A stretch of DNA of 64,000 bases from Chlorokybus atmophyticus (Eukaryota > Plantae > Mesostigma and Chlorokybus algae): NCBI GenBank assembly GCA_009103225.1, contig RHPI01002491.1, forward strand, positions 1 through 64,000. Direction: 5' to 3'. Positions 1 through 64,000 of this stretch are shown in pieces. Made by a program: the position numbers and the translations under genes. How positions within the stretch are numbered: position 1 is the first letter of the stretch; every line of letters starts with the position of its first letter. The notes beneath the pieces are model-generated. The model did not search any database, was not told where the DNA came from, and was given only the letters and a program-made list of their open reading frames with translations.

Positions 1-86
1 GGGCATCAATTTAGGGTTGCCAGCTTACGAACCCTAAATGGGTCAAACTTCAAGTGAAGCACGACTGTACCTTATACGCTATTGCC

Positions 87-140
87 GTACCATGCATGGT
101 ACTGCATCAACATGAATGGTACTCTATCTGTTAATGGTAC
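87..140. repeat. Cluster of GTACCAT/ATGGTAC motifs including the 16-bp palindrome GTACCATGCATGGTAC (87-102)
   Basis: Motif copies read at 87, 96, 116 and 134. Confidence 0.7.
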
Positions 141-430
141 TACAGTACAAGGATACTCGCATACTACCACGATCGTAGAGTATTACTGTGCTGTCATGCC
201 ATGGAACCCAGAGCGCTGTCCGAGTTTGTTGCTGTCAACCACGCTCTAAACCAGCGAGGTATGCAAGCCATGCACCGACTCATGCGCCGGGCAGTCATCA
301 TACACATGTACAGCCAATGCTTCTAACAACAGATGATCTCTGGTGCACCATGCACCATGCTGCAACTATACATGTACCTACATGGTTCACAGGAAGCCAA
401 CACAAAACTACAATACATGCACAATTGGCA

Positions 431-3400
431 TCAAGGCGGGGGCCAAATCACCGCCGACACGTTGGCGTCTTGCATCAGGCGTGGCGACCAAAACGGGTGA
501 GGTTGCTTGCAGAATGGACACGCTTGTAGATTCTTTGATTTACATGCCACAGTCTTCTGATGTGCTATGATGCAGACATGGCACATCGCTTTCTTGCAAC
601 AGGGCGTCTCCCCATCCGCTGGGGGGGGTGGCTCTTCAATGCGGCAAATCAGCACACATGGTGCACGCGGGTGTGCAAGCTGCCTCTGCCACCAAACTCT
701 GTTATCGCGTCGCAGGCGTAGCGACTCTCATCTGAATGGCGCAGCATAACGCTCCACTGCCTGCTCGATCACCTGACGCCCATCTGCCGCCATACACCAC
801 CTGCTGGTCTTGGTGGTCTCGTCCAGCATGCGTTCATCCAGGCCCTCGACATGGCTGTCGTCACTCGTGTACTCCCCCGCATCGTCATTTTCTTCGAGCT
901 TCCACAGAATCAGCTCGACGTGCCGTATGACATACAGCCACTGCCAGCCAAAGCATGCCAAGTACAGCTCGAATGGTTTTACTTGCCACCCAGTATGTTT
1001 GCTCAGGTAGTGGCACACATCTCGACCCGCATTAGTCGACATCGACAGGTACATCTGCTGCAGCAGGTCGAAGTTCTGCTCCGCAGATAGCTCTTGCACA
1101 TTGCCGGGGTGCTGCGGCAGCAACAACACCATCATATCGAGGACGGCGAGGGGCAACAACGTACTACGGATGGCCATATCGTGTATGGGTTCCAACCACG
1201 GCCAATCCCCAGAGGTCTGTTTAGACCGCATTCTCCGCGTTTGCTCCCACTTATTGCAAACTTTCGTCACCCACCTCGAGGCATGCCGCATGCGGTGATG
1301 CAGCGCGTCTTGGGCGTACTGTAGGGTGATCAACTCCTTTGCACTACGAGTCAGCCCCCCAAAGCGTCTGCGCGTCGGTGCTTTGAGCTTAGGCAGCTCG
1401 TGCCGCACCGGCTGTCTCTCTGGACGATGCTGAGCAGCCACTTGACGCTGTAAACCCGCCTGTGCCTACTCAGGACACACAGTCAGCCCCAGTGAGGCTT
1501 CAAGGCGCTGTGCTTCTTCTAATGTTGTAACGATGCCTCACCTTTCCTTTTTTGGTCCTGTCAGCGTCCTTTGTTCCAACAACCTTCTTCTTTTTTTTTT
1601 TGTCACCCTGCACATCTTGGCAGGCGCTCTCCGTGGCACTGTCACTCAGAGGAGGGAAGGCGTTATCTTCTTGCTCCACAGCCTTGCGCTTGTTGGTTGC
1701 CTTCCGTTCCTCCACGACCTCATGTTGCTTCATGAGGTCGAGCATGAAGCCTTTGTCTTTCAGCGCAGCTTTCAGGACACCTCAATCAATCTCTTTACCA
1801 ACAAGACAGGCTGGGATCAATGTGGCAAGCTTAGAGGGAGAGGGCGAGCTACAGCTGCTTCTTGATGGAGATGCCTCCGGATGGTCAGAGTGCGGTGGCA
1901 AGTGAGTCTCCGCGGCAGGAAGGGAGGGTGCTGAATTGGGATTGCGAGCATGTGGCTGTGGTTGAGGGGAGGCAGGATGTGCAGAACACTCGGCTACTTC
2001 TTGCCTAGCACACGAAGGCGAGGCCTGAGGCGTTGGCGCAGCACTCTGGGTCACAGCCGGTGGTAGCGGGGAATTGGCAACGCCATTCCGCCACTCTCCG
2101 ATCAGGTGTGTTACCTCCGGTGGCACTTCATGCATAGGCCACGACCACTGTTCGGTGCTTGCAGGCTTGAGGAGCCAAAAGTGTGCTTCTGGCTCATCAG
2201 GAGCAGTGTTGCCCACCACCAGGACTGAGTTGGGGGCTTCTTTATTTCCAACCCAAACTGCGCTGCCGGGCCGTGGCACCCACTCCCCATGCTCGCGCTG
2301 AACGGTCACGCAGCCAATCAACAAGCCCAGCTTGTTGGCAAACATGGTCATCTGCAGGTGCTCGACGTACACATCTTTTCTCCGCACGATCTGTCGCACC
2401 TTGGCCATGGCTAGGTCAATGTTGCAGTTGATATCAGCCAACATGGTCGCAGGCAGTTTGTCGTAATACTGCGCCATCTCTCCCGCGGCACCAGTGGCTC
2501 TGCAGAAGTCTAGGATTCTGCTCGCCACGCCTGCATCGACAGCCTTGGCGGTGATTTTGCGGAGAGTGTGCCCCCTGCCGTCGTCGTCCATGGTGTCCAG
2601 CATGGCCCAAAATCTGCTCGAGCTGGGGCACTTGTGATCATCCAGGACACTTTGCGCTATGGATGGCCTGGCGCGAAATACACAATGGTAGAAGCAGTTA
2701 CCATCCGTTGGCGCATTGAAGTGGTCCCATGAGGCGAGCTGGCCACCTAGCATGACTGATGGCCGTATGCGGGTTGCGGCCAGCTCCTCTGATGACTCGC
2801 TGGCAGGTGGTGACCCCTGCTGCATGCGCATACAGCACTCACATGGTGTGTCCAACTGTGGACGGCAAGAGTCACAGTGACTGATAAAGTACCTGAGTTT
2901 GGGGCAGACTGCCGGCTTCAACTTGCAGCGGGTGGGGTAAGGTAGGTGCAGAAGCCACATCGGTTGTTGCATTGTGCTGTGGTCTCGCCGGTGGCGGCAA
3001 GAAGGATTGTTGCCCCGCAATCACCGGTGCTGCTCGTGGAGGAGATGGCAGTGCACGAAGGACTGGTGCCGCGGAAGGTGGTTGCGCTCTGGCTGGGAGG
3101 GGAGCAGGAGCTGCAGATGAGACCACTTGTGCATGCAGCAAGGGGGGCTGTATACAGGTCTAAGGATAAGATGGCTCACAATGTTGCAAAGGACGAATAT
3201 AAGCTTATGCAGTGCCTGACGCATTGTTACCAAGGCACGAGCATAAAAGACAGCGACTTACCTCAATGGCCCGTGGGCTGCATGGAGCAGGGGAAGCCAT
3301 GGGGGCTGACAAGGTGGTATTGGCTGCACTCTCCCCGCCACCCTCAATGGCAGACTCGTCACGGAGCTCTTGAGCCATGGGCACATCATGCGCCACTGCC

Positions 3401-4480
3401 CCAATGGACATGTCGGGATTCAACAGGCCAACATGCATGTTAAACTGATGCCGCATTGCCGCCGCGCCCATCAGCAAGTGGGATTGAAGGACCAGTTGAT
3501 GGGATTGAATCCAGGCTTGCATAGGAGCTCCAACAGGACTTAGTGCACTGTGGTGCTGTCAACCAATCACATGTGGGTTAGCTGCATGCTTGCGACACTG
3601 CAATTGCAATAGTCAACTGCGTCACACCGTCATCAGTTGGTTGCTTCGAACGGTCACCTGCGGCATTGCTGGATGATGCACGAATGATTGCATGGACTGC
3701 GTCATTGCTGGTTGATGCATTATTGGTTGAATGCCGGACGAATGGCCACGCGCTCCTGTGCTCAAACCCAGCCTACTTCGTTCGGCACGCGCGCGCGACT
3801 TCGCACGCTCACGCACATCCTAGCATGCAAAGGTAGGCATGCATTGGAGCCGACATTGCAGTCAACATGCACAGCGAGATTGGCAACAACATACCGCCGC
3901 CCAGCTCTGTCTATCTGCTCTTGCTTCCGCAATGTCGGCTTGACTGTAGGGTGGGTATGGGTGAATAGTGGAGGCCTGCAGCCACGCTACATATATCACA
4001 TGGACTGCGCTAAAAAACAAATTGCTCTTGCAAGGAAATGCATGTGACTGTTGAGCGTACCTCTGCGTTGCTTTGTGCTTGTTCCCACAGCCGCAACTGG
4101 TCCCGCATGGTTCTGACAAGGGGTTCCAAGGACTGCAGCTCCTGATCCACTCCCTGCTGCAGAAAGCGAGCCACCAAGCAGCTCTCTGTGTGAAGATGGT
4201 CTTTAATGGCTTGCCTGCTGGTTTGTCCAATGTTGGTGATGCATGTTGGACAGCCCCATTGCTGACGCCTGCCATGATCCATGACGTGGCGACCGGTNGG
4301 ACCGGTAGCTGGCTTCGCTGCTTGAACTCTTACGACCACAACTTCTCGCAAGATGTGCCACGCCGCCGCCGCCGCCGCCTCCTTCGACTCCTGGTCCTCC
4401 GCCTCCTAGTCGAACCCAGGCCCATCAAGCCTGACATTCGACCCGTCATCAACCTGGTGCCCCTGCGTGCCATCATCCGG
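431..4480 (-). pseudogene. Multi-exon, probably TE-borne gene: N-terminal Cys/His Zn-finger-like motif, Pro-rich linker, OTU-like cysteine protease, Lys-rich segment, unknown helical domain, C-terminal RING-like finger; contains in-frame stops
   Basis: OTU motifs APTDGNCFYHC (Cys codon 2694-2696) and EAHFWLL (His codon 2181-2183). ORFs 1782..3020 and 1500..1745 share a frame across one TGA; ORFs 728..1441 and 431..655 share a frame across one TGA. RING-like C..TPCCKKAMCHVC..CPFCKQ. CPTC..H-L-H..C motif near 4200-4250. GT-AG introns link the pieces. Confidence 0.65.
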
Positions 4481-4543
4481 CCATCAATGAAGCGTGTTTG
4501 GGTGAGTGCATGCTAACTCCCATTTGGGCTGATCGAGCAATGC

Positions 4544-4696
4544 CTCTGTCGTACCATGGATGGTACGACAGAGCCATTGTACGGCAATCGCTGGGGTTGG
4601 ACGAGAGATGCCTCTGTCGTACCATAAATGTTACAACACAACCATTGGTAACAATGGTACGAAGCATGCATGGCACGAATGCATAAGTCGTACCAT
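4544..4696. repeat. Second GTACCAT/ATGGTAC cluster with a 14-bp perfect inverted repeat, CTCTGTCGTACCAT-gg-ATGGTACGACAGAG (4544-4573)
   Basis: Motif copies at 4551, 4560, 4619, 4654 and 4690; the longer unit TGCCTCTGTCGTACCAT occurs twice. Confidence 0.8.
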
Positions 4697-4876
4697 CAAC
4701 CTAAAGCAAGGACGCACTACAAGTGCGACTCTAGTGCGGGACTCTAGACGTTCAAAACCGCCTCATTTTCGTTTTCGCGCCTCATACATTCGGGCGGGCC
4801 AACCGGCGGCGGCAGCGTTGGAGGCGGCAGCGCCACTTACAGCTAAACAGGCGGCACCCGACTATCAGTTGGAGAG

Positions 4877-6200
4877 ATGCCTCGTGGTCCATCCGTAATT
4901 GCACCTCGTTGTGGAGGTCGGCGCCAGTTGACCACATTGCCCCCAGTGTTCAACCAGGCAACCGTCGCCAACCAATCGCAGCAAGACCCCGCGCTAACGC
5001 CCAGCACATCACAACAACTCCACCTGACACCGCAGTCGCAAGGGCAAGCTAGACTGTATGCGTTCTTGATGCACTGTGCACGTTGCTTCTTGCTCAACTT
5101 CTAACTTGGATGCTTGCTTCTATCATGACTAGCACAGTGACTCACTGCATGCGTTCTGGATACACTGTGCACGTTGTTCTTCTTTTGCAACTGTGAGGGT
5201 TGCATCTTTCATGGCTGGCAGCATGACTCATGTGGTTGTGCTTGCAGAGGGTCGATTGGAACCCCCAACCCAAACGCATTTGGCCTTGACGTGGCAACCT
5301 CGGCCGTCAGCAACCCTTCCCCAAGCAAGTGGAAGATTGGCAACGAGGTAAGCACTGTGTGACAACGTGACACAGTGTGTATGTGTGTAACGGATTGTTC
5401 TTCTGTGGACAGCATTTGCGAGATGCCGTCGTTGAAATCATAAACGGCCACTGGGTAGAGAGCCACGTTTATCCCAAGGAGGACACTATTTGTAACGTCA
5501 TGTGTCAGGTGCTGTGAATGCTTCATGACCGCACTGCACCGTGACACTGACCAACCTGCCCGTGACAGGTAGTTGGCTTCGACCATGACGACGAGGCCGA
5601 TGCGGCCAAGTTCTATGAGGTGTACTGGACTCCCAAGGAGTGCCCCTTCCACTGGAGTGTCGCCCTGAAGAAAGCTACGCAGGTCCGGTCTGAGAACGTC
5701 ACCAAGATCAAGCATGTCCTTGAGAAGGAGTACAAGTGGACACTGTTTAACAGCAACAAGCGCAAGTGAGTTGGGTCCCTCACCACCATGTCTGCTATGC
5801 AACACTGCCTTCTTACTCAGCCTCCATACACACGTACTCATCTCGCCTATTGTAACCGATTCAATCAGGCACATCGACGCCCTAATGGACCCCGAGACCC
5901 AAAAAGCCCAGATGCGCAACGCGCTCCAAAGTAAGTCACAGGCACTATTCTAGCCTGGTGCAGGCTCAACTTGAACTATCTATTTCGTGACTAATGCCTT
6001 GTCGGTATGACTGTCGCAGACAAGTCATGGCGGAGATTTGAGGTGACCGACACTGCAGACCCGGAGCGGAGGAGATACATCCATGAATGGGGCAATCCCA
6101 TAATCTGGCAAATGATCGTGCAATGCTGGTCTTACGCCGTCACTACACCTGGTCGCCGGCAGCTGACAGTCAACCACCTCGCATACCTGTTGCTTACGGT
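4877..6200 (+). CDS. Spliced gene of unknown function, divergent from the OTU/RING gene; runs into the assembly gap
   Basis: Open exons bounded by GT-AG: GSIGTPNPNAFG..KIGNE / HLRDAVVEIINGHWVESHVYP / VVGFDHDDEADAAKFYEVYWTPKECPFHW.. / HIDALMDPETQK / KSWRRFEVTDTADPERRRYIHEWGNP. No family recognised. Confidence 0.55.
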
Positions 6201-6225
6201 GAGCACTCTGAACTCCATCATTAGC

Positions 6226-6893
6226 NNNNNNNNNNNNNNNNNNNNNNNNNNNNNNNNNNNNNNNNNNNNNNNNNNNNNNNNNNNNNNNNNNNNNNNNNNN
6301 NNNNNNNNNNNNNNNNNNNNNNNNNNNNNNNNNNNNNNNNNNNNNNNNNNNNNNNNNNNNNNNNNNNNNNNNNNNNNNNNNNNNNNNNNNNNNNNNNNNN
6401 NNNNNNNNNNNNNNNNNNNNNNNNNNNNNNNNNNNNNNNNNNNNNNNNNNNNNNNNNNNNNNNNNNNNNNNNNNNNNNNNNNNNNNNNNNNNNNNNNNNN
6501 NNNNNNNNNNNNNNNNNNNNNNNNNNNNNNNNNNNNNNNNNNNNNNNNNNNNNNNNNNNNNNNNNNNNNNNNNNNNNNNNNNNNNNNNNNNNNNNNNNNN
6601 NNNNNNNNNNNNNNNNNNNNNNNNNNNNNNNNNNNNNNNNNNNNNNNNNNNNNNNNNNNNNNNNNNNNNNNNNNNNNNNNNNNNNNNNNNNNNNNNNNNN
6701 NNNNNNNNNNNNNNNNNNNNNNNNNNNNNNNNNNNNNNNNNNNNNNNNNNNNNNNNNNNNNNNNNNNNNNNNNNNNNNNNNNNNNNNNNNNNNNNNNNNN
6801 NNNNNNNNNNNNNNNNNNNNNNNNNNNNNNNNNNNNNNNNNNNNNNNNNNNNNNNNNNNNNNNNNNNNNNNNNNNNNNNNNNNNNNNNNNNNN
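6226..6893. other. Assembly gap (run of N)
   Basis: Seen directly; ORF-track entries spanning it are artefacts. Confidence 1.
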
Positions 6894-7001
6894 CCTTCCC
6901 TCCCTATGCACGTGAACACGCATACACACTGACGCGCTAAGACATACTTGTTTTGGTTGCTTGCGGGCGGCGTGTTCTCATCCACCTCCGCGTCACTTAG
7001 G

Positions 7002-7225
7002 TAAGACTGATGTGTAATTTACAGGTGCCCGTTGATTAGTTGTAGTCACCTAATAAGGCCTGATGTGTAACTAACAGTTGCCTGTAAATTACACAAAGTC
7101 ATTTGTTAAGGCCTGGTGTGTGACTAACAGGTGCCTGTTAATTATTTCAAGTCACCTGTTAAGGCCTGATAGGTAACTAACAGGCGCCTGTTAATTAGAC
7201 ATAGTCAGCTGTTAAAGACTAACTG
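7002..7225. repeat. Tandem repeat of about 53 bp, slightly over 4 diverged units (approx. TAAGGCCTGATGTGTAACTAACAGGTGCCTGTTAATTA...AGTCACCTGT)
   Basis: Unit starts at 7002, 7054, 7107, 7160 and 7213. Confidence 0.9.
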
Positions 7226-8399
7226 TAACAAAAAGGGCCTTACAGTAACGAAAGTTACTATTAGGTCCCTGTATCAAGATTACAGGTGGCCTGAGCCACG
7301 ACAGTCTAAATTAGCGTCCTCAGGTGCACGGCCGTTGCCAATATTTAGTCGGCCGGCAGGGAAAACATATTGCGACGTACGCGTAGTATATAAATTGTAA
7401 AATCAAGCATACTTATTGCATGCATAGTTGTGTTGCATTATACGGCTACAAAGTTTATTGCTTACGCGTATGTACACGTATTAAATTAAAATGTATTGCA
7501 TAGTTAACATGTTTGTGCGAAAAAAAACAAAAACAATGCCCCCGCCCCCCCTACCACGGAAATCAGTGGGGGGTGTTGTACTAGGGGTACATTTTGCCTA
7601 AAAAAAGGGGGTTACTAAACAAAGCCCCCCTAAAATTAATCGGGGGTTTTGTAATAGGAGAAGGGTTCCATTCGCACAACTATGGTATTGCATGGGCGTA
7701 GTGTGAGGTCTTCTGATGACCCACCGTCAAGAAAATGCCTTTGTCCCGAGTTTTATGCCATTTTTCACCATGCGTCATAAAGTTGTGTTGCTAGTGGCGC
7801 GCGGTACGCAGTAGCCCTAAACTCGGGGCAGGGGCATTTTTCTAACGGTGGGGAAGTGCAAAACGTGAACTACCATTTTTTAACGACATTGTGTGCACGT
7901 ATTATTGCGGTATGCAAGGACGGCCTATAATGCATACCCGTATACATGGACTTGCAGTGCAATCCCAGCATGTCGTATATGCATTATGCATGCCGTGTGC
8001 CTTATTAGCTGCGTTAAAACGTGTGACTGTGCATGTGCATTGGGTGCTTGAGCATCACGCAGCGCAAAATAGGCACATACGGCACACCATTACATGCATT
8101 GCATCTTACGACAATAAGCAATTTTTGAACAACTGTGGATCTACAATTGTTCGAAAGTAGTAGCGATAAGAAACTCTAGAGTTTCATATCGCTACTTATT
8201 CAACCTACACAAACACATACAGCTGCATGCATGTAGTCCAGGCTCCCTGTGGCTTATTCACCTGCTCCTTGTACAAACAATGCGCAACAGAATGTGTGCT
8301 TGTGCTAGCTTGCGTGCATGTCACTTGCTGTGTGCATATGGCTTGCTCTACTGCATCCGCAACAACTGCTCAGCCTGTACATCCCTTCTGCACCCATCA

Positions 8400-9370
8400 T
8401 TTCACATAAGCAACTATTCGCCAAAATGATGTGTTTGTGAAGCGCACCGACACGCTGATACGCGTGTGCATGGCGTGCCTATGTCTGCACATGCGTGCGT
8501 GCGTGCGTGCGTATGCAAGTGGTCGACTTGAGACTGGTGGGAGTGATGTCTGTGTGAATATGTGCACACACGCTTGCATTTGCACATGTGTATGTGTGTG
8601 CACACGTGCGTGCGTGCGTGCGACTGCGCGCACGCGAGTGTATGTGGCTGTCTGAATATGCATGGGCATGCATATGTGTGCGTGTGCATAAGCGCTCAGG
8701 AGCGCCCGAGGGCAGCGGCATCACAATTACACATGCAACGCAAACGCGCATACACGCACACAATAAGTCACCTGCTAGCTGGCCCCGCCGTCCTTGCCGC
8801 CGCCCTGAGATGGCTCGGCCCACCCAGCCTGGATTGGTGGGAAGGGCTGGAGCTGGCCAGGCCCCGTCACAAAACTTTACTACACAGTCACCATCAGAAG
8901 CGGAGGGTGTACCGAGATGACAAAGCTGTCAAGTGCTTGTACAGAACACAGTGGGCGCCGCAGCCAGCCACACCACCACGCACAACTCACACACTTGCTG
9001 GCAACCACTGCCGCAGCCCATACCGGACTTAAGTGGTACAATAGTCAAAGTGAGGCAGCGAGCAAAGCAATACAACCTAAATACACACCAACAAGCCAAA
9101 CAGCACGCACGCACGCGCGCACGCGCGCGCATGCACACAGCCAGGCAGGTGAGAGGGACACGCCCGCCCGCCCCTCCCCCCCCAAAAGCGCAAATGAACC
9201 CCACGTACATATGTACATCCAAATGCCCAGGTTGCTGCCTCACTGATTGTGCCTATGCATAGTGCCTCTGCACGCACACGCATGCGCACGCACATACATT
9301 AACTGTATACGCATGCACTCAGCATGTCACACGCGCAGTGCGCGGATGTGTATGCGCGCGCACACAAACA
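8400..9370. repeat. Low-complexity purine-pyrimidine simple repeats ((GCGT)n, (CA)n, GCAC-rich), probably intronic
   Basis: Seen directly; they produce many spurious C/V/H/T/R-rich ORFs. Confidence 0.8.
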
Positions 9371-10495
9371 TAAGCATACCCGTTGCTGGATGTCACCACT
9401 GAGGCGACCACAATATCGATTGATGGTTTCGGGGTCGCGCAAGGCACGCTCAACCTCAGCTGTGACAATCTCACAGGTCTCATAGACAGCCTTGCCATTT
9501 AGTACTAGGTATGCTGAAGGTTGTAAAGTGGCACCGCGGCAACCTTAAAGTTGCCTGCTGCATGTTGGTCACTTAGACAACAAGCTTGCTCAGATAGAAG
9601 ATAACGTTCAGATAGAAGATAACAATTGATATATGCTCTGGTGCCAATCATGCAATCTTCACACACGCCAGCACTGGGGTGCACTCGTATTATATAATTT
9701 TGTACGAACAAAAGCCTCCTTTAAGGCAAGTTGCTCAAAGGGAATTCTCCCGTGACTCCACATTCAGAAGCATTGCTGTCCGTTTTGCAATGATCACTGT
9801 GCTAAGGTAGCCATGAGTGCTAACACGCATATGTCTTGAGAATCCAAGCTTTATGGCAACAATGCCTCGACCTCTCAACAGCCACAGTTGTAGCTGCATA
9901 GCTGTGACTGACATCAAGCCGTTTCAATCGCGACATGATTAAGGCCTTGCAGTATGGAACCATTCCACGGCAACCAAGCAGACAAGCGCAATCAGTAGTT
10001 AGTTACCTGCAATATGTCCCAGGCAAAGACACGCACTTCGGCGGGCACGGTCGTCTGCAGCAGCAGAGGGCCATCAGCCCGCTACCCTAGGCAAGCACGC
10101 AACCGAGCGCCTCCCCATCCTCGGAGAAGCACGACAAGGCAAGGGCGGACTACGGGCAAGCTCCCCACTGCCACCGCCGCGCCTACGTGGCACTGTTGTT
10201 GTACAAAGCTTGCCCCGCCGCGAAAATAGCACAAGCTTGCGCGCTGCAAACTCCTGACCAGAACCCACACCGGGGCATTCTGCAGAGCATACATGCTGCG
10301 GCAACAGTGCTCGCACCAATGGGTGCCTATCACCTTGGCGCTAGGGCTGCAAGGGCAAGTGAAAGTGGACTTGTGAGGTCGGTGCTGCGCTACATGGGAG
10401 GTTTCTAGCGTCAGCTGCCAACCACTACGACAGGCCATGCTGCACTGGATGGGAGGCTCTCACAAAAAGGCCAAGGAGGTGCGGAGGCTTAGCGG
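8770..10495 (-). pseudogene. Degenerate spliced gene containing a SWIM-type Zn finger (CxC-x11-CxH)
   Basis: GWQLTLE...FTCPCSPSAKVIGTHWCEHCCRSMYAL (core 10307-10357). The frame continues past a TAG into RADGPLLLQTTVPAEVRVFAWDILQ. Minus-strand donors near 10007, 9377 and 8770. Exon AYLVLNGKAVYETCEIVTAEVERALRDPETINRYCG. Confidence 0.45.
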
Positions 10496-11349
10496 TCTGT
10501 AGTGCAATCCCATGCGACAGACTCATGCACATTGTCAAGTGCTTATGCTTGCGTGTGTACGCAAAGTATTGTCGGTGCACGTATTATAACGGTATGTTTT
10601 GAATGCTGCGAGTGCTCGCAGGGTGGACTAGGGAGGGGGGAGATTGCATGCAATGTGGATGGCATGCATACAAATGCATGGTATGCAAGCGCACCTGCAA
10701 CGCACACCATGCCAACACATGCAAGCCAGCCCGCAGGCAGCTTCCCAACGAGGGCTCAAGGCAGGGGCAAACGGGCGTGATGCGTGTTTTGCATACCTCC
10801 ATGCCTGCGTGCGTGTGCGCATGAGGACGCTGAGTGTGAGGCAAGCAGAGTGCCGCGATACCCGGCCCGTGCACATTTATTAGCAGTGGAGGGTGATGAG
10901 TGTGCGTGTGTGGTGTTTGTTTGTGTGGTAGCGCAAAGCAAACACAGGGCACAACAGTCATTGGCCTGTCTTCCCATGCCTTCTAGTTCAATCTCTGCTG
11001 TTACAATTGAATTGTTAACAGTGTGATGAAATTGCAGAAGCAGACAGTGCAAGACAAGCAGCGTAGGTTCTTTGCACAGAATTGCCACTCTGGAGGAATA
11101 AGTGGGAACCAAGTGACAGTTTGCAGAGCATCTGTGCGAAAGCTTGGCAAATTGGCAACATCATTGAATTTTGCTACAATTCAAGACTCATTGCGCAAGT
11201 TGTTAGGCAGGCGCATATTGGCGTCAACGTTAGTGAAATGAGTCTTCTCATCTGAGCACTATGAGGGCAGAGATCAGCAAAGTACCGTCTTTGTTATGAT
11301 AGTATTATCATGATTGGCAATGCACTCGAGTAGTCATATATAGCGCGAG

Positions 11350-12290
11350 CACAGGCTGCCTGTCATAGGGACAATGCTCGTGTCACCAACCATGGTTGCG
11401 AACATGATTGCCGACCATAGCAGTTGGTCTGTTACAGAACTAGCGAAAGATGTCTTTCATACACTTGAAGCTAATGCTGCAGCGCACTCGCAACACCTGC
11501 CAATTGCATATGACAATCTACAGCGCCCAATCGGCTTACATGTTGTGCACGACGAGGACTCAAAAGTGCGGTCAAGCAAACGGCCTAAGAGAGTTCGGCG
11601 AACAACTGTAGACGGTTTATCAAGGTATTGTGAACAGGATGCAAGTTGCCACGTGCTTGCTATTAGTTCAAAAACTTGTCTACAATTGCTCACAGCTGTA
11701 AGCCTGTAGCCCACCAATGTCACTACCAACAACGCCTGCCAGGCAGGCGTAGGCTAGCTTTAAAGTCAGTGTAACGAGTCTTCCCATTCTAGCATCAAGA
11801 GTACTGAGGTTGAAAAAATACTGTTCTCATCACGGTCATCATCATCCTGACTGGGTGCAATTAGGTAGTTGTTGATTTGCAGACGCCCTGTCATAGGGCC
11901 AGTGCTCGTATGACCCCATAGTTGCAGGACGGCGTCTGGCGTTACTGACATTTAATCTACAATAAAAAAGCGAAAGATGTCTTTTTTACACTCAAAGGTA
12001 GTGCAGCAGCAACCAGCTCCAAACACCCGCAGACTGAACATCATTATTTGGAGCGCCCGATCGGCTTACAATCCTTTTGCCGACTTTCAGGAGAGCAGTT
12101 AAGCAGCCGGCTTGAGACAATTGGTCAGACACCCGTTATGCTGCATCGAGGTATTCCGGACAGGATGCAAGTTGACCCATAAGCTCTGCCACGTGCTTCT
12201 GTTGATTCTGAAGGTTGTCTACAACTGCTCACAATCGTACACATGTAGCCTCCCAGTGTCACGGCCAGCATCGCACTACCAGCCATATGC
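11350..12290. repeat. Diverged tandem duplication, period about 527 bp
   Basis: Paired blocks CCTGTCATAGGG, GCGAAAGATGTCTTT, GCGCCC(A/G)ATCGGCTTACA, ACAGGATGCAAGTTG and GTCTACAA(T/C)TGCTCACA recur about 527 bp apart. Confidence 0.75.
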
Positions 12291-12789
12291 ATCTCTGCGA
12301 GAGTCGAGATGTGCAGGCAATGTTCAGGTAGTTGCATGGCCATTTTGGCATAATGGCCATGTTGGCCGTCCACATAGCTCGACTAACACTCCTCCGCGTA
12401 TCGTTCTTGGGCACACGCGCAATGTCTTTGCTTGCAGTGATATGAACGTTTTCATTTGCCAAACCAATCCATGTTTGCAAAGTGCATCTCCGCAAAATGA
12501 GTTGCGCCAAGATAGCTACATCTCAGCAGGTAGCGACTTTGAGCTTACCAGAAACCGTGAGAAGTGCGATGATTTTAAGGCACAACACCTGTTGGATACG
12601 CCGCTGACCTGGCAGCAGCCGCCTAGCCGAAGCTCAGGTTCCATTGACCACGGGCGGAACGCCTCTGCAAACCAGAATCATTACAAGCTTGAAGCGATGT
12701 TGTCCCCTATGTGATGGACTCCACTAACTGCGCATCCGCTGCGCAGGAGAGATATTGATGATTTCGTGGCACACCTTGATTAAAGGACA

Positions 12790-13390
12790 ATACTTCCTGA
12801 TATCAATGACAAAGAGCAAATTGCGTTGTGCCAGCTGAACTGCATGTCTCCGACACAAACTTAGATGCATGAAGTGCTGATGTCTCCGTGCAAAGGTCTC
12901 CATCAACTGCGTATTCGCCGCGCATGAGGTTTGAAGACTTGATGCTACCACTTGATGAAGGGACAACAGTTGAGATTGACAACATCAAGCACAACACGCT
13001 GCACCAGCTGAACTGCACATTCCCGACGCAAGCTTACATGCCTGAAACGCTGCTGTCTCCTCCTTTGCAATGGTCTCCATCAGCCGCACCTTTGGTGCAC
13101 ATGAATCTTGAACATGACTTGGTGGCACCACTCGATGAAGGGACAATAGGTTTTGAGGTCGACAACATTAAGCACAATGCGCTGCGCCAGCTGAACTCAA
13201 TGTTCCCGACGCAAGCTTACATGCCTGAAGCGCTTCTGTCTCCAGTGCAATGGTCTCCATCCCCTGCGCATTCGCCGTGAGATCTGAAGTTGACCTGGCA
13301 CAAGTTGACCAACGGACGCACATGTCTGAGATTGACAACATCAAGCACAATGTGCTGCGTCAGTGGAACCGCATGTTCCCAACCAATGGT
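12790..13390 (+). repeat. 3-4 diverged units of about 180 bp encoding PLDEGT..EIDNIKHNxLxQLNxxFPTQAYMPExLLSP..QWSPS
   Basis: The repeat is visible in DNA and in ORFs 12888..13280 and 13250..13666; the first unit is degenerate. Confidence 0.85.
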
Positions 13391-14959
13391 GAAGACGCAG
13401 ACCACGTCCATCCTGATCTTGTGTGCGAGCTGATGCGCTCACCTGCCAAAAGCCAGGACAAGCACCTTTCCAAGCAATCGCACATGGATGAAGCACGTGA
13501 AGCGCCTGTCACTCTGCTCGGTTTAAAAACCCCGAGTCCCTCATGGAGCCGATTGCGTGCACATGACAGCTCAGCTCCGCCGGTGGAGCAGTCCAGTGAT
13601 GACGGAGAAGAGACACCAGCCCAGGGAATCCTATGTTGCCCAACAGCAGTCACCCTGCAGCGCTGAAGGACAACAACATCAACGAGTACGGAACGCACTT
13701 CACATCGCAGAGCGGGGAGGGGCCGGAGGGGAAGAGAGAGGGGGAGAGAGGGGGAGAGGAGGGAGGAGGGGAACTCCCCTCGAGCATCTCTGACTGCGCT
13801 GCATGTCACAACGGTTGCTGCTGTTGCCATTGCCGTGCTGCTGCAAAGCCTGAGCCCCACAAGTGCAGGTTATGACACCAACCATGATCCATGCATGACT
13901 GATTGACGGGGTGTAGCAGTAGCTATTGCAGTTAGTCTTTTTGAAGTAGTTGTAATTTAGAAAAGTAAAGATTAGTTGGGCCGGGAGGTTGAGTTGGTGA
14001 GTGCCCACAATGCATGCTATGTGTGGTGTACATGATATGCGTGATGCTGCGATGAAGTTGAGCATGCCATGTGCGGATTGACTTGCATGTGCAATATCCA
14101 CCTTGCATCTGTTTTACATCCCGGCATACACATCACCAACGCTATGCGCACCATGCATCACAGATACTGTCAGCAGTGCGGAGAGCTTGAAAAGCCAGCG
14201 TCTCTGCATGATGGTAACAGCGTAGGAGCTACTTATATTGCAGATGACGCATGGACCAGGTTACTGCCATCAATCACGGGATCAAGCTGTAGCATCCAAT
14301 GTTGAGGGCGCTGCCACGCTCCTCTCATCTTGCCTCAAACACCTCGCAGACACACACCTTGCATGCATGACATCCCCGTTGCATCTTGAGTACACCACTT
14401 TGTAGCATAGCAGACACCTTCATGCATACATTCATGCATAGACACCAACGTCACTGCACACTCTCAAAACGTGTAACACACCCCATGCTGCATGCTGACA
14501 GAATAGCACCTTTGATTTTGCGTACAGCAGCATACCCCTTTTGTACCCAAGCAGACGACCTACAGCTATACGTCACGAGCCACTCACCCGTTCAAACTCC
14601 TCTGTGCACATACATTATTGTCCGTTGATTCTACCCTCTGCTACTGCAGGCACTTGCACACATGCGCATGCACATAGCGTAACGGGATGTATAGCTAGTG
14701 TTTAGCTAAGCAGTGGTCAGCTGCACCCCTTGGCCAGATTTATATCGTCATGCTTGGCTACCCTACTTGTCTAGCCATCTGTTGAACTATGCATGTTCTA
14801 TGATACCATATGCATGCACCACACAACGTATACACCGGACATGCACATGCCAGCACGCTTGATGCATGCGCTGATGCAGATGTGCTTAGAGGCAGCCCAC
14901 ACGGGTAGATGGCGTTGCAGTTCTCGGCTGCAAGCGCGCAGCTTCAACAGAAAAACACA

Positions 14960-17553
14960 TTATTCAAGAAAAATCTGCACACGGTCCCCTTTATCATTGA
15001 TGTCTAGCAGCAGCTCTCCATCAGGACCGCTGGCCCTGCCCTGCTTCGCGTTTTCAAGCAATGCCCGCAGGTCAAGTCCACCAATGCCTGCACAGGACCA
15101 TACCACTTTTGGTAGGCAGTTGCAACAATGAATAGATTCATCTCTCTAAATACAAATCCGATACCAGCATACACTGCTTCCAACTCATGCCGCACTGACC
15201 TGGCAGCATGGGCACCAGCGAGTCCATAAAGCCGGCCTGAAACAGTACCTCACGTTAGGCAGAGAACCATCAAAATCCGTTTCTGTATGTGGATTCAAGG
15301 GGCATACCGGTACACGCATGTCCAACTTGACGGTGTTGTTATTGCTGATCTTCAACCGCAATGTACGCCCGCGAACGGTCTGCTGGCTCCCTGACGACTG
15401 CTGGCCACTCTGTCCAAGGTACGCTACCTGAAAAGCAACATCACAGGAGGTGAGCTATGGTAAGGTTGTCTTGAGCAGGAAGACAGCTTCTTACAATCGA
15501 CGCTTGCTACAACTGTGATATGAGCCGGTTGCAAGAGTGTTCAGTAGGATAGGTACAACATACCTCTGCAAGGGCAGCTTGTCGAATGCGTTCCGCCTCA
15601 ACAGACACTCTATCCGACACATCGGCCATGAAGTTATCCTCAGGAGGTATGGATGCCGCGGGCGTCACCACCTCTACAGGTATAGCGCCATTATTGACGG
15701 GAGCTTCTCTCGCTGGTGCCGAGCTTTCAACAGTGTCTGAGACGGGAGTGGCAGTGTCTGAGACGCCAGATGATGTGGCGTACCGTCGTTCTGTCTGGTA
15801 GTATGATGGGAAGCCCACCACCTCTTTGACATACTCGAATGACGGCAGCTGCAAAGAGTTGCTGTTAGTAGTGTTGGTGATAGAATTATCACCGTGCACA
15901 TCATCAAGCATCAGTCAGAACGTAGAACATATGAGTACACATGCACACCGCGGCTGGTGGTGACATGCGGCCGGACTTGATGGCGCCCAGAGCATCCTCC
16001 ATCGCGCGTATGGACACTGCCATCAAGGACAAAGGGTACGCCACCTGCACAGCAACAAGGCATGTCATAAACACAGCTGAAACAAGGCAGCCACCTGAGC
16101 CCCTCTACCCCACACTCACCAGCTTGTAGCCGATATCTTGCAGTTCTGTCGGTGGTAAAACGGGCGTTTTACCGCCTCCTTCCAACATGTTCGCCTGCAG
16201 GTAAGTACATGTATGTCAACACATGCAACAACGCAGTGTAACGGGTCAGAGTGTACAAACGTGCTCACCATAGCAGGCGTGTTCCCAGCAGCTTTGCACA
16301 AGGCTCGCATCTCTTCAGCAGTTTCCAGTGCGTCGATGAATACGATATCGGCACCAGCATCTGCGAAAGCACGCACCCGCCACAACCTGCGCACATGCCA
16401 CAACTACCATTGCCTACCTGCGCACTAATTCAGCTGGAACTGCCAAGCAATGCACGGCACTTACGCTTCATCCAAGCTGTCGGTTGAGCGGGCATCAGAC
16501 CGCGCAACAATGAGAATGTCTTGGCCTTCATCTCTTTCATCCACAGCCGCTCTGATCCTTGCTAAGGCTTCCTGCCATCCCCACATGCAAGTTGTGTACA
16601 TTGTGACCGCTTTGATTAGCCTGACTATATAAAAGCAAGTAGTCTTCCAGACCTGTCTGTCCACAACTTTCTTCCCTGGAGTGTGTCCGCAGCGTTTAGG
16701 CATAACTTGGTCTTCAATCAGAATGCCTGCAAAGCCTGCGCGCGCATATCCACGGACTGTCCTGCATGCAAAGCCCATTACACTCTTGCTTAGTTCGTGG
16801 AATGCATGGTAACTGCATGCCAGGGACACCACCTGCGCACGTTCACGGCATTGCCATAGCCATTGTCTCCATCACCGATGATCGGTATGCGAACAGCATC
16901 AACAATGTTGCGTCCCTGGTCAAGCATTTCTGAAAGCGCACACGCAGTAAGCTTGCACCGTGTCAACACTGCACCAAGCGGATGTGAATGAGTCCAACGG
17001 CGTAGCGCACTGCAGTTCAGTAAAGCACTTACCTCCATATGATATGAGGCCCGTATCTGGCACAGCCAAGCGAGTGCCGGCAACACAGAAACCTGCATGC
17101 AATCACATAGGTTTAAGCGTACAACACGTGTAAGTGCAAGACCTCACTCAACTCAAAAGCTGTACCACTCATGAACGCCAAGGGGAAACCAGCGCGTTCT
17201 ATCAGGCGGGCACTCAACGCATCATGGCAAGCTGGAGCCTGGAGTGCACGTAAGCGTTACAAAGCAGCCTTTCAAAACCACCGAAAGTCATCAAGCGACA
17301 GATGAGTTTTGTGTACCTGCAGCAAACCTGGTTCTGCCAGCAACCGCCGCAGCTCGCTTGCTACAGTGCTGCCTTTGGTTGAAGAGTTGCCCTGCTTTAT
17401 ATCTGCAGCAGCAGCCACTACTTGCCTTTTCACAGCTACTGACTGCCTCCGTTTTACCAACAGCTGGTTTGTGGAGCCATTGTTGTGCAGTGACCCGAGG
17501 TCTCTCTTGGACAGCAAGCATGAAACGGTGTTGTGAAGCAAAACGACCGCCAT
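14960..17553 (-). CDS. Isocitrate lyase/PEP-mutase family enzyme (plant carboxyvinyl-carboxyphosphonate phosphorylmutase / 2,3-dimethylmalate lyase-like), probably plastid-targeted, multi-exon
   Basis: APACHDALSARLIERAGF, DTGLISYGEM, DGDNGYGNAVNV, IEDQVMPKRCGH, ARSDAR, ANMLEGGGKTP; plant-type C-terminus RTLRLKI..KLDMRVPAGF..DKGDRVQIFLE*; transit-peptide-like N-terminus. Confidence 0.92.
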
Positions 17554-19373
17554 GGTCGCCCCCAAGCAGCTGATGGGGGGAAAGCACCAGAATGTGCCGC
17601 TCCTGCGTAGGCCAGCACACGACAATACACAGTTGACTTACCCTGCTGGCACACATGCTGTGCACAAGGCGCAGTTCATCTATTCTTAGGGCTGCTTAGG
17701 GCTCAAACACAAGGGAACCTAACAAAGCAAGTATACGTTATCAAGGAGGTGGCATGCTAACAGGACGTTTGAGCTGCACCAACAACATGCAGTTGAGTGA
17801 ACAACAAACAGGTCAAAGTGGCCAGCAAACTTCAGCTTGGTACAGCAAAAGTGAGGTTAGAGGAATGCTTATGCAGTTACTCCGCCCCACAACGGCACAA
17901 GGCTGGTATGGTACGACATAGCGGCAACACTGCAACTTCAACCAGCTCATAGCGCCCTCCACACCTTCAGGAAGCAGCCGTAGCCGAGGACCAGCGATGG
18001 GTCGCGGAGGCACCAATCGCTTTCAAACCGTGTGCATGCCGACTCAACGACTCACCGCCGTCGCCGCCGCCGCCGCCGCGGTCGCCAAGCACAATCAAAC
18101 GAGCAGGAGGTGTCATCCTTGGCCGGTGTTGTGACGTGTAGGGGGCAACTCAACCGAACTGGCGATGTCACGCACCCATGTATGACATGCATGCCACACC
18201 CATAAGGCATATGAACATGAATATGCAACCCGTGCAACAACATGCACCAACAGAGCAATACAATTGTGGTACGAGTGGTGGCGGCTGGCTGCATGTTGCT
18301 ATGTGCTTCACACCAAGCCACCGGCCTATCCTTCGGCCCTGTGCGCACAGGTCTGCTGTCTTGCTTGTCTTGTCTTGAGCGTTTGCCCCTCCCCTGCCCT
18401 GCCTTGCTGCTATCCACCCCGCTCCCTCGCCTCAAACGCGCACTCAGATAGTGCACATAGCATGGCAAAGCCCTTACCCGTGTAATTGAAGTGCCCTGGT
18501 GTGTTGATGAGAATGCTGTTGCTGGTGTGCATTGCGTGTGCTACCTGGTCTTGCATATTTGAAAAGCCTACGCATAATTGAAGTGCTGCTGTTGCCTGTC
18601 TTGTGGCTAGTTTGGTTGTTGTTTGTGGTGTTGCTTGTTGTGCATTTGGCTTACTTCTTTGCCCTATGACTTATACCTTATGCATGTACGCATTACCGTC
18701 TCTTGTACACAGCAGATAGTTGCAGCGATACAAGCCAATCACAAGCCAAGCAACAGCACATGCCAAGGTTTATGTTTAATACTGTCATAAAGGAAAACTA
18801 TCTGCAGAGGTGCAACGGTTGGGGATAGCAGCAACACGGTGCTGTTGGAGCAGAGTTTTGGAAGCCAGTGTGGAACATTAGCCAACACACAACTATGAGA
18901 TGCATGTAACACCGTGCATACACGTCATAGTAGCTTAGCCTTTATATACGCATGCTGTCCCTCCCTGCCTGCCTTGCCTGGCATTGTGACATAAGCAACT
19001 TAGAGTGGGCATGCTGCTCACTTGGGTACATTCGGCTGATAGCAAGTGATAAGATGTTGACACACATCTTCCATAACGTTCTCAATGGCAGGCCCAGCCG
19101 AAAATCGCTGTCATTGGGCTTGCACCATACATACAGTACGCAGCAGTGATATCCATCGCAAACAGCAATACGCAACAACCACATTGATGTCATCATCATG
19201 CGCGTATTACGCGCTCGACTACGTACATTATGTGCACATGCTTGACCATGGACACAAGACGTCTCTTGTAGTTCTGGTGTAAATCTGTAAAACCTCTCAG
19301 AAAGCCACTGCAAGTGCAACTCAGCTGTTGTGCATAGCTGTCAGTGTTGACCCAGTCGGGTTGTACTGCATGC

Positions 19374-22300
19374 TCACATGCCGCGATAATCCAAGATTGG
19401 CACGTCATCCGTTGCCATATCCAAGTCTACATACCTGCGTGGCAGCACAAAGAGCGAGCCGTCAGGCTTGTTAAGGGTGACATGCAGATTGAGCGATATG
19501 GACCAGCAGCAACAATACACAGGAACATTACATGGCTGCATGTGCCCAGCATGTACATCATAACAGGCTGAGCATACATTGCACAGATGGTTGCAATAAC
19601 ATCTCATCCACCATTTGCTTACTCGCGCATGCGCCGAGGTTCCCTTGGAGGTGGCATGACAACCTCACGCTCTCGGATTGGGGGCGGTGGGCCTCCTCGC
19701 CGTGGACCGCGGCCCCCACCATCAAACATAGGTCCCATAGGTGCCATAGGCCCCATTCCCATGGGGCCCATTCCCATAGGACCCATACCAGGCCCAAACG
19801 GTCCCATCGGTCTGGTGCACAAGTTGCACAATGAACAACCCAGCATGTAGTGCAAGATGCTGACAATAGACAAACTCAACACAATCTTGTGACTAGTGAC
19901 ATGCCAAGATGCAGGCACCACCATCCCAGGCAACCCCAGCATACACGCGTATACACCCAATTCCAATGCGATGTCGCATGCAGCATGCACGCATCTTTAC
20001 AAATAAGATATGCACTTCCTTCGTACCCTGCACCAGGCCCGGGGAAGAACATGGGGTGAGGAGGCATGCCGCGCATGCCCATTGGCATGCCGTGCATACC
20101 ATGAGGGCCCAGGGGCCTAGCCATACCCATGTCACCATACATCGGCCCTCCAGGGCGGTGCGGTGGCCCGGGTCCTAGTGGAATACCTGTCACCAATAGT
20201 TTAAACAGGATGAGAGACAAAGTAATACAACGCTAAGAATACAACACAAAACAATATCACTACATGAGCTTGCAGGTGGCGAATGATACAGCTAACAAAC
20301 AATTGATGACACTTGCAGACCTGGGCCATCGAAAGGAGGCCGATGTGGGAAGCCCATATGACCTCCTGGACCAAAATTCATGCCGTCGTCTGCCCTGTCC
20401 TGTCCACTGGGATAATCCATTCGGTCGCGTATTCTGGGAATGCGATCTGAAGCGCCTGCCCCCTGTTAGACCACATACTATGAGACAATGCCCAAGCCAC
20501 ACAAGCACCACTATGGGCATGTGCTGCAATTCCTAACCTGAGAGCTCCGAGCTGGTGCGCTCGAGTCATCATTGGGTATTGCATTTGGATCACTGCAATC
20601 CAGAAGAGCATCCCATCAGTGACAATGTCAACCGTGCTGGACATCATGACGCTGCTGGACACCGACTTGAGTTGAACACTGGTACAAATAAATGCGTCGC
20701 AATCATACGCTCATACCTGTAGAAGTTGTCTTCATACACTTCATCAAGCGTCTTATTGCGGGCATTCGCTAAATAGTCTAGATGCTTCAAGCGAACATGT
20801 TTCTTCACAAACTCTGGCCCATGGAACATCTGTACCAAGTAGGAGAATGTTGACTATGTTCACCAAACACAGAAAGCAGGCTGATGTGATGTACTAGACC
20901 AAGAAGGTAAAATGCGTACATCACAGGCTGAAAGCAGGCTAATCAGAACAATTACCTTTTTGCAGTCCGGAACACCACATCCAAACTTGCCATCAGACAC
21001 CTTCCTAACGCTACTTTCCAAAGCAGCAGTTTCGGCTGCTTCAATCTGTCATGGACGTGTGAAGTTCAAAACAAACTCCAACGTGTGGTACAATTACATT
21101 GCAGTCCCGTAACAGGCGTACAGGCAGCGCTAGCAGTGTCAAACACAAATTGAATGCGCGGCGGGGCGGCGTGTACCTTTGATCGACCTAGCATGGCTGA
21201 CATAGGGTCTGTCCCATTCAGCCGAACCTCCCATGCTGCATCTATCTGAAGACACAACAATTACGAAGGTACCCAAGTGTCAACCCAAATGCAGGCAGGC
21301 AGAAGACAGAGAGAGTAAATGTTGAGGCCTGAGGCCTGCAGCATCGCACAAGACTGTTTCAGAGCTGTTGATCAGCACATACCCGCTTTTGCAGCCTGCT
21401 GCGCTCCTCTGCTTCATCTTTGGTCGAGGAGTCGAGAGATATGTAACGACCAGTTCTGCGACGACTGCCTTCCGAGCCTTTCTCATATATCTGCCACACC
21501 ATCAGAAGTTGCAGCGCATTCGCTTTAAACCATCCAGCTGAACCACTGCAAGGTTTGCGCAACTTACCAGCCTTCCATAGTAATCAAGATGATGCACTCG
21601 CCACAAGTAGTAAAGCAAAACGTCAAGCTGTGCACTTTCGTCCGTCCCACTGACAGCATCACTGACACGCTGCAGCAGATCCTCATCCTTTGTCTCCTTG
21701 CTGCCATGCGCTGCTTGCAGATCAAACGCCAGAAGCAAAGGGTTGTCATCTATTCCTTTGTCTATATCCTGAAGGTGCACAGCTTACATCAGTCGCCGAT
21801 CACTGATCTCGCCAGCATGGAACTTAGGGTGCTGGCTTTGACTTACAAGCTTGACAGCCAGGTCGCCAGCCTGTCGTAGATCATGAGCAATGCGCGCAAT
21901 GTCTATCTCTTTACTTGATTCATTCATCTTGTCTTCATCAGAACCTCGTTTCTCCTCATCAGCACCATCTTTTGCATGCTTGCTCTTGGAGCCAGCATGC
22001 CCATTGGATGCAACCTGGCGCAGGTCTTTGGTTCTGCACTCACAACAATAGATGACAATGCTTCCTGTCGAGCGCAGCCAAAGTGACTCATGCAAATCGA
22101 CACACTTACACGTCAAGGGAGCCGGCAGAAAGTTGCTCAAAATACTGCTTGGCCCTCTCCTGGGCCTTTTCATTTCGTCTGCAGTCACACATATATAACT
22201 TGCACAACACACACAATGAGCTGTTCTGTCAACCCACTAGTTGCTTGCGCGTACCTTTGCAATGCAGCTTCTAAGTTGACTGGATGGTATTTCTCTTTCA

Positions 22301-23759
22301 ACCTGTAGAGTGCATCTTAGTACATGCTTGACCCAAGCGTACTTGTCATGCTGCGCAAAAAGCACAGTTTGACACACATGCTGACGTCTGTACCATTGCT
22401 TGTCTTTATGCGTTTCAAAATACGTTTTCTTCAGCGAGCGAGTCTGGTCTGCCTTGTACTCGTCATATCTGCCAATTATCAGCAGGGAGTATGAGATCAG
22501 CGATGTCAGGCATGCGTGCCGAACGCGCAACTTACGTGACAAGTGTCACTGTGCATGCTTCTTACTTGCGCTGTGCTTCTGCAGGAGTTACAGTATCATC
22601 AAGTGTAGCCATAAACTGCTTGTAAGTCATGACGCCACCCTGTGCATCCCTGTTGTGGAGGCTTGATTGAGGTAAATGCATGCAACAGAATATGCTGTCT
22701 GCCTCACCGCACGTCAACATGCTCACCCTCGGCCCATTTGCATTGGCATCACGCCATACATGGGAGGCATGTTTCCATATGGACCACCCCAGCCTGCAGG
22801 CCGCCGCAAATCAGGAATGCTGTACATGGCGTGCAATCTGCATCCATGCATGCACAATCGCACAAACCTGGGTGCATCATGCCCTCATCGCGTCTGTATC
22901 TGTCTGGTCTCCTGTACATACAGCACAAGCTCAGACTGCAGCGAATCCAGGCACAAACATGCCAGACCAGCACGAACACCAAACCGCTTCACCTCCATGG
23001 ACCTGTGGCATGGATGCACATCCTTGCAGGCGCCTCCGAGGCTAACTACTAATTAAGCCTGATGTAGTCCTGCCTAGTCCTGAGCTACAATGGCATGCTT
23101 CACGCCACAGCCACTAAGCCATGGCCGGTCTATTGCCTGCTGCGCAGTGTTCTGGCTTGCTCGTTCGACTTAATCTCAATGGTTTGGGCATAGCGTCATG
23201 GCACGACGCTCTCCTATTCTGAATGCCACTCAACTACATGTACGAATGTGCAAGCAGCTTTTCACAACAGCTCCCATACCCAGCCTGCGGGTCAATTGGT
23301 TGGCCATGTTGTAAATCCAACCAACCATCCGCCGACCAGTGGCAGAATGCTGGCAATGTAGCTTACCAGACACAAACAACAAAGCAACAGCTGCATGCAC
23401 ACATTATCACACCAAGCTGCCATTGCCCTCAATCCACATTGCGACCAATGTGCTGCTCACCGGCGGTAAGGAGGAGATTCACCGCGGCGGGGCCGTCGGC
23501 GGTCGGGAGAAGCATGCCGTCCTGCTCCTCTCGGTCTTTCTCGGGATCGTGAGCGTGAGCGTGCAGGCGACGATGAGGCGGACCTGGAGCGGCGGGACCT
23601 GCTGCTGTTGCCACCGGCGGCCCTGCGACCACCACCACCACCACCACCACCACCACCATTGCCCTCCTCACGCTCTTCGCCTCCCCGACCCCGCCTGCCT
23701 CCCTTTCTCCTCCGACTCGGCGACCCCGAACCCTCCGACCCGCTCCCTGACGCCGCCAT
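19374..23759 (-). CDS. SE: SERRATE / ARS2 RNA effector protein, multi-exon
   Basis: RS-rich N-terminus; YDEYKADQTRSLKKTYFETHKDKQW; LDVLLYYLWRVHHLDYY; Zn finger FHGPEFVKKHVRLKH; Gly/Pro/Met-rich tail; C-terminal YVDLDMATDDVPILDYRGM*. Confidence 0.92.
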
Positions 23760-23929
23760 GGCGCTCGCAGCCGCCACCACCGTCGCCTGACAGGCTTGTC
23801 AACGACTACGCCAAGCTCAGTGCTCTTCCCTGCACTGGAATGTAATGACTCGTTGGTGTTGCTGTAAGCAGGCTGCTGTGCACCCTCGCCGAGGTTGAGT
23901 CGAGCTGCTTGCTTTTGGTGGGAGGCGGC

Positions 23930-25362
23930 ATGAGGTATGAGGTGGTTGCGCTGGTGGCTGACACCCACGGCGTGCTGCTGCCCGCGACGGAGGCGGCGTG
24001 CCAGCTGGCCGACAGCCTTATCCTGCATGCAGGTGCGGGTGCATGCGCCTGCGGTTTGTGCCTGTGCGTTTCCACCGCCTGCACTACTTGCCAGGCACTT
24101 GCAAGTGCTGCAGCTTTGCATGTGTACTCCCCATAATGCGTTCAGCAACATGTTGCTGTTGTCACTGAGTCCAGCTTCTGCTGATGTGCTCAGGTGTTTT
24201 CACACACGTTGGGGTGGCTGCACTATTGAGTTGTTCCAGTCCGTCATTGTGACAACTGACCTATCTAGTGTACCAGTGATGCCTTTCTTCAGTTTGTGTG
24301 ACGCACAATGCATACAACAGGCGATGTAGGTGGTGGAGCTAAGAAAAATAGCAGGCGGTTGACTGCACAGCAACTGGTAGCACAGCTGACAACCACATCT
24401 AAGCATGTACTTGCTGTTCGCGGCAATGTCGATGTTTGCGCATGGACGTAAGTTGGATGTCAGTGCTGTTGGACGGCAACTGCACAACATGCAAGCAGCA
24501 GTACCGACGCCTCCTTCCCTCCTTCACCGTCATTGTGTTGCAGACAAGACCACCTCCCGGAGTCGCTCTCAGTCACGGTGCTTGGCAAGAAAATTTTGGT
24601 GACGTAAGTCTCCAGGAGTACCACTCAGGTCCATGGCAACAATCCATGCATGCCCGGTTGATATTGACGCTTGCATACTGCCTGCAACATGCTTTTACTG
24701 CATGCAACTGCCTGAGTGGTGTTACAGAATGCTTATCCACGTCGTGATATGTACAGTTGTTACGCAGGCATGTAGGAGGGTTTCCACCTAATGAGCCACC
24801 CGCTTTGGAGTCGCTCATATCGCAGGAGAAGCCTGACATTGTTGTGTTTGGCCATTCGCACCAGCCGCGTGTGGAAATTGTTGGCAGCCGCATCTACATC
24901 AACCGTGAGTGCAAACAGCGTTGACACTTGCCTGATGCAAGGCATATGCGTGAATGCAGTTCGATACACACCGATGTAGCGTGGATACGACAACAACCCG
25001 TACTGACCAGCATGTTATCAGCTGGAAGTGCAGGTCCAAAGCGCTTCAAGCTGCCCCAATGCATGGCGTTGCTGGTAGTATCGGCCGAAGATGTGAGCTC
25101 TGAGTGTGAAGTCAGCCCACCGTCACCAAGTCATCAAATCGAGACCAGCTCTTGCCATGCTACCGATACCCAGGAGGTGGCTGTTGTCTTAATCGACCTT
25201 GTCAATCCGTCAGCAAGGTTTATGCAAACGGTTGGGTGCGTTCCCAAGCACGTGATGGAGTTGTTTGTAAACAGATTTCACGAACAGACCTGGAAAGGTT
25301 CTGGCAAACGCAATTCACGTGATGATGATGCACAGGCTGAGAAGCGGTCAAAACAGCAGTAG
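23930..25362 (+). CDS. Calcineurin-like metallophosphoesterase, YfcE/MJ0936 type, multi-exon
   Basis: Ordered motifs ADTHG, HAGDVG, VRGNVD, FGHSHQP, INPGSAGPKRF. Confidence 0.88.
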
Positions 25363-25987
25363 CATGTCTACATGTGTATGCGTAGGGCAATGTAGATGCC
25401 AGTGTTTGTGGACTGTTTTTGATGTGTAGTGCAGTTTGACTGTGGTGCGCATCAACTGCTGGCAACTGCTGCATTTCACACTCTGCATCCTCACGCACAA
25501 AAGCCAACTTTCACTTCGCACAATAGGAACGCACAGGTACAGCAGCACCAATGGCTTGTGCCATCACCTAAGCGCTAAGTGCCCCAGGTGTTGTTGAAGC
25601 TGGAACATAGGAAAGCTACCAGGAGGTGGCATCCTGGATGTTATACACGGGCCAGAAAGGGTTGTGAGGCAGGGGTCCTTTGTTGGCAACGCCCACCGCC
25701 ATTACTGCAATGCACTGCCGCAGTTCACTTGAAATGGTCTATGTTGCAGAAGACACTTGATGCATGGCCAAGAATTCGGTTGCGTGCACATGACAGCCGC
25801 ACGTTCAATGTGTATGTCCTTGTGCTATGTCTTACTGCTCCCCTTGTTCTAGCATTGTCTTTCAAACACAATGCACTAGACTCCTCTTTTCCCCCGCCCC
25901 CGCACATTGACAGACAATTACAGACTACAACTACAATGCATCTGGCAACAATGGTTGCCACCCAGTACCTTGGCACAAACCTATTTG

Positions 25988-28900
25988 CTACTGCACAGTC
26001 TTCGCTCTGGTCTTGAAAAACGCTGTGAGTCTGGCTTGAGCCTCTCCAAACCCATTCTTGACATGCACAAGGCTGTCTCGGATCCAACCTGGGAGTTTTG
26101 CAGACGGTCCCTCTTCGCAAGTGTATCGCGCGTCCAACAGCAGGATAGCGGCATAATCCCCTTTATGCCTGATTGCTCGCCCTATTGACTGGTTCACTGC
26201 TTTCATGCACAGGTCCTCGTAGTACTCCCGGCCTGCGCGCTTCTTGTTTGCCGGTACTGTACATGCATCGCCTATGAGTTCCTTCCTGCATAAACCATGT
26301 CTTGTTGGTCACAACAGGCACTGCTACAAGCGTGTTACACCAACAGTGCTGCAATTGCTAAGATGAATGCTGCTGCTGTAGTAGTAGGTCCCTTACCCAC
26401 TGTGCTTGACATTTGACTCGCACACATTAAGATACCGCATGCGTTCCTGTAGTTCTGGGTCTGAAGGGTTGGCATACGGGAGGCCCACCACAATGATGCA
26501 CCTGCCAGGAGCGGTGTTTGCAAGCGCTACATGACAACACAGCGGTGATAGCAGAAAGCACACATACCTGCCGAAGTCATCACTGAAGTTGATGCCCTCA
26601 GACATTTTCCCGCCAACCACGCACATGAGCAAGGCACCCGTGCCTTGCGCTTTGCTGCCGATTGTGCTTGTTTGTTGCTCGCGGCATGCAACTATCCACT
26701 CCCTGTACTCCTGCAACAACGATTCCACCTCAGCTGCTGCCCTTGGCTCCCGGAATACCTGCATGATGTCTGTGAGTTGTTTGTCATGCAGCTGAGTGTG
26801 CAAGGGGACTCTCTACCTTTTTGTTGGCGGATATGGAGGTGAGGATGTTGCGCTTCAGCCAGAAATTGTACATTGCATCCGCATAAGCAAAGCTGGGGAA
26901 GAACACGATTACACCTCCTGGACACACCCGGCTCGCATTGACTACCACCCTCCCGACTTCCTCCATCTGCATTTTGCCAGCATGGCCATCTCGTACATGG
27001 ATGTAAGCGTACAAAGCAAAACTGTCTATGACAGTACAACATACCTGCCGCGGGTCTTCGCGAGTGGTGTACGACAGCTCCAGCCTGCCCCCTCCAGGTC
27101 CCTTCCCAAGCGCCAGCACCAGCAGACTCTCCTTGCCCACAACATGTCCGCAGGAGAAGTGCAGCAAGCGCGACGGCGGCACTTGTGCAAAGAGTTGGGA
27201 TATAAGGTGGGATACCTGATGTCAAGGCATGGTCAGTCAAGAGTACAGAAAAACACACATAATGTCAAATACTCGCAACTTGCTGTACTTACAGGTGAAA
27301 GAGTCCCACCAGCGAGCAGCACCGCTCTGGCCTGTTCTACAATTTCTTTGAACTTCCTGCCAGCGTTGAGCATGACAAAGCGAATGCTGCCCGTGGCTTG
27401 TTCCCGTTTGACAACAACACGCCCATCAGCATCCGCGGAGGTGAGGGCGGAGATAAGGCTGCTCAATGTTTGTAGGGATGAAAGGGCAGAAGAGGTGGCC
27501 TATGGGCCACACGCAAGTTACAAGTGTGTTGTATATCATGGCACTATGTGCAAGCAGACGGGTGCAATAATGCCCCACCTGCTGTCTGCTGGGTGTGCAG
27601 GAGTTGTCCGCCTCAGCCGTTTGTAAACTGAACGCGTCTGCATAGCCGCTGAGCTTCTCCAGAATGTTGCTTTCCGCTAAGTAACGCTGCGCATGGCACA
27701 GTCAGAGAACATTGCTGTTGGCTGCACATGTGCATCACATCTGCAGAGCATGAACCTGTACCTGCAACTTGAAGAGGTTGATGTTGTCCACGGCAGCGTC
27801 AAAAGTGAACTCGTTGACTGTCCTTACAACGGTGCTGCCATCCTTGTGCTTGCCGTTGCCATCAACGGCCGTTGCAGCATCACCACCCAATAGATGCATG
27901 AGAGCTGTTACAACCTGCAGTAGACTCTGCAGGTGGCGGAGATTGCCTGCTGCCAGCCGCACACGAAACTTGTCAACATACGCCTGAACGCAGTTGGCTG
28001 CCACCGTTGCCTGCAGGCAACATTGTAACAACATTGTGAAAGACTGGTTCTGTAGATTTTTGAACACTGACCAAGCAACACTACTGACCTGTTCCAGTGT
28101 CATGCTCGTCGAGTGGATCTCATTCACGGCGTCAACAAGGTTATGCCCCTCATCGATCACGACAACAGAGTCCTTCAGCTCAGCCCCAAGTGCTTCTCTT
28201 GCTGGCTTGGAAATAATGGATGCGTACGGCACAACTACCAGCTCCGCGTTCGGAAGCGCAGCACGAGTCGCATAGTATGGACAGGCCTTCCTGAAGCAGG
28301 TCAGTTTAGATATTGTGTTGTGAATGTAATTTGACTCGCGTGCATTTGAAGTGATACCATTTGCGGCCGAGCTGGACAAGATCTTCAATGTCCATGGGCG
28401 TACTCTTCCAGTGCACACATACATGTCAGCCAGTGCGCTAGCAAGCTTCTAACATCCATGAGCAGCAAACAGATACTGTAAGTACCAGTACGGCATCCGA
28501 CAGTTGTTGTACAGCATGCCGCCTGCCAGTCAAGTAAGGGCAGCCGCATGCACTGCTCTTTCTCTTTCTACTGCCTTCGGTGGAGATATTGTCTCTGCCG
28601 GCCTCGCGTGCAGCTGCCAAGGACTGCATGATTACGCATATGACGCACTTTGCAAATGCTGCGCATAACAGTACAGGTGCATGCGCATACCTTTGCTGGT
28701 GGTTTTGGCGTTCTTCTGCAACTGCAAACATGCCTCATTGACGCGCGAGGCGCTTGAAAGCTGTGCCACATCCGGTTTGATGCAGAGAGTTTTGCGAGCG
28801 CCGAGAGCGGTTGTGCGTACAAATTGCATGTTATCAGTGGTGTTAGTGCGATGCGCAGTGCTCTCACTGCCCACAGCACCTCCTGCGTAGTTTCCAAAGG

Positions 28901-30273
28901 GCGTGCGTTTGAGCTCGCCTATGAATTGAGAAAGCTGCGAATGTGTGCGACTGCAGAAGTACACCTGCAATGGTACTTGTGAAGTCAGAACTTTGGAAGA
29001 CACGAGTGTTGTAACTTGTATCAAGACTATGCCCTCCACATGCAGTTGCTAGCAACACAAACCTTGGGCGTGCCCTCTTCCTTGGCCTCCTCTTCAACTG
29101 TGCTAAGGTCACTCTCATCACTGCTACTCTCAAAGCCATCGTCCATTGCTCGCCGCTTACTACTTGCTTTTGCACTCTCTGCATCGCTGTCCCATTCCTC
29201 TGGAAGGTGTTCAGCGTCACTGTCGCTGGCAGCCTTGCCATCAACAGACACTCTTTGGGCACGGGATGTCTTGTGTTGTGATGACCGCGCTCCATCCTGT
29301 ATACCCATAGACATGAAGCCGTTATGTGTGCGAAACCAAACATGCCAGCATGCTGTGTGCTGCAGTAGACATCTCCCACAAATACTGCCATACCACCTTA
29401 CAGCGAGCACTCTGCATAGCTCATACATATCTGTCTCGTACTGACCATGAAATCCGCAACACTGCTCCCCTTCCTTGCTCCTCTCTGTTGTATTTGCTTT
29501 ATCGCTTGCCTGGCTGCAGCGAGGCGCGCCTGCCAGTGCTCAGCAGTCTGGAGCCTTCTCTCTCTTCGCTTGCGCTTGTCATTGGTTGTGCCGCTTAGCC
29601 AGTCTGGTTCTGCCCTTGTCAGGTACGTTAGGTTGCACACACCAACCAATGACAACACACGACAGAACCACTGTGTGCAAGGCGCAATTACCTGCATCGC
29701 TTGTTGATGGCGCGTTGTCGTTGTTCTTCAAGCTGCCGTCGTCCAATACCTGTCGTTGATCGACAAGCCACTGCAGGACGCTGCAGATCAGGCTGAGAGT
29801 TTTGCCCTGCGAGCAACGGTGCCACAGCGGTGATCCAATGCACATATAACAGTAAGTAGTAGTACTACATAACATTGCTTGAACTGCCTATAACAGTAAA
29901 CTTTGATTGGCCTGCATGCACAGGTTGATACAACATTGCTGCGCTGAATTGACACAAGTCAGTCGTTGTCTAAGCACTCATGACCATCTGTAGTCACTCC
30001 GAGCACCGCAAGCATGCTGACACAACAGGCAATGGTGACTTGGATACACATACAATCTACGTGCACTGCAAAGCAAGCATCTACGAGACGCACAGTGCCG
30101 GTGGGAGACTCCAGCAGCGCCACTCCTCCCCTCTGGAGCGTCTCGTACGCTGCGCGCATGAGCCCCAGCTGAATGTCGTATGGCGCCTCGTAGGGAAACG
30201 CCGGAAACGTCTCCCTCATCACATCTCGCACAGCCTTGCCCTGCGCCTCCGCCGCCTCCGTCGCCGCCGCCAT
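25988..30273 (-). CDS. DDX11: DDX11/Chl1 (XPD-family Fe-S) DNA helicase, multi-exon
   Basis: FPYEAPYDIQ..LLESPTG(T)GKTLSLIC; YFCSRTHSQLSQF; CPYY; VVIDEGHNL; LLAGGTLSP; VVGGKMSEGINFSDD; VNQSIGRAIRHKGDYA. Confidence 0.93.
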
Positions 30274-30413
30274 GCTCTGGTCGATGCTGCTCACCTGCAC
30301 CAGCAAGGCACACCAGGCGCTCTGTCTGTGCCGCAGTTTCCCGCCAAGTCCCATATGCGCTCCTAGCCCGGTCTCAACACCAAAGTCCTACTCACGGATT
30401 TTCAGAAAACGGG

Positions 30414-30423
30414 TTTAGGGTTT
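30414..30423. promoter_or_regulatory. Telo-box-like motif (TTTAGGGTTT) in the short divergent intergenic region between DDX11 and MTR4
   Basis: Matches the plant AAACCCTAA telo-box; function is inferred only. Confidence 0.35.
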
Positions 30424-30518
30424 CAGGCGGTAATAGGGTGTCTGCGGCAGGCCGGGTGGCGGCGGCGGTGGCGGCGGCGACGGTCGTGGAGGTACTTGGA
30501 GCAGTTCTATAGGAGCAG

Positions 30519-33500
30519 ATGAAAAGGGCGCACGCTGAGACGGTCGCTGGTGACGGTGCTGCACAATTGGAGGTTGCTGCCGAAGTCAACGGAGGTGAAG
30601 CCAAGCGCTTGCAGGTTGACGATCAGGGTGGAGCTCTTGAACAGCAGGTGGCGCCCGTGAGCGAAGGAGCGAAGACATGCTTGCATCAAGTAAGCAGCAT
30701 CCCGTTGTCTAGAGTGGTACAGTCACACGATTCCTGTGTGCCTGACAATGCAGTAAGCGTAGTGCATGCATGACATGCACTGTGCTTACGGCACTCGCAT
30801 GCATACACCTTTGTTTAACTATGTTATGTTGTTCAGACATCATATCCGGAGGGTTATTTAGCTGCTGTTGATAAGCCCATCCCCCTCAAACCTGCTAAAA
30901 CCTACCCTTTCACACTCGACCCGTTTCAGGTACGTGGTTGTCTCTATTTGCTATTAATTAGCTGTATGTAAATCTGGTCTCAGTTTCAGGTACGTGGTTG
31001 TGTCTATTTGCTATTAATTCTGTATGTACAGCTGTATGTACAGCTGGTCTCAAGCTTCTGGTCACCTTCATCAATGCGAGCTTACCAGTGCATGTATTGT
31101 TTTGACTCGAGTAGTGCAATCTACAGTGGGAAGGTCGTTGTTGAGTGGGACTGCTGGTTCTGCTCTGCTCTCAAATGAGTGTTTCTTATCAGTCCACAGC
31201 CATATCATGTCTAGAGAAGGGCGAGAGCGTTCTTGTATCAGCCCATACCAGTGCGGGGAAGACTGTTGTTGCCGAGTATGCCATTGCGATGTCACTGCGC
31301 GACAACCAAAGATGCGTCTACACATCACCAATAAAGGCGTTGTCAAACCAGAAGTACAGGTATGTTAGTTCCACATTCCCGGCCTCTGCATGTTGATGGG
31401 CAATGCAGGCCAGGCTGCAAAATTGTCAATTGTTGAAATGACGGTTGATTTGTGCAGAGAGCTGTACGAGGAGTTCTCAGATGTAGGATTGATGACCGGA
31501 GACGTCACAATCAATCCCAACGCATCTGTTTTGGTTATGACTACCGAGATTTTACGGTCCATGCTGTACCGTGGCTCAGAAGTCATTAGAGAAGTTGCGT
31601 GGATCATCTTTGATGAGGTAATTGCAGGTGTTTTGTGTTGCATTGTGGGATTTGGCACACAATTATTCACTGCACAAACAGCGTTGTCGTGGGCGGTCTG
31701 TAACAGTCTGGAACACGATCGCGTCGCTGCTTGTACTCTTGACGGCTATGCAAGGTCTTCACCACCAGACATTCTTGTGCCGGCAGGTTCACTACATGCG
31801 TGACAAGGAGCGTGGTGTTGTCTGGGAAGAGTCTATACTGTTGGTCCCGGACAATGCGCGTCTTGTCTTTCTTTCTGCTACTGTGCCAAACGCAAAAGAG
31901 TTTGCGGATTGGTGCGCCAAGATCCATAGGCAGCCGTGCCATATCGTATACACAGATTTCCGACCTACACCTTTGCAGGTAAAACACAGCGTGCCACATC
32001 TTGGTGATATCACTGCCTCCTACATTGCATGCACACAAGCATGGCGGTTTGAACCACCTTGTCATAGCATGACATCTGTGGCACTGACATGTCCTTTCAA
32101 CAGCACTACATTTTCCCAGCCGGTGGCGATGGGATATTCTTGGTTGTGGACGAGAAGTCCAAGTTCAGGGAGGACAACTTTCAGAAGGCTGTGGACATGC
32201 TGTCGGCAGCAAGCCAGGTATAAAGCTAGGCTTCTGGGTGCAGTTGTTTTCTTTGCCTTGAAGCGTTACTACGTAGTGCATTCTGGTGCGCATGCATTTC
32301 GTTTGAGCTGCTACATTGCTTATGCTGTCCTTTGGTGACTGAAGTGTAGTATATGCACACAATGTTTGTTGCTTTTGCGTTTGATTACCATGTCCTTCAA
32401 ATATAGCACTGGACATTCCAGTGATACGTGGTGACCACACAGGCTGATGCAGACAAGAAGTCCAAGAAGGACAAGTCTACAAGCGGTCCTAGTGACGTTT
32501 ACAAGCTCGTGCGCATGGTCATGGCCAAGAATTACGATCCCTGTATTATATTCAGCTTTAGCAAGCGGGAGTGCGAAGCTCTTGCCCTTCAGATGGCTAA
32601 GCTTGACCTCAACGATGACGAAGAGAAGAAGTTGGTGGAAGGCATATACAACAATGCAATTGATTCTCTCAGCGATGACGACAAACGACTGCCGCAGGTG
32701 CTGTGTGGTCGCAATTGCCGTAACATACTATGTTCATGTGGCAGAACGCAAGAGCATGTGATGCTGTTTGGGTCTGTCCGTGTGCCGTTAAGTGACCTGA
32801 CATGCACCTAGCGTGCTAGAGCACAAAGCAGGAAGTATCCATCCAGTTGACCTTTTGTGTTTGCTGCACGCAGGTGACAGCAATGCTGCCTCTCTTGCGG
32901 CGCGGCATCGGCATGCACCACTCTGGGTTGTTGCCCATTATCAAAGAGGTCATTGAGATATTGTTCCAGGTAACGGTTGTGGCGATCCATGTTCGTTGCT
33001 TTGTTACTGGATTAGCATTGAGTGACCTGAAGAAGTTGAACGCTCGAGTTGCATGCACATTGCAGGAAGGCTTGTTGAAGGCTCTTTTCGCCACCGAGAC
33101 TTTCAGCATAGGCCTGAACATGCCGGCCAAGACTGTCGTCTTCACATCTGTCCGCAAGTTTGATGGTGAGGGCTTTCGTTGGGTATCATCTGGCGAGTAC
33201 ATTCAGGTACACTTCGTACCACGCATGCAGTCACGTGCTGTTATGCACATCACACATTATCATAATGTTCAACATTGTGCGTCTGCATTGTTTGTCCAAC
33301 AGATGAGTGGAAGGGCAGGTCGAAGAGGTTTAGATGACAGGGGAGTTGTCATTCTTATGGTGGATGAGCGGATGGAGCCCAGCGTGGCAAAGGGCATGCT
33401 GAAGGGGCGAGCTGACACGCTCGACTCCAGTATGCGCCTGTCGTACTCCACCCTTCTCAACATGCTGCGTGTGGAAGACGCTTCGCCGGAGTCTCTGCTG

Positions 33501-35805
33501 CAGAAAAGCTACAAGCAGTTTCAGGCCGACAAGTCCCTGCCAGATCTAAGGGTATGCGGGTGGGTGTTGCCGTACATACTTTTGCAAGTAGGTGTGCTGA
33601 TGTTGTTGTGCGCACAAACAGAGAAAGGTAGAGGATCTTGAGGCCCAGCGGGCAGCGATCGAGATCGAAGATGAGGCCGAGCTGGAAGAGTTCTATTCGC
33701 TGCGGCGACAACTAACCGAGCTGCGTGCTGAGATGCGGCAACAGGTACGCATTGCTTCATGATGTCTCGAGTGGAAAGCAATGTATGGAGTCTGTACGCT
33801 TGCTGTGAAAGCGGGTGTTCTGACATTGTTGTTAACTGCAATACAGGTTTTTGCGGCAGATAAGGCACTACCCTTCCTGCAGCCTGGCCGCCTTGCGCGC
33901 ATCCTTTTCACCCATGATGATGCTGAAGCACCCAACGTCAGCACGAACTTGGAGGCGGAACCTGGTGCTTGGGGAGTGATTATCAATTTTGAGACCGTGA
34001 ACACCAAGGGTGGGTGTCACAGGCATGCATGACATGTGGTGTTCGTAAGCACAAGATTTGAACCATACTGGGCTCATGTCTGTCTGTGTTTAGATGGCGC
34101 CAGTTACATGGTTGATGTCCTCGCGCAATGCCGCAAGGTGGCAAGCACAACGCGAGGGAGCGGCGGTGCTGTAATGCGTCCGTGCGATCCGTCTGAAGAG
34201 GGCTGCGAACCAGCTGTCTTGTCTTTCTCACCAACCGGTCTCGACTATCTTTCATCTTTGCGCGTGCACATACCCAAGGACCTAAGGTGTGGTTATTGTC
34301 ACTGACATAAGCTTTGGTTTGTAGTATTGCACTTGCATAGCCTGCCATGGAGATTTCTGCAAGTGATTGATGGTTGGTTGCTGCTGTGTTCCAGGCCCCT
34401 TGAGAACAGAGAGCGTGTTGCCAAAACACTTCTGGAAGTACAGAAGCGCTTCCCCGCAGGTGTGCCAAAGCTTGATGCTGAAGACGACATGCAGGTAACG
34501 TTTTGTTTGGGTTGCTGCATCATACAACTGCCCTATCTTTAGTGCTTTGCTGGTCGTGTAGCTGACATGCAGGTAGCAGTTGTCATGCGTTCCAGAAAAT
34601 AATGGGTTCACCATCATGGCAGGTTGACAGCAGCATGTACAAGAAACTTGTGCGGCGCATTGAAACGCTGGAAGGCATGCTGCGCAAGCATGCACAGATG
34701 AAGCGGCCAGACCTAGCTGACTCACTTCAGCTCATGACCCAAAAGGCCCAGCTGGCGACTGAGGTAAAACGACTGAAAGCGGAAGAAAAGGCTGCTCGCT
34801 CGATGGTGCTGAAGTCGGAACTGAAAGCAAGGCGGAGAGTGTTGAGGAGGTTGGGGTACATTGATGAAGATGGAGTTGTGCAGGTGAGCTTGTTGTGTTG
34901 GTTGTCATCGAGCGGTATGGGTGATATTCTTGTTGTACTCTGCCATCGAGACCAGCAATCACCAAGCTTTAAACTGGCAATCCGCTTTAACTTTGGCTTT
35001 GCCTGTCACTCTAGTAACAAAACCTTCACAAGGCTTTCTACTTTGCAGGTTAAGGGTCGTGTAGCTTGTGAGATATCTTCTGGCGATGAGTTGGTGTTGA
35101 CAGAGATGATTTTTAATGGCACTTTTAACGAGCTCACCCCAGATGAGGCAGTGGCACTGTGCTCCTGTTTTGTCTGGTCGGAGAAGGTTAGCACTGGAGC
35201 CAAACTCAAGGAGCAGCTGGCCAGAGCACTAGGCGTGTTGCAAGACACTGTGCGGCGAGTGGGGAAGGTGAGGCAACGTGTGCATTGCAAGCCACTGACA
35301 ACAGTGTCGTTGTAGGCATCTGTGGAGTGCATGCCGGCGTGGTGAATTGGGGTCGACCGCATTGTCGCACAGATTGTGCGCTTGTGAGAGTTCTGATATT
35401 ATCACTCAACCTCTGTGGCCAACCTCGTTTCTTGTTTTGCAGGTGGCTGTTGAGTGCAAGATGGAGTTAGATGTGGAAGAGTATACAAACTCTTTCCGGC
35501 CTGACCTCATGGAGGTGGTGTATGCGTGGGCTAGAGGGGCCAAGTTTGCAGAGGTATTGACAGTGTACACAACTGCTGACAGGTGGGTCATGCGCAAGCC
35601 TAATTGTCATGCTGCACAGGTGTTGAAGCTGTGTGAGGTGTTTGAGGGCAGCCTCATACGCGCACTGCGCCGTCTGGAGGAGCTACTCCGGCAGATATGT
35701 GCCGCAGCTCGTTCCATTGGCGAAACAGACCTGGAAGCCAAGTTTGAGGATGGCATCAAGAGGATTAAACGCGACATTGTCTTTGCTGCGTCTCTGTATC
35801 TGTGA
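30519..35805 (+). CDS. MTR4: MTR4 (Ski2-like DExH) nuclear exosome RNA helicase, multi-exon
   Basis: [52 protein letters not shown] (MTR4-type rather than HEN2-type), [12 protein letters not shown], arch domain, C-terminal [12 protein letters not shown]. Confidence 0.95.
30924..31052 (+). repeat. 60-bp tandem duplication of an MTR4 exon end plus 5' splice site
   Basis: TTTCAGGTACGTGGTTGT(C/G)TCTATTTGCTATTAATT at 30924 and 30984. Confidence 0.9.
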
Positions 35806-36591
35806 GTGGTACTGGCTTGTGTGGCTAGGCGAAAGTATCGACAGTCTCATGGAACGAGGACAGCCCTCAATTCTCTCGACAAGAGCCCCCACAAGGTAAA
35901 GAGCTACTGCTATGCTTGTATATGCTTGTAAGTATTTTTGATCAGACCTGTGTTGCTAACTTATGCTGTTAAAGGAAGCATTCTCCATATTGATACAGCA
36001 TTCTGGGGTTCATGCAGCAATCGTGGGCTTTTGCAGAGGCTGCTCAGAAGACCCGTCAACATAAGTTGACAAAGCCTAAGACACAACGTGGAGGACATTA
36101 GGTACAATAACTTCGGTAGTTTGAATTGATCTCTGCAGGTGTGGCACTGGACATCAGTCCGTCAGCATGGCTTGTTGGACTGCAGGGTTGGTAGGTGTGG
36201 TCAGTTGCTCACTTAAGGTGGCACATGTGGGCCTTGTCGGCCAACCTTTCTTTGTAACCAAAACCTGCATGTGGACTTGGCTGCCGGTCTGACAGACAAC
36301 TTTTGCTGCATATTGATAATGCATGTAGTGTCGTGCATATCAACAGTACCGCACAACAACTGGTGTGATATTGCAGACATGCCACATGCAGTTAGACTTC
36401 TGTTGCAGTCACACTGTGGTCCTTGCATATGCATGCGCTTCAGTCGCACTTATGCTCGCACGTTATGGTGCAATAATGATGATACACTAGTATGCAACAT
36501 CGCCACACCAAGCTACGTACTGTCATCCCTGCCTATCACTGCACAAGCATACTCACACGCATGCCAGCGGCATGCAAGCACGCCTACACAA

Positions 36592-36995
36592 CTACACTGC
36601 CACTTCCGCCAGCACAGCGTCCGCTTCCGCCGTTGGCGCCGCCGTCTGGACCGGACCCCAGCCTGGTACCGCCGCTACGACTGCCGCCCCCCGCTCCAGG
36701 ATGGTGATACCCTGGGCACGCTGCAACGCGCATGACACGCGCTGCCGGTACAGAGCCAAGTAGCCCGACAGCCTGCTCAACGGCAGGTCACGTGTAGCCA
36801 GTGCCCTCCTAGCGCATGTGTCGATGACGTCGTGAAAACTCTGGCCCAGGGTGCCGTGCGTCTCGGCGGCGAGGGGATGAAATGTGTCGGCGGCGGGGCG
36901 ATCGTGGTATTTCCGCCGCTTCGCCTGCTCCGCCGCCTTCGCTGCGCCTCCCGGTTGCGCGCCGCATGCGGTGATCGTGACATCCAAGAGCATGC
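36592..36995 (-). mobile_element. 3' end of a CRE-like non-LTR retrotransposon (C-terminal half of the restriction-like endonuclease)
   Basis: LLDVTITACGAQPGGAAKAAEQAKRRKYHD..TFHPLAAETHGTLG matches the DVT..AA..E..K..KY..F.P...ET.G pattern of RLE-bearing CRE elements. Confidence 0.8.
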
Positions 36996-37284
36996 TGTAA
37001 TGTCGGCAGTCACTATAACGGTGGCATCTCACATGCATATAGCAAGCCACACTGAGCAGGTGATAATAAGCAAGACTGAATTAATGGAATAGAAAGGGCC
37101 CGCTTAAATAGGGCACATGTGTGGCGTGTAGCTAGTACAAGCTTATGAGAAACAAAACATGCTATTGGCTAATGCAATATCTACTGTGCATTCTATTGAG
37201 GCGCGTGACCGCGCTGGCTGACCAAGAGCATGTTGATAATGCGGCGCTAATCATGATACTGATAATAAGCATTGCGCCGCTACA
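36996..37284 (-). repeat. Family A 3' LTR (289 bp, TG...CA)
   Basis: On the minus strand it starts TGTAGCGG and ends CATTACA; it matches 42139-42219. Confidence 0.92.
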
Positions 37285-37295
37285 TTACCCTCTCC

Positions 37296-40200
37296 TTAAA
37301 AAGGAGAGCTACGCTCGAAATAAGGCGTCATGTTAGAAACATGTTGGATGTTACTTGTCTTCCTTGCATTTGGTGTATAGTCCCTCCTCTCAAGTTTATA
37401 TGTGTTGGGGCGGATGCGTTCCAACACTATATAAGGACCGGACCATCTGGGCTTCAGTTTTGCCGTGTGATGAATGACCCCATCGTAGCCATACTTGCGC
37501 TTCTTGGAAGTCATGCGCACGGTCTTCACAAGGACCTGGTCACCCACGTTGTACTCCACCATCTTGTGGCGAGCGTCATGATTTTTCTTCTGGCGTTTTT
37601 GTGCCGTACGTAGGTTGTCAGCTGCTACCTCCCGCAAAATGGGCAACTCCTGTGTGAGTTGGCGGTACCAAGTAGTACCATCAATGGCCGGGCTGAATGA
37701 GGGCAACTGGGCCTGTGGCGGCAGCTGGGCTTCTCGGCCATACAACAGGCGAAAAGGCGTATGACCGGTGGAGGCGTGAATAGAGGTGTTGTAGGCAAAG
37801 GTCACAGCCCCCAGAATTGAGTCCCAATTGTTATTAAACTCGTTGATGTACTTGGAAATTGTCCGTTTGAGCGTTCTGTTCATACGCTCCACCAGGCCGT
37901 CCGTTTGAGGGTGGTACGGTGAGGTGAAGGTTTGTGCGATGCCGAGGGCACTGGCAACGCGCGCCATCACATCACCGGTAAAATATGAGCCACAGTCTGA
38001 CAGGATCTTCTTAGGGCAGCCGTGGCGCTTAATGATGGCAAGCAGAAAGGATGCCACGGTGTCAGCATTGACAGCCGCAATGGGTGCCGTCTCCGTCCAG
38101 CGTGTCACGTACTCCGAGCATACGATGATGTACTGATTGCCGGATGCTGATATTGGTAGAGGACCGGTGATGTCCCAGGCCAACAAATCGAACGGTTCTG
38201 TAACAGTGATGGGCTGCAGTAATCCCGCAGCCTTGCTGTGGGCATCATTGTGACGCTGACAGGTGTCACATAATGTCACAAAATTGTGCACGTCCCCCGC
38301 GGAGGCTGTGCCAAAAGTACAACGAGCGCACGCGCTCCAGTGTCATGTGAAACCCTAAATGGCCCATCAGTGGGTCATCATGACAAGCTGCTAAATAAAG
38401 GGATTTGTAACGCGTCGGAATGACGAGGCGCGGCTCTGATCCTGCGACGCGCGCGCACAGCAGATCGCCTGTACACAGCGCGCCGTGTACCGAGTACGAG
38501 ATCAAGGTGCCACTGAGGACGGTACCTGCGACGTCAGCTTCCAGGATATCGCGGACTTTAGATATCGCAGAGTCCGATATCTGGGCCTCGCGTAACTCGG
38601 TTACGCTGGGCAGGGCTGGCCTGGTCGGACTGGGCCAGGAAGTCGGCGGCGGTGTGGTCTGTGGCGTTGAGGGTGAGGGCAACGGCGGCGGCGGAGGTGA
38701 TGTTGCAAGCTTGTCCTGTAGATCTTGAAGAGTAGAAGATGACTGGCGTGGTTGTAGCACCGGAGACGTTGTATTTTGTCTAATCTCAGCTGGAATACGC
38801 TGAGGGGTAGTGCTTGGGGCGGCCTTGTAGAGCAGTGCAGGCAGCTGCACAGGAGCGGCAGTGGTGTCGCTGGCGCTGTGGTTGTCTTCGTAGGGTTCAG
38901 TAGGGTTGTAAGAACCAGCAGAAACGTCCTAGTAGGGCTCAACAATGAAGGATGAGTAAACAGGGGGTGAACTTGCAGTGCGTGCAGTCTGCACAGTTCC
39001 CTCATACGATGCTGTCTGCTGCCGCTGTGCGCTGCTGTTGCTGGTTGCTGATGCTGAACGTGTGATGCTGCTGCGTGTTCAACGTGGTGGTGGTGGTATC
39101 TCTAACACCACGCGTGCGGCTTGAACATCATCAACGGGTGCGCGCGAAAGCGCATCAACATCACCACACAATGTACCCGGGCGGTGCGAGATAGTGTAGG
39201 TGTATGCTTGCAAGGATAGCACCCACCGAGCAATGCGACCTTTAGGTTTTAGGTGCTTCGTACGCAAGAGTTGCACCAATGCGCTATGGTCGGTCTCGAG
39301 TTGCACGTCCGCACCATGTAGGTAAGGATGAAGCTTGTTGAACGCCCACACCACCGCGAGACACTCAAGCTCCGTTGTGGTGTAGTTCTTCTTCGCGGAT
39401 GTCAACGAGCGCTATGCGAACAACAATGGCGCAAGAGTATTATAGCAACACAAGCCCGAGCCCATAGTTGCTTGCATCCGTGCGCAATACAAAGCTTGAT
39501 GAGAAGTCAGGGAAGTGAAGCAGCGGTGCCGAAGCCAGTGCTGTCTTCAACTGATCGAATGCCTTCTGACAATTCTCTGTCCACTCAAAGCTAACGTCCT
39601 TGCACACGAGAGCACGCAGTGGCGCTGATACGGTAGCAAAGCCATGGACAAAACGCGCATAGAATGCACACATGCCAAGGAACCGACGTACAGCCTGAAC
39701 ATCATGAGGCTGAGGGTACTCACTGATGGCGCTGGTCTTGTCAGGGTCAGCGCGCAGGCCCTCAGATGACACGATAAAGCCTAAGAACCGTAAAAAGGAG
39801 ACAGCGAACAGGCACTTAGGTTCCTTCAGTACGATGCCTGCTGCTGTGAGCCGCTCAAACACCTGTCGCAGATGAGTAGCGTCCTCCTCTTCGTCTTTAG
39901 AACACACAAGAATGTCGTCGAGGTAGACAAATACGAAGGGCAGGTCACGTAGAATACTGTGCATCAGACGTTGAAACGTCGCTGGCGCGTTGCACAAGCC
40001 AAAAGGCATGACAGTCCATTCGTATAGACGAGATTCCGTTTGAAACGCTGTCTTTGCACGGCTCTCAGCGTGCATACGGACCTGCCAGAACCCAGAGGCA
40101 GCGTCCATCTTTGAGAATACGTTGTACCCTTGCAGTCTGTCAAACATGGAATCTATGTTCGGCAGTGGGTACTTGTCCTTTACTGTTACGTCATTCAGTG

Positions 40201-41992
40201 CTCTGTAATCAATGCAAAAACGTTTGCCGCCGTCAGGCTTGTCCACGAGGACCACCTGACTGCACCATTCTGAAGAGGATGGTACAATAAAGCCCTCTTC
40301 CAACATATCTTTGACAAGGTCCTCCACCAAAGTGTGTTCCTGCCGTAAGCGCCTGTACTGTCTGATGTGAACAGGCCTCGCCCCCCTCGTATCAATGACA
40401 TGTTGTACATCGTCAGTGGTTTTTGCAGGATTCGGTGCTTCGAACAGTGCTGCATACTCCGACAGCAGAGCTGACACTCCAGTAGGCGAAACTGGCAGCG
40501 ATTGAGGCCGGACACGTATTGGTACGTGCACTGTTGAGAGTGGGACATGAGCAGCGATAGTGGCAGCACACACAGTAGTTGGTGGGGACAGCGCAGTCTC
40601 CGTGCTGTCAGGAAACCTCAGAGAGTGCGCAGACACACTGCAATCTGTCGCCCTTAGCCAGTCAGTGCCGAGGACCACATCAAATAGCTGTGTTAGCAAG
40701 ATGCGGAACCTCCAACGTTGGGTGTATACCTCTCCAATGATGAGGGTAGCAGAGCAGGCAGTAGCAGATTCGGCGGTGATGTGGCCATCACCAAACTGTA
40801 CAGTAATGCGTGGGGCTGACGTGACCGGTAAGCCAAGCTCGACGGCGAGTGTAGAGGACACTGACGAAATAGAGGAACCGGTGTCCAAGAGAACATTCAC
40901 AGGCTTGCCCTCCAACTTGCCAAAAACGGTGCACACGCCTTTGGCTGCTGCTGTCGCAGATGTCACTGCTTGGATTTTAAAATGAGTGATGAGCGGCGTG
41001 TTCTCCTCGCCGGTAGTAAGCATGGCGTTCTGCTGCATGCGGCGGCCTGCCAAGCGACAATCATTGGCATAATGGCCATATTTGTTGCAATTAAAACATC
41101 GTGGTTCCCCCTGTTGATTGAATTTCGGCATGGGACGCTGCTGTGCATGCTGTCGTGACTGGTAGCCATCATGACGTGACTTGCCACGAATGTGGGAGTG
41201 GCGTACGTTGCCGCCACTGTTGGCAACAAATCGGCGTGGCTGTGAGCGGTGAAACTGACTGTGGGGTCTTGGAGCAACTGACTGTGCATTTAAAGTCACT
41301 TTGGGCAACTGACTAGGCTGTAAATCATTAATTGTTGCTTCTACCCTCCTTGCTATTGTAAAAGCTTCCTCCAATGTGTTAGCTTGAGATGTTGCTGCTC
41401 TGTCTCTATAATGTGGCTTGACGGTGGCCCAAAGCAAACCAATTCTGGTCTTTTCTGTCAAACTATCATCTGCAAACACTAGGGTCTCATTAAAGCGCAC
41501 AAAATACTCGGTGACCGTCTCCTGTTCACGTTGCTTCATGGCGAAGATATGTGACCATGCTGAGGCGGATGTAGCTGGTGTTGCCAAAAAGGCAAAAAGT
41601 AATGCATCACGGAGCTTGGACCAGGTGGTTTTAATGTCAATGGGTTGGTTAATGAACCAACCAGCGGCAGTACCAGTTAGTAGAAGGGAGACCTCGCGGC
41701 ACTTGTCGGCGTCGTCCCATCCATGTTACTCGGCGTACTGGCTGACCTCGGCAAGCCAGTGTCGTACTTCCTTGGTGCGATCGCCTGAAAACTTGTCAGG
41801 CCGGGCGCGTCGGTCGCGGCCTGCCTGCTGCTGAGCCGCGGACTGTGCGGCGGTACTGGGGTTTGTCGCCGACAGGTGCTCAAGCCTGTCAACAATGCGG
41901 TCGAGGACGCCCGCCATGGCGGCGGACGCCGAGTCTGCTTCAGGAGGGGTCACGTTGCCTTCGGCGGCTCGGCCGCGTGTGTTATGCGCCAT
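37296..41992 (-). pseudogene. Family A gag-pol, disrupted (in-frame stop near 41726, frameshifts near 39430 and 38280)
   Basis: ORFs 41726..42118, 39440..41587, 39079..39405, 38266..38850 and 37296..38291; integrase HHCC, DDE and GPY module present; no chromodomain seen. Confidence 0.93.
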
Positions 41993-42138
41993 GAAGGTCA
42001 ACGTTGACTGAAAATAAAGATATAATGCCGGAGCCGGTAACAGAAAAAAAAATATAAAATCGGTGACAATATATAACTGAATTGTCGTAAGCAGGGGCGG
42101 TGAGTGGTGAAAAGGCACTCAATCCGCGTCTTCACCAA

Positions 42139-42219
42139 TGTAATGTCGGCACTCACTATAACGGTGGCATCTCACATGCATATAGCAAGCCACACTGAGC
42201 AGGTGATAATAAGCATTGC
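42139..42219 (-). repeat. Family A 5' LTR remnant (about 80 bp)
   Basis: Near-identical to 36996-37075, then jumps to the distal copy of the internal repeat GATAATAAGCATTGC. Confidence 0.9.
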
Positions 42220-43585
42220 AATCATTCAAAGCGACAACGGCAAGGAGTTTGTGAACAGCGAAGTGCAAGACCTGCTAACATGCTACAATGTTGAGAACGT
42301 AAACTCCGCTGCTTACCACCCACAGACCAATGGGTTGGTGGAGAGGATTAATGGAACGGTGAAGCTAGCACTGTACAAAAGCATGGTGGGAGATCGCTGG
42401 GAGCAAAACTTGCAATAGGTGCTGTTCACCTACCGTGTAACAAAGCAACGCAGCACCCGCGTAACGCCATTCAAAATGGTGTATCACAGAGAGCCCAAGC
42501 TTCAGCTCGACAACGTTGTCAACAACGTGGAGGTGGAGGAGCTAGACTATGCAGCAATGGAAGATGCAGACTTGGCTACTCTTCTATTGCTTGATCGCAG
42601 TGAGTCAGTGAGCAAGCTGTATGGTCGTGCCCTCGTGAACATTAAGCACGCTCAGCAAAGGCAAATTGAGGAGTTTGCAAGAAGAAAGCAACCACTTGAC
42701 TTAACACAGATGGAGTGATTGCAGGTGGGGCAGCCTGTGATGCTGAGAACTGGTCCAAAAGCAGCGGGCTCTGCCGGCAATTGGAAGGGAGGTTATGTGA
42801 TTAAAGAAGTATGCAATACGGCGAAAACAACCATCTTGATTGAGCACGTGACTTCTCTGAAGCAGGAGACAGTGAATGTGGAGAGAATTACCCCCTTCAA
42901 AGTGAGGGGTGCAGCTGACGCTGCAAATAGGGCCTGAGTAGGCCCACATGGGCCTTCCGCGGTGCCATAATTCGCAAGCCGCGCGAAGTTATGGTAACCG
43001 TCGGATTGAATCGACGGCCTAGCGAGTCGCGGCTGACAACAGCAGAAAAAGGTCCGATATTCGGCCGAAATGTACAAAAGCAAATGGGAAATAGATGGCT
43101 ACAACCGGCTGACCGGTCAGCGGGCTGAAAAGGCCCAACCTCGTCTTTTGAGGTTGCCAGTGCAGCGGCACTGGTCAGCGGCGGCGGCAGCGGTGGAGCA
43201 ACCACTGGTCAGCCAAGAGCGGCGGCGACGAGTGACGTCGGTGGGGCGTCGCGTCAGCTCGGCCTGTGTGCCATCACCACACAGGCAGGAAGGGGAGGGG
43301 CCTCAGTCGGCAGCGGCGCGCATCACCTGCCGACAGATAGTCTGGGCTGAACTACCAAGCCAGGATGAGCAGTGATGGGTTGGCTGTGATGTGGCTGTGA
43401 TGGCTGAGGGCGTTGTGATGGGACCGGAGACGTGGGGCGTGGCAGTCACAGTGTCGTCGCGTCATCATTAATCCAGTTAGTAATCATAGTCAAGTCAAGC
43501 TTGTGACAAACTGCACAGCTGACTGAGCAGCCAGATAATCATCACACATGCCTTGAAAAGGGCTCATTAAGGACGTTTGTGGAGC

Positions 43586-45391
43586 ATGGCGCCTTCACAA
43601 AAAGGCAACAGTGAGTTCAGGGGGCGCCCAGAGTATCCACAAGGTGTTCCTGCCAGGTTGTACAACACCATACCCCGTCACAAGTCAGCCAACAACGCCC
43701 CTGAGAGATTAACTTGGGTGAATGGCTGGAGGCAAGCTTGTGGGTTGGAACCCTTGTACTCACGCATGCCAGACAATGACGATGGTGTGGAGTACTCACC
43801 CCCACCGTCAAAGGAGCATGCTCCATTCTTCTGGGACGACAAGAAAAAGAAGGTTACACGAGAAGCACTGAAGTTCGCTTATAAACCTGACAGCACCTCT
43901 GCTCAACTGGTACGACCTAATAGTAGCAAAGCAGCTATGAAACGCAAACAAAAGCTACAACAGTTTATGGGATTTGAGTTTATGCACCGGCCTACTGTTG
44001 TTATGGGAGGAATCTTGCTGCATGGTCGTCAGCGGCATTCAGAACCTATGTACACACCACCTGCACGTATTACTGGATTGCACGAAGGCATGCGGCATCA
44101 ACTATTGCCCTCTCAACATGACCAGAGCGATGATGAATCGGAACTTGTGTTGGGTTTGAGCACGACCATTGATGAGATGCTAGCGGAGAGCAGTGAGGAG
44201 CAACAACATTCACTAATTGTAACAAGTTGGGAGAGCTGTGGTTATTTTAAACTCTTAACAGAGCAACAAACCATCAATCAACAACCACTTGCGATTGATG
44301 ATACTGTGGTTTTGGGGCAGATTCCTAGCCAGGAAGCACAGGAGGCCATCCGGAAGCTACCCCAGCCCACACCAAGCTCTCAACCCACTCACTCCGCTTC
44401 ACAAGACGCTGTGGATTATGAGGAGAGCAGCTCTGCTGCCGAGCAGCTTGCTGCCGACACAGCAGGCAGCGTGGACCAGCCGCTGCCTGGGGCGGAAGCT
44501 GCTGAGGAAGTTTGCGCGGAACTTTTTGTGCCCAGGCTGGAAGTTTATGAGGAAGTTTGCAAACATTTCCTGCTGATACGGAAGTTGATTTGGATGATGG
44601 GAGTTTTTGTACCTGTTGCGGAAGTTGCTGCGGAAGTTGCTGCGGAGAAGGCCGGCGAGGGCAAGGAGGAAGATGAGGACGTGGTGGTTGTAGAAGCGCC
44701 GGTGGAAAAACTCCCATCATTTGTTCGGAAGCGTCTCGTGCGCCTCGGCAGTCAGGTCCCAGATGCAACCTTGTCTGCAAAAGCGGAAGTCCCAATTACA
44801 TCCCCATTGGCGATTGTAGCGGTCCCAGAACCGTCTCCGCCTGCACTTGAGTCCCAAAGCGTACCCAAGGAGCAGTCCCAACCCCGCTCGGAGATGGAGA
44901 ACATGTTCAACGCCCTCAAGGGGTACATAGACAAGGCGGTGAAGGCAGGGCTAGCGGCCGTTGCTCAGGATGGACCAAAATCAACACCGGTCGGGACTAC
45001 TGATCCGGCTTGCAAAGATCAGTACCGCAAGACTGAACCCGATCCAACGGATCAACAAACCTACAAAGATCAGGTGGCTTGCAAAGATCGTTCCCGCTCA
45101 CCACTCCGGCGGCGCTCAGTGGATCGCGGTCGCGACCGCTCCCCTCGGGGCAGGTCGCCGCGAGGCAGGCGGTCACCAGTGCGTACCAAGGCAACTCGAG
45201 GCAGGTCGCCGCGGCACTGGTCGCCAGTACGGGCGCGTACGCCACGTCGTTACGGCAAGTCGCCGATGCACGCCCCTGCAAAGGAGGTGGCGGCGCCATC
45301 GACGGCTGTAATGGAGTCAGCACCAACGGTCATGAACAACTTTCCCTGGACGCGGGGACCATTAACCAATATGGCTCCAACCAAGGCGTAA
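43586..45391 (+). CDS. Extra 601-aa ORF of Gypsy B (copy 1) between integrase and PPT; acidic/Pro-rich middle, RS/SP-rich C-terminus
   Basis: Intact long ORF with the same length as copy 2; no family recognised. Confidence 0.75.
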   Translation: MAPSQKGNSEFRGRPEYPQGVPARLYNTIPRHKSANNAPERLTWVNGWRQACGLEPLYSRMPDNDDGVEYSPPPSKEHAPFFWDDKKKKVTREALKFAYKPDSTSAQLVRPNSSKAAMKRKQKLQQFMGFEFMHRPTVVMGGILLHGRQRHSEPMYTPPARITGLHEGMRHQLLPSQHDQSDDESELVLGLSTTIDEMLAESSEEQQHSLIVTSWESCGYFKLLTEQQTINQQPLAIDDTVVLGQIPSQEAQEAIRKLPQPTPSSQPTHSASQDAVDYEESSSAAEQLAADTAGSVDQPLPGAEAAEEVCAELFVPRLEVYEEVCKHFLLIRKLIWMMGVFVPVAEVAAEVAAEKAGEGKEEDEDVVVVEAPVEKLPSFVRKRLVRLGSQVPDATLSAKAEVPITSPLAIVAVPEPSPPALESQSVPKEQSQPRSEMENMFNALKGYIDKAVKAGLAAVAQDGPKSTPVGTTDPACKDQYRKTEPDPTDQQTYKDQVACKDRSRSPLRRRSVDRGRDRSPRGRSPRGRRSPVRTKATRGRSPRHWSPVRARTPRRYGKSPMHAPAKEVAAPSTAVMESAPTVMNNFPWTRGPLTNMAPTKA

Positions 45392-45718
45392 TGACAGCGC
45401 GGGAGGAGGTAACAGGTACTGCAAGGTCAATTGGGCCATTGTGGTGGAGGCCAGGGGCAGGAAGATTGGCATCAACGGCAAGAGCGGCTTCCACCCCATT
45501 ACCATGTAGTTGCCACATGATGAGAAGTATTCGTATTACACAATCCATGTCGCGGCAATGAGGGAGAACCCGGAGGGTATTGTGATCGCTCTGCAGCCAG
45601 GACCAGTGCGGCAACCCCAGCAGCCTGTGACTATGTCATTTCCGACATTTTCTGACTTCATGTGACATAGTAAAACCCAGGTGGGTTTTTATGTTAGTGG
45701 GGAGGGGCTTTTCACAGC

Positions 45719-46334
45719 TGTGGATACCGAACGGGTGCCCGTTGCAAATGGAGTGATCGGGCCGCGTGGCTCAATCACACGACAACAACGAAGCGTCGTG
45801 CGCGGAGCGCGAAGGCCGTCCGATGAAGGGCGGTGATGAAATGCTACATCAACGGCGAATAGGTGTTGATGTAGTTAAATAAATGTTGGTTATTTATTTA
45901 ACCATGTGACGGCATAATAAATCAGTTAGCCACGGGTCTTACTACAGAAAATGACTGTAATTAACTAGAGAGGATGCCCTAGTGTGGCTATACTAGCATG
46001 TAGTAGTTGCATTGTTAACCAGATAGTGGTTGATAAGTTCATTTGTTATTGCATGCATAGCTGGATAAGACCAGTGACAAGGGTATAAAAGCAGTTCTTG
46101 GGCTCAGTCATAAGGTAGCCCGGGAGCCGCCATCACTTCAAGCATCTTACATACAAGAATGTCTTCTGAACTTGACTGAATGATGCATGGCGTGCATGTG
46201 AATGACAAAATGAATGTTGCTCATTGCCTCCCCGGGTGGGCATGAGCGGTGGTTTTTTTGTGCTAACATTTTGCACAGGCAATCCACGAGAGGGCGGTGG
46301 TGACTGCGCCACCACCGGTCACTCGCCGGCTTTT
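45719..46334 (+). repeat. Family B middle (shared) LTR, 616 bp, ending GGCTTTT with no CA
   Basis: Preceded by PPT AGTGGGGAGGGG plus CTTTTCACAGC; TATA-like GTATAAAA near 46083; followed directly by the PBS. Confidence 0.88.
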
Positions 46335-46346
46335 TGGTATCGGAGC
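46335..46346 (+). promoter_or_regulatory. Family B primer-binding site TGGTATCGGAGC (tRNA-iMet type)
   Basis: One mismatch to the plant iMet PBS TGGTATCAGAGC. Confidence 0.85.
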
Positions 46347-47126
46347 CGGTCACTGGGCCAGTTAGGCCGGTAGCAGAAGGTTTCACTGTGCAAAACCGGT
46401 CAGGATTCGGCGGCGGCAATGGTAATTAACGAGCATTTGCAGCGCAATTCAACGAATTGCAAAGAACATTTTAGCGGCTGCTGTGTTGCATTCCAACGAA
46501 CATTTGTGGGCTACAATTTGTGAATTGCAAAAACGCGTTTTTAGGAAGCTACAATTGACGTTACAATCACGTTTTGGAATTGTGCGGGAACTGGCCCGTT
46601 CAGTTTGGAATTAAGAAAGAAAAACCTTAATTCAGATGCCATTAAGTGAGTAAGATTTGCGCGTTGGCGGTCGTTTTTGCTCGCGAGCAAGCGGCGCGGC
46701 GGCGGCAAGTGGCGTGACGGGAAGTGTGACGACGCGTTTTATGTGTGACGTGACGCCGAAGGGTTAGCAGAGTGACGCTGTTCTCCGGCCTACTCACCCT
46801 TGAGAGACCAAGGACTTGGAGGAAAGTACTGCAAAAACAGAAAATACACCAACAACACAAGAAAACAAGCAAATCAAATCCTGTGGGGAGAATTAATTTG
46901 ATAGAATTACTTGCCTCACGCTGAGGTGAAGGGAGTAACTGCAGACTCTGCCAGCAGTGCTCCATAATTTATCAATTAATTCCTTTGGGCCTGCCATAAA
47001 CAAAAAAAGCAAACAACAAAAATTGAAGACCGCCCACTCAACAAATCGGGGCGGCGTGAGAACCCTCAGCTGAGTTTAAGTGAGGGGGTGGGACCAGCAA
47101 CAAGGAAGAAAAAACAGAAGGACACA

Positions 47127-50100
47127 ATGGCGGGGGAAAACACAGCAAGAGTAATGCTGCCATCGCCAAAGCTTACCACCTTTCATGGTCGGCTGAATGA
47201 GGATGTTATAGCATGGCTACAGCATGTAGAGATGATGGCCAAGGTCTATAACTGGGATGAGGAGGTTACGTACAAGTTGGCTGCCACGCATCTGAGGGAT
47301 GAGGCACAAACTTGGTACATGACTCGGCAAGTCAGCACGTGGGACGCATTACAAGTTGATATGAGAGAGCGCTTTGACGTTGGGGACCCCAGTATCTACA
47401 TGAATGAGTTGCATGTAAAGACACAAGGGCCCAACGAGAGCGTGCGCACTTATGATGACCATCTGGAGAAGCTCATGGACCGTTTAGGAGGAGAGTTTTC
47501 AAAGCCTTGGAAGAAAACGCGCTTTATACAGGGCTTGAGGCTAGATTTACGTGAGAAGGTCATAAACAGAAGGCCTGAGGAGTTGGAACAAGCCATAAAT
47601 GATGCAGTATACTTTGAAGGCATTATGCAGGCCGCGCAGGTTGGCAAAGATCAAGCTGCGACAAAAGAGTCATCCGCTATGGCAGAGTTGCAAAAGAAAA
47701 TGGGTGCCATGATGAAGCAGATGGCTGAACAAACGGTGCATCTGGCAAGAGTGGTAACTCACGCGCAGCAACCCGGGAGGTAGCAACAAGCTCTCGCAGA
47801 CAAAGGGGGAGTCAGACCTGACACCCGATCTTGCTATTATTGTCACAAGGCGGGCCACATCAAGCCTTATTGTCCGCAATGGGCAGCAGACACGGCCAAA
47901 GACACACAGCTAACAATGGCAACACCAGGCAATGTGGTTGGGTAAAGCTCAAAAGTGTCGATGGTGGTGGCAATGAGTGACAACGATGATGAGATAGGGG
48001 CAGTTAGCACAGTGTCTGAGCCTGTAGGGCTACCTGCCACTACCGCTGCGCACCTGACGCCGACCTCGAGTACAAGGGTTTAGCAACAGCGTACAGGACC
48101 TAACGAGGTGACAGCTGTGTGGACAAAGCCTGCAGTGAAGGTGCACACTACACCACAAGTGGCAAAAGGGGAGAACTATGATGTGCTTGAGCAGTTGGAC
48201 TACGTTACTGCCAAGATCTCCATCAAACAGCTGCTGAAAGTAAGTCCTCAACACAGGCAGCAGATGGCAGCATACCTCAAAAGGCTTGAGGGAAGTGATA
48301 CGCACGTGGTGCAAATGACAGAGGGTGTGGAGCATACCGCGATGTACGCCACCGTTAGCATTTTGGGCCGAGAGGTAGAGGCGGTAATTGACACGGGGGC
48401 ATCGTGCACAGTGATGGGCATAACCCTGGTTGGGGAATTGGGGCTGCGCGGAATGATGCAAGCCACAAGAAGGATTATAAGGGTGGCCAACGGTGACAAG
48501 TGTGCCTTTTTGGGAGTGCTCGAGGAGCTCCCCATCACTATTGGAGGGGTTACGGAAGTTGTGCGCGTGAACGTTAGCCCCTCCACAATGGACGACTTGC
48601 TGATTGGCACGGATTGGTTAACTCAGAGTGGAGCAACCCTATCGTTTGCAGAGAAGCGCATGACCTTTCCGAAAGGGATAGACGCAGATGGCGCATTATT
48701 GTCCTTCACCTCAGCTGACAATCATGTCTTGAGGACAGCACAGCCTCAGAAGGTTATGACCGTGCAAGAGCTCCCCATCAACACAGCGTTGCCTGATTCC
48801 GAACGAGAGCAGGTGGCGGCGTGGCTCAGCAAGTATGATGACCTGTTTGCTACCAAGCCCGAGTTTATACTTGGTGACAAAGTGCCAGGCACAAACGTAG
48901 TCACGCATGTCATTGACACTGGAGATGCACGGCCCATTGTGCAAAAAGCATACCGCACATCACGTGCTGAAGATCAGCAGATTGAGGAAGAGGTTGTGCA
49001 CATGCTAAAGGCTGGCATTGTGAGTCCCTCGTCAAGCCCGTGGTCTTCGCCAATTGTGATGGTGCCGAAACCGAATGGTTGAGGTTGGCGGCTTTGCATT
49101 GATTACCGCAAACTCAATGAGGTCACAAAGAAAGACAGATTCCCCGTGCCCCGATGTGACGACATTTTTGATAATGTGGGCAAGGCCAAGTACTTCAGCA
49201 AGTTGGACTTACTGGCAGCCTAACATCAGGTGTGGGTCGAGCCGCGTGATCGCGAGAAGACAGCGATTGTGACCAAGACAGGCCCGTACGAGTTCAACAC
49301 CATGCCTTTTGGCTTGACCAACGCACCAGCCACCTTTCAAAGGCTAATGACGCAGATGTTGAAGAAGCACATTGAGAAGTTTGTACTGGTGTTCTTTGAT
49401 GACATCATGGTGTACTCTAGTACCTTTCAGGAGCACATGCAGCACCTGGACTTGATCATGCAAGCTTTGCGCGAAGCGCAGCTAGTGGCGGCGATGGAAA
49501 GTGCAAGTTCGCCATGTTTGAGGTTGACATGCTCGGACATGATCTGATGGAGAATGGTGTAAAGCCACAAGCCAGCAAAATCAAGGCAGTGCAAGAGTTC
49601 CCGGTTCCAACCACACAAACACGCGTACGCCCCTTCCTAGGGTTGGCCTCATACTACAGGCGGTTTGTGGAGAATTTCTTACAGAAGGCACAGCCGCTCA
49701 CCGAATTGACATCAAGTGCAGTGTCCTTTGTGTGGGGAGCAACTCAGCAGCAAGCTTTTGATGAGCTGAAGAATGCGTTGACGACAGCTCCAGTGCTAAG
49801 CAGGCCAGACCTGGACTTGCCATTTGTGGTGATGACGGATGCTTCAGACTATGCCTTAGGAGCTATATTGTCACAACGTATGGACAACAAGGAGCATGTT
49901 GTTGCTTATGCAAGCCGGATGCTCAACAAGACAGAGCGAAACTACAGTGTGACGGAGATAGAGTGCCTCGCCATTGTGTGGAGTGTGGAGATGTGGAGGC
50001 ACTACTTACATGGCACAACCTTTACAGTTGTGACGGACCATCGTCCGCTAAAGTGGCTGATGACCACAGCTGACCCTACGGGTAAGCTCACCCGGTGGTC

Positions 50101-52073
50101 CCTCAAGTTGCAGGAGTATGACTTTGAGGTTGAGTATTAGCCTGGGAAGAACCACGATCATGTGGATGCTCTGAGTCGCAACCCCCCGGACTTGTACACG
50201 GCCGAGGAGGAAGTTGTGCAGGTCGGTGAGTTGGCTGAGGCCGCCCCTGAGGATAACGTCATGCAACCATATCCTACAGAGGAGGTAATGCCTGAGTTGG
50301 AGCCTGTAGATCTTGGTGAACAGACGGGAGAGTTGGCTGAACCTGCCCTGGAGGATGAAACCATTCAGACTAACATTCGAGGAGAAGTGATGCCTGAATT
50401 GATGCAGATGGTGAACCTGCCAGACACAGCTCATTGGAATACAACCATACACCCCGAATCTGAGGGGGAGGTGGTGCAGGAGTTGATCGCAGTAACGGCG
50501 GCGCCGGAAGCAGCAGGCGCTCAAGCAAGTATTACACCTGTGTGGCAATATGTGCCAGTCGTTGACGGTGCCAATGAAGTCTGTGAGCCATGCACTGCAA
50601 TAGGCCACGCAGCACCTGTGGCGGACATAATGACAGACGCATATTTGGCTCAGGAGAGCCAAGATGTTGAAGGGGAGGACACAGTTGAGGCTTTAGCAGC
50701 AGTGCAAGCCTTACCCCCACAAAAATCGTTTTCATCTAAGCCAATTGAGGATGTGATGGATGATAAGAGGTTATTGACCTTCTTGAAAGACTCTTCCAGC
50801 ATCACTGCGCTGCCAAAAAAGGAAAGACGACGAGTGCGCAAACGAGCAAAGGCGTATGTGATGAAGGGCAGCGAGGTCTGGACAAGACCTGTGAGACAAA
50901 GCAAGCGGAAGCACAAGGATGATGATGAGCAATGGCAAGCGGTGAGTCGCAGAGTTCCATCCAAGAACTTGAGGCAAGGGCTCATTGTAATGCATCACGA
51001 CAAGATGCACCACCCAAGTGCCGGCAAAGTGCTTGAGATGTTGCGCCCTCGATTCTTTTGGTCGAGAATGACCGAGGAGGTGACAGAGTTTGTAAACTCT
51101 TGCCAGAGCTGCCAAGAGCACCGTCGTACATTGCGTGAGCCTGCCCCGCTGCACCCTATCAAGGTGACCAGTGAAGCCTTTCACAGAGTGGGGATTGATC
51201 TGATCGGGCCTCTGCCAGCGACTGCGAAGGGCAACAAGTACATTGTCATGGCCATTGATTACCTCACCAAGTGGGTGGAGGCAAAGGCTATTCCATCAAA
51301 AAAAGGCACACATATTCGCCAGTTCATACTTGAGGACATTATCTGTCGTCATAGTGTGCCTGCAATCATTCAAAGCGACAACGGAGTTTGTGAACAGCGA
51401 AGTGCAAGACCTGCTGTCATGCTACAATGTTGAGAACGTAAACTCCGCTGCTTACCACCCACAGACCAATGGGTTGGTGGAGAGGATTAATGGAACGGTG
51501 AAGCTAGCACTGTACAATGGGTTGGTGGGAGATCGCTGGGAGCAAAACTTGCAACAGGTGCTGTTCATCTACCGTGTAACAAAGCAACGCAGCCCCCGCG
51601 TAGCGCCATTCAAAATGGTGTATCACAGAGAGCCCAAGCTTCAGCTCGACAACGTTGTCAACAACGTGGAGGTGGAGGAGCTAGACTATGCAGCAATGGA
51701 AGATGCAGACTTGGCTACTCTATTGCTTGATCGCAGCGAGTCAGTGAGCAAGCTGTATGGTCGTGCCCTCGTGAACATTGAGCACGCTCAGCAAAGGCAA
51801 ATTGAGGAGTTTGCAAGAAGAAAGCAACCACTTGACCTAACACAGATGGAGTGGTTGCAGGTGGGGCAGCCTGTGATGCTGAGAACTGGTCCAAAAGCAG
51901 CGGGCTCTGCCGGCAATTGGAAGGGAGGTTATGTGATTAAAGAAGTATGCAATACGGCGAAAACAACCATCTTGATTGAGCACGTGACTTCTCTGAAGCA
52001 GGAGACAGTGAATGTGGAGAGAATTACCCCCTTCAAAGTGAGGGGTGCAGCTGACGCTGCAAATAGGGCCTGA
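47127..52073 (+). pseudogene. Family B gag-pol with several nonsense mutations and frameshifts
   Basis: Gag LPSPKLTTFHG..; CYYCHKAGHIKPYC lies after the TAG at 47781; protease is in the same frame; RT, RNase H and integrase pieces in ORFs 48108-52073; 5-nt deletion near 51385. Confidence 0.93.
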
Positions 52074-52716
52074 GTAGGCCCACATGGGCCTTCCGCGGTG
52101 CCATAATTCGCAAGCCGCGCGAAGTTATGGTAACCGTCGGATTGAATCGACGGCCTAGCGAGTCGCGGCTGACAACAGCAGAAAAAGGTCCGATACTCGG
52201 CCGAAATGTACAAAAGCAAATGGGAAATAGATGGCTACAACCGGCTGACCGGTCAGCGGGCTGAAAAGGCCCAACCTCGTCTTTTGAGGTTGCCAGTGCA
52301 GCGGCACTGGTCAGCGGCGGCGGCAGCGGAGGAGCAGCCACTGGTCAGCCAAGAGCGGCGGCGACGAGTGACGTCGGTGGGGCGTTGCGTCAGCTCGGCC
52401 TGTGTGCCATCACCACACAGGCAGGAAGGGGAGGGGCCTCAGTCGGCAGCGGCGCGCATCACCTGCCGACAGATAGTTCGGGCTGAACTACCAAGCCAGG
52501 ATGAGCAGTGATGGGTTGGCTGTGATGTGGCTGTGATGGCTGAGGGCGTTGTGATGGGACCGGAGACGTGGGGCGTGGCAGCCACAGTGTCGTTGCGTCA
52601 TCATTAATCCAGTTAGTAATCATAGTCAAGCTTGTGACAAAGTGCACAGCTGACTGAGCAGCCAGATAATCATCACACATGCCTTGAAAAGGGCTCATTA
52701 AGGACGTTTTTGCAGC

Positions 52717-54522
52717 ATGGCGCCTTCACAAAAAGGCAACAGAGAGTTCAGGGGGCGCCCAGAGTATCCACAAGGTGTTCCTGCCAGGTTGTACAACACC
52801 ATACCCCGTCAAAAGTCAGCCAACAACGCCCCTGAGAGATTAACTTGGGTGAATGGCTGGAGGCAAGCTTGTGGGTTGGAACCCTTGTACTCACGCATGA
52901 CAGACAATGACGATGGTGTGGAGTACTCACCCCCACCGTCAAAGGAGCATGCTCCATTCTTCTGGGACGACAAGAAAAAGAAGGTTACACGAGAAGCACT
53001 GAAGTTCGCTTATAAACCTAACAGCACCTCTGCTCAACTGGTACGACCTAATAGTAGCAAAGCAGCTATGAAACGCAAACAAAAGCTACAACAGTTTATG
53101 GGATTTGAGTTTATGCACCGGCCTACTGTTGTTATGGGAGGAATCTTGCTGCATGGTCGTCAGCGGCATTCAGAACCTATGTACACACCACCTGCACGTA
53201 TTACTGGATTGCACGAAGGCATGCGGCATCAACTATTGCCCTCTCAACATGACCAGAGCGATGATGAATCGGAACTTGTGTTGGGTTTGAGCACGACCAT
53301 TGATGAGATGCTAGCGGAGAGCAGTGAGGAGCAACAACATTCACTAATTGTAACAAGTTGGGAGAGCTGTGGTCATTTTAAACTCTTAACAGAGCAACAA
53401 ACCATCAATCAACAACCACTTGCGATTGATGATACTGTGGTTTTGGGGCAGATTCCTAGCCAGGAAGCACAGGAGGCCATCCGGAAGCTACCCCAGCCCA
53501 CACCAAGCTCTCAACCCACTCACTCCGCTTCACAAGACGCTGTGGATTATGAGGAGAGCAGCTCTGCTGCCGAGCAGCTTGCTGCCGACACAGCAGGCAG
53601 CGTGGACCAGCCGCTGCCTGGGGCGGAAGCTGCTGAGGAAGTTTGCGCGGAACTTCTTGTGCCCAGGCTAGAAGTTTATGAGGAAGTTTGCAAACATTTC
53701 CTGCTAATACGGAAGTTGATTTGGATGATGGGAGTTTTTGTACCTGTTGCGGAAGTTGCTGCGGAAGTTGCTGCGGAGAAGGCCGGCGAGGGCAAGGAGG
53801 AAAATGAGGACGTGGTGGTTGTAGAAGCGCCGGTGGAAAAACTCCCATCATTTGTTCGGAAGCGTCTCGTGCGCCTCGGCAGTCAGGTCCCAGATGCAAC
53901 CTTGTCTGCAAAAGCGGAAGTCCCAATTACATCCCCATTGGCGATTGTAGCGGTCCCAGAACCGTCTCCGCCTGCACTTGAGTCCCAAAGCGTACCCAAG
54001 GAGCAGTCCCAACCCCGCTCGGAGATGGAGAACATGTTCAACGCCCTCAAGGGGTACATAGACAAGGCGGTGAAGGCAGGGCTAGCGGCCGTTGCTCAGG
54101 ATGGACCAAAATCAACACCGGTCGGGACTACTGATCCGGCTTGCAAAGATCAGTACCGCAAGACTGAACCCGATCCAACGGATCAACGAACCTACAAAGA
54201 TCAGGTGGCTTGCAAAGATCGTTCCCGCTCACCACTCCGGCGGCGCTCAGTGGATCGCGGTCGCGACCGCTCCCCTCGGGGCAGGTCGCCGCGAGGCAGG
54301 CGGTCACCAGTGCGTACCAAGGCAACTCGAGGCAGGTCGCCGCGGCACTGGTCGCCAGTACGGGCGCGTACGCCACGTCGTTACGGCAAGTCGCCGATGC
54401 ACGCCCCTGCAAAGGAGGTGGCGGCGCCATCGACGGCTGTAATGGAGTCAGCACCAACGGTCATGAACAACTTTCCCTGGACGCGGGGACCATTAACCAA
54501 TATGGCTCCAACCAAGGCGTAA
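52717..54522 (+). CDS. Extra 601-aa ORF of Gypsy B (copy 2)
   Basis: Intact and near-identical to 43586..45391. Confidence 0.75.
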   Translation: MAPSQKGNREFRGRPEYPQGVPARLYNTIPRQKSANNAPERLTWVNGWRQACGLEPLYSRMTDNDDGVEYSPPPSKEHAPFFWDDKKKKVTREALKFAYKPNSTSAQLVRPNSSKAAMKRKQKLQQFMGFEFMHRPTVVMGGILLHGRQRHSEPMYTPPARITGLHEGMRHQLLPSQHDQSDDESELVLGLSTTIDEMLAESSEEQQHSLIVTSWESCGHFKLLTEQQTINQQPLAIDDTVVLGQIPSQEAQEAIRKLPQPTPSSQPTHSASQDAVDYEESSSAAEQLAADTAGSVDQPLPGAEAAEEVCAELLVPRLEVYEEVCKHFLLIRKLIWMMGVFVPVAEVAAEVAAEKAGEGKEENEDVVVVEAPVEKLPSFVRKRLVRLGSQVPDATLSAKAEVPITSPLAIVAVPEPSPPALESQSVPKEQSQPRSEMENMFNALKGYIDKAVKAGLAAVAQDGPKSTPVGTTDPACKDQYRKTEPDPTDQRTYKDQVACKDRSRSPLRRRSVDRGRDRSPRGRSPRGRRSPVRTKATRGRSPRHWSPVRARTPRRYGKSPMHAPAKEVAAPSTAVMESAPTVMNNFPWTRGPLTNMAPTKA

Positions 54523-54851
54523 TGACAGCGCGGGAGGAGGTAACAGGTACTGCAAGGTCAATTGGGGCCCATTGTGGTGGAGGCCAGGGGCAGGAAGATT
54601 GGCATCAACGGCAAGAGCGGCTTCCACCCCATTACCATGCAGTTGCCACATGATGAGAAGTATTCGTATTACACAATCCATGTCGCGGCAATGAGGGAGA
54701 ACCCGGAGGGTATTGTGATCGCTCTGCAGCCAGGACCAGTGCGGCAACCCCAGCAGCCTGTGACTATGTCATTTCCGACATTTCCTGACTTCATGTGACA
54801 TAGTAAAACCCAGGTGGGTTTTTATGTTAGTGGGGAGGGGCTTTTCACAGC

Positions 54852-55471
54852 TGTGGATACCGAACGGGTGCCCGTTGCAAATGGAGTGATCGGGCCGCGT
54901 GGCCCAATCACACGACAACAACGAAGCGTCGTGCGCGGGGCGCGAAGGCCGTCCGATGAAGGGCGGTGATGAAATGCTACATCAACGGCGGATAGGTGTT
55001 GATGTAGTTAAATAAATGTTGGTTATTTATTTAACCATGTGACGGCATAATAAATCAGTTAGCCACGGGTCTTACTACAGAAAATGACTGTAATTAACTA
55101 GGGAGGATGCCCTGGTGTGGCTATACTAGCATGTAGTAGTTGCATTGTTAACCAGATAGTGGTTGATAAGTTCATTTGTTATTGCATGCACAGCTGGATA
55201 AGACCAGTAACAAGGGTATAAAAGCAGTTCTTGGGCTCAGTCATAAGGTAGCCCGGGAGCCGCCATCACTTCAAGCATCTTACATACAAAAATGTCTTCT
55301 GAACTTGACTGAATGATGCATGGCGTGCATGTGAATGACAAAATGAATGTTGCTCATTGCCTCCCCGGGTGGGCATGAGCGGTGGTTTTTTTGTGCTAAC
55401 ATTTTGCACAGGCAATCCACGAGAGGGCGGTGGTGACTGCGCCACCACCGGTCACTCGCCGGCTTTTCACA
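54852..55471 (+). repeat. Family B 3' LTR, 620 bp, TGTG...CACA
   Basis: Same as the middle LTR plus 4 terminal bases (CACA); PPT at 54829-54840. Confidence 0.88.
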
Positions 55472-56014
55472 TGTGGCGGTCAGATATCGACGGCCAGTCA
55501 AGATATAGCCTTTCCCGGTTACACCCTTAGTTAGAAGGGCCTGTAGTTAGGTCTGTTAAGACCCATTTCCTGGTTACAACCTCTTTTTGTATTGGTTAGC
55601 CGTTGGATTTATTGACTATGTTGTGGTTGACACTGGTTAGTGTGTAGGTACCGCGCGCATTCTCAGTTAGCGTCGGTACCTTAGCCAGATAAGACCAGAG
55701 CTGGGCTAGTATATAAACACAGTCAGTGGTCATTGTTAGCTAGCCAAGCGAAGGTCAAAGACTGCAGTCAATCGTCCAAGTTATAAAGACCTTTAAAGAC
55801 CTTGAGAATGATGTTTCAAGTGTGCTTGGTTCAAGTGTAAAAGTGAAGAGTATGAAGTGTTTGTTTGTGACTAACTTGACAGGGGCCAAGTTTAATAAAG
55901 TGACCAAGGTAGTGTCGCGCGCGACACAAGTCAAGTTAAAGAAAGGCGACGGCGATTAAGTCACCGTCGCAAGTAACTGCCCACCGGCGGACCTAGCACG
56001 CCGGCGGACTCGAC
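55472..56014 (+). repeat. Family C 5' LTR (TGTGGCGG...GGACTCGAC, no terminal CA)
   Basis: TATA-like TATATAAA near 55710; followed by C and then the PBS. Confidence 0.88.
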
Positions 56015-56426
56015 CTGGTAATCGGAGCTTCTTCAAGATATTAAAGCCTTCAAGACCGAAGTCGGCAAGAAGGCGATACGCGGCGATCCAAGATCAATTT
56101 TGTTCGAGGGGGTGAAAGAGACGCTTTTGATAAAGAATAAAGAAGGGTGAATTGTTGGTAGAACAATTTACTGAAGGTACAAGGAAGTCAAGGGAGCAGG
56201 CGAGAGTGAAGCTTGTTCAAAGGCTACAAGTACCAAGATCTTAATCAAAAAATACTCCCGAGAAAAAGAGGAAAAGGACAAGAACAATCAAAAAAATCAA
56301 GAAAAATCAAGAAAAATCAAGATTATTCAAGAAAACAATACCAAAAAGGAAGAATCAAAAGTTGCCATCACGGCAGGTCATACAAGACAATCAGACTTGC
56401 GAGCAGCAGTAGAAACTTTGCTCAAC

Positions 56427-59400
56427 ATGGCAGAGCCACGAGACATTATGAAGATGAAGTTACCATCACCAAAGCTGTCCACTTTCAGTGGCGGGGAAGA
56501 AGAAGTTTTCACATGGATTTCCCATGTTGACTTCATGGCAAGCACCTACCAGTGGGATGAAGATATCAAGTTCAAGCTCGCAAGTACTCACCTGACAGGT
56601 GAAGCACAAAGATGGTACCTCAGCAATCAAGTGAAAACTTGGGAAGAATTATCAGAAGCTTTGAAGACACGCTTTGACACAGCCGATCCAACTCTATGGA
56701 TGACCAAGCTGCAAGAGAGAAAGCAAGGAAGAGATGAGAGTGTCCGAGCTTATGCAGATGGTTTAAACTAGCTGATAGAACGGTTGGGAGGAAAAGGCAA
56801 ATTTCCTGAAGACAGGAGGAAAGTGCGCTTCATTTAAGGGTTGCTGCCTCACCTAAAAGAGAGAGTGGTTGCCAGAAGACCCATCACCCAGCATGAAGCT
56901 GAGACGGAGGCTACATACTTCGAGGGGGTGATGCAAGATGAGGTTTCCACCTCACTGGGATTGAAGCCTAAAGACACTTCAAGTGAGGACAAACTCTCAA
57001 AGCAGTTGACCATTTTTATGAAGAAAATGGAGCTTCTTGAGAAAGGCATGACAAGTAAAACAGAAGGTCAGAAGTATGAGAGGAAGAAGTACGACGGTAA
57101 GAAGACTTCCAACTTCAAAGCACCATTCAGAGGTTCATGCTATGAGTGTGGTGAAGAGGGACTTCGCAAGTTTGAGTGTCCGAAACTAAAAGGAAAACAA
57201 CATTGCTCAGCAGAAGCAAACTAAGTTGAACTTTTGAGTGACTTTGGATCTGAAGATGACGTGGAATGTACCATGATAAGTATTTAAGAAGTATCAATGA
57301 AAGAAGAGGACATTCCCAGCACAAATGTGAACACACAGGCAGTGGTGGAAGGCATCAACGTTGTGGAATATCTGAACAACCTCAATGTGAAGATGAGTGT
57401 GACACAACTACTTGAAGAATGTCCAAAACAGCGGCAATTGCTGAAGGAATACTTGCAAGTCAAAGAAGAAAAACAAGCCAACAAAGCTTCGGGGGAAGAC
57501 TTTGCAACACCCATCTGTGAAGTCACTGTGCACACAGTGACACACACCAAAGCAAAGATTGCTGACAAAGAAATACAAGTAATTGTAAACTCAGGTGCTG
57601 CAGGCACGGTCATCAGCATAGGGATGTGCATCAAGTTGGGATTATTTCGGAAGGTGTGCCCATCTCAGCACATGATGAAGACAGCAGATGGAAAGCAAAG
57701 TGCTAGTGAAGGGGAAATTCACAATCTGCCTATCACCATTGGAAAGGCAACATGGCCAATTTTGGTCCGTGTTAGCAAGTCTTTTGAAGACTCTGTACTC
57801 ATTGGTACAGATTGGTTGGCCAAGGCAAATGCAACACTATCATACCCCAAGAAGCAGTTGGTGGTGAAGGATACAAACAGGCAAGAAAGCACGGTGAAGG
57901 TTGCATTCACAAAGAGTGATAGCATCAAGACCCAAGCGGTGCAAGTAAACCAGTTCCTGATCTCTGAAAAGCTCACACAAGAACAGACAGCCACGTTACT
58001 CAGCACGTTGTCAGAGTATGAGCAAGTGTTCACACACAAGGAAGACCCTGTTCCCAAGCTTGGACACACTTCACTGGTAGAGCATACCATTGACACAAGG
58101 GAGGCAGAACCAATCAAGCAAAGGCCTCACCGGATGTCACGCTCAGAGGAAAGGATTGTGGCCAAGCATGTGGAAGAAATGATAAAGATGAAGGTCATCA
58201 GACCATCACAAAGTGCATGGGCTTCACCAGTAGTATTAGCACAAAAACCCAATAGCAAAGTCAGGTTTTGTGTGGATTACCGCAAGCTCAATACTGTTAC
58301 CAAGAAGATGCCTATCCCATGCCGCGCACAGATGATGTGCTCGATGAGTTGGGCAAAGCAAAGTATTACAGCAAGTTGGACAACAGCGGCTATTAGCAAG
58401 TGCCCGTGAAGGAGGAGGACAAGCCAAAAACAGCTTTCATCACAAGGAATGGGTTATATGAATGGAATGTCATGCCATTCGGGTTGACATGTGCACCTGC
58501 AACCTAGCAAAGGCTGATGAATGTGCTCCCTGCCCCCTTCATTGGCCAATTTTGCATGGTGTTCCTCGACGATGTTATTGTGTACTCAAAGACACATGAG
58601 GAGCACGTGCAACACATAACTGCCATTCTTAAAGCTTGGAAGGAAGCAGGCTTGAGTTTGGAGCAGAGAAGTGTGTATTTGCAATGGACAAAGTAAACTT
58701 CTTAGGCCACCAGGTGACTACTGAAGGAGTGCACCCTGATGAGGACAAGGTAAAGGTGGTGAGGGAATTTGCAGCACCATCTACCCCCACAGAAGTAAGA
58801 TCTTTTTTAGTATTGGCCTCCTACTATAGAAGATTCATTGCGAACTTTGCCCACCTAGCCAATCCACTTCACCAACTCACCAAGCAAGGAGTTGAATTTT
58901 TGTGGGCAAACCCGCAGCAACAAGCCTTTGACACTCTGAAAAAGGCTTTGACATCGGCACCTGTGCTGACAAGACCAGATTTTTCTGCACCCTTCTATGT
59001 CATTACAGATGCTGCAGACGTACCACTTGGTGCGATACTGGCCCAAAGACCTGATGGTACAGCAAAAAGTGAGCAAGTGATTGCATATGCAAGCAGAGGC
59101 TTGACCCCAGCAGAGCGCAAACTACACCGTCACTGAGAAAGAGTGTTTGGCTATGGTGTGGGCCATGACCAAAATGTGGCGCGTGTACTTATATGGGACC
59201 AAGTTTATGGCCATCACTGACCACAACGCACTGCATTGGCTAATGACAACCAAAGACTTCACCGGAAGGCTTGCAAGATGGTCTCTGAAGTTGCAAAAGT
59301 TTGACTTTCAAGTGGAGTATAGGCCAGGTGAAAGGAATGGCAATGCTGATGCCTTAAGTCGCATACCTACAAGGCCGGCTAACCCATCTGTGTTGCACAT

Positions 59401-60550
59401 TGCAACCATCACAATTGACGGCCCCACCAACAGCAATGAGCAGCCTCAGGAGAGTCTGAATGTTGGGCGGGAGAAAGATGAGGCAAGCACACATGAAGAC
59501 ATCACTGATTAAGGCAGTAACCTTGCAGAGGAAGAAACAAGCTCAGAAGATAGCTACCCCACATACAAGGAAGAAGTTTTAGCACAATTGGAGCCTCAGC
59601 AAGAGATAACGTGTGAAAACTGCAGTAAAAAGCACTCAACCAAAGGGTGCACTGCATTATACATACATGAAGATAAGGAGGCAATGACCTACCTGACAGA
59701 AGGGGAGGACTCATTAGCTGGCTTTACTCAAAACCAGCGAAGACGTGTTCGCCGACGAGTGGTTACACTTTACTCCATCAATGGGGAGGTGTGGAAAAGA
59801 GGAGATACACCTCAATTAGACCGCAAGATCCCAACACAAGATGAGCGACAAGCATTACCTACACAGATGCACGACCAGTTTAGTCACATTGGAGTTAACC
59901 GCATGTATGAAGTTCTTAAGAAAGACTACTTCTGGGCACGCATGAAGGAAGAAGTACGCCAATATGTTGCCTCATGCAAGCTGTGCCAAGAAAACAAGCA
60001 AGTACGCAGAGTGCCGGCTCCATTGAAGTCCATTGTGGTGGAAAGTGAGCCATTCTTCAGAGTAGGCATTGACCTGGTTGGTCCCTTACAACCAAAGTCA
60101 CACAGGCTGGCAATGAATACATGGTGGTTGCCATTGACTACCTGACCAAGTGGATGGAGGCAAGAGGTGTGCCAAACAAACAGGCAATTCACATCTTCAA
60201 GTTCCTGCAAGAAGATATCATTGCCAGACACGGAGCCCCATTCATTTGGCAAAGTGACAATGGGGGAGAATTCATCAATGTGGCATTGCAAGCAGCATTG
60301 GACCAGGCAAACATTGTGCACTACAAGTCAGCAGGCTATCATCCTCAAACTAATTGGTTGGTAGAGCGCATGAATGGCATCATCAAGCGGGCAATCCTCA
60401 AGTACAACCAGCAAAAAGCTTGTTTGTGGGACACATATCTGCCTCACACACTGATGGCTTATCGCACCACAAAGCAGAAAAGCACGCAACACTCTCCATT
60501 CCAGCTGCTTTGTGGTCGAGAGCCAAGGTTGTTGACTCAAGTGTTGAGAC
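56427..60550 (+). pseudogene. Family C gag-pol, heavily disrupted and 3'-truncated in integrase
   Basis: LPSPKLSTFSG Gag; IVNSGAA protease; FLDDVI RT; RNase H; IN HHCC/DDE up to GREPRLLTQVLR. Confidence 0.9.
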
Positions 60551-61074
60551 GCTCCGATACCACGTCGAGTCCGCCGGCGTGCTAGGTCCGCCGGTGGGCA
60601 GTTACTTGCGACGGTGACTTGATCGCCGTCGCCTTTCTTTAACTTGACTTGTGTCGCGCGCGACACTACCTTGGTCACTTACAAACTTGGCCCCTAACAA
60701 GTTAGTCACAAACAAACACTTCATACTCTTCACTTTCACACTTGAAGCAAGCACACTTGAAACATCATTCTCACGATTGACTGCAGTCTTTGACCTTCGC
60801 TTGGCTAGCGAATGACCACTGACTGTGTTTATATACTAGCCCAGCTCTGGTCTTAACTGGCTAAGGTATCGACGCTAACTGAGAATGCGCGCGGTACTTA
60901 CACATTAACCAGTGTCAACCACAACATAGTCAATAAAATCCAACGGCTAACCAATACAAAAAGAGGTTATAACCAGGAAATGGGTCTTAACAGACCTAAC
61001 TACAGGCCCTTCTAACTAAGGGTGTAACCGGGAAAGGCTATATCTTGACTGGCCGTCGATATCTGACCGCCACA
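60551..61074 (-). repeat. Inverted family C PBS (60551-60562) plus 5'-type LTR (60564-61074)
   Basis: Reverse complement of 55472-56028 with about a dozen substitutions and a few indels, including one of 28 nt. Confidence 0.93.
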
Positions 61075-61490
61075 CGTTGACCAGCAGCGGGTGCGGTAGT
61101 CCCAGCAGCGTCCTGAGCGCGGTCCGGAAGATGTCGGCGGAAATACGAAGTGCCGGTAGCCACGCGCCAGCACCGATAGCACCGATAGCCACGCGCCAGC
61201 ACCGACACCGGAAGCCGATTGGCGCCGCGCTCTGTCGGTGGTAGCCGCGGTGGCATTGAGTCGGCCGACCAACGCGGCGTTGACGGTGACTGAGATGTCC
61301 TCCTGCAGCTTCCGCGCTTTTACGCGCGCCAACGCCGATAAGGGCGGAAGTGTGGGGCGCGCCGATGGTGGCAGCAGCTGCGTGGCAGCTCTCAAATCGC
61401 GTTGAAAAGGCAAAACGCCGACGTCGGCGTTGTCGATGGCGTCGACGAAAGGCCGTGATGGAGGGGCGGTGAAACGGCGGCGCAGTTGGC
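61075..61490 (-). mobile_element. Upstream fragment of the CRE-like non-LTR element (post-RT region), 5'-truncated
   Basis: ARRQSASGVGAGAWL...FRTALRTLLGLP motif; a 29-nt internal duplication (61157-61205) causes a frameshift; same strand as 36592-36995. Confidence 0.75.
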
Positions 61491-61926
61491 ATGTGCAATA
61501 ATGGATGTCTAAGTGTGCACATCCACATGCACACATGCAGTACCAAATCGCCACGAGAGTCCACTCCATGTTTGTATGCACACCCCCTATGGCATGTGCT
61601 GCATAGCAGAATTTGCTGTGCAGCCCCCACTTATCAGCCAACCCAAGCTCACATCATTAAAAGTGTTGCAAATCCAAGTCCAGTTATCACGCATCTACCA
61701 GAAACATAACTGGTGCATTGGTTCCGCAACTAGTTATGCATGCTATCAGCGTGCTGAGTGCCGGGCAGATATTGTGTACGTAAAATGCTGGCTAGGCTTA
61801 GTATATCAGTTTACCAAGAAGAGTTACCATGTCATTCAAACAGAAAAGGCCCTCTCAAGGCAAAACACAACCAGTAACTATACCTCGTCGTGTTTGCCTC
61901 ATCAACAACACATGCACTACGGTGTG

Positions 61927-63452
61927 TCACAAACCCTGCGGTTGCACAATTTGTCGCGATGAGGTCCACACCTCTACCATCAAGTCAATGCTTGTTTGGC
62001 TGCTTGCCATAGTAGTTCTGTGCCATAACATGGTTGTCCTTATAGATTGATGTGATGCTAGTCTAGCCCTCCTCGGGAATTTAAAGTTGCAATTGACAAT
62101 CACTTGTAACACGAATATCCGCCGGCCACCCTGGTACCTCGATTCCCTCTTCAACTCAAGTTGCCACCACGGGTCCCGCGCCCAGCAATCAATTGGTGTC
62201 CACTTTACCACACGCTGCACCAGGCATGTCACTTGGCCTGTGGCAGTATCGATGGCGTGCAGCATCATACTTTTGGGGCGCACACACATGCTCTCCGAGA
62301 CGTCGAGCACTATTGCTTTCATGCCCGTGATGCGATTTCTGTTTATGGCAAACTCCCCCCCTGCGTCTGCTTTGATAAACCTGGACAACGTGCCGGCCGC
62401 TGTCTCCATCGTCAGCATGCAGGTGATGGCGGGAGCTAAGATCGAAGCCACTTTGTGCGTGTTCACAGGGGTGGGCTGCTCAAGATTGCATACAGCTGAT
62501 TGGCGGTGGCTGCAATAGACGGCTGGTCATCCTGCGCGCAAACAGCTTTACAAGTACACGTATTGAGAAACAGATGACGACCATCACGCACAGTGCACGA
62601 GTCAGTGAAAACCACATAGGTCATGCAGTTGTTCAGCCATTATTTGGCAGCTTGGAAGGGTTTGCCATAAACGTGTGACAGCAGCACTCTACCAATGATT
62701 TGCAGTCAACATCTTAGAAACTCAACCTAATATGCCAGACCTGGCGAGCATTGTACCTTGCCGGGTTTTTATGCAAGTGAGACGCGCAATGCACAAGGCC
62801 GAAACAGGATATACAACAGTCAGATTGTAGCAGACAATACACAAAGCTGAAGCGTGCAGTGTGCTACACAGGCACGCGCGAACATGGCAAAAATGAATAG
62901 ATAGGTGTAGGGAGGATAGTGCAGTGTGCCACTATGCATTGCCACTGCAGCCAGTCACACTGGATTCAGGTGATGCCATTCACAGAGCTTGCTCGTCAAC
63001 TTGTAGAATAGTTGACCTGCAAGCTCTTTCAATCAGTCACACACTGCGCAAATAACACACCCACGCACAGATGCTTGCGCTCGCACGCTTGCAACTGACA
63101 AGTACGCACCTCGCTGAAGGCCGGCCATCGGCTGTACAGGAGTGGCCGCCACAATATATCGCAGGCGGCTGCATCGCGCCACTCGCGGCACACGCAGCTG
63201 GCACAGGCTGGGCTCGCTGCGTCCAGCAACTTCAGTACCTCGTCCAGAACATCCTTCGGCAGGTGACTCTCCTTGCTACGCAGGTTTTCTTCTTGCTGCA
63301 GCTGCTGCCGCAGCTGCCACAGCTCCGCCAGCGTGCGGTTCCGCTTCCTCGTTCTGCGCTTCAGCTTCTTCTGCTGCAGCTGCCGCAGCTGCTGCTCTGC
63401 CGCTCGCATGCGCTTCCGTCTCATCCTCAACGGCAGGACGAGGCGACGTCAT
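61927..63452 (-). CDS. F-box protein, multi-exon; N-terminal frame uncertain
   Basis: HLPKDVLDEVLKLLDAASPACASCVCREWRDAAACDILWRPL is an F-box; ORF 61927..62466 is a probable downstream exon. Confidence 0.6.
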
Positions 63453-64000
63453 GGCTCGCCTCTCTCTCTCTCTCTCTCTCTCCACCGCCGCCTTCCCGTC
63501 CACCACCTCGCCTCGCTTAAGCTGCCTGCAAACGATGCCTGTGAATTTGTGTCAGCCCCCGAGAAACAGGCGGTCGGACGCATTTTGAAATCTGGAGTGT
63601 TTGAACGCCAACGACAACCTCGAATAAGACTCAGTGAGCACTGAGAGTTTGCTCGTTGCCTATTTTCGTGGTTACGTACCGGTAGGCTTGAACTCCATGA
63701 ACTCGATGTTACATGTATCAACCAACAATTTTGCGAAATGGGTATGGGCACCACCCAATTTGCATGTGGTAATGTGGTAGCAGCAATGTTAGCGTGTTAT
63801 GTTACTACGTTACTACGAGCGGCTGAAGTCAATATTGCAATCCACCTTGATTCATGCATACACTTGGTGTGCAGTGTTTTATGCTATTGCTTTGTTCAAG
63901 ATTGCTTATGTTTCAGGCTTTCATATTCATATTTATATATCACAATTGTATGTCAAAAAGTCTGCATTCTTGCAAGCTATTTGCATATTAAGTGACTGAC

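What the first reader, a model, noticed from the sequence alone, without database searches (positions are those of the whole stretch)
45696..55471. Gypsy B: CA-less 5' LTR and a pre-formed att junction (CACA-GC-TGTG) behind the PPT, suggesting a new way of building the right-hand integration end
SEEN: the LTR copy followed by the PBS ends CGCCGGCTTTT|TGGTATCGGAGC (46324-46346), with no CA. The 3' LTR ends CGCCGGCTTTTCACA (to 55471), so it is 4 nt longer (620 vs 616 bp). In both copies the PPT runs into GGCTTTTCACAGCTGTGGATACC (45706-45728; 54839-54861). The 11-mer that ends the element is therefore also written just upstream of the LTR start, inside the perfect palindrome CACAGCTGTG. KNOWN: in canonical LTR elements the right att end (CA) comes from U5 next to the PBS and the PPT abuts the TG. 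Family A in this window follows that rule. INFERENCE: linear cDNA would begin (GG)CTTTTCACAGC.. and end ..GGCTTTT. An extra strand transfer or circularisation through this 5-7 nt terminal redundancy would create CACA^GC^TGTG, and integrase would open it by removing GC. The element would thus encode both att sites at its 3' end and probably integrate through a circle-junction intermediate, loosely analogous to DIRS junction templating but with a DDE integrase. I know of no description of this arrangement, but I could not search the literature.
Basis: partly seen in the sequence, partly recalled or inferred. Interest (0 to 1): 0.92.

Follow-up and report, generated by a model that had tools for sequence, protein, structure and literature searches.

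The report
Gypsy element with offset integration ends
A dead, tandemly doubled Ty3/gypsy jumping gene in an alga lacks the usual CA end signal next to its primer site and carries it behind the polypurine tract instead. This suggests, without proving it, that its integrase cuts a small palindrome formed by joining the two ends of the DNA copy.

Summary
The "5' LTR" (45719-46334) is the shared middle LTR of a tandem dimer. A unit truncated in integrase (42217-45718) lies upstream of it, so no true left end and no target-site duplication can be read. The right end (…GGCTTTTCACA, 55471) abuts the first base of a family C LTR directly. The element is Ty3/gypsy (gag-PR-RT-RNH-DDE integrase) and is broken by frameshifts.

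The core anomaly holds. U5 meets the PBS as GGCTTTT|TGGTATCGGAGC with no CA. The right terminus carries CACA. The terminal 11-mer recurs only behind the PPT, inside CACAGCTGTG, 11 nt before TGTGG.

A private 4-nt deletion is unlikely: there are 4 indels in 4118 aligned nt, and both family C LTR/PBS borders also lack CA.

My best reading (about 0.5) is a miniature split-direct-repeat gypsy (A…B-A-B, with B = 11 nt). Its right end would be copied across a 5-7 nt terminal redundancy and cut at CACA^GC^TGTG.

No other copies could be fetched, so the mechanism is inferred. A DIRS-like repeat layout on a gypsy was noted in print in 2018 for KnitGypsy-Dnmt3. This scan also flagged many such DNMT-gypsy copies on other DNA of this genome.

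The parts
42217..45695 (+). Left unit of family B, 5'-truncated. It holds the integrase C-terminal part and the 606-codon ORFx (43571-45388). It is colinear with 51361-54828.
   Evidence: 98.5% identity, 4 indels
45696..45707 (+). Polypurine tract AGTGGGGAGGGG of the left unit.
45708..45718 (+). 11-nt spacer 'B1' (CTTTTCACAGC) between the PPT and TGTGG. Together with GG of the PPT it repeats the 11 terminal nt of the element. The palindrome CACAGCTGTG is at 45713-45722.
45719..46334 (+). Middle LTR ('A', 616 nt) shared by the two units. It starts TGTGGATACC and ends CGCCGGCTTTT without CA. A TATAAAA motif stands near 46085.
46335..46346 (+). 12-nt PBS (TGGTATCGGAGC), initiator-tRNA-Met type, directly abutting U5.
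46347..54828 (+). Internal region of the complete unit: gag, protease, RT, RNase H, H2C2 zinc finger plus DDE integrase, then ORFx (52702-54519). It is broken by frameshifts and stops.
54829..54840 (+). Polypurine tract of the right unit.
54841..54851 (+). Spacer 'B1' (CTTTTCACAGC) of the right unit. The palindrome is at 54846-54855.
54852..55467 (+). Right LTR ('A2', 616 nt). It differs from the middle LTR by 8 substitutions, all transitions, and no indel.
55468..55471 (+). CACA ('B2'): 4 nt beyond the U5/PBS-defined LTR end. It completes the inverted terminal TGTG...CACA and the 11-mer GGCTTTTCACA.
55472..56016 (+). Family C LTR, starting TGTGGCGG directly after B's CACA. Its border with the PBS reads GGACTCGAC-C-TGGTAATCGGAGC, with no CA.
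60547..61077 (-). Inverted second family C LTR with a 12-nt PBS. Its border reads GGACTCGAC-G-TGGTATCGGAGC, with no CA. Its outer flank is different (…GTCAACG), which fixes the LTR start at TGTGG.
36996..42215 (-). Family A gypsy element with 77-nt LTRs (TG…CA), here for contrast. Its LTR/PBS border is canonical (…ACATTACA-T-TGGTGAAGACG). It ends the left B unit.

Best explanation
Family B is a Ty3/gypsy retrotransposon with a DDE integrase. Its reverse-transcription landmarks and its integration ends are out of register by 11 nt.

Layout:
- The LTR defined by PPT and PBS would run from CTTTTCACAGC-TGTGG… to …GGCTTTT.
- The integrated ends are TGTGG… and …GGCTTTTCACA.
- This is the split-direct-repeat layout (A1 - body - B1-A2-B2) in miniature. 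A is the 616-nt LTR, B1 is CTTTTCACAGC, and B2 is the overlapping (CTTTT)CACA.

Shown here:
- The layout itself.
- The CA-less U5/PBS border in B and in sister family C.
- The 11-mer repeat and the palindrome.
- The tandem dimer.

Inferred:
1. The full-length DNA copy starts (GG)CTTTTCACAGCTGTGG… and ends …GGCTTTT, so it has a 5-7 nt terminal redundancy.
2. The growing plus strand, or the annealed ends, crosses this redundancy from the right end to the left end. This resembles the circularising template switch through the short 'r' repeats of hepadnaviruses.
3. That step adds CACAGC… to the right end and creates a second CACA^GC^TGTG site.
4. Integrase nicks after each CA. This leaves CA-3'OH ends with 2-nt 5' overhangs and yields an insertion that starts TGTGG and ends CACA.

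The copy in the window is a later product. Two such units joined through one LTR, most simply by unequal LTR-LTR crossing-over. The dimer then decayed and lost its left part.
For: - Gypsy identity and DDE integrase.
- Border sequences.
- The 11-mer GGCTTTTCACA occurs only at the right terminus and behind the two PPTs. The palindrome occurs only there.
- The PPT is separated from TGTGG by 11 pyrimidine-rich nt.
- TGTG/CACA form the only terminal inverted repeat, and it exists only if CACA belongs to the element.
- Both family C LTR/PBS borders also lack CA within 9 nt of TGG. These copies are 91% alike and about 50% identical to B in protein. Family A in the same window has CA-T-TGG.
- A private deletion is unlikely. 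There are 4 indel events in 4118 aligned nt and none in the LTR. One of exactly these 4 nt is of order 1e-4 a priori.
- B's CACA is joined base-for-base to the independently defined first base of the C LTR. This is expected if both are true DNA termini.
- Precedents: a DIRS-like repeat layout on KnitGypsy-Dnmt3 (PMC5890265); integrases that cut palindromic LTR-LTR junctions (PMC1180852; PMC1905944, listed).
- Scan notes report many split-repeat gypsy copies with an internal palindromic site in this genome. These are leads, not independent evidence.
Against: - There is only one CA-less B border and one B right terminus, both in a dead, rearranged copy.
- B2 is only 4 nt, a 1/256 match by chance.
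- No left terminus, no TSD and no host flank can be read.
- Family C's PPT region is absent, so the key prediction for the sister family is untested.
- No reads or other copies cover the junctions.
- A circle or extended intermediate would carry two identical palindromic sites. The model does not explain why only the one giving A…B-A-B would be used.
- The scaffold has a gap, so the assembly is not finished quality.
Confidence: 0.5

Rival explanations
1. Canonical element with a private lesion. Family B normally has LTRs TGTGG…GGCTTTTCACA with the PBS directly behind CACA. The middle LTR of this decayed dimer simply lost CACA. The U5-like 11-mer behind the PPT would be a fossil, for example the remnant of an old LTR-LTR junction, with no role.
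For: The copy is old and broken. The two units differ by 45 substitutions and 4 indels of 2-5 nt, so small deletions do occur. Canonical architecture has by far the higher prior. No second B copy was available.
Against: The deletion would have to remove exactly the 4 terminal nt, which is of order 1e-4 from the indel density. The PPT-proximal 11-mer and the 11-nt gap between PPT and TGTGG stay unexplained. Family C lacks CA at two further borders.
Confidence: 0.2
2. Same offset architecture, different route. The plus-strand primer ends after …GGGGAGGGGCTTTT, so the linear DNA runs from CACAGCTGTGG… to …GGCTTTT. Host end-joining makes an ordinary 2-LTR circle, and integrase reopens it at the palindrome. 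No extra strand transfer is needed.
For: Blunt joining of those ends gives exactly GGCTTTT-CACAGC-TGTGG. 2-LTR circles and their cleavage by integrase are documented (PMC1180852; PMC1905944 and PMC4372172, listed).
Against: This route does not need the 7-nt identity between the U5 end and the bases after the purine run, so that identity becomes a 4^-7 coincidence. A PPT primer ending in CUUUU would be unusual. The circle would hold two equivalent cut sites.
Confidence: 0.15
3. CACA is not part of B. The B LTR ends non-canonically at GGCTTTT. The 4 nt before the family C LTR are leftover target DNA or a TSD from two adjacent insertions, and they match the PPT-proximal CACA by chance.
For: Gypsy TSDs are 4-5 bp (general knowledge of the family, not tested here). 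The 4 nt lie exactly between two elements. This is only one observation.
Against: It needs two insertions within 4 nt of each other plus a 1/256 sequence match. That match also happens to complete the TGTG/CACA inverted termini. B would then have no CA at its right end at all.
Confidence: 0.1
4. Assembly artefact. The tandem arrangement, or one of the junctions, is a mis-join of different genomic copies in a gapped scaffold.
For: There is an N gap at 6226-6893. A 9.1-kb repeat at 98.5% identity is hard to assemble. Public contigs did not cover the junctions.
Against: The two units differ at 45 sites and 4 indels, so they are not a duplicated contig. Each critical junction fits inside one sequencing read, and the two sides share no sequence that could cause a false overlap.
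Confidence: 0.05

Closest known systems
KnitGypsy-Dnmt3 of Klebsormidium nitens (de Mendoza et al. 2018, PMC5890265)
   Same: It has Ty3/gypsy domain composition with a DDE integrase, but a repeat layout 'the same as that of a DIRS retrotransposon' (A - coding - B-A-B). Scan notes say that family is abundant in this genome and has an internal palindromic site (unchecked).
   Different: Family B has no DNA methyltransferase and is shorter (9.1-kb unit). Its B segment is only 11 nt, so it looks like an ordinary LTR pair. I could not obtain a KnitGypsy-Dnmt3 sequence to test relatedness. The paper gives no mechanism.
PAT / Ngaro / TOC1-type DIRS-order elements with split direct repeats
   Same: The topology is A1 - body - B1-A2-B2, with an internal B-A junction that matches the joined ends. 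This implies an end-to-end (circular or junction-templated) intermediate (general knowledge; Fig. 1e legend of PMC5890265).
   Different: Those elements encode a tyrosine recombinase and no DDE integrase. B has H2C2 plus rve integrase domains and no recombinase hit, and it has a tRNA PBS and a PPT.
Integrase cleavage of the palindromic LTR-LTR junction of 2-LTR circles (PFV, HIV-1)
   Same: A retroviral-type integrase specifically cuts a palindrome formed by the joined U5 and U3 ends and yields 3'-processed ends (PMC1180852; PMC1905944, listed). CACA^GC^TGTG has the same form.
   Different: In retroviruses the CA of the right end is encoded in U5 next to the PBS, and the junction exists only in the circle. 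Here the junction is written into the element behind the PPT, and U5 has no CA.
Hepadnavirus circularisation through the short terminal redundancy 'r'
   Same: A third template switch of the growing plus strand, from the 5' end to the 3' end of the minus strand, is guided by a 7-9 nt terminal repeat. The 5-7 nt GGCTTTT/CTTTT redundancy predicted here would play the same role.
   Different: Hepadnaviruses have no LTRs and no integrase, and they keep the circle as their genome.
Tandem LTR-retrotransposon arrays (LTR-I-LTR-I-LTR), e.g. Cassandra arrays (PMC7215508)
   Same: Two internal regions are separated by a single shared LTR. PMC7215508 was only listed in a search and not read.
   Different: Such arrays are a secondary rearrangement. 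They do not explain the CA-less border or the PPT-proximal repeat.

Membership tests
Ty3/gypsy (Metaviridae) LTR retrotransposon | gag - protease - RT - RNase H - DDE integrase, in that order | tested here: met
   Pfam hits Retrotrans_gag/Ty3_capsid, gag-asp_proteas, RVT_1, RT_RNaseH, Integrase_H2C2 and rve, in order along 47088-52073.
Ty3/gypsy (Metaviridae) LTR retrotransposon | Direct long terminal repeats with TG…CA ends | tested here: inconclusive
   Two 616-nt LTR copies differ by 8 substitutions (1.3%). TGTG…CACA holds only for the right copy. The left-hand copy is a shared middle LTR, and no terminal 5' LTR exists here.
Ty3/gypsy (Metaviridae) LTR retrotransposon | U5 ends in CA within a few nt of the tRNA PBS | tested here: not met
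   The border reads GGCTTTT|TGGTATCGGAGC. It is also not met at the two family C borders, but it is met in family A.
Ty3/gypsy (Metaviridae) LTR retrotransposon | PPT directly abuts the TG of the 3' LTR | tested here: not met
   11 nt (CTTTTCACAGC) lie between GGGGAGGGG and TGTGG in both units.
Ty3/gypsy (Metaviridae) LTR retrotransposon | 4-5 bp target-site duplication | not testable with these tools
   The left end is lost at 42217, and the right end abuts a family C LTR.
Split-direct-repeat gypsy (KnitGypsy-Dnmt3 type) | A1 - body - B1-A2-B2 repeat layout | tested here: inconclusive
   B1-A2-B2 is present in miniature: B1 is 11 nt, and B2 is CACA plus a 5-7 nt overlap. An A1 not preceded by B at a true left end cannot be seen.
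Split-direct-repeat gypsy (KnitGypsy-Dnmt3 type) | DNMT3 domain inside pol | tested here: not met
   No methyltransferase hit in any ORF. ORFx is low-complexity with no Pfam, homologue or Atlas hit.
DIRS order (DIRS1 / PAT / Ngaro) | Tyrosine recombinase instead of DDE integrase | tested here: not met
   Integrase_H2C2 and rve hits are present and there is no Phage_integrase hit.

The most novel reading that the evidence does not exclude
A lineage of DDE-integrase Ty3/gypsy elements (families B and C here, perhaps together with the DNMT-carrying family of the same genome) does not encode its right att site in U5. Instead, an obligatory third template switch across a 5-7 nt terminal redundancy copies it from a template behind the PPT. 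This makes a palindromic end-to-end junction (CACA^GC^TGTG) that the integrase must cut. Integration from a junction or circle intermediate would then be the normal pathway of an LTR retrotransposon.
Probability: 0.3. Interest if true: 0.85.

Novelty: new variant of a known kind. Interest (0 to 1): 0.6.

Why it matters
In the textbook scheme for LTR elements and retroviruses, both integration ends are fixed by where the tRNA primer and the PPT primer sit. If family B really lacks the U5 CA and takes it from a template behind the PPT, then a DDE integrase is working on an internal, palindromic end-to-end junction as its normal substrate. That idea was proposed for retroviruses in the 1980s, later demoted to a side reaction, and is otherwise associated with tyrosine-recombinase (DIRS-type) elements.

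The 11-nt version seen here gives base-level resolution of the presumed cut site and of the homology that would guide the extra strand transfer. This makes the hypothesis directly testable with oligonucleotides and recombinant integrase.

There is also a practical point for annotation. LTR finders that demand TG…CA and a PBS within a few nt of CA will mis-bound or miss such families.

Tried and rejected
Attempts to obtain other copies all failed:
- Protein search with ORFx and with gag found no homologue at all.
- Exact-protein look-ups for ORFx and gag found nothing on record.
- The sequencing-run search returned only three runs of one sample, kept as contigs with a word share of 0.11 or less.
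- Laying those runs gave two short pieces inside the LTR (45850-46056) and nothing on either junction.
- A metagenome scan for the 20-mer at the LTR end gave four hits, all unrelated to the LTR.
- An exhaustive HMMER search with the 423-aa RNase H/integrase ORF gave best hits of only 30-50% identity, from pseudoscorpion, Rhizophagus and Tanacetum. One fetched locus was an unrelated fused gene model. The lineage is thus not represented in the libraries.

Other dead ends:
- A host MTR4-like exon did not identify the organism.
- No tRNA gene and no Rfam match were found in the window.
- One-mismatch copies of the 11-mer at 17424, 18558 and 23256 were rejected as related junctions. The two I read (17424 and 23256) have no PPT or LTR context; 18558 was not read.
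- PBS (GGTATC) pairing with the LTR start (GATACC) was rejected as meaningful. It is only 6-7 bp and is not conserved in family C.
- C's LTR does not include the preceding CACA. The inverted C copy has a different flank, with 3 of 10 matches.
- ORFx is not a selected gene. The two copies differ by 10 nonsynonymous and 2 synonymous codons.
- The supplements of PMC5890265 hold no element sequences.

Full report
**1. What is in the sequence**

- The PPT AGTGGGGAGGGG (45696-45707 and 54829-54840) is followed by an 11-nt pyrimidine-rich spacer, CTTTTCACAGC.
- Then comes the LTR, which starts TGTGGATACC (45719 and 54852).
- The first LTR copy ends …CGCCGGCTTTT at 46334 and runs straight into a 12-nt initiator-tRNA-type PBS, TGGTATCGGAGC (46335-46346).
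- The second copy ends …CGCCGGCTTTTCACA at 55471.
- The 11-mer GGCTTTTCACA has exactly three perfect copies in the 64-kb window: the right terminus and the two PPT-proximal sites.
- The 10-nt palindrome CACAGCTGTG has exactly two copies, at those PPT-proximal sites.

**2.

The repeat does not begin at the PPT.
- 42217-46334 is colinear with 51361-55467 at 98.5% identity. There are 45 substitutions and 4 indels over 4118 nt.
- The locus is therefore a tandem dimer: [integrase C-terminal part - ORFx - PPT] - LTR - [PBS - gag - pol - ORFx - PPT] - LTR.
- The "CA-less 5' LTR" is the shared middle LTR.
- The left unit stops at 42217, against the LTR of a family A gypsy element on the other strand (36996-42215, 77-nt LTRs). 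The two flanks of A do not match, so A is not a simple insertion.

As a result, no true left terminus and no target-site duplication of B exist in the window.

On the right there is no host DNA either. CACA (55468-55471) is followed directly by the first base of a family C LTR, TGTGGCGG…. The start of that LTR is fixed independently by a second, inverted C LTR (60547-61077) with a different flank.

**3. What the element is**

Pfam shows Ty3/gypsy domains in the right order: gag, aspartic protease, RT, RNase H, H2C2 zinc finger and rve integrase. No tyrosine recombinase and no methyltransferase were found.

gag-pol is split over three frames, so the copy is dead.

A 606-codon downstream ORF (ORFx) is open in both units. 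It is low-complexity and RS-rich, has no homologue, and shows 10 nonsynonymous against 2 synonymous differences between the units.

Family C is about 50% identical to B in gag, RT and RNase H. Family A is about 40-47% identical in RT and RNase H and about 30% in protease.

**4. Is the missing CACA a private deletion?**

The two units show about one indel per kb and none inside the LTR.

Two further points weigh more:
- Both family C LTR/PBS borders (GGACTCGAC-C-TGGTAATCGGAGC and GGACTCGAC-G-TGGTATCGGAGC) also have no CA within 9 nt of the PBS. Family A has the canonical …CA-T-TGG.
- A deletion would leave two things unexplained: the 11-mer behind the PPT, and the 11-nt gap between the PPT and TGTGG.

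I therefore think the CA-less U5/PBS border is a real property of this lineage (about 0.65-0.7).

**5. Is CACA part of B?**

Arguments for:
- It completes the only terminal inverted repeat (TGTG…CACA).
- It extends the U5-end/PPT-spacer identity from 7 to 11 nt.
- It is joined base-for-base to the independently defined terminus of C, as if two DNA ends had been joined or one element had landed exactly at the other's end.

Argument against: this is one observation of 4 nt, a 1/256 match by chance.

**6. How it most likely works (inferred)**

1. With the PBS and PPT where they are, canonical reverse transcription gives a linear DNA that starts (GG)CTTTTCACAGC-TGTGG… and ends …GGCTTTT. This DNA has no CA at the right end, 11 extra nt at the left end, and a 5-7 nt direct terminal redundancy.
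2. The redundancy is just what is needed for one more homology-guided switch of the plus strand from the right end to the left end. Annealing of the two ends would do the same. This resembles the circularisation step of hepadnaviruses through their short 'r' repeats (own knowledge).
3. The switch would write CACAGC… behind U5 and create a second CACA^GC^TGTG site.
4. Nicking after each CA gives CA-3'OH ends with 2-nt 5' overhangs, the normal strand-transfer substrate. The insertion then runs from TGTGG… to …CACA.

Integrase cleavage of palindromic LTR-LTR junctions has been shown in vitro and in infected cells for PFV, and in vitro for HIV-1 (PMC1180852; PMC1905944, listed).

A variant without the extra switch is possible: the PPT primer would end after CTTTT and host end-joining would make a 2-LTR circle. 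That variant leaves the 7-nt identity unexplained.

Neither route explains why only one of the two identical palindromes would be used.

The tandem dimer itself is most simply a later unequal LTR-LTR exchange. It has the junctions expected for two A…B-A-B units (PPT-B1-A-PBS in the middle, A-B2 at the right).

**7. Comparison with what is known**

The layout is the split-direct-repeat topology of PAT/Ngaro/TOC1-type DIRS elements, but with a DDE integrase, a tRNA PBS and a PPT.

That combination has been mentioned once in print. The Fig. 4c legend of de Mendoza et al. 2018 says KnitGypsy-Dnmt3 has the repeat structure of a DIRS element and the domains of a gypsy element (PMC5890265). No mechanism is given there.

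Notes of this scan report many 11-kb DNMT-carrying gypsy copies with A…B-A-B repeats and an internal palindromic site on other pieces of this genome. I could not check them, and I use them only as a lead.

What family B adds:
- The offset also occurs in a family without DNMT.
- The offset can be as small as 11 nt, so the element passes for an ordinary LTR pair.
- It is visible at base resolution, including the short redundancy.

I file it as a new variant of a known kind.

**8. What could not be done**

Every route to further copies failed:
- No homologues of gag or ORFx.
- No informative reads.
- Only random metagenome hits.
- Only distant integrase relatives, at most 50% identity.

The scaffold carries an N gap, so long-read confirmation of the arrangement is also desirable.

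**9. Verdict**

- Confidence in the offset architecture with a junction-derived right end is about 0.5.
- Confidence in the specific third-switch mechanism is about 0.3.
- Interest: 0.6.

Noticed in passing
window 55468-55476: The right terminus of family B (…CACA) is joined base-for-base to the left terminus of a family C LTR (TGTGGCGG…). This is a heterologous LTR-LTR junction without the GC of B's internal palindrome. It could reflect end-joining of two DNA copies or highly targeted insertion.
   Followed up: partly
window 55472-61077: The family C body is enclosed by inverted LTRs. The right LTR plus exactly 12 nt of PBS (60551-60562, minus strand) is fused to the integrase region. It looks like a plus-strand strong-stop DNA attached in the wrong orientation.
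   Followed up: partly
window 36996-42215: Family A gypsy element (minus strand) with very short 77-nt LTRs. The LTR/PBS border is canonical, no purine-rich tract is obvious before the 3' LTR, and the two flanks do not match (no TSD). This suggests recombination between two A copies that removed the left part of B.
   Followed up: partly
window 42217-46334 versus 51361-55467: 36 of the 45 substitutions between the two B units are transitions, including all 8 in the LTR. This would be consistent with decay driven by cytosine methylation.
   Followed up: no
window 43571-45388 and 52702-54519: A 606-codon ORF downstream of integrase is open in both units. It is low-complexity, has an RS-rich tail and one hydrophobic stretch near residue 340, and has no Pfam, homologue or Atlas hit. 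The two copies differ by 10 nonsynonymous and 2 synonymous codons, so there is no sign of constraint.
   Followed up: partly
window 46296-46354: Just before the U5/PBS border there is a stem-loop (GGTGGTG…CACCACC, 46296-46316). A 9-nt direct repeat, CCGGTCACT, brackets the border (46315-46323 and 46346-46354).
   Followed up: no
window 6226-6893: A run of N marks an assembly gap, so the scaffold is not finished sequence.
   Followed up: yes
window 27735-28424 (-) and 34602-35315 (+): Host-gene exons: a DEAD_2 (XPD/RTEL-type) helicase piece and an MTR4/SKI2-type helicase piece (MTR4 beta-barrel and DSHCT domains). The closest database proteins of the latter are only 35-40% identical over most of the query.
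   Followed up: partly
window 45850-46056: One public run (X1, organism A, 2019) holds two short contigs inside the B LTR. One is identical and one has 8 mismatches and 2 gaps over 84 nt and then runs on into unlike sequence. At least one diverged LTR copy therefore exists elsewhere.
   Followed up: no
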